This document shows, piece by piece, positions 1 to 57,318 of a stretch of DNA of 57,318 nucleotides. The notes beneath the pieces were generated by a model. It ran no database searches, was not told the DNA's origin, and was given only the letters and a program-made list of their open reading frames with translations. Every line of letters starts with the position of its first letter. The stretch's first letter is position 1. Origin of the DNA: a virus (taxonomy: Duplodnaviria; Caudoviricetes); IMG/VR virus record IMGVR_UViG_3300020182_000041, positions 1 through 57,318 of that record; one strand, written 5' to 3'. The translations under genes and the position numbers were made by a program.

Positions 1-2
1 TT

Positions 3-173
3 TTTGGAACAAGCGCTTTAGCCGCAAATGTAAAAGCTGAAATAACGCAAATAGCCGCGCCTTATGAAACAGTGTATGCTGATGTAGCAAGAAGTGGATC
101 AGGAACAATATCTTTTGCTTTCACAGGGAGTGTTGCAAGCGATGTTTACGCTGCGCTACTTGTTTACGTATAA
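3..173 (+). CDS. 3' end of a partial gene, probably a virion/tail protein
   Basis: Open frame from the window edge (FGTSALAANVK...YETVYADVAR...ALLVYV) to TAA at 171-173, upstream of tail fibre genes. Confidence 0.6.
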   Translation, partial: FGTSALAANVKAEITQIAAPYETVYADVARSGSGTISFAFTGSVASDVYAALLVYV

Positions 174-190
174 CCTAATACTTATAATGC

Positions 191-2413
191 ATGGCATTAA
201 GATTTTTAAATAGTGGATATTTCGCCGGCAAGGTAGGTATTGGAATAGAAACACCAACTGCACCATTGGATGTGTTTGGTGTTAGAGCAGGTAGAGATTG
301 GGCTATCAATAATAGAGCTGTTATAAGATTAGACTCTAACGGAACTAACATACCTTCAGATATATTATTTGGACATACTGCCGCAGCAAATCAAACAAGC
401 TGGACAGGCGCATACTGGTCACTAAGTTCAAGGGGATCGATTGCTAATAACAAATTTTATTTTTATAGAGCAAGTGGAAATCCAACAGGAGGAAGCGAGC
501 AAGTGCTTATGACCTTTGACCCTAACTTAAAAGTTGGGATCGGGACGGAGAGTCCTTCACAAAAACTACACGTAGACGGTAATATTAGAGTTGGTGATTC
601 CGCTGATGTTATATTTAGTAACAATCTATACGGACTGTCAGCAGGAAATTTAACTATATCTACTTCAGGTGATACATTATTAACACAGACAGGCGACGTC
701 GGGATTAACACTACTTCACCTGATTTCAAATTAGACGTAGACGGAACATTTGGTGTTTCTGATTTACCATTTAATACAGACTCGGTTTCTGTATTAGTAG
801 CAGATGAAACTATAGGTGCAGATTTAGTAACAAATGGTGATTTCGCAACTAATACTAATTGGACAGAGCAAGGCGGCGCTGCTGCTTGGAGTATAGCTAA
901 CGGAAAAGCTAATTGTGTAGTAAATTCTATAATTAGGTATTTTGAACAAGGCAACGTTCTACCATCATCAGGTCCAGGAAACACTTACAAAATTGTTTAT
1001 ACTATATCTGGAATTACACAGGGTGGATTTGCAATAAATGTAGGAGGATATGGATCAACCCCAGTAAGAACTACTAATGGTACATATGCTGAAACATTTA
1101 CTATAACTTACGCTTCATCCAATAATAGAATATATTTACAATCTTCTCCAAATACTATTGGTAGTATAGATAATATATCAGTACAACTAGTAACCTCTGC
1201 AAGTAATCAAATACAAAAAAGAGAATTAGGTACTGGTGCGTTTGGACCAACACCCGTGGGAGCTTACTTACCACTAGCTGGTGGAACAATGACTGGAACT
1301 GCTGGAGTTTTAATGCCAGATGATTTTAAGCTAAAGTTTGGAGATGCTACAACGCCAGATCTTGAAATATATCATGATGGTAGTCATAGTAGAATTTCAG
1401 ATGCTGGTACAGGACATTTAGTTATAAATGCTACTGATTTTGTTGTAAACAACTCTGCTGATACAAAAAATATGATTATTGCATCCGATGGTGGTTCAGT
1501 AAATCTTTACTATAATGCTTCACAGAAATTCAGGACCATAAGTGCAGGTGTCGAGGTAACAGGTAATATTGATTTGCCAAGTAACGGAGCAATATTATTT
1601 GACAATACGAATAATACCGAGCAATATTATATAAGAAATGGTGGTGGCTCTCAGTCAAGTTTTCAAGTAGGTAAAGGTAGTCCAGGTTCAGATATTAAAC
1701 TTATTATAGACGACGGAGGCAACTTAGGTATAGGGACGACTAGTCCTACAGCTAAACTACAAGTAGGGGGAGGTACAAGTAATCAGCAATCTCCCATTTC
1801 TTCTTTAAGTGGTTCATTCCAAGGATTATTAAGCACTTTATCCTTGGTTAATCAAACAGCTAATTTGGTCACTAATGGTGGTGTTGCTTTAGATTTTCAT
1901 TTAAATAGTGGATATTCGCCAACTGGTAGAATCACAACAAGAACTGAAAATGTGTCAAGTCCGACTGCTTCATATATGCAGTTTTTTACATATCTAAGTG
2001 GTCTAAACGAAAGAATGCGCATTACCTCCACAGGTAACGTAGGTATTGGAACTACTAGTCCTGGTCAAAAGCTTGATGTTAATGGTAATATAAAAATACA
2101 AGCAGCTTTACTTTCAAACCAATCAAACACAAATGTAGATACAGGTGCTGAAGTAGTTGCTCAGGTTTCTACATCAACATACACAGCGGCATTCTTTGAC
2201 TTTGTTATCAAGAAGGTTGGAAATATAAGATCAGGTACAGTTTATGCTTGCCACGATGGAACAAACGTAGAGTTTACAGAAACATCGACCAATGACTTAG
2301 GTGACACGTCAGATGTTACGCTAAGCGTAGATAAATCAGGTACAAACCTAAGACTTATAGCAACAGTAACTTCAGATGACTGGATAATTAAATCATTAAT
2401 AAGAGCAATATAA
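191..2413 (+). CDS. Modular tail fibre-like protein (740 aa)
   Basis: Repeated G(N/K)VGIGTxxP motifs, YLPLAGGTMTG motif, DLEIYHDG module, internal carbohydrate-binding-like domain (LVTNGDF...GSIDNISVQ). Confidence 0.8.
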   Translation: MALRFLNSGYFAGKVGIGIETPTAPLDVFGVRAGRDWAINNRAVIRLDSNGTNIPSDILFGHTAAANQTSWTGAYWSLSSRGSIANNKFYFYRASGNPTGGSEQVLMTFDPNLKVGIGTESPSQKLHVDGNIRVGDSADVIFSNNLYGLSAGNLTISTSGDTLLTQTGDVGINTTSPDFKLDVDGTFGVSDLPFNTDSVSVLVADETIGADLVTNGDFATNTNWTEQGGAAAWSIANGKANCVVNSIIRYFEQGNVLPSSGPGNTYKIVYTISGITQGGFAINVGGYGSTPVRTTNGTYAETFTITYASSNNRIYLQSSPNTIGSIDNISVQLVTSASNQIQKRELGTGAFGPTPVGAYLPLAGGTMTGTAGVLMPDDFKLKFGDATTPDLEIYHDGSHSRISDAGTGHLVINATDFVVNNSADTKNMIIASDGGSVNLYYNASQKFRTISAGVEVTGNIDLPSNGAILFDNTNNTEQYYIRNGGGSQSSFQVGKGSPGSDIKLIIDDGGNLGIGTTSPTAKLQVGGGTSNQQSPISSLSGSFQGLLSTLSLVNQTANLVTNGGVALDFHLNSGYSPTGRITTRTENVSSPTASYMQFFTYLSGLNERMRITSTGNVGIGTTSPGQKLDVNGNIKIQAALLSNQSNTNVDTGAEVVAQVSTSTYTAAFFDFVIKKVGNIRSGTVYACHDGTNVEFTETSTNDLGDTSDVTLSVDKSGTNLRLIATVTSDDWIIKSLIRAI

Positions 2414-3084
2414 TGGGATTTTATAGAGGACCAAATATAGTAACAGATGGATTAGTGTTTGCAGTAGACGCTGGAAGTGAAAGAAGTTATCCAGGATCAG
2501 GAACTACGGCTACTGACTTAGCGGGTGCAAATACTGTAGCTTTAGTTAACGGTGTTAGCTACAATCCAAATCAAGGAGGTAAGTGGGGTTTTGATGGAAT
2601 TGATGATCAGATAGTATTAAACTCTGGAACTGCACTTGTATTAAATGATTTTACAATAACTCAATGGATACAATTTCCAGCTACATCTTCAAGAATGTCT
2701 ATAGGAGGCGGTTTGTATACTGGGGGAAACTCTTATAAGGGGTATATTTGGTATAGATCTGCACAAAATGAAATTAGAGTGACAATGGACGGCGAAACAG
2801 GCGCTATCTTTACTGTATCTGAAAGTGTTTATTGTGACAAATGGTCTCAAATTACAGCAACAAGAAGTGGTGGTACTTATAAATTATATATAGATGGGGA
2901 GCAAGTAGATATTACAAGAACAGCTTCAACTAATGATTTTTCTATAAGAACTATTGGTTGGAGTTACAGTAATAGCTATGCGTTTGCAGGAAGCATATCA
3001 AATACTTTAATTTATAACACAGCTTTAATAGATACCCAAGTAGCACAAAACTATAACGCACAAAAATCAAGATTCGGATTATGA
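2413..3084 (+). CDS. LamG/concanavalin A-like lectin domain virion protein, paralogue 1
   Basis: IVTDGLVFAVDAG N-terminus, FDGxDD, LYIDG, IYNTAL...VAQNYNA C-terminus. Confidence 0.8.
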   Translation: MGFYRGPNIVTDGLVFAVDAGSERSYPGSGTTATDLAGANTVALVNGVSYNPNQGGKWGFDGIDDQIVLNSGTALVLNDFTITQWIQFPATSSRMSIGGGLYTGGNSYKGYIWYRSAQNEIRVTMDGETGAIFTVSESVYCDKWSQITATRSGGTYKLYIDGEQVDITRTASTNDFSIRTIGWSYSNSYAFAGSISNTLIYNTALIDTQVAQNYNAQKSRFGL

Positions 3085-3323
3085 TAACATACATTACAAT
3101 AAATATGTCTGAAATAGCATTGGTTGATTTCAATCAAGTTATGGAAACATCAGAAGAAACAGTTAGACTATCAGTTGATGGTCTACAAACAGTATTAAAA
3201 TGGGAAGGTGCAGAGCCTTCATTTGTATCAACATTAAGTTCATACGAAGGACCTTACACTCACGAAGAGATATTAGCAATAATGGCTACTCCAGAATGGA
3301 CTGATCCTAATCCACCAGAATAA
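3081..3323 (+). CDS. Small acidic phage protein in the tail cluster
   Basis: 80 aa, ATGA overlap with upstream gene, ends YTHEEILAIMATPEW. Confidence 0.7.
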   Translation: MITYITINMSEIALVDFNQVMETSEETVRLSVDGLQTVLKWEGAEPSFVSTLSSYEGPYTHEEILAIMATPEWTDPNPPE

Positions 3324-3324
3324 T

Positions 3325-4041
3325 ATGGGAGCATACGGAGGACCAGATATAATAACAGATGGATTAGTATCTGCATACGATGCCGCTAGCGTAAGAAGCT
3401 ACTCTGGTACTGGAATAGCTTGGAACGACTTAAGTGGAGACAACAACGATGCAACTTTATATAATGGTGTAGTTTATACTACAGCTAATTACGGTACTAT
3501 GGAATTTGACGGATCTGATGATTATATGCAAGCTGACGTAAGCACAACATCTCTTGATGGAGATCCAAGTTTTACCGCAGATATGTTTGTAAAAAGAAGA
3601 ACTGGCACAAACGTTGGCGCAGGTAATGGATTTTGGGGAATAGGTGGTGTAGGACAAGGTAATGGAATATCAGGCTGGACACCCACTCAAAATCTTATAA
3701 ATTTAGATGTGTATGATTCTACTAGACTAGCAACTTCAGTAACTTATCCAGAAAACGAATGGATTCATTTAGTCTGGACTAAAAATGGTCCAGGTACAGA
3801 AACAACAAATGTTAAATGTTATATAAACGGAGTTGAAACTTCTTTAACTAAAACCAGAAGTGCTACAAGAGCAAATCAATTTAACACTAGTACAACCGGC
3901 GTGTGTTTAGGAAGAATTTCTGCTAATGCTAGCAACTTCTATTCACCTATAAATATTGCTACATATAAAATTTACAATAGAGCATTAACCGCTGCAGAAG
4001 TATTACAAAACTATAACGCACTAAAAAACAGATTTATATAA
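3325..4041 (+). CDS. LamG-like lectin domain virion protein, paralogue 2
   Basis: Same termini as 2413..3084; FDGSDDY, WIHLVWT, YINGV, IYNRALT. Confidence 0.8.
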   Translation: MGAYGGPDIITDGLVSAYDAASVRSYSGTGIAWNDLSGDNNDATLYNGVVYTTANYGTMEFDGSDDYMQADVSTTSLDGDPSFTADMFVKRRTGTNVGAGNGFWGIGGVGQGNGISGWTPTQNLINLDVYDSTRLATSVTYPENEWIHLVWTKNGPGTETTNVKCYINGVETSLTKTRSATRANQFNTSTTGVCLGRISANASNFYSPINIATYKIYNRALTAAEVLQNYNALKNRFI

Positions 4042-4748
4042 TGTACACAGGACCTCACATAGTAACAGACGGATTAATATTTGGAATTGATGCAGCAAGT
4101 GAAAGATCTTATCCGGGTAGTGGAACTAATTGGGTTGATATAGTTGGTGATAGTAACTGTGCTTTAGTGAATGGACCTACTTTTGATTCTGGAAATGGTG
4201 GTTCAATAGTACTTGATGGACTTGACGATTACGTGTTAAGATCAACTACACCAACAGAGTTACAAGGAGATCCCAGTTTTACCATATCAATGTGGGTAAA
4301 AAGGTTGTCAAATGGGGCTAATTATGCAGGGATATGGGGTTTTGGCGGTAATGCTACAAATGGAGGTATAAATTCCTGGTGGTTTCAAAACGTAAATGAA
4401 ATCACAATAGATACTTGGAGTAGAGCTACATTCACTTCTGGGCAAACATATCCTTTAAACGAATGGGTGTTTGTCACCTGGCAAAAAACAGCAGGTGCAA
4501 TGACTCGAGCGAATTGTACAATATGGAAAAATACTACAAGCTATACAGGAAATGACTTAACAGTATTGAGAGCAGAAAGCACAGCTCCTAATATCAATAA
4601 TAGCGGAATAGTACTCGGGACAATACATTCCACCTATACCCCTGTAGTAAATTTTCAATACGCAAATACTCTAATATACAATAGAGTACTTACTGCATCA
4701 GAAGTAATACAAAATTATAACGCACAAAAATCCAGGTTTGGATTATAG
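4041..4748 (+). CDS. LamG-like lectin domain virion protein, paralogue 3
   Basis: Same termini; shares GDPSFT and TYPxNEW with paralogue 2. Confidence 0.8.
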   Translation: MYTGPHIVTDGLIFGIDAASERSYPGSGTNWVDIVGDSNCALVNGPTFDSGNGGSIVLDGLDDYVLRSTTPTELQGDPSFTISMWVKRLSNGANYAGIWGFGGNATNGGINSWWFQNVNEITIDTWSRATFTSGQTYPLNEWVFVTWQKTAGAMTRANCTIWKNTTSYTGNDLTVLRAESTAPNINNSGIVLGTIHSTYTPVVNFQYANTLIYNRVLTASEVIQNYNAQKSRFGL

Positions 4749-4783
4749 AATAACAACTTTTTGGATATTGAAAAAAAGATAAT

Positions 4784-7700
4784 ATGGCAAACGAATTTAA
4801 AATAAAGAAAGGTCTAATTGTAACAGGCGCATCAGGTGGAACTGTTGTAGATATACAGGGTTCACAAGGGCAACTGTTTTCAGTAACCGATGATTTAAGC
4901 GGATCTATATTCGCTGTGTCAGATATATCTGGTGTACCGATACTGGATGTCAACTCAAGTGGTCTTTCTACTTTTGACGGTGACGTTAATTTACCAGATA
5001 ATAAAAAAATACTATTAGGTACAGGAAATGATCTTGAAATATACCACGATGCAAGTCATAGTTATATAAAAGATATAGGAGTAGGAGATTTAAAAATATC
5101 ATCTAACACCGTAAGAATAGAATCTAATGCTGCTGAAAATATGATTATTGCTATCGCTAATGGTGGTGTTTCTTCATATTATAATAATGTTAAAAAGTTT
5201 GAAACCACAAGCACAGGCGTTAATGTAACAGGTGGCGCAACAATAACAGGCACTAATACATTTTTAATAGAATCAAATTCTACAGCTGCAACATTTAATT
5301 TAAACAGTACAGTTAGAGGGTTTGATTTCATAAACAATAACGCAACTTTACTAAGTATTGACAATGACGGAAATGGAACTTTTGCTGATCAAGCATTTGC
5401 AACAACAGCCACATCTTCTGGAGACGCATCATCAACACTAACAACAAAAGGTTATGTAGACGGCTTAATTACTGGGGCTACAATATATAGAGGTGCTTGG
5501 GATCCAAGTGGTGGTGGATATGGTTCACCTGATTTAAGTGGTGTAACTCAAACATCTGGTTACTATTATATCTGTAGCGCCGCTGGTACTGCTGAGCCTA
5601 ATGGTACAGGTACTGAGCCTGATACTTGGGCTGTTGGTGACTGGGTTATATATAACGATGTTAGTGGTACTGGTCAATGGCAAAAGATTGATAATTCATC
5701 TGTATTATCAGGTGTAGGTACAGGTCAGACCGTAGCTTTATGGGAAGGTGCTGGTTCTGTTACAGATTCAGAAACTTTAGGTAATGCACCAATAACAGTT
5801 AGTGGTAATGATACAACTTTTGGTGGTAACATAACAACTTCAGGCACTAACGCTACGGTTTTTGCGGATAGATTTTCTGGGCTTGGAGTAGGCGCTGTAA
5901 TAGGACCTAATGGAGCAGGAACAGTTTTTTTAAGACCAAGCGGTGTTGGCTCATCTACAAATCAATCTTCATTTACAACAACTTTAGCAACTATTGGAAC
6001 AGACGCAACTTTTGCAGGGGATGTAGTAATAAACTCAGCAGGTGATGCAACCTCACCTATATTAAGACTTAATAATAGTTCATCAAATACTTTTAATCAC
6101 GCGTTAGAAGCTATTAACGACAACCTTACAGCAGCTCAAACGGAATTATTATTATTTGGTAAAGAAACAAACAATCGTAATTCAGGTTTTATAGGATATA
6201 ACTGGAATGCAGACAACAGTGAGACTAATTATGTAACAATAGGTCATTGGGGTTATAATCATCTTTTAAAAATATACCCTACAGGAACCGCAACTTTTGT
6301 AGGAGCGGTAACATCCCCGACATTCTTAGGTGACCTAAACGGCACAATAAACACAGCAACTACAGGTGTAACACAAACAGCTGGTGATAATTCCACACTA
6401 ATAGCAACAACTGCTTACGCAGATGCAGCAGCAGCAGCGGTGCCTATTGGAAATTACTTACCACTAGCCGGTGGTACGATGACTGGGGTAACCCAATTTA
6501 ATGATCATACTAATTACGGTGATCAGGTTTATGCTAGATTTGGTGCTTCACAAGATCTTCAAATATTTCACAATGGTACTGATTCATTTATTGATAACTA
6601 CACAGGTAGTTTAACAATTAGAAACAGACAAGATGATGGAAATATTGTATTTACTTGTGATGATGGATCTGGCGGTTTGGCTTCATATTTAACTTTAAAC
6701 GGAAACAGCACACACGCTTATTTCACAAATCCAGGCAACGTCGGTATCGGGACTACTAGTCCTAGTTCTAAGTTGAATGTGATAGGCGGCTCTGGTGATG
6801 ATATAATAGCAAAATTTAAAACAACAGGCACGGGTACTGGTGATTATTCGGAAATACATATATTAAATGATAATAATGATGCGCTAAAAATTGGTTCTAT
6901 AGGTAGTAATTACACTAATTCCTCTTGGGCGGGAATGAGATATGTGTATGCTGGTAGCGGAGATTTAGGATTAAAAGCAGTAGCAGGCACTGGTAATGTA
7001 AGAATATACGCAGGTGGGGCAGGTTCAGAAAGAATGCGTATTACAAGTGGTGGAAACGTAGGTATAGGTACTACGAGTCCTGGGTATAAACTATCTGTTA
7101 ATGGTGATATACATATACCTCAAAATGAATATATATATTTTGACAATACAGCTCATTATATAAGAAGAGGATCTAGCGATGTAGAATTGCAAGGTTTTAA
7201 TGGGTTAAATCTACGCACCAATGGATCTTCTAGGTTATACATTAAGCAAGACGGTAACGTCGGGATCGGGACGACTTTGCCTGGAAGTAAGTTAGAGCTT
7301 TATGAAGTATCAGGAGGCGCACCTACTTTATTGACTTTACATCAAAACGCTGTTGATATTGTTGCAGACGACTCTATGGGGTCTTTTATAGATTTTAAAA
7401 GTACAGATATAAATGCTAATTTTACTCCACAAGCAAGAATCGGAATGTTAATTCGAGATTCAAATGGTGATAATGGTGTTATTTCAGAAGGCTGTGGTAA
7501 TTTAGTTTTTCATACATCAAGAGGTACAGATGCAGCAGGAGCAGGAGAGGATGTTGAAAGAATGAGAATTACGGACATTGGAAACGTAGGTATCGGAACA
7601 TCAACACCTAACGCTAAACTTGACGTACAAGGAACACAAGGTCAGTTATTCTCAGTTACAGATGATCTATCTGGTGACATATTCTCAGTTGCTGACATAT

Positions 7701-9529
7701 CTGGTGTACCTATAATGAATGTTAATTCTGATGGAACTTCGTATTTTGATGGTAACGTCGGGATCGGGACGGATAGTCCTGATAATAAATTATTTGTAAC
7801 AGCTAGTACAGCAGGAGATTATGCGGCTTTTATTGAAAATACTAATAGTACAAATGGATATGGTTTACTTGCAAGAACAGCACAAACTGGAACTTCGTCA
7901 TATGCTTTTGCAGCAAGAGCTGGTTCTAGTGATATTTTTGTAGTAAGAGGAGATGGCAACGTCGGGATTGGGACGGCTAGTCCAAATACTAAGTTACACG
8001 TAGCTGGAATAGCTCAAGTAACTGAAAGTGGAAATAGTGCTTTTTATGGAGGTAATTACGTTAGAGTGTTTGGTGATCAAAATTACGGATTTAGAAACAC
8101 TGGCGGTACTTACATAGCAAACATATCAATGAGCGGAAACTCATACTTCAACGGCGGTAACGTAGGTATAGGAACGACTAGTCCTGGTGCTAAATTAGAA
8201 ATTTCTCAAGGCGCAGGAGGAACAGCGCAAAACGTTATTAATTCTGGTGAACAAGCTTTTAGGTTTTCTACTAAAGTAGAAGATACTAGTACTAATACAG
8301 CTGTATTTAGACAAGGCATATATTATAATAATACTGAAAACGCAACAATAGCTTTTTATAGAGGAGGTAGCTCTGTTGGTGGGTTTATGACGTTTCAAAC
8401 ACAAAACGGAAACGAAAGAATGCGTATCGACTCAGTCGGCAACGTAGGTATCGGGACTACTAGTCCTGCAACCAAATTAGAAGTTAATGGCGGAACAGAT
8501 GCTATAGTAACAATAACTGGTACTACAACAGCGGCGAGATTAGATATAAAAACTGACTCATATCATAGATTTCTACAAACAATAGAATCTGACGGTCGCT
8601 TTAGATTATATAACCAAACTACAGCTACAGAACAATTAACAGTAACAAACGCAGGAAACGTAGGGATCGGGACGGCTAGCCCTGACGATATGCTAGAGGT
8701 TTATGGTTCTTCACCAAATATAAGAGTAACTAACACAGCTGAAACAGACGCAGGTATAGTTTTCAACGATGCTCAGGCAGGTACTGGTCAAATGGCAGCT
8801 ATAAAATTTAACTCCAGTGACGAAAAATTAAAGTTCTTTGTGAATGACGAAACCTCGCAAAGAATGGTTATAGATACAGCTGGTAACGTCGGGATCGGAC
8901 CGACTATTAGTCCATCATATTTATTAGATGTTAGAGATGGAACTACGAGTGGTGCAATTGCAAGATTTAGTGCTATTAACGCTCACGTCGTAATTGAGTC
9001 TAGTACAGCTGGGAATGCTGTTCTACACTTAAAACCAAATGCAACAGGTAGTAAATTTGGTCAGTTTAAAGTAACAGCTGGAAATGGTTACGGGTTTAGT
9101 TGGAGTAATGATGCGGCAGGTACGGGTGAAACTACTTATATGGATTTAGACACCAGTAGTACTGGTGGTGGAGATTTGACAGTAAAAGGAGATGTTATAG
9201 CATATGGATCTCCTTCTGATAAAAAATATAAAGAAAACATCAAGCCAATTGAAAGTGCTTTAGGTAAAGCAATGCAGCTTCAAGGTGTTACATTTGATTG
9301 GAAAGATAGTGATAGTATATTAGATATAAAAGAAGATATAGGTTTTATAGCTCAAGATGTTCAAGAAGTGTTGCCAGAACTTGTTAGAGATAGCGGTAAA
9401 GGAAATTTATCTTTAAGGTATCAAGGAATAACACCTATACTTTTAGAAGCTATAAAAGAATTAAAAGCGGAAATAGATTTATTAAAATCAAAACCGTGTA
9501 ATTGTAATAACTGTAATTGTAATATATAA
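4784..9529 (+). CDS. Long tail fibre with C-terminal intramolecular chaperone (peptidase S74-like)
   Basis: About ten GNVGIGTxxP repeats; C-terminal SDKKYKENIKPI...GFIAQDVQEVLPELV...LLEAIKEL motif. Confidence 0.88.
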   Translation: MANEFKIKKGLIVTGASGGTVVDIQGSQGQLFSVTDDLSGSIFAVSDISGVPILDVNSSGLSTFDGDVNLPDNKKILLGTGNDLEIYHDASHSYIKDIGVGDLKISSNTVRIESNAAENMIIAIANGGVSSYYNNVKKFETTSTGVNVTGGATITGTNTFLIESNSTAATFNLNSTVRGFDFINNNATLLSIDNDGNGTFADQAFATTATSSGDASSTLTTKGYVDGLITGATIYRGAWDPSGGGYGSPDLSGVTQTSGYYYICSAAGTAEPNGTGTEPDTWAVGDWVIYNDVSGTGQWQKIDNSSVLSGVGTGQTVALWEGAGSVTDSETLGNAPITVSGNDTTFGGNITTSGTNATVFADRFSGLGVGAVIGPNGAGTVFLRPSGVGSSTNQSSFTTTLATIGTDATFAGDVVINSAGDATSPILRLNNSSSNTFNHALEAINDNLTAAQTELLLFGKETNNRNSGFIGYNWNADNSETNYVTIGHWGYNHLLKIYPTGTATFVGAVTSPTFLGDLNGTINTATTGVTQTAGDNSTLIATTAYADAAAAAVPIGNYLPLAGGTMTGVTQFNDHTNYGDQVYARFGASQDLQIFHNGTDSFIDNYTGSLTIRNRQDDGNIVFTCDDGSGGLASYLTLNGNSTHAYFTNPGNVGIGTTSPSSKLNVIGGSGDDIIAKFKTTGTGTGDYSEIHILNDNNDALKIGSIGSNYTNSSWAGMRYVYAGSGDLGLKAVAGTGNVRIYAGGAGSERMRITSGGNVGIGTTSPGYKLSVNGDIHIPQNEYIYFDNTAHYIRRGSSDVELQGFNGLNLRTNGSSRLYIKQDGNVGIGTTLPGSKLELYEVSGGAPTLLTLHQNAVDIVADDSMGSFIDFKSTDINANFTPQARIGMLIRDSNGDNGVISEGCGNLVFHTSRGTDAAGAGEDVERMRITDIGNVGIGTSTPNAKLDVQGTQGQLFSVTDDLSGDIFSVADISGVPIMNVNSDGTSYFDGNVGIGTDSPDNKLFVTASTAGDYAAFIENTNSTNGYGLLARTAQTGTSSYAFAARAGSSDIFVVRGDGNVGIGTASPNTKLHVAGIAQVTESGNSAFYGGNYVRVFGDQNYGFRNTGGTYIANISMSGNSYFNGGNVGIGTTSPGAKLEISQGAGGTAQNVINSGEQAFRFSTKVEDTSTNTAVFRQGIYYNNTENATIAFYRGGSSVGGFMTFQTQNGNERMRIDSVGNVGIGTTSPATKLEVNGGTDAIVTITGTTTAARLDIKTDSYHRFLQTIESDGRFRLYNQTTATEQLTVTNAGNVGIGTASPDDMLEVYGSSPNIRVTNTAETDAGIVFNDAQAGTGQMAAIKFNSSDEKLKFFVNDETSQRMVIDTAGNVGIGPTISPSYLLDVRDGTTSGAIARFSAINAHVVIESSTAGNAVLHLKPNATGSKFGQFKVTAGNGYGFSWSNDAAGTGETTYMDLDTSSTGGGDLTVKGDVIAYGSPSDKKYKENIKPIESALGKAMQLQGVTFDWKDSDSILDIKEDIGFIAQDVQEVLPELVRDSGKGNLSLRYQGITPILLEAIKELKAEIDLLKSKPCNCNNCNCNI

Positions 9530-9993
9530 TGGCGGTACCAGCATCAGGAGCATTGTCAATGTTAGATATAGCGCAAGAAGCTTTATACGGAACGTGGGGT
9601 TCAGGAACTATAACTGGACCAATATCTATGTACGATATGATAAATGGCGGAAACTCTCACGGTTCTGGTAATTCATACCCTACAGTAAACGATGGATGCA
9701 CACCAAATCCAGTTGATAGAACTTATTTTCAAATTACTTTGACATTAGCTCAAGTAGGTGGTGGAGATGTAACTGTCTTTACGACCAGAAACCCTATTAC
9801 TGGTTTAGTAACAAATGATGTTTTATATGATTATGTAAATGGATCATATACAGCTTGGACGGGTGCTTCGCAAACTTATTCATATTGGATATTTGGTCAA
9901 GGAACATTTTTTGGTTGTACATCAAGTGAGTGTCCTAACATTTCCGTTAGTTCATCTGGAGTAGTAACAACTAATGGGTGTCAATGCCCTTAA
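9529..9993 (+). CDS. Tail-associated virion protein with Cys-containing C-terminal domain
   Basis: MAVPASGALSM N-terminus typical of genes following phage fibres; TAATG coupling. Confidence 0.65.
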   Translation: MAVPASGALSMLDIAQEALYGTWGSGTITGPISMYDMINGGNSHGSGNSYPTVNDGCTPNPVDRTYFQITLTLAQVGGGDVTVFTTRNPITGLVTNDVLYDYVNGSYTAWTGASQTYSYWIFGQGTFFGCTSSECPNISVSSSGVVTTNGCQCP

Positions 9994-10003
9994 AAATTAA
10001 ATT

Positions 10004-10330
10004 ATGCCTATAGCTTATCCATATAGATTTTCCGATTGGTACGGTTACGACAAAGACTGTACAACATTAACATCGTTTAGTTCTGGCTCAGGACAATCAG
10101 ATACTAAATTTATATGTACTCAATCTGTGAATACAACAAAATATCACGACGGTAGCGGTAATAACCCAACTACAGGGGATACTGTTTATGATAATTCCAC
10201 AGGAACAACAACAACTGGAAACGGTTTTTACACAATTCAAAACGGAGCGTCGCCTCCAGCAACAATTGGGTATTACAGAATAACAGGCGGAAGCGGAGTA
10301 GTTGCTTCTTTAGGATTATGCTTTCCATAA
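10004..10330 (+). CDS. Small Thr/Gly-rich virion protein
   Basis: FSDWYGYD motif, then YH...GDTVY...GFY...SGVV..C small beta domain. Confidence 0.65.
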   Translation: MPIAYPYRFSDWYGYDKDCTTLTSFSSGSGQSDTKFICTQSVNTTKYHDGSGNNPTTGDTVYDNSTGTTTTGNGFYTIQNGASPPATIGYYRITGGSGVVASLGLCFP

Positions 10331-10370
10331 CAAATAAACAAATAAATAAATAAATCTTTAAAATTAAAAA

Positions 10371-10742
10371 ATGGCAATTATTTACAAATGGGATATCCCA
10401 CAAATGAACGCTCACATCCAAGCGGATGGGCAAGACAATGTAATCTACACAGTGCATTACAGATACACAGGTTCTGAAGAGTCCGAAGGAGTTACGTACT
10501 CATCAACTAACATTGGAACGCAAAGTTACACGTATGTAGCAGGTGAGCCTTTTACACCTTACGAGGATACTGAAGCTTTTGAAGCTATAGTTATTGGTTG
10601 GTTAGAAGGATCTTTAGATGTAGATCAAATGCAAGCTAGTATAGCTGCAAGCATACAATCTCAAATAACACCTGTTAATGAAGACTTGTATTTTACATGG
10701 CAAAATCCTACGCCAACACCTCCAGTTAACGATGAAGAATAA
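10371..10742 (+). CDS. Conserved acidic phage tail-region protein
   Basis: YKWDI...NVIYTVHYRY...FTPY...VIGWL pattern seen in tail-cluster proteins. Confidence 0.65.
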   Translation: MAIIYKWDIPQMNAHIQADGQDNVIYTVHYRYTGSEESEGVTYSSTNIGTQSYTYVAGEPFTPYEDTEAFEAIVIGWLEGSLDVDQMQASIAASIQSQITPVNEDLYFTWQNPTPTPPVNDEE

Positions 10743-10757
10743 TACGTAATAATAAAA
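10738..10757 (+). promoter_or_regulatory. Candidate late promoter, copy 1 (AATAATACGTAATAATAAAA)
   Basis: Identical 20-mer at 36589-36608; both sit at gene ends upstream of new gene blocks. Confidence 0.5.
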
Positions 10758-10808
10758 CCATAACCTGTTCATTACAGAAAACCAATTGTCAAATTAAAAC
10801 CAAAACCA

Positions 10809-11099
10809 ATGACAACATTTTACCAGACTAATTCATGGAGTAGTCACCCATCACCGTCTAAAGATTATACGGATCTTTGGAAACACATAGCCAATAAAAA
10901 AAATTGGCGGATTGTTGAACTAATTAATGGTTATTATCAAACCGAATATCAAGATTTAAAAAATCAAAATGTATGGAATGATGTAACAAGAAGGGAAACT
11001 TTAAAACAAGCGGAAGATGCTATAGATGAAACTGTAGCTTACTATTCAAAAAAAGTTGAATTTCTTAACGGACCAAAAGTAGTAAAAACATTCAAATAA
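10809..11099 (+). CDS. Hypothetical protein preceding GroEL
   Basis: 96 aa ORF with A-rich leader. Confidence 0.7.
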   Translation: MTTFYQTNSWSSHPSPSKDYTDLWKHIANKKNWRIVELINGYYQTEYQDLKNQNVWNDVTRRETLKQAEDAIDETVAYYSKKVEFLNGPKVVKTFK

Positions 11100-11121
11100 A
11101 AATATAATCAAATTTAATTAA

Positions 11122-12675
11122 ATGGAATACAATAATCCAAGTGAGATTGTTAAAACTCTCACATTCGGGAAAGACGCAAATGATCAAATTATAGCAGGTG
11201 TCGAAAAGTTAGCTAACGCAGTGAAGTCCACATTAGGAGCTTCCGGAAAATGCGTAATTTACGAAGATGCCTTAGGAAGACCGGTAATAACAAAAGACGG
11301 AGTAACCGTTGCAGAGAGCGTAGTCTTACTACATCCGGTCGAGAACATAGGAGCAACCCTTATAAAGCAAGCAGCTAGAAATACTGTAAGAGAAGCAGGA
11401 GACGGTACGACAACATCTACCGTCCTTGCTAATTCTCTTTTAAAGATTACAAACAAACATTTAGATGAAGAAAAAGTTAGAGAACTTAAAGCAGGCATTA
11501 TTAGCGGTGCTAACAAAGTTAAAATATATCTTGATAAGACCAGTACTCCTGTTAAAGGCCAAATGCTACAAAACGTTGCTATCATTAGCTGCAATAATGA
11601 CAAAGAGCTTGGGATCAAGATTGGAGAAGCTTATGAAAAAGTTGGAAAAAATGGAATTGTATTAATGGAAGAATCTGATACAAATGAAACTTACGTGGAT
11701 TTTGTTGAAGGAGTACAATTTGATAGTGGATTAAAGTCAACGCATTTAATAACAGACAAAGACAAACACACAGCTGTTTTAGACGATCCTTACGTGCTTA
11801 TTGTTTCATCCCCTATTCCTAACATAAGAAAAATACAAAGCGTCTTAGAACACGTTATAAAGAGTAAAAGAAGTTTATTGATTGTAGCCGATATGGAACA
11901 ACAACCATATGCTACATTGTTATCGAATAAAGTTAAAGGTAATATAAAAGTTAATATTGTTGATGTACCTGGTTTTGGTTTAACAAAGCAAGATACAATG
12001 GATGATTTAGCATTACTTACTGGGGCAATGATAATAAACGAGGAACTTGGTGATGATTTAGATTTAATAAATCCCGATGTACTAGGTAGCGTTAAAAAAG
12101 CTGTTACAGATGAAAAATCAACAGTGCTTCAGATAGAGCAATCAATAGATGTAGCTCACAGAGTTGAAGAGGTTACTAAAAGTATTGAAACAGAAACTAA
12201 TCCATTCTTTAAGAAAAAGTTAGAGCAAAGACTGTCAATGTTAACTGGTAAAGTTGGTATTGTTTATGTTGGAGCAGATTCTGAAGTAGAGCTTAAAGAA
12301 AAGAAAGATAGAGTTGAAGATGCAATTCACGCAACTAAAGCTGCTTATAAAGAGGGTATTGTAGCAGGGGGAGGTATTGCTTTATTGAATGCTGCTAATA
12401 ACTTGAAGGCTAAGAATAAAGGAGAAGAGATATTGTTTGAAGCAATTAAATCACCTTACTACACTATACTAGACAATGCTGGTATTATTGAAGTTAAAAA
12501 GCAAACAATAAAAAATAGAGGGATTGATGTTAAAACTGGCAAAGAAGTTAATATGATTAAAGCCGGTATTATAGATCCTGTGTTAGTTACTAAGTCAGCT
12601 CTTAAAAACGCTGTAAGTGTTGTAACAACTATTGTGTCTGCAGATTGTGTAATTAGCAATAAAAGATTGATGTAA
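11122..12675 (+). CDS. groEL: Phage-encoded chaperonin GroEL (Cpn60)
   Basis: ITKDGVTVA, AGDGTTT ATP-binding motif, VAGGG, IIDPVLVTKSAL; no GGM tail. Confidence 0.95.
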   Translation: MEYNNPSEIVKTLTFGKDANDQIIAGVEKLANAVKSTLGASGKCVIYEDALGRPVITKDGVTVAESVVLLHPVENIGATLIKQAARNTVREAGDGTTTSTVLANSLLKITNKHLDEEKVRELKAGIISGANKVKIYLDKTSTPVKGQMLQNVAIISCNNDKELGIKIGEAYEKVGKNGIVLMEESDTNETYVDFVEGVQFDSGLKSTHLITDKDKHTAVLDDPYVLIVSSPIPNIRKIQSVLEHVIKSKRSLLIVADMEQQPYATLLSNKVKGNIKVNIVDVPGFGLTKQDTMDDLALLTGAMIINEELGDDLDLINPDVLGSVKKAVTDEKSTVLQIEQSIDVAHRVEEVTKSIETETNPFFKKKLEQRLSMLTGKVGIVYVGADSEVELKEKKDRVEDAIHATKAAYKEGIVAGGGIALLNAANNLKAKNKGEEILFEAIKSPYYTILDNAGIIEVKKQTIKNRGIDVKTGKEVNMIKAGIIDPVLVTKSALKNAVSVVTTIVSADCVISNKRLM

Positions 12676-12932
12676 TGAAAGCGATCAATTATTATATAAT
12701 TATAGAAAAAATCAAAGAAGCTCCAAAGAAAGTAGGAGGCATTGAATTAACTGAAAAGCAAGATACAGACATTAGATATTTAAAAGCTAATGTAATAAGT
12801 GTAGGAGACAAGATAGAAGGTATTAATGAAGGAGATATTATCAGGTATGATAAGCATGCTGGTCATGGTATCGAATGGAAAGATAATTTTTATTATGTTA
12901 TTACAGTTGGAGATGTAGTTATAGTTGAATGA
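12675..12932 (+). CDS. groES: Co-chaperonin GroES (Cpn10)
   Basis: GGIEL mobile loop, VISVG, EGDIIRY; coupled to groEL. Confidence 0.9.
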   Translation: MKAINYYIIIEKIKEAPKKVGGIELTEKQDTDIRYLKANVISVGDKIEGINEGDIIRYDKHAGHGIEWKDNFYYVITVGDVVIVE

Positions 12933-13369
12933 GACTAACAGCTTCAGATCTTAGAGATATAAATTTATTAAAGTATTACAGGCTCGTTAGAAGGTGGGCC
13001 TGTAAAACTTATGGATTGAAAGACGCTGATTTAGAATTACTTGTGTATTTAGATTGCAAACAATTTTTTACTCGTAATGATTTTATAAATGGCGTTTACA
13101 CTTATACTTGGGATAAAAATAGATGGGAGCGTTTACGTAGAAACGGTTGGATCGATGTTTTTAAAGAGCGTAATAGAACGAGTTCTAAATACGCAGTATA
13201 TAAAGTATCTACGAAAGGTAAGCATTTAATAAGTAGAATATATAGAATACTATTAGCAGAAGAAGATTTACCTACATCGGCAAGAAGTGTATTTTATAAT
13301 AATAAAACATATACAGATAAAGTTTTTAATAAAGCTATTGATGATATGATAAGAGATAAAGAGAGATAA
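12929..13369 (+). CDS. Putative winged-helix DNA-binding protein
   Basis: DLELLVYL...RLRRNGWI...YKVSTKGKHLI resembles a MarR-type wHTH. Confidence 0.45.
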   Translation: MRLTASDLRDINLLKYYRLVRRWACKTYGLKDADLELLVYLDCKQFFTRNDFINGVYTYTWDKNRWERLRRNGWIDVFKERNRTSSKYAVYKVSTKGKHLISRIYRILLAEEDLPTSARSVFYNNKTYTDKVFNKAIDDMIRDKER

Positions 13370-13749
13370 TGGATTTTAAACTTAAAGATTTTGCAGATCT
13401 TGTCGGAATAGACAAAGAAACTTCTACATATAATACACCTGTTTTTAAAAAAGATTTAGATGGAGATATATTAGGTGAAGCTAATAATGATGGTACTATA
13501 TTTATAGACAAGTCATTGAAAGGTAAAGCAAAAGAAGAAGCTGTAAATCACGAAAAAGTTCATTTAGATCAAATGGCTCAAGGAAGATTGCACTATGATG
13601 ACAACAAGGTAACTTGGAAAATGGATACAAAGTCGCCAGCTAGAGTTTATAAAAGAGTAGGTGGACAACTAATAGACGAAGAAACAGGTAAGTCAGCGCA
13701 AGAAGGCGGGGATTTTGAATGGGAAAGAGAAGCATATAAAAAACAGTAA
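13369..13749 (+). CDS. Putative zincin metallopeptidase
   Basis: GEANNDGTIFID...VNHEKVH (HExxH) and downstream WEREAY Glu. Confidence 0.65.
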   Translation: MDFKLKDFADLVGIDKETSTYNTPVFKKDLDGDILGEANNDGTIFIDKSLKGKAKEEAVNHEKVHLDQMAQGRLHYDDNKVTWKMDTKSPARVYKRVGGQLIDEETGKSAQEGGDFEWEREAYKKQ

Positions 13750-13750
13750 T

Positions 13751-13957
13751 ATGGGATATAAAGCAAAATCAATTACAGCTAAAGCGTCAAGTGCTTGTAA
13801 AATGAATATGGGATTAGTTATGGGTGCAAGCGATATGCATAATTCTAAATCCTTTGTTGATCATGGGGCTTTAATTGAAAAAAGAATACAAAGCGGAAAA
13901 GCAAAACCCGTTACACCTGAAGAACAAGAAAAAAAAACTAACATAACAGAAGAATAA
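13751..13957 (+). CDS. Small basic protein with SITAK leader
   Basis: ATG at 13751 preferred to 13715 because it follows the upstream stop; MGYKAKSITAK. Confidence 0.6.
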   Translation: MGYKAKSITAKASSACKMNMGLVMGASDMHNSKSFVDHGALIEKRIQSGKAKPVTPEEQEKKTNITEE

Positions 13958-13958
13958 T

Positions 13959-14828
13959 ATGAACTTACCAATCACAAGTAGAGTAAAAAGATCTCCCCTG
14001 TTAAGCCAAGCGTCTCAAGCTATAGAGGTTGAGAATGACGATCAAGCTAAAGGCTTTTATGAAAGTCAAGGAGAAGATGTAAAATCCACTAAAACAGTAA
14101 CCCAAGAGCCTACTGAAACTTTCACGGGGACAAAAGCAACAGGAGAAGCAGAAAAAAAATGGGCAAAACAAAATGAATACTGTAAAGGTAAACCCGTGGG
14201 TACACCTGGTTGTTCTGGTTTTCATAAATTCGAAGGAACTGGAACCGTAGTAGAGGAGACGGTTGTTAAAGGGAAAAAAGAAATGGGTGAAGTTCCAATA
14301 AGAGTAGCTCAAAAAGGAGACGTAATGGAGCCTTGGCAAATTTCTAGAATGCAAAGATCCATAAAGAAAGAACAAAAGCAAATTAGAAAATCTAAACTTA
14401 AACAAAGACCAGACGGTGTTAGTAGAAGAGATTGGAAGAGGCAGGTTAGAGCAGAAGAAAATGCTGCTGAACAAAAAGAGTTTCAAGCTTTAGCAGATAG
14501 AAACGCTAAATCAAGAGCTTCCGGTAAAAGAGGAGGATCAAGAGATGTAGCTGGTTTTGATAGAGCTAAAACCGTTGGAGAAGATAGTGAAAAAGTGCAA
14601 GTGACTAAAGCTCAAAAAGCAGCTGAGCTAGCCGCTAACAAAAATAAAAAAGAAGAAAAGAAAAAATCACCAAACGAAATGAGATCAACAAGCCCAGCAA
14701 AAAAAGCATTAAAAGGTAGCCAAAATCAATTACCTCAGCATTTACAAGCAGCTATTAAAGCAGCTCCTGGTAAAATGAACGGTTCTCCTTACAAAATGAA
14801 AGGCTCAATGTTTAAAAAGAGATACTAA
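13959..14828 (+). CDS. Lys-rich protein, candidate internal head protein
   Basis: MNLPITSRVKRSP leader; several SPxK-like motifs near the C-terminus. Confidence 0.65.
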   Translation: MNLPITSRVKRSPLLSQASQAIEVENDDQAKGFYESQGEDVKSTKTVTQEPTETFTGTKATGEAEKKWAKQNEYCKGKPVGTPGCSGFHKFEGTGTVVEETVVKGKKEMGEVPIRVAQKGDVMEPWQISRMQRSIKKEQKQIRKSKLKQRPDGVSRRDWKRQVRAEENAAEQKEFQALADRNAKSRASGKRGGSRDVAGFDRAKTVGEDSEKVQVTKAQKAAELAANKNKKEEKKKSPNEMRSTSPAKKALKGSQNQLPQHLQAAIKAAPGKMNGSPYKMKGSMFKKRY

Positions 14829-15142
14829 TGGCTATACCAATTACAAGTAAAATAAAAAACTGCTCGCCTGCTAAGAAAACAGGAGCATGGACAAGGAAAG
14901 AGGGGCAATCGGAATCTGGAGGTTTAAACCAAAAAGGTGTTGATGATTATAAAAGAAAAAATCCTGGTTCAAAATTAAAGACCGCTGTAACAACAAAGCC
15001 ATCTAAATTGAAGCCTGGTAGTAAAGCCGCTAATCGTAGAAAATCTTTTTGTGCAAGAATGAGCGGGGTAAAAGGACCAATGAAAAAACCAAATGGTAAA
15101 CCTACAAGAAAGGCTTTAGCATTAAGAAAATGGAATTGCTAA
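14828..15142 (+). CDS. Basic phage protein, DUF6321-like
   Basis: AWTRKEG..SGGLN...RRKSFCARM...ALRKWNC pattern recalled from this family; leader MAIPITSKIKNCSPAK. Confidence 0.7.
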   Translation: MAIPITSKIKNCSPAKKTGAWTRKEGQSESGGLNQKGVDDYKRKNPGSKLKTAVTTKPSKLKPGSKAANRRKSFCARMSGVKGPMKKPNGKPTRKALALRKWNC

Positions 15143-15297
15143 TGGAATCAAAAGGACTAGGCGATACGGTAGAAAAAATAACTAAAGCAACAGGAATCAA
15201 GACTTTAGTAGAAAAAGTTTCAGAGGGTTTAAACATCCCGTGCGGGTGCCAGCACAGAAAAGAAAAACTAAATAAAATGTTACCATACAAAAAATAA
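15142..15297 (+). CDS. 51-aa protein with GLGDTVEK...CGC motif (not in ORF track)
   Basis: MESKGLGDTVEKITKATGIK...PCGCQHRKEKLN; TAATG coupling; fills the gap. Confidence 0.75.
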   Translation: MESKGLGDTVEKITKATGIKTLVEKVSEGLNIPCGCQHRKEKLNKMLPYKK

Positions 15298-15303
15298 AAA
15301 AAA

Positions 15304-16365
15304 ATGAGTTTCAAAAACACACCAATAACGGCGAAAATTAAAAGAACTACTAAAGGAGGTATTACACAACCATTACTTAACGTAGGAGCTCCTATTAAAA
15401 TGAAGATGTCTTCACCTGCTAAGCAAACAGTTGCTGACCCTGAACTTACTAAAAAAATGGACAATTTTAGAAATGAAATGTCTAGACAAGACAAAGTAAA
15501 AGCCGACAACTTAGCTGCAAGCAAAGCAAAGAAAGCTGCGAAAGATAAATCTAATTATCAAAAGAACATGGATCAATATAGAAAAGATGTATCTACTTTA
15601 AATGCAAATACAAAAGCTGCATCTAAAAATGTTAATCCTAGACAAATGGATTCCGCTATGAATAGAAGCGTAAGACAGGCAGGTAGGATTAAATCTTTTG
15701 AAAAGAATCTTTACGACTACGATACAAAAAACAAAGCAGGTAGCACTGAAGGTTATACTGCTAAAGAATATGCAATGGCTAAAGCCAGTGGTACTTATAA
15801 ATCTAGAGCTAAGAAAAAAGAAGACGTTAAAGTAGACACTACCAAAACTCAAGCCACTAAAACTAAAAAAGTTTCATACGATACTGCTTATAAAAATAGG
15901 GATCAAAAAACATACGGTAAGATGGACAAAGCTACTTATATAAAAGAAGCTAAACGTCAAAACGCTTCATATAAGGCCGGTAAAGGATGGGATGTTAAAA
16001 ACAAAGGTAAAGATACACCACCTAGAAAAAAGGTTAAAACAGCTTCTGTAATAGAACCTAAAGGAATTAAAAAAATAGAAATATCTACAAAGTTAGATCC
16101 AAAACAACTTAAAGCAGAAGTTGTAAAGCGTAACACTAAAACAGAAAAGCCTTCTAAAAGAGACGTACGTAAAGCTAATAGAAAAGCTAAATCAGCAGGT
16201 AGAGCAAGTGATAGAGCAGCAAGAGCTAGACTAAAAGGCCAACAAGCTTTAGAGAATGGTAACAAGCAAAAAGCTTTAAGACTTAAAAGAAAAGAAACAC
16301 GATTAAAAGCAAAAGCTACTAGAAAAAGAGGACAAGCAGCAGATGCTATTAAGATAAAAGATTAA
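15304..16365 (+). CDS. Very basic Lys/Arg/Ala-rich protein, candidate DNA-condensing/internal protein
   Basis: TPITAKIK and SSPAKQ in the N-terminus; strongly basic C-terminus. Confidence 0.65.
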   Translation: MSFKNTPITAKIKRTTKGGITQPLLNVGAPIKMKMSSPAKQTVADPELTKKMDNFRNEMSRQDKVKADNLAASKAKKAAKDKSNYQKNMDQYRKDVSTLNANTKAASKNVNPRQMDSAMNRSVRQAGRIKSFEKNLYDYDTKNKAGSTEGYTAKEYAMAKASGTYKSRAKKKEDVKVDTTKTQATKTKKVSYDTAYKNRDQKTYGKMDKATYIKEAKRQNASYKAGKGWDVKNKGKDTPPRKKVKTASVIEPKGIKKIEISTKLDPKQLKAEVVKRNTKTEKPSKRDVRKANRKAKSAGRASDRAARARLKGQQALENGNKQKALRLKRKETRLKAKATRKRGQAADAIKIKD

Positions 16366-16761
16366 ATGAAAAAGTTATTTCAATGGCTTACAGGTAGTGT
16401 TGTTAAAGAAATTGGCAGCGCTATTGATAAGTTAACTACAACTGAAGAAGAGAAGCTTACTATTAAAAAGCAAGTTATAGAAATACTAGAACAAGCCGAT
16501 ACAAATGCTCAAGCTCAAGTAACAGATCGTTGGAAGTCAGATATGGAAAGTGACAGTTTCTTGTCTAAAAATATCCGGCCAATTATACTCATATATATAA
16601 CGGTTATATTTACAGCGTTGGCATTTACTGATGGTAACATTGGAGAGTTTCAAATAGCAAAAGAGTATATACCTATATTTCAAACATTATTAGTTACTGT
16701 TTACGGAGCTTATTTTGTAGGAAGAACTTGGGAAAAAGCAACAAAAATAAATAAAAAATAA
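16366..16761 (+). CDS. Holin, GTA 3TM-type
   Basis: RWKSDM..DSFLSKNIRP followed by hydrophobic helices and YGAYFVGRTWEK. Confidence 0.75.
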   Translation: MKKLFQWLTGSVVKEIGSAIDKLTTTEEEKLTIKKQVIEILEQADTNAQAQVTDRWKSDMESDSFLSKNIRPIILIYITVIFTALAFTDGNIGEFQIAKEYIPIFQTLLVTVYGAYFVGRTWEKATKINKK

Positions 16762-16770
16762 ACAAAAATA

Positions 16771-17295
16771 ATGGGACAATTTTTAAATCAGCCAGACTTT
16801 ATAGAGTTTGGCAAAGTAGTAACACCAAGCAATACAATTAATGCTTCTACAAACCTTAACAAAGCTTCTTTGTGGGTTGGCGGAGGCGGTACTGTAAAAG
16901 CTATACTTTCTAGTACACTTGGAGGTGTTGTAGAAAGTTTTACAATAACATCACCAGGAGCAGGTTATACCACTGGAGCTGCAGTAGCAACTTTAAACGA
17001 TGATGGTACAGATGCAACTGGCTTAACCGTAGATATCACTGTAGATGGTAGTGGTGCAATTGTTACTGCCGTACTAAATAACACAGGTAGTGGTTATGTA
17101 GTAGGACAAACACTTAGAATAGCAGGAGGTACTTCAATGGCAGTTATTACTATTACAGGAGTTGATAACACACCTTTAGCTTCTCAAGCAGTATCTTTTC
17201 AAGGAGTACAAGCAGGGACATACTTGCCAGTAATCGTTGATTATGTGTTAATAGAAGGCACTAACCCGGCAACTCTGATGATTGCATGTCATTAA
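16771..17295 (+). CDS. Capsid spike-base-like virion protein with an inserted domain
   Basis: LWVGGGGTVK and VSFQGVQAGTYLPVIVDYV resemble the RcGTA Rcc01079-type spike base; central GxGY repeats. Confidence 0.5.
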   Translation: MGQFLNQPDFIEFGKVVTPSNTINASTNLNKASLWVGGGGTVKAILSSTLGGVVESFTITSPGAGYTTGAAVATLNDDGTDATGLTVDITVDGSGAIVTAVLNNTGSGYVVGQTLRIAGGTSMAVITITGVDNTPLASQAVSFQGVQAGTYLPVIVDYVLIEGTNPATLMIACH

Positions 17296-17312
17296 GAATG
17301 CTTAAAAACAAG

Positions 17313-17326
17313 TAACTATATAGTTA
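17313..17326. promoter_or_regulatory. Perfect 14-bp palindrome TAACTATATAGTTA, possible operator/promoter element
   Basis: Intergenic; overlaps a GTAACTAT variant of the late motif. Confidence 0.3.
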
Positions 17327-17353
17327 TTATATAAACAATTAAATCATATTATT

Positions 17354-17590
17354 ATGTCTAAAAAATTATCAGAAGTAGAGTTAAAAGAATTACAAGGGGT
17401 CATTGGTAAAATCAACGAAGTGCAAATGCAAATTGGTGGTTTAGAAATGCAAAAACAAGAACTTATTTTAGCGGGAGTTGAGGCTAAAAAAGCTTTAGGA
17501 GAAACTCAAAAAACGTTAGAAGAAACTTATGGCCAGGTTCAAATTGATATCCAAACTGGAGAAATCAAAGAAAATGAATCAGATAGTTAG
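17354..17590 (+). CDS. Small coiled-coil protein
   Basis: Heptad pattern, C-terminal YGQVQIDIQTGEI. Confidence 0.7.
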   Translation: MSKKLSEVELKELQGVIGKINEVQMQIGGLEMQKQELILAGVEAKKALGETQKTLEETYGQVQIDIQTGEIKENESDS

Positions 17591-17795
17591 AAAGATAAGT
17601 ATTGGTAAAGACTACAAAAATGATGCCATGCACTACTCTGTTGGACAGGAAGTGTATGGTGGTCATACCATAAAAAATATAATTGAAGAAGATACTAAGT
17701 ACTCAATATATATAGAAAAGAATAACGAGATAATGCCATGGAAAGATTTTAATAAGAATATGGCAATTGCAGTAGAATATGACTTGCAATATTAA
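17574..17795 (+). CDS. Hypothetical protein
   Basis: MNQIVRKISIGKDYKNDAMHY; ATG at 17574 has an A-rich leader. Confidence 0.7.
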   Translation: MNQIVRKISIGKDYKNDAMHYSVGQEVYGGHTIKNIIEEDTKYSIYIEKNNEIMPWKDFNKNMAIAVEYDLQY

Positions 17796-18385
17796 TGAAG
17801 TCATTAATTAATTTTATCATAGAGCCTATAGGCGAAAGATATAACAATGTAAAGAATATTGAAGGCAACGAATTATTGTTAAATACAGAATTACAAAATC
17901 ATAATTATTCAAATAGAATAGCCAAGGTTATATCCGTACCTAAATTATCAGATACTGATATAAAAGAAGGTGATCAAGTAATAGTGCATCACAATGTATT
18001 TAGACGTTTTAGAGACATTAGAGGTGACGAAAAAAATAGTAGATCTTACTATAAAGATAATATATACTTTGCAACTGAAGATCAGGTTTATGCTTACAAA
18101 AGAAAAAGCAACTGGCAAAGCTGTAAGGGATTTAATTTCGTAAAACCTATAAAAGAAACAAAATCATTTTCATTAGATAAAGAGAAAGAAGGTGTTGGTG
18201 TTTTATACTTCAAAGATCCTGAACTAAAAGGATTAAAAGACGGAGATCTAGTCGGGTTTAGACCTGGGGCAGAATATGAATTTGTAATCGGTAACGATAG
18301 AATTTATAGAGTACCCACAAATTCAATCACAATTAAATATGAATATCAAGGAAACGAAGAAGAGTATAATCCAAGCTGGGCATAG
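17795..18385 (+). CDS. Tandem two-domain GroES-like protein
   Basis: Two GroES-like units: AKVISVP..DIKEGDQVIV and GVL..GLKDGDLVGF..EFVIGNDRIYRV. Confidence 0.6.
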   Translation: MKSLINFIIEPIGERYNNVKNIEGNELLLNTELQNHNYSNRIAKVISVPKLSDTDIKEGDQVIVHHNVFRRFRDIRGDEKNSRSYYKDNIYFATEDQVYAYKRKSNWQSCKGFNFVKPIKETKSFSLDKEKEGVGVLYFKDPELKGLKDGDLVGFRPGAEYEFVIGNDRIYRVPTNSITIKYEYQGNEEEYNPSWA

Positions 18386-18614
18386 AGCGGTTGAAGAACT
18401 TATAAAAGTTGCCAAAGAATCTATTGTAGATTCAGAAGATGATCTTGCTGCAGACAAGCTTAAAAACGCAGCGGCTACAAAAAAGCTAGCTATATTTGAT
18501 GCTTTTGAAATCCTTACTAGGATACAACTTGAACAAGATATTCTTGACGAAAAACCAGCAGAAATTAAAGAAGAAAAATCTTTTAAAGGATTCGCTGAAA
18601 AAAGATCTAAGTAA
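18339..18614 (+). CDS. Putative terminase small subunit
   Basis: Small helical protein coupled to terL; call is positional. Confidence 0.45.
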   Translation: MNIKETKKSIIQAGHRAVEELIKVAKESIVDSEDDLAADKLKNAAATKKLAIFDAFEILTRIQLEQDILDEKPAEIKEEKSFKGFAEKRSK

Positions 18615-20827
18615 TGTACGAACAAACATTATATAAGATTGTAACTCCTGTAAAGCTTACTACAATATCAAGACTCAACAAAGCTAAAAAATGGGAGTAT
18701 GGTTATAACAAAGAACACGACATCGTTGTTATAAGTAAGACTGGGCAAATTGGTGAAATATACAATATACAGAACTTAAAAATAGCTTTACCAAAAGCAC
18801 CGCCTAGTGTAGATAAATCAAATAAAAAATGGACACCTGAAGAATACCCTAAAGAATTAAAATCAATTGAAAGTATATTCGATTGGAGGGATTATCCAGA
18901 GTCATTTAAGCTAAAATGGGAAAGTTATATAGATGAACAATTTAACAAAAGAGAAAACGGTCACTGGTTCAATAATAAGGGCTTGGATACTTACATTACT
19001 GGTACTCACTTTATGTACTTGCAGTGGTCCAAGATTGATGTTGGGCAGCCAGATTTTAGGGAATCAAACAGATTATTCTACATCTTCTGGGAAGCTTGTA
19101 AAGCAGACACCCGTTGTTATGGAATGTCATATCTCAAGAATAGACGTTCAGGCTTTTCATTCATGGCGTCTGGGGAAACGGTTAATATGGCAACAATATC
19201 GTCCGACTCACGCTTTGGGATTTTGTCCAAATCTGGAGCCGATGCTAAGAAAATGTTCACAGATAAGGTTGTACCCATTAGTGTTAACTACCCGTTTTTC
19301 TTTAAACCGATCCAGGACGGTATGGACAGGCCAAAGACGGAACTTGCCTACAGGGTCCCCGCATCAAAGCTTACTCGTAAGTCCATCACCAAAGCCGTTA
19401 GGCCCGAGACCCTTGACGGTCTTGATACCACCGTCGATTGGAAAAACACCGGTGATAACGCATACGATGGAGAAAAACTAAAACTACTAGTACATGATGA
19501 AAGTGGCAAGTGGGAGAAACCGAATAATATATTAAATAACTGGCGAGTTACAAAAACGTGTTTAAGATTAGGTTCTAGAATTATTGGAAAATGTATGATG
19601 GGTTCAACCTCAAATGCATTAGATAAAGGAGGAGACAATTTTAAAAAACTATATAACAATTCAGATGTTATTAAAAGAAATAGGAATGGCCAAACCGCTT
19701 CAGGTTTATATTCTTTGTTTATTCCTATGGAATGGAATTATGAAGGATTTATTGATGAGTATGGGCATCCTGTATTTAATACCCCTAAAGAACCTGTACT
19801 AGGCCCATACGGCGACGTTATAGACATCGGGGTTATAGAGCACTGGAATAATGAGGCAGAAGGATTAAAGTCCGACCAGGACGCTCTAAATGAATTTTAT
19901 AGACAATTTCCTAGAACAGAAGAACACGCTTTTAGGGATGAAACAAAAAATAGTATATTTAATTTAGTTAAAATATACGAACAAATAGATTACAACGAAG
20001 ATTTAGGTAATACAAATGTATTAACAAGAGGAAGCTTTCAATGGGTAAATGGAATAAAAGATTCTACGGTGAAATTTTCACCTAATCCATCTGGAAGATT
20101 TTTAGTATCTTGGGTTCCCGGGGAGCACTTACAAAATAAACAAGTTGTTAATAAAGGATTGAAAGCCCCAGGTAATGATCATATGGGCGCATTTGGTTGT
20201 GATAGTTATGATATATCAGGAACAACAGATGGGCACGGATCTAAAGGAGCTTTACACGGTTTGACAAAATTCAGTTTAGAAGACGCTCCAGCTAATACGT
20301 TCTTTTTAGAATATATAGCTAGGCCACAAACCGCAGAGATATTTTTTGAAGATGTATTAATGGCTTGTATATTTTATGGAATGCCTTTATTATGTGAAAA
20401 CAATAAACCTAGATTATTGTATTATTTTAAAAGAAGAGGATACAGAGGGTATTCAATGAATAGACCTGACAAAGTGTGGAACAAATTATCTGTAACTGAA
20501 AGAGAAATTGGTGGAATGCCTAACTCTAGTGAAGATATAAAACAAGCACACGCGGCAGCTATCGAAACATATATAGACAAACACGTAGGTTTACGTGAAG
20601 ATGGTCAGTACGGTGCAATGTATTTTAATACTACTTTAAATGATTGGGCTGGTTTTGATATAAATAAAAGAACAAAGTTTGATGCAGCTATAAGTTCTGG
20701 CTTAGCTATAATGGCTTGTAATAGACATTTATATTATCCCAGACCTCAAGTACAAAAAGAAACAATAAGTTTAAAAATAGCTAAATACACCAACCAAGGT
20801 GGTTTATCAAAATTAATAGAAAAATAA
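18614..20827 (+). CDS. terL: Terminase large subunit
   Basis: Walker A variant KNRRSGFS, Walker B LLVHDE, coupling motif MGST, nuclease FGCDSYD...CENN...FD. Confidence 0.9.
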   Translation: MYEQTLYKIVTPVKLTTISRLNKAKKWEYGYNKEHDIVVISKTGQIGEIYNIQNLKIALPKAPPSVDKSNKKWTPEEYPKELKSIESIFDWRDYPESFKLKWESYIDEQFNKRENGHWFNNKGLDTYITGTHFMYLQWSKIDVGQPDFRESNRLFYIFWEACKADTRCYGMSYLKNRRSGFSFMASGETVNMATISSDSRFGILSKSGADAKKMFTDKVVPISVNYPFFFKPIQDGMDRPKTELAYRVPASKLTRKSITKAVRPETLDGLDTTVDWKNTGDNAYDGEKLKLLVHDESGKWEKPNNILNNWRVTKTCLRLGSRIIGKCMMGSTSNALDKGGDNFKKLYNNSDVIKRNRNGQTASGLYSLFIPMEWNYEGFIDEYGHPVFNTPKEPVLGPYGDVIDIGVIEHWNNEAEGLKSDQDALNEFYRQFPRTEEHAFRDETKNSIFNLVKIYEQIDYNEDLGNTNVLTRGSFQWVNGIKDSTVKFSPNPSGRFLVSWVPGEHLQNKQVVNKGLKAPGNDHMGAFGCDSYDISGTTDGHGSKGALHGLTKFSLEDAPANTFFLEYIARPQTAEIFFEDVLMACIFYGMPLLCENNKPRLLYYFKRRGYRGYSMNRPDKVWNKLSVTEREIGGMPNSSEDIKQAHAAAIETYIDKHVGLREDGQYGAMYFNTTLNDWAGFDINKRTKFDAAISSGLAIMACNRHLYYPRPQVQKETISLKIAKYTNQGGLSKLIEK

Positions 20828-20831
20828 AAAT

Positions 20832-23264
20832 ATGGCTGAGTCAGTTATAACAAGTTATTTTCCAAGCCAAGTAGCTAGCGATGCGGAGAAGATGTCCATG
20901 GATTATGGTACTACTGTAGGTAGAGCTATAGAAAGTGAGTGGTTCAATAATACCAATGGAGGTAATAGCAGTAGGTTTCAAAGCAACCAAGTTACTTTTC
21001 ACAATTTAAGATTATACGCTAGAGGCGAACAACCTATACAAAAATATAAAGATGAGTTATCTATAAACGGTGATTTATCTTATTTGAATTTGGATTGGAA
21101 ACCTGTGCCTATTATACCTAAATTTGTAGATATAGTAGTTAACGGTATTTCTGATAGATTATTTGATATAAGAGCTTATTCACAGGATCCTTATGGGGTG
21201 GATAAACGTACAAGATACATGGAGTCTTTAATAAGAGACATGCAAACTAAAGAGCTTAATGAATTTGCTTCTGCTGAGTTTGGTGTTAACTTATTTGAAA
21301 ATGATCCTGAAACATTACCTAAAAATAAAGAAGAGTTAGATCTTCACATGCAACTTACTTATAAACAACAAGTTGAGATTGCAGAAGAGCAAGCAATCAA
21401 AGTCTTATTAGATGGTAATAATTATGACTTAATAAAAAGACGTTGTAATTATGATTTAACCACTATAGGTATTGGTGCTGTAAAAAATGTTTTTACAAAA
21501 TCAGAAGGAGCTAAAGTAGAATATGTGGACCCTGTTAACTTAGTTTGGTCATATACAGATTCACCTTACTTTGACGATATATATTATGTAGGAGAAGTAA
21601 GATCAGTACACTTAAATGAACTTAAAAAAGAATTCCCTTGGCTTACCAATGAGGAATTAAAAGATATTGCTGGGCAGTCAGTTAGTAACAACGGTTTTTA
21701 CAATAGATCTATTAGTAACGTAAATCAAGATGATTCTAATACAGTACAGGTATTGTATTTTAATTACAAAACATTTACTAATGAAGTTTATAAAGTAAAA
21801 GAAACCGCAACTGGAGCAGCAAAAATAATACCTAAAGATGATCAATTCAATCCGCCACCTGAATTATATGAAGAGTATGGTATTGAAAAGTTATCTAAAT
21901 CTCTTGAAGTATTATACGAGGGAGTAAAGATTGTTGGGGGAAGAATGCTTAAATGGGAACTTGCTAAAAATATGATTAGACCAAAGAGTGATTACTCTAA
22001 AGTCAAAATGAATTATAGCATGGTTGCTCCTAGAATGTATCGAGGTAGAATAGAATCTATAGTAAGTCGTATAACGGGATTTGCAGATATGATTCAATTA
22101 ACTCATTTAAAACTACAGCAAGTAATGTCAAGAATGGTTCCAGACGGAGTTTACCTTGATGCTGATGGTTTAGCTGAGGTTGATTTAGGTAACGGTACAA
22201 ATTACAATCCGCAAGAAGCACTTAATATGTTTTTTCAAACAGGTTCTGTAATAGGTAGATCATTTACACAAGACGGCGATATGAATCCTGGCAAAGTTCC
22301 TATTCAAGAAATAACTACAGGAGCTGGAGGAGGTAAAATGCAATCACTAATTGGTAATTACAATTACTACATGCAAATGATTCGTGACGTAACCGGATTG
22401 AATGAAGCTAGAGATGGAAGTACTCCTGATTCTAGAGCATTAGTTGGCGTGCAAAAAATGGCAGCAGCAAATTCAAATGTAGCAACAAGGCATATATTAG
22501 ATGGAAGTTTGTTTTTAACATCGGACTTATGTGAAGGGTTATCATTAAGAATTTCAGATATATTAGAATATTCTCCAACAAGAGAAGCTTTTATACATAA
22601 AATAGGTAATCAAAATGTAGCTGTATTAGAAGAAATGAAAGATTTGTATCTTTATGATTTTGGTATATTTATTGAGTTACAACCAGACGAAGAAGAAAGA
22701 GCTGTGTTAGAAAACAATATACAAGCAGCTGTACAAAGTGGATTAATTGATTTATCTGATGCTATTGATTTAAGAGAAATTAAAAATCTTAAACTAGCTA
22801 ACCAATTATTAAAAATAAGAAGGATAGACAAGCAAAAGAAAGATCAAGAAATACAACAACAAAATATACAAGCACAAGCTCAAGCAAATGCTCAAGCTCA
22901 ACAAGTAGCTGCTCAAGCGGAAGTTCAAAAAGGACAAGCTTTGATTCAGCAAAAAATAGAGTTAGCAAATGCCCAAGCGCAAATAGATACTCAAAAATTA
23001 ATGCAAGAAGCTACTTTAAAGAAAGAGTTAATGCAATTAGAATTTGAAATGAACTTGCAGCTTAAAGGTTTAGAAGTGCAGGGGCGAAAATCAGAGATAG
23101 TAGACAAAGAAGATAGAAAAGACGATAGAACAAAACTTCAAGCTACACAACAAAGTGAATTAATACAACAAAGACAAAACAATTTACCAGCTCAAGACTT
23201 CGAGTCAAGTGGGTTCGATACAATGGGCGGTGGATTTAACTTAGGTTCGTCAGACCCTAGGTAA
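20832..23264 (+). CDS. Portal protein
   Basis: Follows terL; PIIPKFVDIVV, VTGLNEARDG; Gln-rich C-terminal coiled coil (podoviral barrel). Confidence 0.85.
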   Translation: MAESVITSYFPSQVASDAEKMSMDYGTTVGRAIESEWFNNTNGGNSSRFQSNQVTFHNLRLYARGEQPIQKYKDELSINGDLSYLNLDWKPVPIIPKFVDIVVNGISDRLFDIRAYSQDPYGVDKRTRYMESLIRDMQTKELNEFASAEFGVNLFENDPETLPKNKEELDLHMQLTYKQQVEIAEEQAIKVLLDGNNYDLIKRRCNYDLTTIGIGAVKNVFTKSEGAKVEYVDPVNLVWSYTDSPYFDDIYYVGEVRSVHLNELKKEFPWLTNEELKDIAGQSVSNNGFYNRSISNVNQDDSNTVQVLYFNYKTFTNEVYKVKETATGAAKIIPKDDQFNPPPELYEEYGIEKLSKSLEVLYEGVKIVGGRMLKWELAKNMIRPKSDYSKVKMNYSMVAPRMYRGRIESIVSRITGFADMIQLTHLKLQQVMSRMVPDGVYLDADGLAEVDLGNGTNYNPQEALNMFFQTGSVIGRSFTQDGDMNPGKVPIQEITTGAGGGKMQSLIGNYNYYMQMIRDVTGLNEARDGSTPDSRALVGVQKMAAANSNVATRHILDGSLFLTSDLCEGLSLRISDILEYSPTREAFIHKIGNQNVAVLEEMKDLYLYDFGIFIELQPDEEERAVLENNIQAAVQSGLIDLSDAIDLREIKNLKLANQLLKIRRIDKQKKDQEIQQQNIQAQAQANAQAQQVAAQAEVQKGQALIQQKIELANAQAQIDTQKLMQEATLKKELMQLEFEMNLQLKGLEVQGRKSEIVDKEDRKDDRTKLQATQQSELIQQRQNNLPAQDFESSGFDTMGGGFNLGSSDPR

Positions 23265-23296
23265 TAATAATAGTAACAATTATATAATATTTTATC

Positions 23297-24463
23297 ATGT
23301 CAGAAGAATTAGAACAAGAAGTACCCGTTGTTGAGGAAGTCAAAGCGGAAGAGCCTAAACCTGTGTCAGTTGACGACGGGGTTATTAAGGTTGACTTAGG
23401 ATTATTAAACAAACCAGAAACTGATGCCATTCCAGAGCAAGAAACAAATGCAGTGGATGATGATCAACCGGCCGCGATTAGCGAAGAAGTGGTTGAAGAA
23501 ATACCACAACAACAAGAGCCCGTTCAAGATGAACAACCCGTTCTTGAAGAAATAGTAAACGAAGAAGTAGCTGAACAAGTTGAAGAACTTAACGAACAAG
23601 TTGAGCAAGCTATAGTTGAAGCGGATGCTGGTATTGCATTACCGGATAATATTCAAAAAGTGGTTGAGTTTATGAATGAGACTGGGGGGAGTTTACAAGA
23701 TTACGTAAAACTTAACACCGATTATGCTTCATTGAATGAAACACAACTACTAAGAGAATTTTATGAAACTACTAAACCTCATTTAGATAGGGAAGAAATT
23801 GATTTTATAATGGAAGACAATTTTTCTTACGACGAAGAGGTTGATGAAGATAGAGACATTCGAAGAAAAAAGTTAGCTAGAAAAGAAGAGCTAGCAAAAG
23901 CTAAAAATCACTTAGATGGATTAAAATCTAGGTATTACGAAGAAATAAAAGCTGGGTCTAATTTAAACCCAGAAACAAAAAAAGCGGTTGACTTTTTCAA
24001 TCGTTATAAAAAAGAAAACGAAGAAGCGAGTAAAGTAGCTGAAAACCAAGTATCTGTATTTAACAGTAAAACAGAAAAGCTTTTTTCCAATGATTTCAAA
24101 GGTTTTGATTTCAATGTTGGTGAAAAGAAATTTCGTTACAGAGTTAAAAATGCGGATCAGGTTAAAGACACTCAAGGCGATATCAATAATTTTGTCAAGA
24201 AGTTCTTGAACGATAAAAATGAAATGAGCGACGCCGCGGGATATCACAAGTCTTTATTTACAGCTATGAATGCAGACGCAATTGCAAATCACTTTTATGA
24301 GCAAGGTAAAACCGATGCTATGAAAGCAAGTGTACAAAAATCGAAGAATATTGATATGGACCCAAGGGGTGTTCATGAAAACGTCAAGCCGACTTCGGGA
24401 ATGTCATTTAAGTCAATTAAGTCTGGTGGAACTTCTAAGTTTGGAGTAAAAACAAGAAATTAA
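23297..24463 (+). CDS. Putative capsid scaffolding protein
   Basis: Very acidic N-terminus, helical; lies between portal and capsid genes. Confidence 0.65.
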   Translation: MSEELEQEVPVVEEVKAEEPKPVSVDDGVIKVDLGLLNKPETDAIPEQETNAVDDDQPAAISEEVVEEIPQQQEPVQDEQPVLEEIVNEEVAEQVEELNEQVEQAIVEADAGIALPDNIQKVVEFMNETGGSLQDYVKLNTDYASLNETQLLREFYETTKPHLDREEIDFIMEDNFSYDEEVDEDRDIRRKKLARKEELAKAKNHLDGLKSRYYEEIKAGSNLNPETKKAVDFFNRYKKENEEASKVAENQVSVFNSKTEKLFSNDFKGFDFNVGEKKFRYRVKNADQVKDTQGDINNFVKKFLNDKNEMSDAAGYHKSLFTAMNADAIANHFYEQGKTDAMKASVQKSKNIDMDPRGVHENVKPTSGMSFKSIKSGGTSKFGVKTRN

Positions 24464-24482
24464 AATTTAAAAATTAAAAATT

Positions 24483-25907
24483 ATGGCATTAGGATCATTT
24501 ACAGGAAGTGCTGGCGCATTGGCGCATTTAACACCACGACCTACACAAACGTTGTTTAACGACAACTACCTGTCTTTATCAGACATGGATTTTACACAAC
24601 AGTTCTTACCAGAAGTATATGAGAAAGAAGTAGAAAGATACGGAAACCGTACTATCTCTGGATTCTTACGTATGGTAGGAGCAGAAATGCCTATGGCTTC
24701 AGACGTAGTAGTATGGTCTGAGCAAGGTAGATTACACGCAGCTTATGACCCAGTAGAAACTACAGCTACTACAGTTATTATTCCAGCTAACGCAGCAGGA
24801 GCTTCTCAAAACGTTATTGGCCCAGGTGCTACTATCGTTATTGCTTCAGCAAACGGTTTAGTTGTGGAAAAAGCTTATGTATCTGCAGTATCTGCACCAG
24901 TGGCGGGAGTTGTTACATTAACTGTAGCTGGATATCAAGGAGCTATTACTGTTCACGCAGCAGCTAAGGTATTCGTATACGGTTCTGAATATGCAAAAGG
25001 GACTTCTAATGCAGGAACTTCTGTTGATGCATCTTTCGAGCAATTTAGTAACAAACCAATTATCTTAAGAGATAAGTACAATGTGAACGGTTCTGATACC
25101 GCTCAAATTGGATGGGTTGAAGTAACTACTGAAGCTGGTACTTCTGGATACTTATGGTATTTAAAATCTGAGCACGAAGCTAGAATTCGTTTTGAAGATC
25201 AATTAGAAATGAGTATGCTAGAGGCTGAAAAAGCAGCGTCACCAATTACGCCAGCTGACTTTGGAACTTCAGCAGGAACTCAACTTACTGGTTCTGACGG
25301 ATTATTCTCAGCTCTAGAAGATAGAGGATTAGTTTATTCAGATCAAGATTTTGGTGGTGCTGATGGACTTGCAGACTTTGACGTAATATTACAAGAATTA
25401 GATAAGCAAGGATCTATTGAAGAGAACATGATGTTCTTAAACAGATCAGCTTCTTTAGGGCTAGATAATATGTTAGCATCTGTTAATTCAGCTTACAGCA
25501 CAGGATCTTCTTATGGAGTATTTAATAACAGCTCTGAAATGGCATTGAACTTAGGGTTCTCTGGATTCAGAAGAGGTTCTTACGATTTCTATAAGACTGA
25601 CTGGAAATACTTAAACGACGCTACTACTCGTGGATTAGTTGGAGATATTGAAGGTGTATTAGTACCAGCAGGAACTTCTACAGTTTACGACCAGCAATTA
25701 GGACAGAACATTTCAAGACCATTCTTACACGTACGTTACAGAGCTTCTGAAGCAGACGATAGAAAAATGAAATCTTGGATCACTGGATCTGTTGGTGGAA
25801 ACTTTACAAGCGACGAGGATGCAATGAACGTTCACTTCTTATCAGAAAGATGTTTATGTGTACAAGCAGCTAATAACTTTGTGTTATTCAAAAAAATAGC
25901 AGCATAG
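24483..25907 (+). CDS. Major capsid protein
   Basis: 474 aa, position, high-expression codon usage, QQFLPEVYEKEVERYGNRT; followed by a hairpin. Confidence 0.8.
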   Translation: MALGSFTGSAGALAHLTPRPTQTLFNDNYLSLSDMDFTQQFLPEVYEKEVERYGNRTISGFLRMVGAEMPMASDVVVWSEQGRLHAAYDPVETTATTVIIPANAAGASQNVIGPGATIVIASANGLVVEKAYVSAVSAPVAGVVTLTVAGYQGAITVHAAAKVFVYGSEYAKGTSNAGTSVDASFEQFSNKPIILRDKYNVNGSDTAQIGWVEVTTEAGTSGYLWYLKSEHEARIRFEDQLEMSMLEAEKAASPITPADFGTSAGTQLTGSDGLFSALEDRGLVYSDQDFGGADGLADFDVILQELDKQGSIEENMMFLNRSASLGLDNMLASVNSAYSTGSSYGVFNNSSEMALNLGFSGFRRGSYDFYKTDWKYLNDATTRGLVGDIEGVLVPAGTSTVYDQQLGQNISRPFLHVRYRASEADDRKMKSWITGSVGGNFTSDEDAMNVHFLSERCLCVQAANNFVLFKKIAA

Positions 25908-25916
25908 TAAATTAAT

Positions 25917-25957
25917 GTAATTCTTACCCCTGTTGCATTGACAGGGGTAACTATTAC
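25917..25957 (+). terminator. Stem-loop after the capsid gene (terminator/attenuator or processing site)
   Basis: TTACCCCTGT (25924-33) / ACAGGGGTAA (25941-50) perfect inverted repeat; weak U-tract. Confidence 0.55.
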
Positions 25958-25987
25958 TCTTATAAAATTATTTAATCATATTATATC

Positions 25988-26800
25988 ATGGCAAAACAAG
26001 CTACAGCAAAGCAAGTTGAGGTTGCTCCTCAAGTAAAAGCAGTACCAAAAGCGGCTGCAAAACCACAATGGGAATACAAAGACAGAACGTACTTTTTAAT
26101 AACGGGTAAGTCTCCATTAATTTTTACAATACCTTCTAAGCATTCAAGAAACAAACCTTTATTATATTTTGATAAAGAATCTGGATATCAAAGAGAACTT
26201 AGATATGCTACCAATCAAAAAACACCTTTTGCAGATGAACAAAAAGGAGAAGCAACTTTAGGTAGAATAGTTATGAAAAACGGAACAATAACAGTTCCAA
26301 AAGAACAAGTTGCATTACAAAAATTATTATCATTATATCATCCACTTAAAGACAAGATTTACAAAGAGCTTAATAAAGAGCAAGATTCTGTAAATCAGAT
26401 TGATTGGATTGAATTGGAATTAGAGGCCCTTACGGCAGCTAAAAACCTTGATGTGGATCACGCAGAGGCTATATTAAGATCTGAATTTGGAGAAAAGGTT
26501 ACAAAGCTTTCATCTAATGAATTAAAAAGAGATCTAATGATATTTGCTAAGCAAAATCCAATATTATTTCTAGAGCTAGCGGCTGACGATCATATTCAGT
26601 TAAGAAATGTAGGAGCTAAAGCAGTAGAGGCAGGTATTTTAAGTTTATCTTCTGACCAACGTACATTTTCATATGGACAAGGTGGTAGAAAATTAATGAC
26701 AATACCTTTTGATGAACACCCTTATTCTGCATTAGCAGCTTACTTTAAGACTGATGATGGTATGGAAGTTTACAAAGCAATATTAAAGAAACTTAAATAA
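25988..26800 (+). CDS. Conserved hypothetical protein of the head gene block
   Basis: 270 aa ORF after capsid gene; RELRYATNQK motif. Confidence 0.7.
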   Translation: MAKQATAKQVEVAPQVKAVPKAAAKPQWEYKDRTYFLITGKSPLIFTIPSKHSRNKPLLYFDKESGYQRELRYATNQKTPFADEQKGEATLGRIVMKNGTITVPKEQVALQKLLSLYHPLKDKIYKELNKEQDSVNQIDWIELELEALTAAKNLDVDHAEAILRSEFGEKVTKLSSNELKRDLMIFAKQNPILFLELAADDHIQLRNVGAKAVEAGILSLSSDQRTFSYGQGGRKLMTIPFDEHPYSALAAYFKTDDGMEVYKAILKKLK

Positions 26801-26806
26801 GTTACC

Positions 26807-26849
26807 TTATAGTGGTTAGGCTACTGTAATCGTGGCCTAACTATTATAA
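26807..26849 (+). other. 18-bp RNA stem-loop
   Basis: TTATAGTGGTTAGGCTAC pairs with GTGGCCTAACTATTATAA using three G-U pairs; fully paired only on the + strand. Confidence 0.55.
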
Positions 26850-26867
26850 CAATAAAAAAATACAACA

Positions 26868-27599
26868 ATGGCAATAAGCGTAAATACTGTTTACCAAAGA
26901 GTACTAGGTGTGCTTAATAAAGAACAAAGAGGTTATGTAACTGCTCAAGAATTTAACTTATTCGCTAATCAAGCGCAGCAAGATTTATTTGAACAATACT
27001 TTTACGACATAAACCAATTTGGTAGAGTATCTGGTAATGATACTGAGTATTCCGACATGCTTACATTGCTTAATGAAAAAATAAATATATTTGAAACTAT
27101 TTCTGCGCCTACCAGACCTGCTAGTTATTTTATAGCACCCTCTGATATGTATAGACTAGGATCTATTGTTTATAAAAACACTACAACAAACTCATTTGGA
27201 ACATCTTCTACAGAGCAAATAGAAGCAGAGCGAATTAATGCTAATGAGTTTTTATACATTAATTCTTCTCCTTTAACTAAACCTACAAACACTCGACCTG
27301 TATTTGTTTCAAATGCAAGCGGTATAAAAATATATGCAAATTCAGAGGTTACCGACGTTGCTTTAGTGGACTACCAATACATAAAAAAGCCTGCAACAGT
27401 AAACTGGGCATATCAAATTGTATTTAACGAGCCTTTATATGACGCAAGTAATTCTGTGGATTTTGAACTGCATCCTGCAGATGAAGCTGATCTTGTTATA
27501 AAAATATTAGAATTAGCGGGTATATTAATAAAAGATTTAAACTTGTATCAAGTTATGAATCAAGAAGAACAAGAAACTATTCAACAAGAAAAAGCATAA
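26868..27599 (+). CDS. Putative head-tail adaptor/ring protein
   Basis: LNKEQRGYVT..EFN..A..AQ and YIKKP..VNW patterns; position. Confidence 0.6.
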   Translation: MAISVNTVYQRVLGVLNKEQRGYVTAQEFNLFANQAQQDLFEQYFYDINQFGRVSGNDTEYSDMLTLLNEKINIFETISAPTRPASYFIAPSDMYRLGSIVYKNTTTNSFGTSSTEQIEAERINANEFLYINSSPLTKPTNTRPVFVSNASGIKIYANSEVTDVALVDYQYIKKPATVNWAYQIVFNEPLYDASNSVDFELHPADEADLVIKILELAGILIKDLNLYQVMNQEEQETIQQEKA

Positions 27600-27602
27600 C
27601 AT

Positions 27603-28514
27603 ATGGCCTTACCTTTACAAACAGATGAACAATATTATTTAGGTCCCGATGGTATTTGGAATAGCTGGGATGAGGACTATGGTAACTATCAATTTACTAG
27701 TATAAAAGATATTATAAATAATTTTATTATATCATATGTAGGTGAAGAGAAGATTATACCTAAAGTAAAAAGAACAGATGTAGCATTCCACGCACAGCGC
27801 GGAGTTCAAGAATTTAGTTTTGATATATTACCTTCAGTTAAGAGTCAAGAAATAGAGATTGGTCCAAACCTAAACTTTGTTTTACCAAAAGACTATGTTA
27901 ACTATGTAAAGATTACATGGACTGACTCTAACGGTATTGAAAGAGTAGTATATCCTGCTATTAATACTAGTAATCCTTTCCCTATATTACAAGACTCTAA
28001 TTACGAATACTTATTCGATGAACAAGACGAAGAAATTGTGTCAGCTCAATCTTCGGAAACAAAAAAAAGATTTCAAACACCTATACAACCAGGCCAGAAC
28101 GAAAGAGATGTAATACCTACTGATTTAACTTTTTTAAATGATTATGGAAGAAGGTACGGTATATCTCCACAACAGGCACAAGTTAATGGGGTATTTTACA
28201 TTGACCAATTGCAAGGTATTATATTTTTTGATTCTTCATTTGTAAATAAGATAGTGACCTTAAAATATATATCAGACGGTATTGGTGGTTCTGATGAGGA
28301 TATGACCGTACATAAATTTGCTGAGGATGCTTTGTATAAGTATATTGCTTATGCAATACTATCTACTAGGGCTAATACACCTGAATATTTAGTTTCGAGA
28401 TTTAAAAGAGAACGATCAGCCGCTAAGCGAAATGCAAAATTAAGATTATCTAATATTAAGATAGAGGAAATTACACAAGTTATGCGTAATAAATCTAAGA
28501 TTATAAAACACTAA
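27603..28514 (+). CDS. Putative tail tubular/ring protein
   Basis: LPKDYVNY, LKYISDG; position before nozzle-like gene. Confidence 0.6.
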   Translation: MALPLQTDEQYYLGPDGIWNSWDEDYGNYQFTSIKDIINNFIISYVGEEKIIPKVKRTDVAFHAQRGVQEFSFDILPSVKSQEIEIGPNLNFVLPKDYVNYVKITWTDSNGIERVVYPAINTSNPFPILQDSNYEYLFDEQDEEIVSAQSSETKKRFQTPIQPGQNERDVIPTDLTFLNDYGRRYGISPQQAQVNGVFYIDQLQGIIFFDSSFVNKIVTLKYISDGIGGSDEDMTVHKFAEDALYKYIAYAILSTRANTPEYLVSRFKRERSAAKRNAKLRLSNIKIEEITQVMRNKSKIIKH

Positions 28515-28517
28515 TAT

Positions 28518-31500
28518 ATGCCAGAATTTGTACATGTTTTCCAAGCCGGAAAAATGAACAAAGATCTTGATGAAAGACTTGTTCCTAATGGTGAATACCG
28601 AGATGCTTTAAATTTAGATTTAGCTAATTCAGAAAACGGAAACGTAGGTTCTTTACAGAACATAAAAGGTACACTTGAGCTTAGAGGCAAATTAGGGCAG
28701 CCTGATTGGTCTGGATCTTATATAGATGCCTTATCTAATCCGGTTTGTATTGGGTCTATTAGAAATGATGTTTCAGAATGTATATATTGGTTTATAGCTT
28801 CTGATAATATTAGCACGATAGCAGAATACAATCAAACAACACAAGATATTGCCCCTGTAATAGTTGATACTTTAAACATTCTTAAATTTACAGAGGACTA
28901 TCTTATAACAGGTATAAATATAATTGAAGATTTTATATTTTGGACAGATGATCAAACAGAGCCGAAAAAAATAAACATAAATAAGTTTAAAACCGGATCT
29001 ATTGATTTTCTTACACACACTAAGATACCTTTATACATTCCAGAACAACAAACATATTCAGAAAATTTAACAGGACAACCTAATTTTGTTGAAGCAGATG
29101 TAACCGTGATAAAATTATCTCCTTTAGCAGCACCTGTTATTACAGCTAGCGCTAGTAAGTACGGTGATAATATACCCGGGACAGGTTTGTTGCCTCTTAG
29201 TACAACAATGACAACTGCTTCAACAGTTAATTTTACTTACGTTGAAAATATTCCATTAGATAGTATTAGTAGAGTACCTTTAGATACTTATGGTGAATAT
29301 TTATCTAACATATCTAATAACCCTAACTTCTACGCAAATTCATCTATTCCTAATTGGAATGGTGAAATAACTTTTACAGTAAATTCAGTGCCTACAGCCT
29401 GGGCTTTAGATGATATTATAGAATTAGAAACAGATTTTACAACAGAGTTTTATGTTAATTATGAATACAAAATAAGCATTAAACTTACTTCAGTAAACAA
29501 CACTACAATAACAGGGCAAATACAAGCAATTTCAAGCGACATACAAACTTTTAGAGATTCTGATGAAAACATAATAATTTACAATTGGAAAGCTATATTA
29601 GTAGAAGAGTCACCTATGTTCGAATATGTTTTTCCTAGATTCGCTTTTAGATGGAAATTTATTGATAATGAATACTCTTGTTTTTCTCCTTTTTCACAAG
29701 TTGCTTTTGTAGGTGGTGAATTTGAGTACTTAGCTTCAGACGGTTACAATGAAGGTATGACAAATAATATAAGGCTTCTTGAAATTGGTAATTTAGCCTG
29801 GGGTAGTCAAGAGGTTGTTGAATTAGACATTTTGTTTAAAGAAAGCAACAGCCAAGCAGTGTATAGTGTAGAGACATTAAAAAGATCCGATTTTCCAGTC
29901 TTACCTAGTACATTCCAGGTTGAAACAGAACTTATTGGAGCAATAGTAGAAGCTAATCAAATATTAAGACCATGGGACAATGTTCCCAGAGCAGCAAAAA
30001 GTCAAGAGCTTATAGGCAATAGAATAGTCTATGGTAATTATCTGCAAAATTATAATGTAGATACAACTACCTTAAATTTAACAAATACACCTACAAACCA
30101 TCCGGCTGTAGCAGATCCTGCTAAAATAAGATTTCCTTTCCCATCAGTAAAATCTATACGTACTTACCAAGCCGGAGTGTCATATATTGATGCATACGGT
30201 AGAGAAACACCTATATTTACAAGTAAACAAGGTAGTACAAAAATAGATATATCTGATTCAGATAAAACAAATAAACTAACAATAACCCCTACAAATATAC
30301 CTCCTTCTTTTGCTACCCATTATAAGTTTTTTGTAAAAGAAATATCAAATGAGTATTACAATTTAGCATTAGATAGATTTTACGAAGCAGAGGATGGCAA
30401 TGTATGGTTGTCATTTCCTTCGTCTGAAAGAAATAAAGTAGATGAAGAAACTTATTTAATACTAAAGAAACAACATGACACAGATAAACAAGTTTTAGGG
30501 TTTAATAGGTATAAAATTATTTCTATTGAATCAGAAGCTCCTACATTTATATCAACTTTTGATACAGTAATTACTTCTAGTATAGTACAACAATTAACTT
30601 TAGTTGAAGTTGGTTTTCTTTCTTTAAATTTCAGAGGGCCTATGTCTTCTGTAAATGCACAATTTGGTTCTTCCTTAAACGGAGGGAAAGTAAGATTTAC
30701 TAAAGGGGCAAGTGTTTCTGATATATACGATGTAAGCATTTCTAGAGTTGCAAATCCGAATAGTGGCTCTACAGAAATTGATTATAATTTAGTGCTAGAT
30801 AGACCATTAGGACCTGATGCTGCTTTTTTAGAGGATGTAGCTGTAGGACAAGATTATTCAGTAACTATACTTGAAGATGAAGTAAAAAGAAAGCCAGAAT
30901 TTGCAGGTAGATTTTTTGTTAAAATACAAAGAAACTTTGCTTTTGATACAAATATTATATCTTCATTTGCCGCAATGCCGGTGCAGTATTCAATACTTGA
31001 TTCCTTTCAGCCAGATAGAGGTTTAAACAATGCTAATAACCCCGGTCCAAATGCTCTTTTATATGCGGATTACGGAGCAACAAGCGAGGTTTTGTTTTGT
31101 GGCAGTCAAGCATCCGTTTTAAAAACTGTAGGTTGGAACGGTGGCGTAGGATCTTCTATTACTAACACAAATTACTCTCCTGACGCATATAAACTCGCGG
31201 CATTTCAGCCTCCTACTAGAGGTTCAAGAAAATTTGGAGTAATATATGCAGGCGAAAAAGCAGGCGGTGGAGGAGAATATATAAATCAAATGTTTGGTAA
31301 TAGTTCTGTTAGCCAATATGTTGGCGGAAATTGGGCGGCTAATACAGCTACTCCGGACGGATTTTTATCCCCAGGCGCAGTTATAAGATTCCAAAATAAA
31401 GTTGATGGATCTTATAGTCAACCATACAATATAGTTGATGCTATAGGACAAAGATCTTTTAGAGGTAGGAGAATAAACCCAGTAGGTGGTTGTGATCATT

Positions 31501-33944
31501 CTGAAACAGGGTATAACCAAAAATACATTATTTATATAGAGCTTGCTGAAGAAATATCAGAAGATTGGATGCCTTTAGCTAATCAATGGAGTCATTTAGA
31601 AACAGTTTTACCAAGCATTCAAGCTTTAGAGCCTGTGATATCAGCTGGTAAAAAATTAACTTCTAACAATCCAGCTATATTTGAAACGGAGCCAAAAGAA
31701 TCAATAGATCTAGATTTATATTATGAAGCCAGCGATTCTTTACCTATTTCTAATTACAATACAGAGTCTCAACATTTAAATTGGATGAATTGTTATTCAT
31801 ACGGTACTGGAGTAGAGTCAAATAGAATTAGAGATGATTACAACGCAGTATTCATAGACAAAGGACCTAAGGTTTCTACTGTATTAGATGAGCCTTATGC
31901 GGCAGAGCGTAGAGGTAGTGGATTTATATTTTCTCAAATATTTAATTCAACATCAGGTATAAATAGATTAAATCAATTCATACAAGCATTACCTATAACA
32001 AAAGATTTAAATCCTATTCATGGTACAATACAAAAATTGCATGCTCGCGACACTGATTTAATAACTTTATGTGAAGATAAATGTTTTAGAGTTTTAGCTA
32101 ATAAAGATGCTTTATTTAATGCGGATGGTAATTCTAATGTTACAAGTAATAATGCTGTATTAGGACAAACAGTTCCATATGCAGGAGATTTTGGTATATC
32201 TAAAAATCCTGAGTCATTTGCAGATTATGGATTTAGAGTGTACTTTGCTGATAAAAATAGAGGTTCAGTAATAAGATTATCAAGAGATGGTATAACGGAA
32301 ATATCTAGTAAAGGTATGGATGATTTCTTTTCTGATAATTTAAGATACTCCACTAAACTAATAGGTAGCTATGATGAAGATAAAGGTTTATACAATCTTA
32401 AGCTTAATAATATTACTCCGGAATGGAGAAAAATATTATCAACTGATACAGATTATCAATTAACAGCTTCTTGTGAAAATCCTAGTACTCTTAATAGTGC
32501 TGAAAAATCAATTGCAACTACAGTTTCGTTTAAAGAATCAGTAAACGGATGGACAAGCAGAAAATCATTCTTACCTGAAAGTGGAATATCTTTAAACAAT
32601 GTATATTACACTTTTAAAAATGGATTATTGTGGCAACATAATGCAAGTAATACTTATAATAATTTTTACGGTAATCAGTATTTAAGTTCTTTCAATGTTG
32701 TTATAAATGAATTACCTAATGTAGTAAAAGGCTATAGCACTTTAAATTACACAGGTACAAGGTCTAGAGAGCTAGAATACGAGTATAACAACAAATGGTA
32801 TTCTATTGCTGAAATTAACGCAAATCAAACAATACCAACTTCAACGCAAATAAAAACAGAAGGATGGCGAGTTGATTATGTTAGAACAAACCTTGAATCC
32901 GGAGAAATAAAAGAATTTGAAAATAAAGAAGGTAAATACTTTAACTACATAAAGGCGTTACACGTATGTAAAACTGGGGACGGTATCGGTAATTCTGAGG
33001 TAGACGCGGACCCTCAAGATTATCTTTTAACGGTTACAATTGATCCTGACTGCAGTAGCTCAGGAGATGTTATACCTGATACTCCTATACTAGGATTCTA
33101 CGAATGGGACGTTGTTAATAACCCTGTTGCTTTAACTAATATAGAATTAGATACTCCTCAAGAAGCAAAATGTAATATTGAAAACTTTTATAATATATTA
33201 AACCAAGACTACATTAATGTTACAGTTACTAGCATGGAGCTTAAATATATTTCCACTGTTGGATTAGCTGTAGGTACTGTTCTATATGATAGCAATACCT
33301 TATTACCTTTTACTACAAACTCTGGTATTACTATATTATATACTAATAGCAATGTAGTAAGTAATCCTTCTTTAGACGCAAACAATTCACAATCTGTCCC
33401 TGATACATATAAATTAATTACTATAAACGCATCAGGTACTATTACAAACATAATACAATATAATACTTTAGCCCCTTGCGTAGGTAACCCTACAAATACA
33501 ACAAGAGGTACAGCTGCCGTAGGTAGCATCAATGTGCCATATTTATTTTTTAGTCTACCTGCTCTTACAAATTCTGAATTAGTATGTGCTATAAAAAGTT
33601 TTATGACATCTTGGATTGCTTTGGGTACTGACGATAGAAGTCAAAATTGGTCTGTACCTAAGCCTTACTGGTATGATCCTTTTACTTTTTCAGTTGGTAC
33701 GCAATTATATACTAAATTAAACAACGGAGAATTTAAAAAGAAAAATGTAAATAGCGCAGGCGATCCTGGTTATCCTAGAAAAGAAGTTTATAATTTAACT
33801 ACAGGAGGAGTTATGTCTTTTGGGGCAACATGGACCGACGAAGCAAATAAACCCGATGACAATTGGGTTATAGTTAGTACAAATGGCACAGGAATAATAA
33901 CAGCAATAGATGTATATAATACTTATAGTTATACTTGTCCATAA
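28518..33944 (+). CDS. Tail stabilisation/nozzle (muzzle)-like protein with C-terminal extra domains
   Basis: GKMNKDLDERLVPNGEYRDALN start; FGISKNPESFA, RLSRDGIT beta-propeller-like segments; KEGKYF. Confidence 0.75.
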   Translation: MPEFVHVFQAGKMNKDLDERLVPNGEYRDALNLDLANSENGNVGSLQNIKGTLELRGKLGQPDWSGSYIDALSNPVCIGSIRNDVSECIYWFIASDNISTIAEYNQTTQDIAPVIVDTLNILKFTEDYLITGINIIEDFIFWTDDQTEPKKININKFKTGSIDFLTHTKIPLYIPEQQTYSENLTGQPNFVEADVTVIKLSPLAAPVITASASKYGDNIPGTGLLPLSTTMTTASTVNFTYVENIPLDSISRVPLDTYGEYLSNISNNPNFYANSSIPNWNGEITFTVNSVPTAWALDDIIELETDFTTEFYVNYEYKISIKLTSVNNTTITGQIQAISSDIQTFRDSDENIIIYNWKAILVEESPMFEYVFPRFAFRWKFIDNEYSCFSPFSQVAFVGGEFEYLASDGYNEGMTNNIRLLEIGNLAWGSQEVVELDILFKESNSQAVYSVETLKRSDFPVLPSTFQVETELIGAIVEANQILRPWDNVPRAAKSQELIGNRIVYGNYLQNYNVDTTTLNLTNTPTNHPAVADPAKIRFPFPSVKSIRTYQAGVSYIDAYGRETPIFTSKQGSTKIDISDSDKTNKLTITPTNIPPSFATHYKFFVKEISNEYYNLALDRFYEAEDGNVWLSFPSSERNKVDEETYLILKKQHDTDKQVLGFNRYKIISIESEAPTFISTFDTVITSSIVQQLTLVEVGFLSLNFRGPMSSVNAQFGSSLNGGKVRFTKGASVSDIYDVSISRVANPNSGSTEIDYNLVLDRPLGPDAAFLEDVAVGQDYSVTILEDEVKRKPEFAGRFFVKIQRNFAFDTNIISSFAAMPVQYSILDSFQPDRGLNNANNPGPNALLYADYGATSEVLFCGSQASVLKTVGWNGGVGSSITNTNYSPDAYKLAAFQPPTRGSRKFGVIYAGEKAGGGGEYINQMFGNSSVSQYVGGNWAANTATPDGFLSPGAVIRFQNKVDGSYSQPYNIVDAIGQRSFRGRRINPVGGCDHSETGYNQKYIIYIELAEEISEDWMPLANQWSHLETVLPSIQALEPVISAGKKLTSNNPAIFETEPKESIDLDLYYEASDSLPISNYNTESQHLNWMNCYSYGTGVESNRIRDDYNAVFIDKGPKVSTVLDEPYAAERRGSGFIFSQIFNSTSGINRLNQFIQALPITKDLNPIHGTIQKLHARDTDLITLCEDKCFRVLANKDALFNADGNSNVTSNNAVLGQTVPYAGDFGISKNPESFADYGFRVYFADKNRGSVIRLSRDGITEISSKGMDDFFSDNLRYSTKLIGSYDEDKGLYNLKLNNITPEWRKILSTDTDYQLTASCENPSTLNSAEKSIATTVSFKESVNGWTSRKSFLPESGISLNNVYYTFKNGLLWQHNASNTYNNFYGNQYLSSFNVVINELPNVVKGYSTLNYTGTRSRELEYEYNNKWYSIAEINANQTIPTSTQIKTEGWRVDYVRTNLESGEIKEFENKEGKYFNYIKALHVCKTGDGIGNSEVDADPQDYLLTVTIDPDCSSSGDVIPDTPILGFYEWDVVNNPVALTNIELDTPQEAKCNIENFYNILNQDYINVTVTSMELKYISTVGLAVGTVLYDSNTLLPFTTNSGITILYTNSNVVSNPSLDANNSQSVPDTYKLITINASGTITNIIQYNTLAPCVGNPTNTTRGTAAVGSINVPYLFFSLPALTNSELVCAIKSFMTSWIALGTDDRSQNWSVPKPYWYDPFTFSVGTQLYTKLNNGEFKKKNVNSAGDPGYPRKEVYNLTTGGVMSFGATWTDEANKPDDNWVIVSTNGTGIITAIDVYNTYSYTCP

Positions 33945-33955
33945 AATAATAAGAT

Positions 33956-35914
33956 ATGCCAATAACAATTAATAATTACAATTTTACATCGGTTATATAC
34001 CAGGTAGGAGAGTTTACTCCTGTATATGTTGAATTTCCAACAGCTGTAATTACTATAACGCCTAATAGCGGATATACCGCTACAGTTTCGGACTTTTCTT
34101 TAGACGCTAGCTTTTCAGATCCCGCGGTACAGACTGTGGTATTTGCTCAAAGCGGATTAAATGTTACCTGTACAGTTACTTTTCAAACTAGTTTTGTAAT
34201 GCCTGCAAACAATTATACAATTCCATTGTGTATTGTTGGAGAAGCAAAAGTTAGTCTTATAACAATATCTGGTACTTTTACGGCAACCGTAGGCACTAAC
34301 ATAACTCCGGTGAGCGAAACGTCTACTGTGTATAGCGATTCAGGATCGTTTGGTGAAACTGATGCTTTATTTTCAAGAACATATACAGCTGCTGCAGGAT
34401 ATTATTTAAAAAATCCTTCTGCTAATATTGTAACTGGTAATCAAGCTAATTATACAGTAGCTCAAACACCTACGTACGATAGTAACGGTAACTTAATTGT
34501 TTATTCATTAGATTGTAGTTATACATATCCTATTAATAATGTTTCTGGTGATTTCATAGACATAAAAGTTCCTTCAGAAGTCATATTTGTCCCTGCTCAA
34601 GAAATAGTATCTTATACGTTTGATACATCCCCGGTATCACTAGGAGGCTCACAGAGAGTATTAACTTTATTTGGGGATGAAGGTGCTGTTTTTACAATAC
34701 TTGTAACAGATACTTTAGGTAATTCATACAATGCAGAATTAAATGCCACTATGGGTTCTACCGGAGCTTTTAGTACTTTAATAGTTTTTCCTGATATAAC
34801 AGGAGCCACTTCTAACGTTGTTTATACAATAACGTTGTCAGGAGACTTAGCTTCTTCCTTCCCTCAGGTTAATCCAATAATATTAACTCAATATGCTATT
34901 AATCCGATTATATCTATAACAGCTTCTTCAAGTTATGGGGTTACAGGGTTTACAACTCTTACTAGACAAGGTACCGCTTTTTTATCTCCTTCAAATACAT
35001 TTATAACAGCTACTTGGCCATTAACGGTTTCAAGTCCAGCTACAATATCTTATAATGGAGATATAGAAATGCCAGACTTTTTATACACACAACCATTAGG
35101 AGTTGATACTACTGTAGTTAGTACAGTGTCAAATTCGTCTACAGTAACCTTAACAGACGCTACAGGAATATTAGTAAATGACCAATTTAATTTATTACAA
35201 AATAATAGCGAATTAGCTCCTTTCCAATTTAAAATTACAGGAGTCGCAGGTAATGTATTAACAGTAACACCTAATATGTCAGCTACTTCTGGGACTATTC
35301 TACAAGTTTACAGAACAAAAGGTAATGTTATAGATAACGCTACAGTTACAGCAACACAAGTTGATCCTCAAAACGTTACAATAGATTTATCTGTTCAAGT
35401 GATTGAATTTGGTAATGAAGATGTAACTTTTACATTAGATTTAGACGAAATAATAGATACGGTAGGTGGACAAGTATTTGGACCATATGCTTTAAACTTT
35501 AATGCGCTTAGCTCTACTAATGCATGTTGTGGCCCTACCTCAACAATTATTTATTTAGATTCTAACGCATTAAGCACTGCTACAAATATATATACTAATA
35601 GTACAGGCACTAGCCTTGCTGCTTCTGGATATTACACAACAGGAACTGGATATAGATTTTGGGATGGATCAGCGTTCCCTTCATTAACAACAACACCCTG
35701 TCCTTCGTGCGCAACAGCTTTATCTTTATGTTATAGCAGTTCAAGTGTTAACGATTTATGTTGTAACATATCAAGTAATGTTACAGTTTATGTAGCTTCG
35801 GGAGAAACGTTTATTAATAACAATGGGTTGTATACCACTTCTGATTTAACGACAGCTGCTCCAGATGGCTATTATAGCCAAAACGCAAACACTTGTTCTA
35901 ATAATTTACCTTAA
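33956..35914 (+). CDS. Thr/Ser-rich beta-strand virion protein with Cys-rich C-terminal repeats
   Basis: Composition; ACC/LCC...GYY...CPSC repeats. Confidence 0.7.
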   Translation: MPITINNYNFTSVIYQVGEFTPVYVEFPTAVITITPNSGYTATVSDFSLDASFSDPAVQTVVFAQSGLNVTCTVTFQTSFVMPANNYTIPLCIVGEAKVSLITISGTFTATVGTNITPVSETSTVYSDSGSFGETDALFSRTYTAAAGYYLKNPSANIVTGNQANYTVAQTPTYDSNGNLIVYSLDCSYTYPINNVSGDFIDIKVPSEVIFVPAQEIVSYTFDTSPVSLGGSQRVLTLFGDEGAVFTILVTDTLGNSYNAELNATMGSTGAFSTLIVFPDITGATSNVVYTITLSGDLASSFPQVNPIILTQYAINPIISITASSSYGVTGFTTLTRQGTAFLSPSNTFITATWPLTVSSPATISYNGDIEMPDFLYTQPLGVDTTVVSTVSNSSTVTLTDATGILVNDQFNLLQNNSELAPFQFKITGVAGNVLTVTPNMSATSGTILQVYRTKGNVIDNATVTATQVDPQNVTIDLSVQVIEFGNEDVTFTLDLDEIIDTVGGQVFGPYALNFNALSSTNACCGPTSTIIYLDSNALSTATNIYTNSTGTSLAASGYYTTGTGYRFWDGSAFPSLTTTPCPSCATALSLCYSSSSVNDLCCNISSNVTVYVASGETFINNNGLYTTSDLTTAAPDGYYSQNANTCSNNLP

Positions 35915-35918
35915 TAAA

Positions 35919-36254
35919 ATGGCTCAAAAAACTTACAGACAACAATTATCAGGCGCTTTAGGCACGTTAACAAACTGCCCAAGCTGTAGTCCATCAACAA
36001 CTACAACGTACGCTGTATCAACTTGCTCTAATAGCTATTTACACTATGTAGATGAAATAAGTGGATTTGATGGACAGCAAGCAGTATTAATTCAACCTTA
36101 TAGTGTTGGTGATGTAGTGTGGATTAAAACAGGGGCATCAGCAACTATTGAATGTGCTACTATAACGTCTGTTGATAATCCAGATCCAGCAACACATTAT
36201 ATTGATGAAGCCCAAGGACCTTGGTCTCAATGCTCTCAATGTTACACTCCTTAA
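35919..36254 (+). CDS. Small Cys-rich virion protein (frame open from 35865)
   Basis: MAQKTYRQQLSG..CPSC; C-terminal CSQC. Confidence 0.65.
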   Translation: MAQKTYRQQLSGALGTLTNCPSCSPSTTTTYAVSTCSNSYLHYVDEISGFDGQQAVLIQPYSVGDVVWIKTGASATIECATITSVDNPDPATHYIDEAQGPWSQCSQCYTP

Positions 36255-36263
36255 TATATAATT

Positions 36264-36593
36264 ATGGCAAATATAACTTTAACATTTACAAACCCTTTAC
36301 CAGAAGGAGTTCAAGTAGGTAATATAGCTTGGTATTTAAATACCACTAATAATTTAGAAATTGAAATGGGACCAATAACATCGATATCTGCTAACCCAGT
36401 ATCTATAGTAATCGACGCAGCTGTAGGCGTGGTTCCTCCAACAGCAACTGACTTTATATTTTATGTGCAAAACCCTATAGGCGTAGTAAGTTCTTTAAAA
36501 GGATATTATGCTGAAGCTCAATTCGTAAATGAATCAACAGAGTATGCTGAGTTATTTTCGGTTGGCACGGAGATATTTGAGAGCAGTAAATAA
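36264..36593 (+). CDS. Tail-associated protein
   Basis: QVGNIAWY; C-terminal SLKGYYA...AELFSVGTEIFESSK. Confidence 0.65.
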   Translation: MANITLTFTNPLPEGVQVGNIAWYLNTTNNLEIEMGPITSISANPVSIVIDAAVGVVPPTATDFIFYVQNPIGVVSSLKGYYAEAQFVNESTEYAELFSVGTEIFESSK

Positions 36594-36608
36594 TACGTAA
36601 TAATAAAA
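36589..36608 (+). promoter_or_regulatory. Candidate late promoter, copy 2
   Basis: Identical to 10738-10757; precedes the ejection-protein block. Confidence 0.5.
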
Positions 36609-36624
36609 TTATAAAACAAATCAA

Positions 36625-37278
36625 ATGATAGGACAAGTAGTTGGCGGGCTTACAGGAATAGCCAGCGGAATAATAGGCAGCGGTAAAAGAAAAAGAGAGC
36701 AAGCAGCGGCTCAAAAAGAATATGACCAGACTAAATCTGCTTTTGAAAATTTAGATACCTCTAATGTGTATAAAGACATGGAGAATACCATGGAAGACCT
36801 AACGGTTAACCAAGAAGCTGCTCAGTTTGCTGCTCAACAAAATCAACAGTCACAAGCTAATATAATGAACACTATGAGCGGAGCAGCCGGTGGTTCAGGA
36901 ATTGCTGCTATGACGCAGGCTCTTATGGGGCAAGCCCAAGCAGGTAATAGACAAGCTTCAATAGACATAGGAAAACAAGAACAAGCAAATCAAGCAGCTG
37001 AAAGAAAACAAGCTGGTAACTTACAATTATACGAAAGAAAAGGAGAATTAATATCTAGAGATGCTGAAAACGAAAAAACTTCTACATTATTAGGTATGTC
37101 TCAACAAAGATTAGGAGCAGCAAACCAAGCCAGGCAAGATGCTACTAATGCAATAGTAGGAGGTGTTGGAAGTTTAGCTTCTGTCGCTGGCACAGCTGCT
37201 GCAGGAATGGGCTCTGTTACAGGTAATTCAGAAGATCCTGGTTTTATGGGTAGTCTTATGAAAACTTTAGGAGCATAA
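36625..37278 (+). CDS. Putative DNA ejection (pilot) protein
   Basis: Gly/Ala-rich hydrophobic ends with Gln/Ala-rich coiled coil. Confidence 0.65.
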   Translation: MIGQVVGGLTGIASGIIGSGKRKREQAAAQKEYDQTKSAFENLDTSNVYKDMENTMEDLTVNQEAAQFAAQQNQQSQANIMNTMSGAAGGSGIAAMTQALMGQAQAGNRQASIDIGKQEQANQAAERKQAGNLQLYERKGELISRDAENEKTSTLLGMSQQRLGAANQARQDATNAIVGGVGSLASVAGTAAAGMGSVTGNSEDPGFMGSLMKTLGA

Positions 37279-37289
37279 AGCAAAAAAAT

Positions 37290-38693
37290 ATGGATATAAA
37301 TTTAGTAAAAGGAGCAGCTTTATTAGGGCAGAGTAAAAGATCAACTTATGCTGATGCAATGCAAAGAAGTCTTCAATCTGCTTCTCAAGCGTCAGCTATA
37401 ATCAATGCTAGGCGTCAAGCTGAAAAACAACAAATTAATACTAAGGTTGGTAATTATATAGATAACTTAAATTCAGAAGTTGATTTAACTCAATTAACCT
37501 CAACACAGCAACTAGCTGTTACCAATTTTTTAGTAGAGAATAAGAATGTATATGCTAATGCTGCTTCTGAAATAGCTAGGATTGATGATCCATCTGACCC
37601 TAGATATATGGAATTGCGAGAAAAAATGAATGGAGTACAAAATTCATTTACAAATTTAGCTAGACAAGTGAACGGCTATAAAGAAGATAAAATAGCATAC
37701 TTAAAAGACTTTGATGATAGAAGATTATCTGATGGTAATAATATAGGCACATTAAACGAAGCTTCTAAAATATATACTGACGAAGGCGATTTTGGTATTC
37801 AAGAAGGAGGTAATTTAAGTTTTTGGAATAATAATAAAAGTGAATATGAAAGCTACACTGATATTCAAAAACCTTTTTTAAAGGATTTTAAATCTGCAGA
37901 TAATATATTAAAGCTTAATGAATCTGTATACAGCGCTGGTTCATCGCTTAGTGGCGCAAGGCAAAATATGATACGTAACAAATTAAAAAACATGATTAGT
38001 TCAGGTGGCAGAGATACTTTGCTATCTTTAGCTTCTGATGATTTTTTAATTGAAGGTGGTTTAAATTTACAAGATCCATCTTTATTTGATCCTGCTAATC
38101 AAGACTTACTACAAGATGCAGTGTTGAATAGTTATATGGACGCTTTAATTGATACCGCTGCTCAAGGAGCTAGAGATAAAAAGCCGTCAAGAGGAAGAGG
38201 TAGTGGTGGATTTAGCGGTGCATTACAAGATGAAATTAATTTATCTGGACCGGTTGTTGAGGAAGCAATGCAATTTGCTAGTTTAGGACAAATGCAAGAA
38301 GAGGGCAAAGCTACAGCTATTGCTCAGTATATAAACGGTACAAATTTATCTTCTAAGTCAATGCCTTACATTTCAAGAGCTGAATTCTTTGAAGACTATA
38401 TGATCGCAAATGATTATGACGATGACGAAGTAGGAGAAGCGGAAAAAGCATTCACAAAAGAATATGGTAATTATCAAATATTCAAATTTAATGGCTCAAA
38501 CCCAGGGGAATCAAGAGGTATTAATGTAGATATAAATAATCCTCAATCCTTATATAAGTTTTACTTACAAAATTCAAACTTAGGTAGCAAGGCTACAAAC
38601 TATCACTTAGGTAATTGGGACAAGTATTCAGGTTCAACAAAACCTACAGAGGAAGTAAAAGAAGAAAAAGAAAGCACTGGTAACTTTGGTTAA
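37290..38693 (+). CDS. Putative ejection/internal virion protein
   Basis: Helical 467-aa protein between pilot-like and giant genes. Confidence 0.55.
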   Translation: MDINLVKGAALLGQSKRSTYADAMQRSLQSASQASAIINARRQAEKQQINTKVGNYIDNLNSEVDLTQLTSTQQLAVTNFLVENKNVYANAASEIARIDDPSDPRYMELREKMNGVQNSFTNLARQVNGYKEDKIAYLKDFDDRRLSDGNNIGTLNEASKIYTDEGDFGIQEGGNLSFWNNNKSEYESYTDIQKPFLKDFKSADNILKLNESVYSAGSSLSGARQNMIRNKLKNMISSGGRDTLLSLASDDFLIEGGLNLQDPSLFDPANQDLLQDAVLNSYMDALIDTAAQGARDKKPSRGRGSGGFSGALQDEINLSGPVVEEAMQFASLGQMQEEGKATAIAQYINGTNLSSKSMPYISRAEFFEDYMIANDYDDDEVGEAEKAFTKEYGNYQIFKFNGSNPGESRGINVDINNPQSLYKFYLQNSNLGSKATNYHLGNWDKYSGSTKPTEEVKEEKESTGNFG

Positions 38694-38703
38694 ATCAAAT
38701 CTT

Positions 38704-41700
38704 ATGGCAGACGATATATTAAAAAACATATGGAACGAGTTATCTTCAAAAGGTAAAACTGATTCCGAATTTGACACATGGAAAACTAATGTGTATAGCA
38801 ATGAAGAAGTTCAAAATAATGTATACGGTTATTTAAAAGATAACGGTTATACAAACAGTGAATTTAGTGATTGGAAAACAAACGTTTTACCAGCAAAGAC
38901 AAACGACTCTGCAAGTGCGGATCCAGCTGTGGAGTCACAAAGCGATACGGGATCACAATCGGAAAATGGTTCTTCGGGTTCTCGAGACGCTAGTGATTTT
39001 GAAAATACTCAAGAAAAAGCTACCGCAATTGAAAGGACATTTGGTAAAAATGAATTTACTGATTTTGTAGGAGATATATATAGAGCATGGGATGCTGGTA
39101 CAGAAGCAGGTGGTTCTGTTAATGAAGCTTTTGATGTTTATAAAGGTAAAGATTCAACAGATAAAGAACTATATGCTTTTTTAGATAAAACAAGAAATAT
39201 AGAAGAAAAGGGGCAGACAGATGAAATGATCGGTGTTTCTGAAAAAATGGCTGAATTAAAAAAAGAAGGTTACAATGGTGTAAGTGCTTTTTTTGGAGCA
39301 TGGTGGAATAACCCTACAGCTATGCTACAATATACTGTTATGTCTTTAAGTCAAATGGGAAGAGCTTTAGTAGATAGTGAGGAAGTGGCTGGCACAGCAG
39401 CAGCAGTGTCAGGAGCAGCAGCTTTAACTGGTGGTGGAACAGGAGCAGCCTTAACCGCTTGGTCAGGACCAGGAGCTTTGTTTGGAGCAGGTGCTGGTGC
39501 AATAAGCGGAGCTATTGGTGGATTTTTTGGAGGATTATCTGGAGCTATGGAAACAGGTATGACCACAGCTGCTTTAATACAAGAAGAAGCTGTTAAAGAT
39601 GGTTTAGATTGGGGTAATTTATCAGATAAAGAAAGATTTGATTATGTTAGAAAATTACAAAATGATACTGAAAAGTTTAATCAAATAAAAAGCAATGCTT
39701 TAGCAAGGGGTGTATCCATCGGAGCGATTGATGGCGTTGTTGGCGCAATATCTGGAGGTGTGGGTACAGCCGCTAGAACAACAGTAGCTGCTGGAAGTCG
39801 AAGTGCATTAGCTGGAGCTGCTAAAGTAGCATCAGTTGCTGCGTTAGAAACAACAGGCGGAATGCTTAGTGAAGTTGCTGGACAAGCCGCCGCGGGGCAA
39901 GAGTTTAATTTAGAAGAGATTCTTATTGAAGGTTTTGCTGATAAAACATTTACAGGAATAAGTTTAGCTCAAGCGGCAACACAAGGTGCTCCTAAATATA
40001 TATTAAATGGACAAAAATTAAATGGAAAACAGTTTTCAGATGCTCTTAAAATAATGAGTGATGAAGCTTATGTTTCTGCTGATATTAAAATAGAAAATTC
40101 ACCTGCTGTTCAACAATTAGTAAATAATAGAAGACAAGATATTGCAGCAGATCAAAAAGTAGATAGTAGAATAAATGATATAAACGATAGAGCTACTGCT
40201 ATAAAATTAACAAAAGAACAAAATAGTTTAAAAGGAAACCAAGAAGGGAACAAAACTAGATTAGATCAAATAAAAGGAGAACTTAACACTATTTCAGAAA
40301 AGTATGCTGACTCTGACGTTGATGTAACAATAGAACAAAGACAACAAGCTGTAGCAGAAGCTGTTGATAACAAGTTTGAATCTAATTTTAATAAAAACTA
40401 TAAAGCAGCAAGCGAAGCAGGTAAAAAAATAGGTCTTAAAACAACGGTATATAAAACAGATCTAGGTTATAAAAAAGCTATTGAGAAAGCATTTGGAAAA
40501 TTGCCAGAAGGCTGGGACAGTAGTGAAGGGGTGTTCGCGGGTAATGGAAAGTTATTTATAAATAAAGCAAAGGCTAAGCGTAGCATAGATATATCTACAG
40601 GAAATACAGGAGCTATATCAGTTGCAAGTCATGAAGTGTTACACCCTATATTCAATGCTTTAATCGGTGACGCTAAAACCCAAAGTGAGTTTGTTCAACA
40701 GTTTAGAAAACGAATGACTAGTAAGCAAAAAACCTATGTAGACTCTCAAATAAAAAAGAGAGGTTATGGTCAAGAGCTTACTGGTATAGAATTAATGAAC
40801 ATTTTTTCTGATGGTATAATAAAAAATGAAATAACCTATGATCAAACATTTTTTGAAAAGGTAGGCGAGAGTATTATAAGATTATTCAAAGGAGAAGGAT
40901 TTGACAGACTGTCTTTTGACAATGGTCAAGACGTATACAATTTTCTTAAAGAATACAACACAAGTATAAAAGAGGGCAAGCTAAGTGATAAAGCAATTAC
41001 CACTATAAAAGAAGCTGAAACTAAAAAGAAAACTAAAGTTTCTGATGCTAAATTATTAAAAGAAGAACAGTTTTCAAAAACATTAACACCTGAACAAAAC
41101 ACGGAGTTTGCTGCAGATATATCTACTATAAAAAGTTTAGCTGCAGAGAATGCTGCAATAGCTAAGAAGTTTGGTAAAGAGCCTATCAAAGGCGCTAAGC
41201 AATCTAGGTTAGAACAAAAAGTTTTAGCAGGCATTAAAACATTGGTAGACAAAGTAGTAACAAATAGAACAAAAGCATTATATGATCCTATAGCAGACGA
41301 TGCTAAAAGAAATGTATCTAGACAAGAGTTTAAAGATTCTATGAAGGTTGATCTTGAAACGATGGCTTTAAATGAATACAACGGATCACAAGAGTTAGAG
41401 AAATTCATTGTAAATAGAGGATATTTAAGAGCAAACAACTTAGCTAAAAGATTAGGTATTGAATCACAAGAAGACGGAGGTATAAAAGCCGATGTTGATT
41501 CTGCTAAAAATATAACCAATACGAAAGACGAACAAACAATTGATCGTAGCGGAGCTGTAGAGCGTGGTCAGGCGACGTTTGACGAGCTTGATATTGTAGA
41601 TGATAAGTTAATATCTGAAATAGAATTAGAGCTCTCTAAGGAGCTTAAATTGCGTGCTAGAAAAGGTACACTTTCTCAAATGGTTTCTGTTAAAAAGGGA

Positions 41701-44700
41701 AGAGAAACTTATTTTGTATCTTGGTTAGAAGATTTTGTAGATAAAAAATTATTTAAAAAAATATTAAAAAAGTGGGGAGCAATTGGTGAATCAAAAGGTG
41801 TTACTGTTATACCTCCTGGTTATATAGATTTTTTAAATAGCAAAAAAGCTTTTGATATTGTTACTAAGGCTTTACCTATAAGAACTATAAAGAAAAGCTA
41901 TGCTAAGCTTTTTAAAATAGAAAAGGTTGGTAGAGAGTTAACACCTGAAGGCAATCCTATATATAAAATTGCACCAATAGAGAAAAAAACATTTCTTCAG
42001 TACTTTTTAGACGGTAAGAAAAATACTATATTAGAAAGGCAAAAACAATTAGCTAGAGAAATTATAACACCTGTAACTAAGGAGATTGTAGCTAACTATG
42101 CTAATGAAGAAAACATATCAAACCTTGAAGAAATACAAGAGCTTGCTCCACAAGACGCTATTGATGTAGCTAACAAAATAGTTATTGAAGCACAACTTAA
42201 CGATTTAGAGTCTAAAATCGATAGATATAAAGGAGAGAAAGAAGGATTTGACATAATACAATTTTCTATTACTAGAAAAGATTTAAAACAAATAAATGAA
42301 GCTAGTAAAACAGAATTAGATTCAGCTGAGTTTATTAAGTTCCCGAAAAGGATAAGGGACTTTATACATTACTTACATGATAAAGGTGTAATTACTGGTA
42401 ATTCTTTTGGAGGACTTATATACGAAGAGTTTATAGTTAAAACAATAAAGTCTGCCGCAAGAAAAATACCAGGGTTAAAAGTTATTTCAAATAGAGGAGC
42501 AGGTTATAATAGCCAAATCCCTGATATAACCTTACAAGTTGAAAAAGATAATAATAAGTCAAAAGTTCTTATTGAAGTTAAAAAGAATAGAAATGTTCGA
42601 TTTGGACAAGTAACTTTAGGTTTAGAAAACGGCGAAATAATAATAAGAAAAGGGGGTAAAGCTGTTGATCCGTCTACAATAGCAGGTGGTTTAAACCTAG
42701 TTAATAGAGCCGGTAATGGTAAAGAATTCTTAAACAATATATTGTCTTTAATAAATAAAGAAGAAAATACGTCTTTTAAAAATTTCCCTTTAGGTACTTC
42801 TATATCAAAAGAAACATATAAAAAAGTAACAGAGTCTAAAGATTATAAAGACTTTGTTAATTTAACAGAAGAGCTTAATCAAGAAAGAGTTGCCGCTCAT
42901 TATAATGCCAAAGGAGTATACTATATACAAATTGGAGGCAAAGGTCTTTATTATATGGGTAAAGATATATTAAATACAGGAGTACCTGAACTTAATACTG
43001 CTTTTACAGGATCAATGCGATTCAAAAAAGGTACTACAAAAAATGGTAGGAACAGTATAAGTATTGTATCAGAGCCTAAAATGAAAGGTAAATTAGACAA
43101 ATCTAATATAAGTCTTGAAACAAAAGAAGGTTCAACTGAACTTTACAATTCAATACAGTTTTCTAAAACATTAAATGAAGATTTTAATAATATTATAGAG
43201 GGAGCTACTGGTATAAAAGGTTTTAAAGTTTTTTCTGAAGCTAAAGGGAAAGTTAGAGGTCAAAACAAAGGTAAATTTAAATTTTTCATACCGCCATCTG
43301 CAGATGATTTTGCTGGTTTAGTTGGTAGGCTTTTAGGAAAAGGAGAACAAGGTAACTTAAATGCGGAGTGGTTTAAAAAGAATTTATTTAATCCGTTTGC
43401 TAAAGGCATTAGAGACTTTGAAACTTACAAAGAACAAACCACTCATATGGTTAAAGCTCTTAAAAAACGTATTAAAAATGTACCTAACGGGCTAAATAAA
43501 GTAAATGAAACAGGATTTACTAATGAAGCAGCAGTAAGAGTTTATCTTTGGGCTAAAAACGGTTATGATATTTCTGGTTTATCTAAAACTGATCAGAAAG
43601 ACTTAATTAAAATAATAAACGAGAATAAAGCTTTAAAGAAGTTTGCTGAAGAATTAAATGATACGTTTAATGGATATCCAGAACCTAACAATGACTGGTT
43701 AGCTGGAACTGTTACTACGGATATAATAAATATGGTTAATACCACTAAGCGTGCTGAGTTTTTAGAAGCTTGGCAAGAAAAAGCAGATATTATATTTTCT
43801 AAAGAAAACATAAATAAACTTAGAGCTGCTTATGGTGATAACTATGTTGAAGCATTGCAAGATATGCTTTACAGAATGAAAACCGGTAGGAATAGACCAT
43901 CAGGGGCTAACAAGCTTACGAATAAGTTTATGAACTGGGTTAATGATTCTGTAGGTACGATCATGTTCTTTAATACTAGATCAGCCTTACTACAAACATT
44001 ATCTATTGCAAACTTTATTAATTGGGGGGATAACAATCCAGCTAAAGCTGCAATGGCTTTTGCAAATCAAAAACAATTTTGGGCGGATTTTTCAATGCTT
44101 TTTAACTCTAACTTTTTAAAGCAAAGACGTTCTGGTTTAAAGAATGATGTTAATGCTGATGATATTGCAAATGCGGCAGAATCTGCTACTAATAAATCAA
44201 AAGCAGTGTTATCATCTATATTAAAGATAGGGTTCTTACCTACACAAATAGCAGATAGTTTTGCTATTGCGATGGGTGGTGCTTCTTTTATTAGGAATAG
44301 AATAAATAAATATGTTTCAGAAGGTATGGATACTAAAGCTGCTGAAGAGCAAGCTTTCTTAGATTTCCAAGAAGTAGCTGAAGAAACACAACAATCGTCT
44401 AGACCTGATAGAATATCACAACAACAGGCAAGTCCATTAGGGCGTATTATATTAGCTTTTGCAAACACTCCTATGCAATATATGAGATTAACTAAGAAAG
44501 CCTTTTTAGATCTTGTAAATAAGCGTGGTGATGCTAAAACTAATATTTCTAGAATAGTGTATTATACCTTTGTACAAAACATTATATTCTCAGCTTTGCA
44601 ATCTGCTTTATTTGCATCTATGTTTGAAGATGATGATGAAGAAGCTATAAATAACAAACAAATAAGAGTAGCAAACTCTATGCTTGATTCTATTCTTAGA

Positions 44701-45189
44701 GGTGTAGGTATTTATGGAGCTATAGCTTCTACTGGTAAAAATATAGTTTTAGAAATTGATAAGCAGGCAAAAAAAGGTAGACCTGATTTTACTCAAGCAG
44801 CTATTAGATCATTAGACTTATCACCACCATTATCATCTAAGGTTAGAAAATTAATGAGTGCAGGTAGAGCTTTTAGTTATAGTAATGTTAGAGATAAAAT
44901 GACGGGGTATGGATTAGATAATCCCGCTTTTTATGCAGGAGGTCAAGTTGTGTCTGCTTTAACTAATGTGCCTTTAGATAGAGCTATAAAGAAAGCTGAT
45001 AACATCAGAGTAGCTGTAGATAATGATACTAAGTTATGGCAATCAATAGCATTACTATTAGGATATAGCCAATGGGATTTAGGGTTAGTTGAAACATCCG
45101 CTAACAAGAAAAAGTCTGCCTGGGGTAAAATATCTAAATGGAAAAAAAATAATAGTTGGAAAAAAGAATGGAAATCTAAAAACAAATAA
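38704..45189 (+). CDS. Giant multidomain (polyvalent-like) ejection protein
   Basis: Gly-zipper membrane region, HEVLH zincin motif, PD...EVK nuclease motif, helical C-terminus with TQQS..P and ANTP; ATG at 38704 preferred. Confidence 0.75.
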   Translation: MADDILKNIWNELSSKGKTDSEFDTWKTNVYSNEEVQNNVYGYLKDNGYTNSEFSDWKTNVLPAKTNDSASADPAVESQSDTGSQSENGSSGSRDASDFENTQEKATAIERTFGKNEFTDFVGDIYRAWDAGTEAGGSVNEAFDVYKGKDSTDKELYAFLDKTRNIEEKGQTDEMIGVSEKMAELKKEGYNGVSAFFGAWWNNPTAMLQYTVMSLSQMGRALVDSEEVAGTAAAVSGAAALTGGGTGAALTAWSGPGALFGAGAGAISGAIGGFFGGLSGAMETGMTTAALIQEEAVKDGLDWGNLSDKERFDYVRKLQNDTEKFNQIKSNALARGVSIGAIDGVVGAISGGVGTAARTTVAAGSRSALAGAAKVASVAALETTGGMLSEVAGQAAAGQEFNLEEILIEGFADKTFTGISLAQAATQGAPKYILNGQKLNGKQFSDALKIMSDEAYVSADIKIENSPAVQQLVNNRRQDIAADQKVDSRINDINDRATAIKLTKEQNSLKGNQEGNKTRLDQIKGELNTISEKYADSDVDVTIEQRQQAVAEAVDNKFESNFNKNYKAASEAGKKIGLKTTVYKTDLGYKKAIEKAFGKLPEGWDSSEGVFAGNGKLFINKAKAKRSIDISTGNTGAISVASHEVLHPIFNALIGDAKTQSEFVQQFRKRMTSKQKTYVDSQIKKRGYGQELTGIELMNIFSDGIIKNEITYDQTFFEKVGESIIRLFKGEGFDRLSFDNGQDVYNFLKEYNTSIKEGKLSDKAITTIKEAETKKKTKVSDAKLLKEEQFSKTLTPEQNTEFAADISTIKSLAAENAAIAKKFGKEPIKGAKQSRLEQKVLAGIKTLVDKVVTNRTKALYDPIADDAKRNVSRQEFKDSMKVDLETMALNEYNGSQELEKFIVNRGYLRANNLAKRLGIESQEDGGIKADVDSAKNITNTKDEQTIDRSGAVERGQATFDELDIVDDKLISEIELELSKELKLRARKGTLSQMVSVKKGRETYFVSWLEDFVDKKLFKKILKKWGAIGESKGVTVIPPGYIDFLNSKKAFDIVTKALPIRTIKKSYAKLFKIEKVGRELTPEGNPIYKIAPIEKKTFLQYFLDGKKNTILERQKQLAREIITPVTKEIVANYANEENISNLEEIQELAPQDAIDVANKIVIEAQLNDLESKIDRYKGEKEGFDIIQFSITRKDLKQINEASKTELDSAEFIKFPKRIRDFIHYLHDKGVITGNSFGGLIYEEFIVKTIKSAARKIPGLKVISNRGAGYNSQIPDITLQVEKDNNKSKVLIEVKKNRNVRFGQVTLGLENGEIIIRKGGKAVDPSTIAGGLNLVNRAGNGKEFLNNILSLINKEENTSFKNFPLGTSISKETYKKVTESKDYKDFVNLTEELNQERVAAHYNAKGVYYIQIGGKGLYYMGKDILNTGVPELNTAFTGSMRFKKGTTKNGRNSISIVSEPKMKGKLDKSNISLETKEGSTELYNSIQFSKTLNEDFNNIIEGATGIKGFKVFSEAKGKVRGQNKGKFKFFIPPSADDFAGLVGRLLGKGEQGNLNAEWFKKNLFNPFAKGIRDFETYKEQTTHMVKALKKRIKNVPNGLNKVNETGFTNEAAVRVYLWAKNGYDISGLSKTDQKDLIKIINENKALKKFAEELNDTFNGYPEPNNDWLAGTVTTDIINMVNTTKRAEFLEAWQEKADIIFSKENINKLRAAYGDNYVEALQDMLYRMKTGRNRPSGANKLTNKFMNWVNDSVGTIMFFNTRSALLQTLSIANFINWGDNNPAKAAMAFANQKQFWADFSMLFNSNFLKQRRSGLKNDVNADDIANAAESATNKSKAVLSSILKIGFLPTQIADSFAIAMGGASFIRNRINKYVSEGMDTKAAEEQAFLDFQEVAEETQQSSRPDRISQQQASPLGRIILAFANTPMQYMRLTKKAFLDLVNKRGDAKTNISRIVYYTFVQNIIFSALQSALFASMFEDDDEEAINNKQIRVANSMLDSILRGVGIYGAIASTGKNIVLEIDKQAKKGRPDFTQAAIRSLDLSPPLSSKVRKLMSAGRAFSYSNVRDKMTGYGLDNPAFYAGGQVVSALTNVPLDRAIKKADNIRVAVDNDTKLWQSIALLLGYSQWDLGLVETSANKKKSAWGKISKWKKNNSWKKEWKSKNK

Positions 45190-45191
45190 AA

Positions 45192-45344
45192 ATGAGTGAT
45201 TTGAAATTATACATTATAAACGGTAGTACATTAGGTGTAACCACTCTAGCGCCTATAGAAGACTGGCTAAAGATAATATTGCTGGTTGTAACTATAGGTT
45301 ATACAATATCTAAATGGTCAAAAGTGAATGAGGACGATCAATAA
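45192..45344 (+). CDS. 50-aa membrane protein, putative holin (not in ORF track)
   Basis: MSDLKLYIINGSTLGVTTLAPIEDWLKIILLVVTIGYTISKW...; overlaps the endolysin start. Confidence 0.6.
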   Translation: MSDLKLYIINGSTLGVTTLAPIEDWLKIILLVVTIGYTISKWSKVNEDDQ

Positions 45345-45753
45345 AATAATAATACATTGCTCTGCTACACAAGAGGGTAGACACTTAGATGCTGCAGAAA
45401 TAAATCGCTGGCATTTAAAAAGAGGCTGGAAAGGTATAGGCTATCACTATGTTGTTCTACTGGATGGAACTATAGAGTATGGTCGTAGCATATACGATCC
45501 CGGGGCTCATGTTAAAAACCATAATAAAGATTCTATAGGAATTTGTTATATTGGAGGCGTAGAGTCAGAGAGAGGCTCAAACGGTAAGTGGATTGCTAAA
45601 GATACTAGAACGCCTGAGCAAAAAGAAAGCTTATTACTACTTATTAAAACATTAAAAAAAATGCACCCAACCGCAACAATACACGGTCATAATGAGTTTG
45701 CAAATAAATCTTGTCCGTGCTTTGATGCTTATAATGAATATTGTAATATATAA
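45328..45753 (+). CDS. N-acetylmuramoyl-L-alanine amidase endolysin (T7 lysozyme-like)
   Basis: IIIHCSAT, IGYHY, GAHV, SIGICYIGG, GHNE, KSCPCF. Confidence 0.93.
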   Translation: MRTINKIIIHCSATQEGRHLDAAEINRWHLKRGWKGIGYHYVVLLDGTIEYGRSIYDPGAHVKNHNKDSIGICYIGGVESERGSNGKWIAKDTRTPEQKESLLLLIKTLKKMHPTATIHGHNEFANKSCPCFDAYNEYCNI

Positions 45754-45767
45754 AACATGTATAGCAT

Positions 45768-45914
45768 ATGAGAACAAAAGGAACAGGTCCTCAAGGACTA
45801 GGAGTAAAAGGAAACAATGGATATCATATAGGATCGCCTGCTAAATGCTGGAAGACACATAAGCGAGTACCAGGTACTAAAAAAGGTGCTAAAGGTAGTT
45901 GTGAAAAGAAATAA
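45768..45914 (+). CDS. 48-aa basic protein with SPAK-CW...C motif (not in ORF track)
   Basis: MRTKGTGPQGLG...GSPAKCWKTHKRVPGTKKGAKGSCEKK. Confidence 0.65.
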   Translation: MRTKGTGPQGLGVKGNNGYHIGSPAKCWKTHKRVPGTKKGAKGSCEKK

Positions 45915-45940
45915 AAAAAGGGATCATTTCTGACCCCCTC
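45913..45940 (-). terminator. Rho-independent terminator of the minus-strand arm
   Basis: Minus strand GGGGTCA-GAAA-TGATCCC followed by a T run. Confidence 0.75.
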
Positions 45941-45942
45941 TT

Positions 45943-45970
45943 CTAACTAACTAACTAACTAACTAACTAA
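45943..45970. repeat. (CTAA)7 tandem repeat
   Basis: Seven perfect tetranucleotide units. Confidence 0.95.
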
Positions 45971-46006
45971 CCAAAAGTTATTATACTATCTAAATAGTTA
46001 TAACTT

Positions 46007-47725
46007 TTATCCATCACACGCTAAGCAATCTTCATTCATCGCTGTAGCCGCAATATCTCCACGTAGAACACTTTCTGTTCTCGTATAATATAATGTTTTA
46101 ACACCATTTTTCCATGCTTCCATGTGCACTTTATTAAGCCATTTAGGTGTTGCTTCACTTGGAAAAGCTAAATTTAAACTTACCGACTGATCTACATATT
46201 GCTGTCTCAGTCCAGCCTGATTAACTAATTCAAGTTGATTAATTTCCTTAAACGTTTTAAAAACTTCTTTAGCAGGTATGTCATGCCCCATAACAATATT
46301 ATCAAGCTCAGATATATCCTGTACAGAACCTCCATCAGCGAGTATCTTATCCCAAATTTCATTTGTATTTATTTTATGTTTCCTTAATAATTTAACTAAG
46401 GTAGGATTTTTTCTTATAAAAGTACCTTTAGCTGATTGTTCTGTGAATACGTTAGCAGCCCACGGCTCTATACCTGGCGAAACATTTCCGCTAAGTTTAC
46501 TATTGCTAACAGTGGGAGCAACAGCACGCAAGTGAGTATTGCGCATGCCAGTACCAGCACACCACAAAGGCTCGCCATAAATTTCAGAAAGATCCATAGA
46601 AGCCCTTTCGCTTTCGATTTTAATCTGACTGAATATTTTCCTAGTTTCAAACTGAGCAAGTAAACCTTCAAAAGGAATACCTTTGTCTTGGAGATAGGTA
46701 TGCCATCCGAGGACACCCAACCCAAGAGCTCTTCCTTTCTGAGCACTACGAACGGCATTTTCAAAACCTCTAAGTCCTTTTGCTCTTTGAATAAATTCCT
46801 CCATAACGCCGTCAAGAAACCATATGGCGTCGTATATAAGATTAGTATCCTTCCATTCTTCATACTTTGCTAGATTTAACGATGATAAACAACATACAAA
46901 ACTATGGTTTTCATCTGTGTGTAATGTAATTTCAGAACATATGTTTGTCATATGTACTTTTAAGCCGTTTTCTTTGTATGCTCTAGGATTTGATTTGTTA
47001 ACGTTTCCTTTAAACATAATATACGGTTCTCCAGTTGCTTTTCGTTTTCTAAGCAATTTACTCCACTTAGATCTTGCTCCTGCATCTCCTTGTTCAAGCT
47101 TTCGCATAAATTTATCACCAACAACTGCGCACTGATGTAAGTTAAGCGATTGTCTATTAACGTCTCCTTTAGGTTCTCGTATTTCAAGCCACTGTTCAAA
47201 ATCGTCATGATCAATGTTGATGTTGACGCTTGCAGCGCCCCGTCTAACTGATCCTTGATTTGTTGCAAGAATTGTTGAATCGTATATCTTGCAGAAGGGT
47301 ACGACTCCGTCTGATGTTCCATTACCTGTAATTTTAGCGCCAGCGGGTCTAATTTGATTTATGCCGATACCAACTCCACCGCCGTGCTTAGCGAGTAGCA
47401 TCATCTCTAAATTTTTACTTCCTATATCCTGTATACTATCTGCTACATCAATACCAAAGCAGCTAATAGGGAGACCGCGGTCAGTACCAGTATTGCTAAG
47501 TACAGGAGATGCCAAACATAACCAACCATTCCAAATATAATTGAAAAAGGTTTCAGCAAGTTCCGGTTTATAAAGCCTACGAGCAACAGTTTTAGAGACG
47601 CGAAGGTATGCTTCTTTAGGTGTTTCTCCGTCAAATAAATATCCCCCGGATATAGTCTTCTTGTATACGTCGTTATTACCCCACGCAGGGTAATCTTCTC
47701 CTTTGATCCATTCATTGTTCCACAT
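46007..47725 (-). CDS. nrdA: Class I ribonucleotide reductase alpha subunit, no ATP cone
   Basis: ISCF, TNICSEI, APTVS, KTLYY, C-terminal CLAC. Confidence 0.95.
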   Translation of the reverse strand: MWNNEWIKGEDYPAWGNNDVYKKTISGGYLFDGETPKEAYLRVSKTVARRLYKPELAETFFNYIWNGWLCLASPVLSNTGTDRGLPISCFGIDVADSIQDIGSKNLEMMLLAKHGGGVGIGINQIRPAGAKITGNGTSDGVVPFCKIYDSTILATNQGSVRRGAASVNINIDHDDFEQWLEIREPKGDVNRQSLNLHQCAVVGDKFMRKLEQGDAGARSKWSKLLRKRKATGEPYIMFKGNVNKSNPRAYKENGLKVHMTNICSEITLHTDENHSFVCCLSSLNLAKYEEWKDTNLIYDAIWFLDGVMEEFIQRAKGLRGFENAVRSAQKGRALGLGVLGWHTYLQDKGIPFEGLLAQFETRKIFSQIKIESERASMDLSEIYGEPLWCAGTGMRNTHLRAVAPTVSNSKLSGNVSPGIEPWAANVFTEQSAKGTFIRKNPTLVKLLRKHKINTNEIWDKILADGGSVQDISELDNIVMGHDIPAKEVFKTFKEINQLELVNQAGLRQQYVDQSVSLNLAFPSEATPKWLNKVHMEAWKNGVKTLYYTRTESVLRGDIAATAMNEDCLACDG

Positions 47726-47989
47726 TTATATTAAATGATTTATCCAGGCTATAAGCCCATTAATATTTAAAGCAACTAAATTCCATTGCTTTCTTGATGC
47801 TGTTTGTACTACCACGAATATAAAACCTATTATGTATAATTCCGGTTGTATAGTCCACTGGGCAGCAATTAAAAATCCACTACCCATATATCCTATTCTA
47901 CTCGATAATCTTTCCGTCGGTGTCAGCTTCCTTGGCCTCACCAGCGCTTTCAACCATTTTCTTTTTAAGCTCTTCAATTGCTTCTTCAT
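47726..47989 (-). CDS. Small membrane protein (start uncertain)
   Basis: About three hydrophobic segments in the C-terminal ~55 aa. Confidence 0.55.
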   Translation of the reverse strand: MKKQLKSLKRKWLKALVRPRKLTPTERLSSRIGYMGSGFLIAAQWTIQPELYIIGFIFVVVQTASRKQWNLVALNINGLIAWINHLI

Positions 47990-48128
47990 AATCAGGCATT
48001 TGTTTGATTGTTTCTAGTGTACCAACAGCAAGATCTTTTAGTTGAGGTACTTCTTGCATTAAAAACTGAACGGCTTTACCAAGCGTTTCAATTTTATTTT
48101 TCATTTCTATTATAGTTTGTTCTTTCAT
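47898..48128 (-). CDS. Hypothetical protein
   Basis: 76-aa helical ORF between nrdB and nrdA. Confidence 0.65.
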   Translation of the reverse strand: MKEQTIIEMKNKIETLGKAVQFLMQEVPQLKDLAVGTLETIKQMPDYEEAIEELKKKMVESAGEAKEADTDGKIIE

Positions 48129-48143
48129 ATATGTATTTATTTG

Positions 48144-49112
48144 TTACCACATGTCTTCAAAATCCTCACCCTCGTTCGCTTTTGAGTAATCAGTTGGCCT
48201 AATCGCAAAAAAGTCAGTATGGGTAACGCCCCCGGTAAGATGATAAAACCAATCAAGATTACCTGCTGCATTCTTGTCATAGGCAAAGTAATTCCCAAGG
48301 TCAATATAGCCAAGCTCCACAAGTTTTTCATTTGTTCTTTTCTTTATAAAATGTTTTAGGTCATTAGCAGATATACCTTCTATATCTCCCATCTCAAACA
48401 TTTTATTAATGTAAATGGTTTCTAATTTAACCATCGCTTCAGCAGCATTTATCACGTCTTCACGACATAAATTTAATAACTGATTGTTTTCACTGCACAT
48501 ATGGCGAAACAATGAGCAGCCCATTTTACTATGCAATGATTCATCTCTAACAGACCACTTCATTTGTTGTCCAATACCTTTTAAAAGGTTTCTCATTTGA
48601 AAACTATATAATACAGCAAAAGCAGAATAAAGGCTAACCCCTTCAGCAAATGCACTAAATACAGCGAGAGACTTAGCAATGCCAATCTCAGAATTACCTT
48701 TATACGCAACGAGATTTTCAAATCTTTTAGCCGTAGCAGGTTCGTGTAAAAATGCTTCATAATCTTCTAATCCTAATGTTTCGTTCAAATAACTATAAGC
48801 AACAGCGTGAACTGTTTCTTGTGATCCGAACATCATCGCCATTTGTTGTATCTCGTGTTTAGGAAACCACGATACGACGTTCTGGGTCCAGTAATCTGAA
48901 ACGGCGCACTCGGTTTGCGCGAATCCAAGAAGTATGTTCCCAACAAGGTTTTTTTCTTTCTCATCTAATTTTTCTTTCCAATCTTTAATATCACTTTGCA
49001 TTGAAATTTCAGTGTGTAACCAAAATGCTTGAGCTTGTTTTAACCAACCCTCAGTATAATACTCTGGGTACTCAAAAGGTTTATATGCAATTCTTTCATC
49101 AAATAATCCCAT
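48144..49112 (-). CDS. nrdB: Ribonucleotide reductase beta subunit, class Id-like
   Basis: AQTE, ETVHAVAY, AEGVSLYSAF, RDESLH, C-terminal DFFA..PTDY. Confidence 0.95.
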   Translation of the reverse strand: MGLFDERIAYKPFEYPEYYTEGWLKQAQAFWLHTEISMQSDIKDWKEKLDEKEKNLVGNILLGFAQTECAVSDYWTQNVVSWFPKHEIQQMAMMFGSQETVHAVAYSYLNETLGLEDYEAFLHEPATAKRFENLVAYKGNSEIGIAKSLAVFSAFAEGVSLYSAFAVLYSFQMRNLLKGIGQQMKWSVRDESLHSKMGCSLFRHMCSENNQLLNLCREDVINAAEAMVKLETIYINKMFEMGDIEGISANDLKHFIKKRTNEKLVELGYIDLGNYFAYDKNAAGNLDWFYHLTGGVTHTDFFAIRPTDYSKANEGEDFEDMW

Positions 49113-49124
49113 TATTTTTATTTA

Positions 49125-49277
49125 TTAATTATAAAATGTTAAAGCTAAATCAATAAAAGGTATGTATAGCACAACAGTTGTATGCTCAGGCTCTTCATAG
49201 GTTCTTATGCCAAACAATACACCAGGATACGATCCTATTTCTAATGTCCATGCTGCCTTTGATTCATCTTCTTTCAT
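49125..49277 (-). CDS. 50-aa hypothetical protein (not in ORF track)
   Basis: MKEDESKAAWTLEIGSYPGVLFGIRTY...VLYIPFIDLALTFYN; ATGA coupling. Confidence 0.65.
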   Translation of the reverse strand: MKEDESKAAWTLEIGSYPGVLFGIRTYEEPEHTTVVLYIPFIDLALTFYN

Positions 49278-49438
49278 ATTATTCCGTATTTTTTTTGTAA
49301 TTCAACAATATCTTTGTATTTAATTTTACCTTTAACTTCCCAGCTCCATTTAACAAACTTATCAATTTGACGCTCAGCGTATTTCTGCCTAGCTATTCGC
49401 TTCGCTTGGAAAGGATTAACTTTACTGTCTCTTCGCAT
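49274..49438 (-). CDS. 54-aa basic hypothetical protein (not in ORF track)
   Basis: MRRDSKVNPFQAKRIARQKYAERQIDKF...KYGII; fills the gap between neighbours. Confidence 0.6.
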   Translation of the reverse strand: MRRDSKVNPFQAKRIARQKYAERQIDKFVKWSWEVKGKIKYKDIVELQKKYGII

Positions 49439-49851
49439 TCTTTTTGATTTTGTGGTTTGTATAATGTTACATTCGGGAATTGATTCATAACAAGTCTTTT
49501 AAACAACTTCCAACGCATTGGAAATGATTCATTAGCTCTACCTTTAGTTTCAATTATAAAATCATCACCAATAAAATCAGGAGTATATTTAATTGGTAAG
49601 ATTCTTTTCTCGCCTCTATTTTTATAATCTCCTTTACCATTAGCTTGTCTTTCATAAACTTTGTTTTCAAAATGAAAACCTGGTAGTAATACAAAGGTTT
49701 CACCTTCATACTTGTTTTTAATCTTAGCGTTTTTTAAAGCAACATACATATGCTTCTCAAGACCTGACGCAAAGTCAATACCATCATATGATACCTTTTT
49801 TGCTCTTACTGGTCCACGCTTTCCGCTTTTTCTTTTAAATTGTTTTCTCAT
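49393..49851 (-). CDS. PD-(D/E)xK endonuclease, T7 endonuclease I-like
   Basis: FASGLE, YEGE, YTPDF, IIETKG. Confidence 0.8.
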   Translation of the reverse strand: MRKQFKRKSGKRGPVRAKKVSYDGIDFASGLEKHMYVALKNAKIKNKYEGETFVLLPGFHFENKVYERQANGKGDYKNRGEKRILPIKYTPDFIGDDFIIETKGRANESFPMRWKLFKRLVMNQFPNVTLYKPQNQKECEETVKLILSKRSE

Positions 49852-50095
49852 CTATAACGTCTAAGTCGGATAATAAATCTTCTTGAAGATTTTCTGTATA
49901 TGTTTCTTTAGCTTTTTGAAGATACAATACAGCATCCATTAATTCTTCTTGTAAATGATTAAGCCATTCAAACATTGTTGAAGGATCTTGTTCAAGAGTT
50001 ACGCCGTATTTTTTAAAGCCTACATCTGATCTAGATACAAATTTATTAACAACACGCTTAACTACTGGATCTCTAAATTCTATTTCTTGTTTCAT
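49835..50095 (-). CDS. Small all-alpha protein, possibly MazG/dNTP pyrophosphatase superfamily
   Basis: GFKKYGVTL...WLNHLQEELMDAVLY acidic helix motif. Confidence 0.5.
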   Translation of the reverse strand: MKQEIEFRDPVVKRVVNKFVSRSDVGFKKYGVTLEQDPSTMFEWLNHLQEELMDAVLYLQKAKETYTENLQEDLLSDLDVIDEKTI

Positions 50096-50847
50096 TATAG
50101 TGTTTGTTTAACGAAGGTTCCATTCTCCATCTTGCCTACACGATTTTTTATTACAGTATATGCAGAGTCAATACAATCTTCAATGGTTACATTTTCTAAT
50201 GCTGCTAAGTTAGTCAAAACTACGACAATATCCCCTATTGCATCAATAATTTCTGGCTTATCCTTAGTAAGTAATGCTTTTGCTAACTCACCAGTTTCTT
50301 CCATTAATTTAACATACTGTGTTTTGCTATCTCCTTTATCATATATGCCTTTAGCATGAGCCCACTGTCTTATTAATTCAAATCTATCTTCTTTATTCCA
50401 TGATTGACTAAATGCAGCAGCAAATGCTTTATTATATATATAAGATCTATGATCATTAAACATTGATCTTTTTGCGTTAGCCATAATCCATGTAATTGTT
50501 TCAAGCGTTAATTCAAAGTCACCGTGGTCTGTAGACCATTTAACCCCAACGTTATCCATTAAATTACCTTTTAACTTGTTTAATGGGAAGGGGAATGTAC
50601 TTGTCTGCTCTGTAGCGTTAATTTTCATTTTATTTGATTTGATTAAATTCTTATAAGACTGTCTATCAATCTTATAGCCATAAGACTTTTGAAGCTCTAT
50701 TTCCTTATATGACACATAATCAATGTCATCGCTAGTAAGTAGAACTTCGTATTCGTCTGAAGCATAGCCTTGCTGCTCCGTAACTCTATTATTAAGATTA
50801 CGTGTAACTCCTATTTTTTTACCTGGAATGTGATAAATATAATACAT
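50095..50847 (-). CDS. MazG-like nucleotide pyrophosphohydrolase with N-terminal GIY-YIG-like domain
   Basis: C-terminal KLMEETGELA...DAIGD...IKNRVGKMENGTFVK; N-terminal YYIYHI..KIGVT.NL..R. Confidence 0.75.
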   Translation of the reverse strand: MYYIYHIPGKKIGVTRNLNNRVTEQQGYASDEYEVLLTSDDIDYVSYKEIELQKSYGYKIDRQSYKNLIKSNKMKINATEQTSTFPFPLNKLKGNLMDNVGVKWSTDHGDFELTLETITWIMANAKRSMFNDHRSYIYNKAFAAAFSQSWNKEDRFELIRQWAHAKGIYDKGDSKTQYVKLMEETGELAKALLTKDKPEIIDAIGDIVVVLTNLAALENVTIEDCIDSAYTVIKNRVGKMENGTFVKQTL

Positions 50848-50855
50848 ATTTTTAG

Positions 50856-51668
50856 TTATTTGCCAACACTTAACTTTGCTTTTATTGCAGCGTAAGGATT
50901 GTAGTTAATTAATTTAATTTCATTAGCTTCCGGGATATTCATTGAAATATCTAATCCTGAAGATAATTGTAACTTTGGTAAAGCTCTATTAGGCCTACTC
51001 AAATATAATTTAGCTTGATCTAAGTGATTGTTATATAAATGACAATCTCCAAGTTGACCAATCAATTCACCTGGTATTAAATTAGCTCCTTTAGCTAACA
51101 TCTCCAGTAACAGTCCATACATTGCAATATCATAAGGTAATCCTAAAAAAGTATCTACTGATCTTTGTAACCACATTAGATCTAATTTACCGTTATTGAT
51201 ATAAACTTGAAAAGCATAATGACAAGGGGGCAGTGCCATATCTTTCATATCTTGTGGAGCCCATGCGCTGACCATTAAGCGTCTTGAACTTGGATTGTTC
51301 TTAATGCTATACACAATATTTTTAAGCTGATCTACGCCCTCGAAATCACGCCACTGTTTTCCATATACCGGACCTAATGTTTCGTCTGTTCTACCTGAGC
51401 GTTCGTAATCAGGTCTCCAATATTTAACACCGTTATCTTCTAAGTATTTAAGATCAGTTCTACCTTGTAATATCCAGAGCAATTCTGTTCTTGCTGCATT
51501 AAAAGAAATTTTCTTTCCAGTTAATAAGGGGAACCCGTCAGCCATCTGGTGTCGGATAGTTCTTCCGAAGATAGATCGCGTCCCAGTGCCTGTTCGGTCC
51601 TCCTTATGTAATCCTGTGTTGAGTATTTGTGATAATAATCCTCTGTATTCATTTTCTATGTTTGTCAT
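50856..51668 (-). CDS. thyA: Thymidylate synthase (ThyA) family enzyme with Asn-to-Asp specificity change
   Basis: DRTGTGT, ELLW, GPVYG, LPPCH, QRSVD, HLYNNH; LGLPYDIA where LGLPFNIA is canonical. Confidence 0.9.
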   Translation of the reverse strand: MTNIENEYRGLLSQILNTGLHKEDRTGTGTRSIFGRTIRHQMADGFPLLTGKKISFNAARTELLWILQGRTDLKYLEDNGVKYWRPDYERSGRTDETLGPVYGKQWRDFEGVDQLKNIVYSIKNNPSSRRLMVSAWAPQDMKDMALPPCHYAFQVYINNGKLDLMWLQRSVDTFLGLPYDIAMYGLLLEMLAKGANLIPGELIGQLGDCHLYNNHLDQAKLYLSRPNRALPKLQLSSGLDISMNIPEANEIKLINYNPYAAIKAKLSVGK

Positions 51669-51912
51669 AATAATATTTACAAAATTCAAAGCATTTCTGC
51701 CATATAATAGTTTTTTCGTAAGCTTCAGGAGATACGTTAGTTTTACCTTTATTTGTTATAGTTACATACCATTCAGTAGTTGACTTTGCTTTTGGTGAAA
51801 TAGCTATGCCATTATTTACACACCATCTATAAGCTTCCCAGTCTTTTTTGTTATAACCAGTTACGCCCATGTCTACAGAACCTTTACGTTTTTTTCCTAA
51901 GCCACTACCCAT
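51649..51912 (-). CDS. Hypothetical protein
   Basis: 87 aa, abuts the primase stop. Confidence 0.65.
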   Translation of the reverse strand: MGSGLGKKRKGSVDMGVTGYNKKDWEAYRWCVNNGIAISPKAKSTTEWYVTITNKGKTNVSPEAYEKTIIWQKCFEFCKYYYDKHRK

Positions 51913-53622
51913 TTATTCCCACGGCATTTTTTCGCCGGCTAAATTTAATTGTTCATGCGGTATAAAACAACCTGACTTTGGATCCCATTTAAAATGAGCT
52001 TCAGCTTGGTTAGTACCTAAGTTTTGAAACTTAACTTTTAATACCTTAGCTTTAACAGTATTGTCTGCGTAGTTTCTGTGTACTAATATACCATGATAAG
52101 ATGCATCATACCATTCACCACCCCCTTTAATAGAATACATTGTAGGCTCTTCAATCTGTCCATTTTGATTCTTATACATTTTAGTTGGGTGAGCAACGAT
52201 AAACACTAATACGTCATACTTCTTAGCAAACATCTCTATCTTGCTTAAGTATTCCATAGTATATCTATTGACATCTTCCGTCTTACAATCTACATCTCTT
52301 ACTTTATTAAATGGATCTATAACTAAACATTTAATACCTTTACGTTTAACTAGCTCAGCACCTTTCTTAAGTACTGATTCTAGAGTGTAACGTTCCATGT
52401 CAATGTGAAAGTAATTAGTATTACAATGATCTGCTATCTGATTCCAGCGTTCCCCTCCAATATCTTCTCTTGTTGGCATACCTTGCCAAGTCTTACGCAT
52501 CAACTTATGTGCGTGAAGATATGTTGGTACATTCTCTGGCGAAGCGAAAGCTGTTTTCCAACCATAGTTCGCATTGTAGCCGATAACCATTTGATCGACA
52601 AAATCACTTTTACCGGAACTAGGTATACCAGTGACAGTAATAAATTGACCGGTATAAGTTGAAAATATATCGTCAAAGTTCTGTAAACCGATTTGAAACC
52701 CTGGCTTAAAGCCATTACGAACAAAGTCTGTAACCTCGTCTTCGACATCTCTGAAAGTAGTAACATTTTCAAGCGGTACTGGTCTTGCTCCTGTAATACG
52801 CTTTGATAGTTCTTCTTTTCCATGTTTTTGTAAATATTCGTTTGCGTCCTTGCAATCATCAAATGAAACTAAATAACAAACTTCTGAACCTAATCTACGT
52901 ATAAGTTCTGATTGTAATGCTTGTCCTGCTTCATCATTGTCTACTGCTAATATAATTTTTTCTTTGTCTTCAAAGTAATCTATACAAGCATCTAAGTATT
53001 CAAGGTTATTTGTGTTAAGCGTAGCTCCATTAGGAACTGATATTGCATTTGGTATTCCAGCTTCATGTAGTGCAAGCACGTCCATTTCACCTTCAACAAT
53101 AACACAATACTCATATCCTATTATACTATTTATATTATAGAATACTTTTTCAGCACCTTTATATAATTTAAAGTTTTTTCTACCATCACGATACTTAACG
53201 TTTATAAGCTGATCGCCCATGAAGTAGTTAAACTTTATAACATTCTCGGTTTTACCGGTCTGTGGCATATACTCAGGACCTTCACTAATCCTTAGATCAG
53301 TTAAGGTCTCTTGAGAAATACCTCTTGTATTAAACCATTCAACCACCTTGCTAGCTGGAGGATTATGCTTAACCTCAGTAGGTCTTACATATACCTTTTC
53401 ACTAGCTCCTTTACGTTGATACGTATGTAGTTGAAATGATGTATTACAATTATGACAAGTACCAAGACCACGTTCCCAATCATAAGACGCGCATTTTGCC
53501 TTTTGATTCTTGGGTTTTCTATCAGGAGAACAATTAGGGCATATACCCTGTTTCTTTCCTTCTTCAAGCTTATGTTGATTGAATTCATCAATCAAAAATC
53601 CATTGATCTCTGTTGTCTGCAT
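51913..53622 (-). CDS. Primase-helicase (T7 gp4/Twinkle-like)
   Basis: CPNC..CHNC zinc domain, TOPRIM EGEMD and DNDEAG, Walker A GIPSSGKS, IDPFN, VAHP. Confidence 0.93.
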   Translation of the reverse strand: MQTTEINGFLIDEFNQHKLEEGKKQGICPNCSPDRKPKNQKAKCASYDWERGLGTCHNCNTSFQLHTYQRKGASEKVYVRPTEVKHNPPASKVVEWFNTRGISQETLTDLRISEGPEYMPQTGKTENVIKFNYFMGDQLINVKYRDGRKNFKLYKGAEKVFYNINSIIGYEYCVIVEGEMDVLALHEAGIPNAISVPNGATLNTNNLEYLDACIDYFEDKEKIILAVDNDEAGQALQSELIRRLGSEVCYLVSFDDCKDANEYLQKHGKEELSKRITGARPVPLENVTTFRDVEDEVTDFVRNGFKPGFQIGLQNFDDIFSTYTGQFITVTGIPSSGKSDFVDQMVIGYNANYGWKTAFASPENVPTYLHAHKLMRKTWQGMPTREDIGGERWNQIADHCNTNYFHIDMERYTLESVLKKGAELVKRKGIKCLVIDPFNKVRDVDCKTEDVNRYTMEYLSKIEMFAKKYDVLVFIVAHPTKMYKNQNGQIEEPTMYSIKGGGEWYDASYHGILVHRNYADNTVKAKVLKVKFQNLGTNQAEAHFKWDPKSGCFIPHEQLNLAGEKMPWE

Positions 53623-53654
53623 TTAATTGCGATATTTAATTTAATTTAATTTAA

Positions 53655-53762
53655 TTATTCTCCATCTCTACAGTCGGGACATATGTCACAAAAATCTATC
53701 TCTTCTTGAGACATGCCAGCATGACACATTTGACATGCTAGCTCTCCATTATTCCTATACAT
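53655..53762 (-). CDS. 35-aa Cys-rich zinc-ribbon microprotein (not in ORF track)
   Basis: MYRNNGELACQMCHAGMSQEEIDFCDICPDCRDGE; TAATG-coupled to the SSB-like gene. Confidence 0.65.
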   Translation of the reverse strand: MYRNNGELACQMCHAGMSQEEIDFCDICPDCRDGE

Positions 53763-54070
53763 TAAAAAGGTAAATCATCTGCCTGAGGCGTTAATGATTG
53801 AGCTGGTGCTTGTTGTCCATCTCTAGGTGCTGCTGCAACATTGTCTCCATTAGTCCATACAACTTTAACATTTCCTAAATAAACTTTAGCTACTTTAGCT
53901 TCACGTTCTTCTTTAGATTGTTCTACTACTACTGGTCCTTGATTACCAAATTGATCTACTTCATCATTAATAGTAATTGTAATCGGTAAATACTTACCTT
54001 TCTTACCCACATAGATTTTGTCTTTAGGGATTTCATTTAAATTGATACTCGCTTTAATAATTGATGCCAT
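53762..54070 (-). CDS. Putative single-stranded DNA-binding protein
   Basis: GKKGKYL, beta-rich core, acidic DDLPF C-terminus. Confidence 0.7.
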   Translation of the reverse strand: MASIIKASINLNEIPKDKIYVGKKGKYLPITITINDEVDQFGNQGPVVVEQSKEEREAKVAKVYLGNVKVVWTNGDNVAAAPRDGQQAPAQSLTPQADDLPF

Positions 54071-54135
54071 TGTTTTTAATTTTAATTGTTATTTATATAA
54101 ATTATCTGTACTCTGTCGTATTACGTTTGTAAATT

Positions 54136-54867
54136 TTACAACGTCTGATTAATGAAATAATTCTCCGATTTAAAATCTGGATTTTCATAAAACAGTTTGT
54201 ATGCTTCACAGGCTCTCTCTACTTTGTCTTTACCTTTTGCATAAAACTCAGGAGAGCAATCGTATATACCTATTTGATTTGTTGTCTTGTCTATAGCTAT
54301 AAAAATTAATTCATATCCAAACAACTCTCGGTATATATAAGCTTGACTGTTATAGTTATACTTCGATGCTGAGTAACGAAATTTTGTAATGTCAGCGGTA
54401 GTTTTAAGATCAATCACTAGTTTTTGACTGTGATTAATAATATCAGCTTTACCTTTCCATAATCTTCCATTAATCTCTGCAATTCCAGGGACTTCGTATT
54501 CAACAACTCCTTCACGTATTAAATCAAGGCATACTTCGTTCGACAGCATGGTGTCAATCATTACCTCTAATTTGTCTACTTCTGATTGCAATAAACACAT
54601 CTCACCCCCTGAGATCTCTCTGTACGCTTTAGTATTCCTAGTTGATGCTTCCACTATTCTGAATTTTTTAAGCTTATCTGGCTCTAAAATTGCAGTGTGA
54701 AAGTAACCACCAACTAAGAATGCAGGGATTTGTTTTTGTGGATCCCTAAGTGCAAGAGGATTAGTTAATAGCGTAGAGATATCTGAGTTGCTTAAAAATT
54801 GCTTTCCAAACTTACCGTAGTAATGCTCATCTTCTCTTAGCTTTTCTAATTCTTCTTTTCTGGTCAT
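54136..54867 (-). CDS. RecE/exonuclease VIII-like PD-(D/E)xK exonuclease
   Basis: LSNSDI, GGYFHTAILE, KGKADII, IDLKTT, YNSQAYIY. Confidence 0.85.
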   Translation of the reverse strand: MTRKEELEKLREDEHYYGKFGKQFLSNSDISTLLTNPLALRDPQKQIPAFLVGGYFHTAILEPDKLKKFRIVEASTRNTKAYREISGGEMCLLQSEVDKLEVMIDTMLSNEVCLDLIREGVVEYEVPGIAEINGRLWKGKADIINHSQKLVIDLKTTADITKFRYSASKYNYNSQAYIYRELFGYELIFIAIDKTTNQIGIYDCSPEFYAKGKDKVERACEAYKLFYENPDFKSENYFINQTL

Positions 54868-55379
54868 AAAGTTTTTAGTATTTCAGCAGGTATTTCATAT
54901 TTGCCTTTGATGGCTTCTAAACTTCCTCCTGCTTTTAAGAAAGCTTTTGCTTTTGTTAATGCTGCACCTTCAAGCTTAGGCTTAGATTTACCATGTGCAT
55001 TTGTTGCATCACTGTCTGCTGTATCATCTATTAAGAATAGATTACCCAGGGCATATTTTTTTCCGTAACTAGAGGCACTACCAAATTTTTGAGGCATTTG
55101 CATACCTTTTTGATTTAGATCAACACCAACAATAGACGTAGCGTGTATAGCATCAGTTCCATCGGTGATAGTAGCTTTAGATTCTAGTATAGGAAAATCA
55201 GTACTGGATATTAATGTTTCATTAATAGTAACTGATACACCTAACTCTAGCAAATAAGGTTTAGTGGCTTCTAAAATATCTTCAGCTGATCGAAAGTTAT
55301 ACTTTCCGAAGGAATTGAATCTACTTTTTTTAGATTTGAATTTTGTCTGGATGGTGGCCAGCTTTTCATTTAGTTTCAT
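54864..55379 (-). CDS. erf: ERF-family ssDNA annealing protein
   Basis: YNFRSAEDILEA, QKFGSASSYGKKYAL..LF.IDD..DSD. Confidence 0.88.
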   Translation of the reverse strand: MKLNEKLATIQTKFKSKKSRFNSFGKYNFRSAEDILEATKPYLLELGVSVTINETLISSTDFPILESKATITDGTDAIHATSIVGVDLNQKGMQMPQKFGSASSYGKKYALGNLFLIDDTADSDATNAHGKSKPKLEGAALTKAKAFLKAGGSLEAIKGKYEIPAEILKTL

Positions 55380-55397
55380 TTATTATGGTTTTATGGT

Positions 55398-56147
55398 TTA
55401 TAAATAATCGATCACTTGTGAAGGATCTGTGTTTGCTATTAATTTGTCAATAGCTTCTTTTTTTATTTGAGATATTCTTACGTTCGCGGTTGAAACACTG
55501 ATGCTTAACTTAGATGCGATGTTGTTCGCAGAAGTTCTGTCACAATCTAAACCGAATGACAATCTTAACACTTCATATTGTTGAAAAGTTAAGTACTCTC
55601 TCATTAATCCTAACAGATAAGCATTCATTAAACCTATATTATAAGGTTCTGAGTTATCTTCTATTTGCAATATAGGGTTTTCTTCATCGTTATAATTTTC
55701 ATCGTAGCTAGAAAACACACTATTAAAGAATAATGACACCATTTTGTTATCATCTGGATTCTTGCGGATTTGATTAAGTTTATGCTCAGGGATTTTTACA
55801 TCTCCTCTGTTTATATCTATAGCTCTACGTATTGCTCCTTTAATTCTTTTACTAAAAAATGACTTTAATGTTTTTTCCATGTCTTCCGACTCATTTAACA
55901 TTTCCCAATCTAGCTTATCTACCGCTTTAACTAATCCGGCATTACCTTCTTGTATCAAATCATTTATACTTAAAACTCCTGAAGCTTGCTGAGAAGTTGA
56001 AAACTTTCTAGCTAAGTTCTCTACTAACGGCATGAATGAGATAATTAATTCATCTCTAGTATAATCTGCAAAAGCTTTTTCTTCAGGCATAGAGATTTTT
56101 AAATCTTCTTTATACCTAACGTAATTTTGTATATTATACTTTTTCAT
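55398..56147 (-). CDS. Phage-encoded sigma-70 family factor
   Basis: DLIQEGNAGLVKAVDK region 2, RIKGAIRRAI, region 4 VLRLSFGL...RISQIKKEAIDKL. Confidence 0.88.
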   Translation of the reverse strand: MKKYNIQNYVRYKEDLKISMPEEKAFADYTRDELIISFMPLVENLARKFSTSQQASGVLSINDLIQEGNAGLVKAVDKLDWEMLNESEDMEKTLKSFFSKRIKGAIRRAIDINRGDVKIPEHKLNQIRKNPDDNKMVSLFFNSVFSSYDENYNDEENPILQIEDNSEPYNIGLMNAYLLGLMREYLTFQQYEVLRLSFGLDCDRTSANNIASKLSISVSTANVRISQIKKEAIDKLIANTDPSQVIDYL

Positions 56148-56763
56148 TTTGCTGGTTTAATAGTTCTTTCTCTTTTTTAAGTTCATTCCCCATGTTTCTG
56201 TAAATTGTTCTAGTTGAACACCCTAAATAGTTTGCTAACTTAGATATTGTTATTTTTATGCCGTTACTATTTACTATAATCATTGCGTCGTATATTTCAG
56301 ATTCAGATATTTTTGATCTCCCGATCATCTTACCAACTATCGAAAGCTTCTCTCTCATATCAAGACCTGTGAAGTCTTTAAATATTATTTTACGAAGCTT
56401 ATTAGGTGGTGGTTTATCTAAATCCATAAGGGATACATCGTATACCATGCTTTCAAGTAAATTGTCCGATACTGTAAATGTAACAAATCCGTTTCTATTT
56501 TCACATATATGTTGGGCAATATTTTTAAAAGAATCCTGATCCATTTTAGGATTTAAGTACCATAACACATATAAATGCCATTTAAGGCTCTTATACGTTG
56601 TTATTTTAGCTTTAGAATTAAAGAGTGTATAGCATTCATGCGTACCATTCTCATAGAAAGAACCCCAATCAAAAACCTGTGTAGGTTTATCAGAGATAGG
56701 ATCTCTTTTATATGTTACTCGATGCTTATGTAGATATTCCATTCTTCGTTCAAACTGTGACAT
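56134..56763 (-). CDS. Protein with C-terminal helix-turn-helix
   Basis: TISKLANYLGCSTRTIYR. Confidence 0.7.
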   Translation of the reverse strand: MSQFERRMEYLHKHRVTYKRDPISDKPTQVFDWGSFYENGTHECYTLFNSKAKITTYKSLKWHLYVLWYLNPKMDQDSFKNIAQHICENRNGFVTFTVSDNLLESMVYDVSLMDLDKPPPNKLRKIIFKDFTGLDMREKLSIVGKMIGRSKISESEIYDAMIIVNSNGIKITISKLANYLGCSTRTIYRNMGNELKKEKELLNQQNEKV

Positions 56764-56804
56764 TAGCCTCTTACTATTATATAATACTAGCTAGTGTCGC
56801 ACTA

Positions 56805-56984
56805 CTAATATAAAATTAATTTTAATCTTCTGTTATATTTCAAAAGAAGCATTGCTTCAATTTTTTCTGGTTTTTTACCGCTTAATGCTCTCTGAAAAAT
56901 ATTATTATGCAATTCAGCTATTCTCGCTTTCAACAAAGCTATGTGTTGCAGCTTTCTTCTTTGTTTTTTTAGTTTTATTATCAT
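56805..56984 (-). CDS. 59-aa basic hypothetical protein (not in ORF track)
   Basis: MIIKLKKQRRKLQHIALLKARI...LILY; TAATG coupling. Confidence 0.6.
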   Translation of the reverse strand: MIIKLKKQRRKLQHIALLKARIAELHNNIFQRALSGKKPEKIEAMLLLKYNRRLKLILY

Positions 56985-57262
56985 TACATATCATATTTGT
57001 TTTTAAATTCTTCAATTTTTTGCTTAAGTTTAGCACATTCTTTAAAATCTTCCTGTGCTAAAGCTACTTCAAGCCTATGTTCTAGTTTTTCTAGCTGATC
57101 TTTTAGTACATCATCTTTTGTAATGACGCCGAAAGATACATCTTCCTGGCCATCTAACATATTTTCTACGTCTTTTTTAAATGCGTCGTCTATAACTTTT
57201 TGTTTTTCTAGTAAAAGATTTACTATAGCTTCAGCAAGTTGATCTATTTCTTTTTTAGTCAT
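56984..57262 (-). CDS. Protein with C-terminal UVR (UvrB/UvrC) coiled-coil motif
   Basis: LEKLEHRLEVALAQEDFKECAKLKQKIEEF. Confidence 0.7.
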   Translation of the reverse strand: MTKKEIDQLAEAIVNLLLEKQKVIDDAFKKDVENMLDGQEDVSFGVITKDDVLKDQLEKLEHRLEVALAQEDFKECAKLKQKIEEFKNKYDM

Positions 57263-57318
57263 TAAGGTCTTGTTATTAATTGTTCGTTACTATTTTTTAC
57301 AGTGTGTTTTTCGTTTTC
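57262..57318 (-). CDS. 3' end of a partial gene
   Basis: Open frame from the window edge (ENEKHTVKNSNEQLITRP), TAATG-coupled to the next gene. Confidence 0.5.
   Translation of the reverse strand, partial: ENEKHTVKNSNEQLITRP

Follow-up and report, generated by a model that had tools for sequence, protein, structure and literature searches.

A ThyA homologue with Asp at the Asn177 site in a marine phage lineage, predicted to methylate dCMP

The window, which is the whole stretch of 57,318 nucleotides analyzed here, encodes a ThyA-family protein (hereafter TS) in which Asp replaces the canonical Asn at the pyrimidine-specificity site, position 177 of Escherichia coli ThyA. This raises the question of whether the enzyme acts on dCMP in place of dUMP and, if so, whether its product enters the phage DNA. 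Judging from its sequence, TS is probably a folate-dependent dCMP C5-methyltransferase (5-methyl-dCMP synthase).

The ThyA-family gene and the residue at the Asn177 site

The TS gene (270 amino acids) is located at 50856..51668 on the minus strand. The open reading frame spans 50856-51689, and the start codon ATG is at 51668. Pfam PF00303 matched the protein at profile positions 2-266 of 266, that is, in full length (E 8.1e-89, 297.7 bits). The solved structures that matched best in the HMMER analysis were thymidylate synthases (E 1e-70), and the identity of TS to solved thymidylate synthase structures was 44-50%. Identity to E. coli ThyA was 44% for TS of the window, 23% for T4 gp42 and 30% for Xp12 TS. 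The translation contains the motifs EDRTGTGT, TELLW, LGPVYGKQWR, ALPPCHYAFQ, QRSVDTFLGLPYDIAMY and GDCHLYNNH. Thus, the catalytic motifs other than the Asn177 site, which the original prediction had described as intact, are all present. Arg21, E58, W80, Y94, L143, C146, H147, R166, D169, H207 and Y209 were aligned and conserved; the phosphate-binding Arg21 and Arg166, the catalytic Cys146, Glu58 and Tyr94 are all kept (state string REW.YLCHRD). TS is therefore a full-length ThyA-family protein on an otherwise canonical ThyA scaffold. Since the score against the NCBIfam equivalog TIGR03284 exceeded the cut-off (284 vs 108 bits), annotation pipelines will name the protein thymidylate synthase. 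The database sources label the homologues of TS in the same way.

The in-frame codons of the minus strand at the site read TTA CCT TAT GAT ATT, in which GAT occupies 51131-51129 (feature 51129..51131, minus strand). Asp was placed in the Asn177 column both by MAFFT, with E. coli ThyA, and by HMMER, with solved thymidylate synthases. The codon and the replacement were therefore as predicted. In the MAFFT alignment, Xp12 TS and T4 gp42 also have Asp in this column, which agrees with the natural Asp that had been ascribed to the T4 dCMP hydroxymethylase.

All 81 loci, namely the window and 80 IMG/VR loci of 64-90% identity, have Asp. In the 77 loci that fit a strict pattern, the codon was GAT in 71 and GAC in 6; the remaining four loci read PYDF. 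Of the 120 best homologues in the database, 119 likewise have Asp, and the exception (P0042) does not contain the 15-residue motif at all. Since all 81 loci have Asp, with both synonymous codons in use, though Asn is only one transition away, the residue is under purifying selection. In wider sets Asn prevailed: the column contained N 135, D 14 and S 1 among the 150 best representatives at 50% identity, and N 96, D 2 and one gap among 99 viral TS ORFs found with two other queries. Contigs from two different studies cover the codon (run X1 record 5, with 0 differences; run X8 record 29, with 1 difference), and none of the differences listed for these spanning contigs falls on it. Thus, the Asp is fixed in the clade and is neither a singleton nor a sequencing error.

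The replacement N177D is reported to turn TS towards dCMP, and Asp at this site is reported to correlate with cytosine-modified contigs (PMC8670742). According to a preprint (bioRxiv 10.1101/2024.12.05.627091), five of seven metaviromic Asp-type phage TS homologues made 5mdC in vivo in E. coli, as did the Xp12 enzyme. The other two of the seven gave no 5mdC in that assay, and this counts against our assignment. At the level of the enzyme, the reading of the Asn-to-Asp change as a change of substrate to dCMP agrees with every sequence test applied here and with the published rules. In the proposed reaction, Asp at the Asn177 site would accept and protonate N3/N4 of cytosine in place of uracil. 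C6 would then be attacked by Cys146, and the methylene group of CH2-THF would be passed to C5.

Neighboring genes and the proposed fate of the product

The gene downstream of TS (50095..50847, minus strand) begins 8 nt past the TS stop codon. The N-terminus of the encoded protein is T5orf172/GIY-YIG-like, and its C-terminus is a MazG/PRA-PH nucleotide pyrophosphohydrolase domain, as assigned by Pfam, PHROGs and Atlas. The Pfam matches were PRA-PH (4.2e-06, 27.5 bits, cut-off 21.3) and MazG (5.5e-06, 27 bits, cut-off 22), the PHROGs matches were phrog_1992 and phrog_715 (MazG-like), and the Atlas clusters were MazG, PRA-PH and T5orf172. The MazG-like protein also matched designed 'Pizza' repeat proteins in the PDB, but these matches were sums of weak repeats, each with an E value of 9-38, and were disregarded. 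In all 79 informative loci, TS is followed by a MazG/PRA-PH gene, mostly at a distance of 7-12 nt. The MazG/PRA-PH family is defined by the acidic metal-binding motif EExxE...DxxD, and this motif was present in all 79 MazG-like orthologues.

The MazG-like neighbor may act as a dCTP (or dUTP) pyrophosphatase and so provide the methylase with dCMP. Against this assignment, the similarity between the MazG domain of the window and the T4 dCTPase gp56 was not beyond chance. By cutting dCTP to dCMP, the MazG/PRA-PH enzyme would both supply the methylase and lower the competing dCTP. 5mdCMP would be converted to 5mdCTP by host kinases, and the host replicase would insert 5-methylcytosine, partly or fully. 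The 5mC would then shield the phage DNA from cytosine-sensitive restriction.

We also analyzed the immediate neighbors of 61 dereplicated Asn-type viral TS loci. Of 122 ORFs, 2 contained PRA-PH and 12 contained DHFR; for this Pfam control, 122 of 128 ORFs were used, after exclusion of six that were very long (from L154, L172 and L185). An iterative DHFR profile, which gave 124 matches, was discarded. The loci were obtained with the queries P0185 and P0171 and include only two Asp-type loci, so that the comparison of Asp-type with Asn-type neighbors is anecdotal. In the Asp-type lineage L091, the gene order was kinase, TS(Asp), PRA-PH and deaminase, and the pyrophosphohydrolases of L091 and the window showed weak similarity (33% over 48 aa). 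PRA-PH is reported among the top co-located domains of modified contigs (bioRxiv 10.1101/2024.12.05.627091).

Directly upstream of TS, an 87-aa conserved ORF (51649..51912, minus strand), which shares its last 20 nt with the start of TS, was found in 80 of 81 loci. This ORF had no Pfam, PHROG or NCBIfam match. An 86-aa conserved ORF (49835..50095, minus strand) follows the MazG-like gene and was found in 75 of 81 loci; its PHROG matches were all of unknown function, and its Atlas match (0.77) is a lead at most. The same nucleotide-supply block contains the ribonucleotide reductase small subunit (48144..49112, minus strand; PF00268, 2.4e-56; phrog_86), and the large subunit is encoded at 46007..47725 (minus strand; PF02867, 3.1e-92; phrog_84). 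A primase-helicase (51913..53622, minus strand; phrog_239, 1.7e-85; Toprim and DnaB_C domains) is the sole replisome protein recognized in the window.

As for other genes of the pathway, searches of the window and five complete relatives gave no PF00383 deaminase, and those of the window and four complete relatives gave no DHFR. There was no match to Tmk-type kinase, C5-MTase or PolB in the window or the complete relatives, nor to PolA in five complete relatives. Neither Asn-type ThyA nor ThyX was found in the window and four complete relatives. Therefore, the Asp enzyme is the only TS homologue of the phage. Since no phage kinase or DNA polymerase was found, the later steps must fall to the host: if the proposal is true, host CMP kinase, Ndk and the replicase must process and incorporate 5-methyl-dC nucleotides. 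That these later steps have no phage gene counts against the picture of a 5mC genome. The G+C content of the window is 34.5%. CATG is scarce in it (O/E 0.53, z -6.6, a weak test without a matched control); several other C-containing palindromes and AATT were mildly low in the window and GATC was not, likewise without a matched control. A fully 5mC genome might not need such avoidance of CATG, and this was also counted against it.

Considering the enzyme and its neighbor together, we find it reasonably likely that a dCMP methylase, a dCTPase and incorporation of 5mC into phage DNA act in combination. Whether the virion DNA would be largely 5mC is close to an even question, at best. As a more tentative suggestion, an abundant lineage of marine flavobacterial podophages that recurs worldwide may swap most or all of its C for 5mC with only two phage genes, a natural N177D ThyA and a fused T5orf172-MazG dCTPase.

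A dCMP methylase might instead serve for pool conversion. A host deaminase would then turn 5mdCMP/5mdCTP into dTMP/dTTP, little or no 5mC would be present in the virion, and cytosine nucleotides freed from host DNA would become thymidine for the phage. Xp12-type phages are reported to deaminate part of their 5mdCTP to dTTP (bioRxiv 10.1101/2024.12.05.627091). The AT-richness of the phage, the persistence of CATG avoidance and the lack of a recognized phage kinase or polymerase suited to 5mC nucleotides are all in line with this explanation, whereas the lack of a deaminase in the window and the five complete relatives is not. Moreover, an Asn-type ThyA, which most phages with a TS carry (96 of the 99 viral TS ORFs), would be a simpler source of dTMP. 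Thus, pool conversion is unlikely, and we favor incorporation of the methylated nucleotide into phage DNA.

Residue signature and the predicted product

For a dCMP-specific enzyme on this scaffold, the original prediction had named two products, 5-methyl-dCMP and its hydroxymethyl counterpart. The published marks of dCMP hydroxymethylases are Asp or Glu at the L143 position and S-x-Y (PMC6400193, PMC13326640). The acidic residue at the L143 position is described as the water activator (PMC6400193), and D169N is given as the mark of 5hodCMP synthase (PMC13326640). TS of the window has L143, P-V-Y94 and D169. Leu stands where hydroxymethylases have Asp/Glu, three positions ahead of the catalytic Cys, and Pro where they have Ser/Thr, two positions ahead of Tyr94. 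In the clade, LPP-C was found in 77 of 77 sequences, and PVYG and KVYG in 74 and 2 of the 77, respectively. TS also possesses a C-terminal tail, unlike T4 dCH. With D169 and L143 kept, it does not show the D169N/L143E combination of 5-hydroxy-dCMP synthases of the RB69 gp48 type. In contrast, the residues of an Xp12-type 5mdCMP synthase, namely Asp at N177, a non-acidic residue at 143 and Asp169, are all found in TS. The verified Xp12 enzyme has N at position 143 in the alignment.

Because Leu precedes the Cys and P-V-Y leads to Tyr94, the methyl product is favored over the hydroxymethyl one. Since the Leu143/Trp80 hydrophobic gate and the C-terminal tail are kept, the exocyclic methylene would be reduced by hydride transfer, to give 5mdCMP and DHF, rather than form a water adduct. 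Accepting the hydroxymethyl product would mean that water attacks the exocyclic methylene to give 5hmdCMP, and that the phage has an hmC genome as in T4gt. [quoted passage not shown] However, both published signatures are absent, the tail that T4 dCH lacks is present, and TS is nearer to E. coli ThyA (44%) than T4 gp42 is (23%). Furthermore, no glycosyltransferase or other hmC-tailoring gene was found among the ORFs scanned. A dCMP hydroxymethylase is therefore quite improbable; of the two products in the original prediction, L143, P-V-Y and the tail favor 5-methyl-dCMP.

Compared with E. coli ThyA, TS carries F176Y and S180M beside N177D, and I79Y, F62I and a C-terminus longer by two residues (…LSVGK) are further changes fixed in the clade. 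At site 180, which lies one helical turn away from 177, the clade has M, whereas S is found in 130 of 136 Asn-type sequences, a comparison set that has Asn by definition. The ending LSVGK/N was found in 117 of 120 clade proteins, whereas the canonical C-terminal end was found in 131 of the 136 Asn-type sequences; thus, the clade does not have the active-site-sealing end of canonical TS. The I79Y change and the longer C-terminus, which are differences from Asn-type TS at folate and closure elements, count against the predicted dCMP methylase. The idea that W83D marks an active site opened as in hydroxymethylases was ruled out, because D is ordinary at position 83 in Asn-type TS (W 72, D 42 and N 18 among the 136).

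An ordinary or dual-specificity thymidylate synthase, converting mainly dUMP to dTMP for an AT-rich genome despite the Asp, would suit the otherwise canonical scaffold, the TIGR03284 score, the low G+C content and the location near ribonucleotide reductase, like many phage thyA genes, but is very improbable: the Asn177 of canonical dUMP-methylating TS (EC 2.1.1.45) is Asp in the window and throughout the 81 loci, its occurrence in 0 of 81 at a distance of one transition from GAT/GAC is hard to explain with dUMP as the substrate, site 180 is altered as well, and mutant and metavirome data are reported to tie Asp to dCMP (PMC8670742). Methylation of dCMP is thus the preferred reading.

The phylogeny of the Asp-type enzymes was analyzed with FastTree and IQ-TREE, both of which put the clade of the window and the Xp12 lineage apart. 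An origin independent of the Xp12 lineage was nevertheless not adopted, since joint monophyly was unrejected by the AU test (p-AU 0.79). The log-likelihood of the tree constrained to join the clade with Xp12 was 32 units higher than that of the free tree; the quick free search had therefore missed the optimum. For the 22 Asp-type rows taken together, a single origin was only borderline rejected (log-likelihood 108 lower, p-AU 0.043), and the starred branches force at least four changes among these rows. With the sister representative P0121 as query, only two viral loci were obtained.

Occurrence, meaning and comparison with known systems

Near-identical members of the lineage were found in marine metagenomes of at least nine studies from 2018-2024. 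The listed sequencing runs are metagenomes or metatranscriptomes, and no modification-aware library is described among them; for the DNA runs, the records name no library. Contigs in RNA libraries cover the TS region, which is no proof of transcription. Megablast of 5 kb against the phage collection gave no match, although very close records may be masked there. By terminase, MW202828 (62%) is the nearest cultured phage, followed by the Flavobacterium Elemoviruses (45%); in a search of one record per relative, a PF00303 gene was absent from MW202828 and MT497065. Literature searches on flavobacterial phages with TS and on dCMP methylases gave no description of the clade, although the published set of tested Asp-type enzymes may include it.

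As the Asn-to-Asp rule has been published before and serves in metavirome screening, the conceptual advance is small; the lineage described here is new, abundant and marine. Owing to automatic annotation, reconstructions of nucleotide metabolism for these marine phages are probably wrong at the TS step. If the tentative suggestion of a swap of most or all C holds, a noticeable share of coastal viral DNA would be 5mC-substituted and yet labeled as encoding a plain 'thymidylate synthase'. If the lineage carries 5mC DNA as predicted, the interplay of restriction and Type IV defense with Flavobacteriia would be affected. It would also bear on methylation- and enzyme-based virome methods and on estimates of marine pre-replicative cytosine replacement. 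As for enzymology, the clade would offer a naturally evolved N177D enzyme on a canonical ThyA scaffold, which can be compared, together with the co-adapted changes S180M, F176Y, I79Y and the two additional C-terminal residues, with the poor laboratory mutants.

Among the known systems, the 5-hydroxy-dCMP synthases RB69 gp48 and DLP3 gp80 are likewise ThyA homologues with N177D and dCMP as the substrate (PMC13326640). They carry D169N and L143E, whereas TS of the window has D169 and L143. T4 gp42 shares with TS the Asp at the N177-equivalent position (D179) and the catalytic Cys, Glu and Tyr. Its role, pre-replicative cytosine replacement backed by the dCTPase gp56 (PMC6400193), is a further likeness to the role proposed for TS. 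[quoted passage not shown] In addition, T4 has genes for a dNMP kinase, for glucosyltransferases and for a polymerase of its own.

The metaviromic TS(Asp) modules (MetaGPA contigs; L091) resemble the locus in having a PRA-PH/MazG-type gene directly after TS(Asp). In L091, a Tmk/dNK-like kinase lies upstream and a dCMP-deaminase downstream, whereas the window has neither. Since the IMG/VR screen of the preprint demanded a deaminase on the contig (bioRxiv 10.1101/2024.12.05.627091), the clade would drop out of that screen.

Xp12 TS (MT664984, QNN97214) is a ThyA-family protein that shares with TS of the window the P-Y-D motif and its Asp at the N177 site, and 5mC is reported to replace C fully in the Xp12 genome (PMC7653180; bioRxiv 10.1101/2024.12.05.627091). 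The Xp12 enzyme has N143, P147 and a shorter C-terminus, whereas TS of the window has L143, H147 and a longer one. Deaminase and DHFR are typical, though not strictly defining, companions in Xp12-like modules. In Xp12, TS, dCMP-deaminase and DHFR stand in a row with no MazG; the family of the window has the MazG-like gene and neither of the other two.

The laboratory mutants N177D of E. coli ThyA and N229D of Lactobacillus casei TS are reported to prefer dCMP and to make 5mdCMP (cited in PMC8670742 and PMC13326640). They carry one Asn-to-Asp replacement on a canonical ThyA scaffold, at the site where TS of the window has its Asp. Unlike these mutants, the enzyme of the window is natural and fixed in its clade, and it carries F176Y, S180M, I79Y, F62I and the extended C-terminus in addition.

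The TS(Asp) gene and its aspartate codon

The linear window record (57,318 bases; estimated completeness 89%) contains on the minus strand an ORF at 50856-51689, whose ATG at 51668 gives a 270-aa ThyA-family product, TS(Asp). The start Met (MTNIENEY) is common to most homologues, at the same spot or near it. Pfam Thymidylat_synt matched the protein end to end (E 8.1e-89). With HMMER, the best solved relatives were bacterial thymidylate synthases (E 1e-70), and glpydiamy of the window protein was paired with gvpfniasy. The original prediction named a set of catalytic motifs, and DRTGTGT, ELLW, GPVYG, PPCH, QRSVDTFLGLPYDIAMY and CHLY are all present in the translation. The Asp codon is GAT at 51131-51129 of the minus strand, where it had been placed. 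Furthermore, its assignment to the pyrimidine-specificity site was confirmed by a MAFFT alignment with E. coli ThyA, the 5mdCMP synthase of Xanthomonas phage Xp12 (Xp12 TS) and T4 dCMP hydroxymethylase (gp42): the Asp falls in the Asn177 column, as do those of Xp12 TS and gp42. Identity to E. coli ThyA in this alignment was 44% for TS(Asp), whereas it was 30% for Xp12 TS and 23% for gp42. In sequence, the characterised phage enzymes thus lie much farther from canonical ThyA than TS(Asp) does.

Asp was found in 119 of the best 120 database proteins (77-89% identity), which came from marine metagenomes, on contigs of up to ~65 kb, with one named Polaribacter sp. assembly. The lone exception (P0042, 84% identity) has a 15-residue in-frame deletion that takes out exactly RS.D..LGLPYDIAM, Asp included; either a non-functional allele or a fault of assembly lies behind it. 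The window and 80 IMG/VR loci (64-90% identity) all have Asp, showing that it is fixed in the clade. Among the 77 loci fitting the strict pattern, 71 use GAT and 6 use GAC; the remaining 4 of the 81 read PYDF. Since Asn is one transition away, conservation in 81/81 loci reflects purifying selection for Asp. Outside the clade, Asp at 177 is rare: the 150 best 50%-level representatives had N (135), D (14) or S (1), and 99 viral TS ORFs from two other queries had N (96), D (2) or a gap (1). A sequencing error is argued against by contigs of different studies that cover the codon, each with one difference or none; none among the differences listed falls on the codon, and 253 further differences lie outside those listed.

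At least nine coded studies (2018-2024) have marine metagenomes that contain near-identical DNA, and RNA libraries contain it too. Over window positions 49300-53700, hundreds of contigs per sequencing run were observed at 90-99% identity (X1, X6, X8, X15). Microdiversity there was high, the differences were mostly transitions, and contigs appeared in metatranscriptome libraries too.

The clade and two sister Asp-type representatives were well supported (SH-aLRT 98), and FastTree and a quick IQ-TREE run placed the clade among Asn-type sequences, away from the Xp12 group. These trees required 10-11 state changes, and strong branches make a minimum of 4 unavoidable. In the AU test, the hypothesis that all Asp-type rows arose once was only marginally rejected (p 0.043). 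A tree uniting the clade with the Xp12 group was not rejected (p 0.79) and scored better; therefore, we do not claim an independent origin. Two representatives of ~529 aa near the clade, one Asp-type and one Asn-type (P0198, P0246), have long insertions splitting the TS domain into two matched stretches. No second Pfam domain was found in either, and the insertions are possible inteins or homing elements.

Gene neighbourhood and genome content

TS(Asp) sits in an early block on the minus strand. The order is a sigma-70-like factor (55398-56147; matched in region 2 at E 5.5e-06 and weakly in region 4), an ERF single-strand annealing protein (54864-55379), a PD-(D/E)XK exonuclease (DUF3799; 54136-54867), primase-helicase, an 87-aa ORF, TS(Asp), a MazG-like gene, an 86-aa ORF, DUF1064, and the ribonucleotide reductase small and then large subunits. 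This order is kept across the 80 loci. The MazG/PRA-PH gene follows TS in 79/79 loci reaching far enough, mostly after a gap of 7-12 nt, with its EExxE...DxxD motif intact in all 79. In the window (50095-50847, minus strand) it encodes a fusion protein whose N-terminal domain (residues 1-130) begins MYYIYHIPGKKIGVTRNLNNR. This domain looks GIY-YIG/T5orf172-like; in related Atlas clusters, 10-48% of the members carry T5orf172, and no Pfam match was obtained for the N-terminal half. Loci extending past the right end of the window add a ligase, a GP88-like protein and small ORFs, among which no nucleotide-modifying enzyme was found.

No match to dCMP deaminase, DHFR, ThyX, a Tmk-type kinase or a C5 DNA methyltransferase was obtained in the window or its complete relatives (CheckV 100%; terminal repeats in three). 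PolA was not found in the five complete relatives, nor PolB in the window and four of them. The primase-helicase was the only replisome protein recognised. Thus, the phage family seems to rely on the host replicase.

ORF-by-ORF scans of the window gave only structural, lysis, chaperonin and early-block replication genes. On the plus strand, a GroEL-like chaperonin (11122-12675; phrog_5725, E 1.7e-134) adjoins a GroES-like co-chaperonin (12675-12932), and a second, longer GroES-like protein (196 aa) lies at 17795-18385. Three giant plus-strand ORFs give a hint that the virion may be built like that of crAss-like or N4-like phages: 2167 aa (38686-45189; no Pfam match), 1808 aa (28518-33944; crAss-like 'muzzle protein' C-terminal domain, a weak hit that narrowly misses the cut-off at E 7e-06) and 1581 aa (4784-9529; terminal endosialidase-chaperone domain, as in tail fibres). 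By terminase, the nearest cultured or complete phages are MW202828 and Flavobacterium Elemoviruses; MW202828 and MT497065, the two records searched, have no TS gene at all.

Predicted product and its proposed use

MetaGPA described Asp177 as a mark of TS homologues from cytosine-modified contigs, with position 147 as second discriminator (PMC8670742). In addition, the Xp12 enzyme and 5/7 metaviromic Asp-type TS are reported to make 5mdC in E. coli (bioRxiv 10.1101/2024.12.05.627091). TS(Asp) has L143, P-V-Y94, H147, D169 and the C-terminal tail; LPP-C was found in 77/77 clade sequences and PVYG/KVYG in 76/77. In agreement with the original prediction, these residues, read by the published rules, make TS(Asp) probably a dCMP methylase rather than a hydroxymethylase or hydroxylase.

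Compared with Asn-type TS, the clade-specific departures are F62I, I79Y, S180M, Q219Y and a kept two-residue C-terminal extension. Position 180 was non-Ser in 9/16 sequences of other Asp-type lineages vs 6/136 Asn-type sequences, which suggests co-adaptation of the pyrimidine pocket. W83D was rejected as a clade-specific change because it is common in ordinary TS.

In the pathway that we propose, the MazG-like enzyme would convert dCTP to dCMP, and TS(Asp), judging from its residues and precedent, would convert dCMP and CH2-THF to 5mdCMP and DHF. Host FolA would recycle DHF, and host kinases would produce 5mdCTP, which the host replicase, brought in by the phage primase-helicase, would put into DNA. 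Substantial 5mC in virion DNA is, at best, an even prospect. CATG is strongly under-represented genome-wide in the window (74 observed vs 139 expected; O/E 0.53, z -6.6), a figure that has no control and fits a fully protected genome slightly uneasily. Among hexamers, low counts were likewise seen for GGTACC and GAATTC; the G+C content is 34.5%.

The methylase might instead serve dCMP-to-dTMP conversion through a host deaminase, leaving the genome unmodified, which we consider unlikely. Slightly less probable is a hydroxymethylase, the other product option (hm-dCMP) of the original prediction. Hydroxymethylases, as described from the T4 dCH ternary complex, have Asp/Glu three residues ahead of the catalytic Cys and S-x-Y, and are without the C-terminal tail by which TS closes its active site for hydride transfer (PMC6400193); L143, P-V-Y94 and the tail of TS(Asp) are contrary to these rules. 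L143D/E is reported to accompany non-methyl products, and D169N to mark 5-hydroxy-dCMP synthases (PMC13326640). Of the two options, therefore, 5-methyl-dCMP is favoured and hm-dCMP is not. Least probable is an ordinary or dual-specificity TS, given the retention of Asp at every locus.

Comparison with known modules

Earlier publications already contain the Asn177-to-Asp rule, describe natural Asp-type phage enzymes and apply the criterion to IMG/VR screening. We found no literature describing this flavobacterial-phage clade; the preprint's IMG/VR screen is described as demanding a deaminase on the contig (bioRxiv 10.1101/2024.12.05.627091), whereas the clade has no deaminase match. The finding is ecologically widespread and conceptually unsurprising. 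Since pipelines will name the protein thymidylate synthase, it is useful for annotation.

As a control, we took 61 dereplicated viral loci with Asn-type TS and scanned the ORFs immediately beside the gene (122 of 128); DHFR appeared 12 times and PRA-PH twice. Thus, a pyrophosphohydrolase beside TS looks characteristic of Asp-type modules, very few lineages of which are sampled here. An IMG/VR contig of another Asp-type lineage (L091:5485-7719) has a compact four-gene block of a Tmk/dNK-like kinase, TS(Asp), a PRA-PH pyrophosphohydrolase and a dCMP-family deaminase. This block appears to be a full module for 5mC nucleotides. In both L091 and the window clade, PRA-PH follows TS(Asp), whereas the kinase and deaminase are in L091 only. 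In Xp12, the TS, deaminase and DHFR genes are adjacent and MazG is absent; in contrast, the window family has no deaminase or DHFR match and carries the MazG-like gene.
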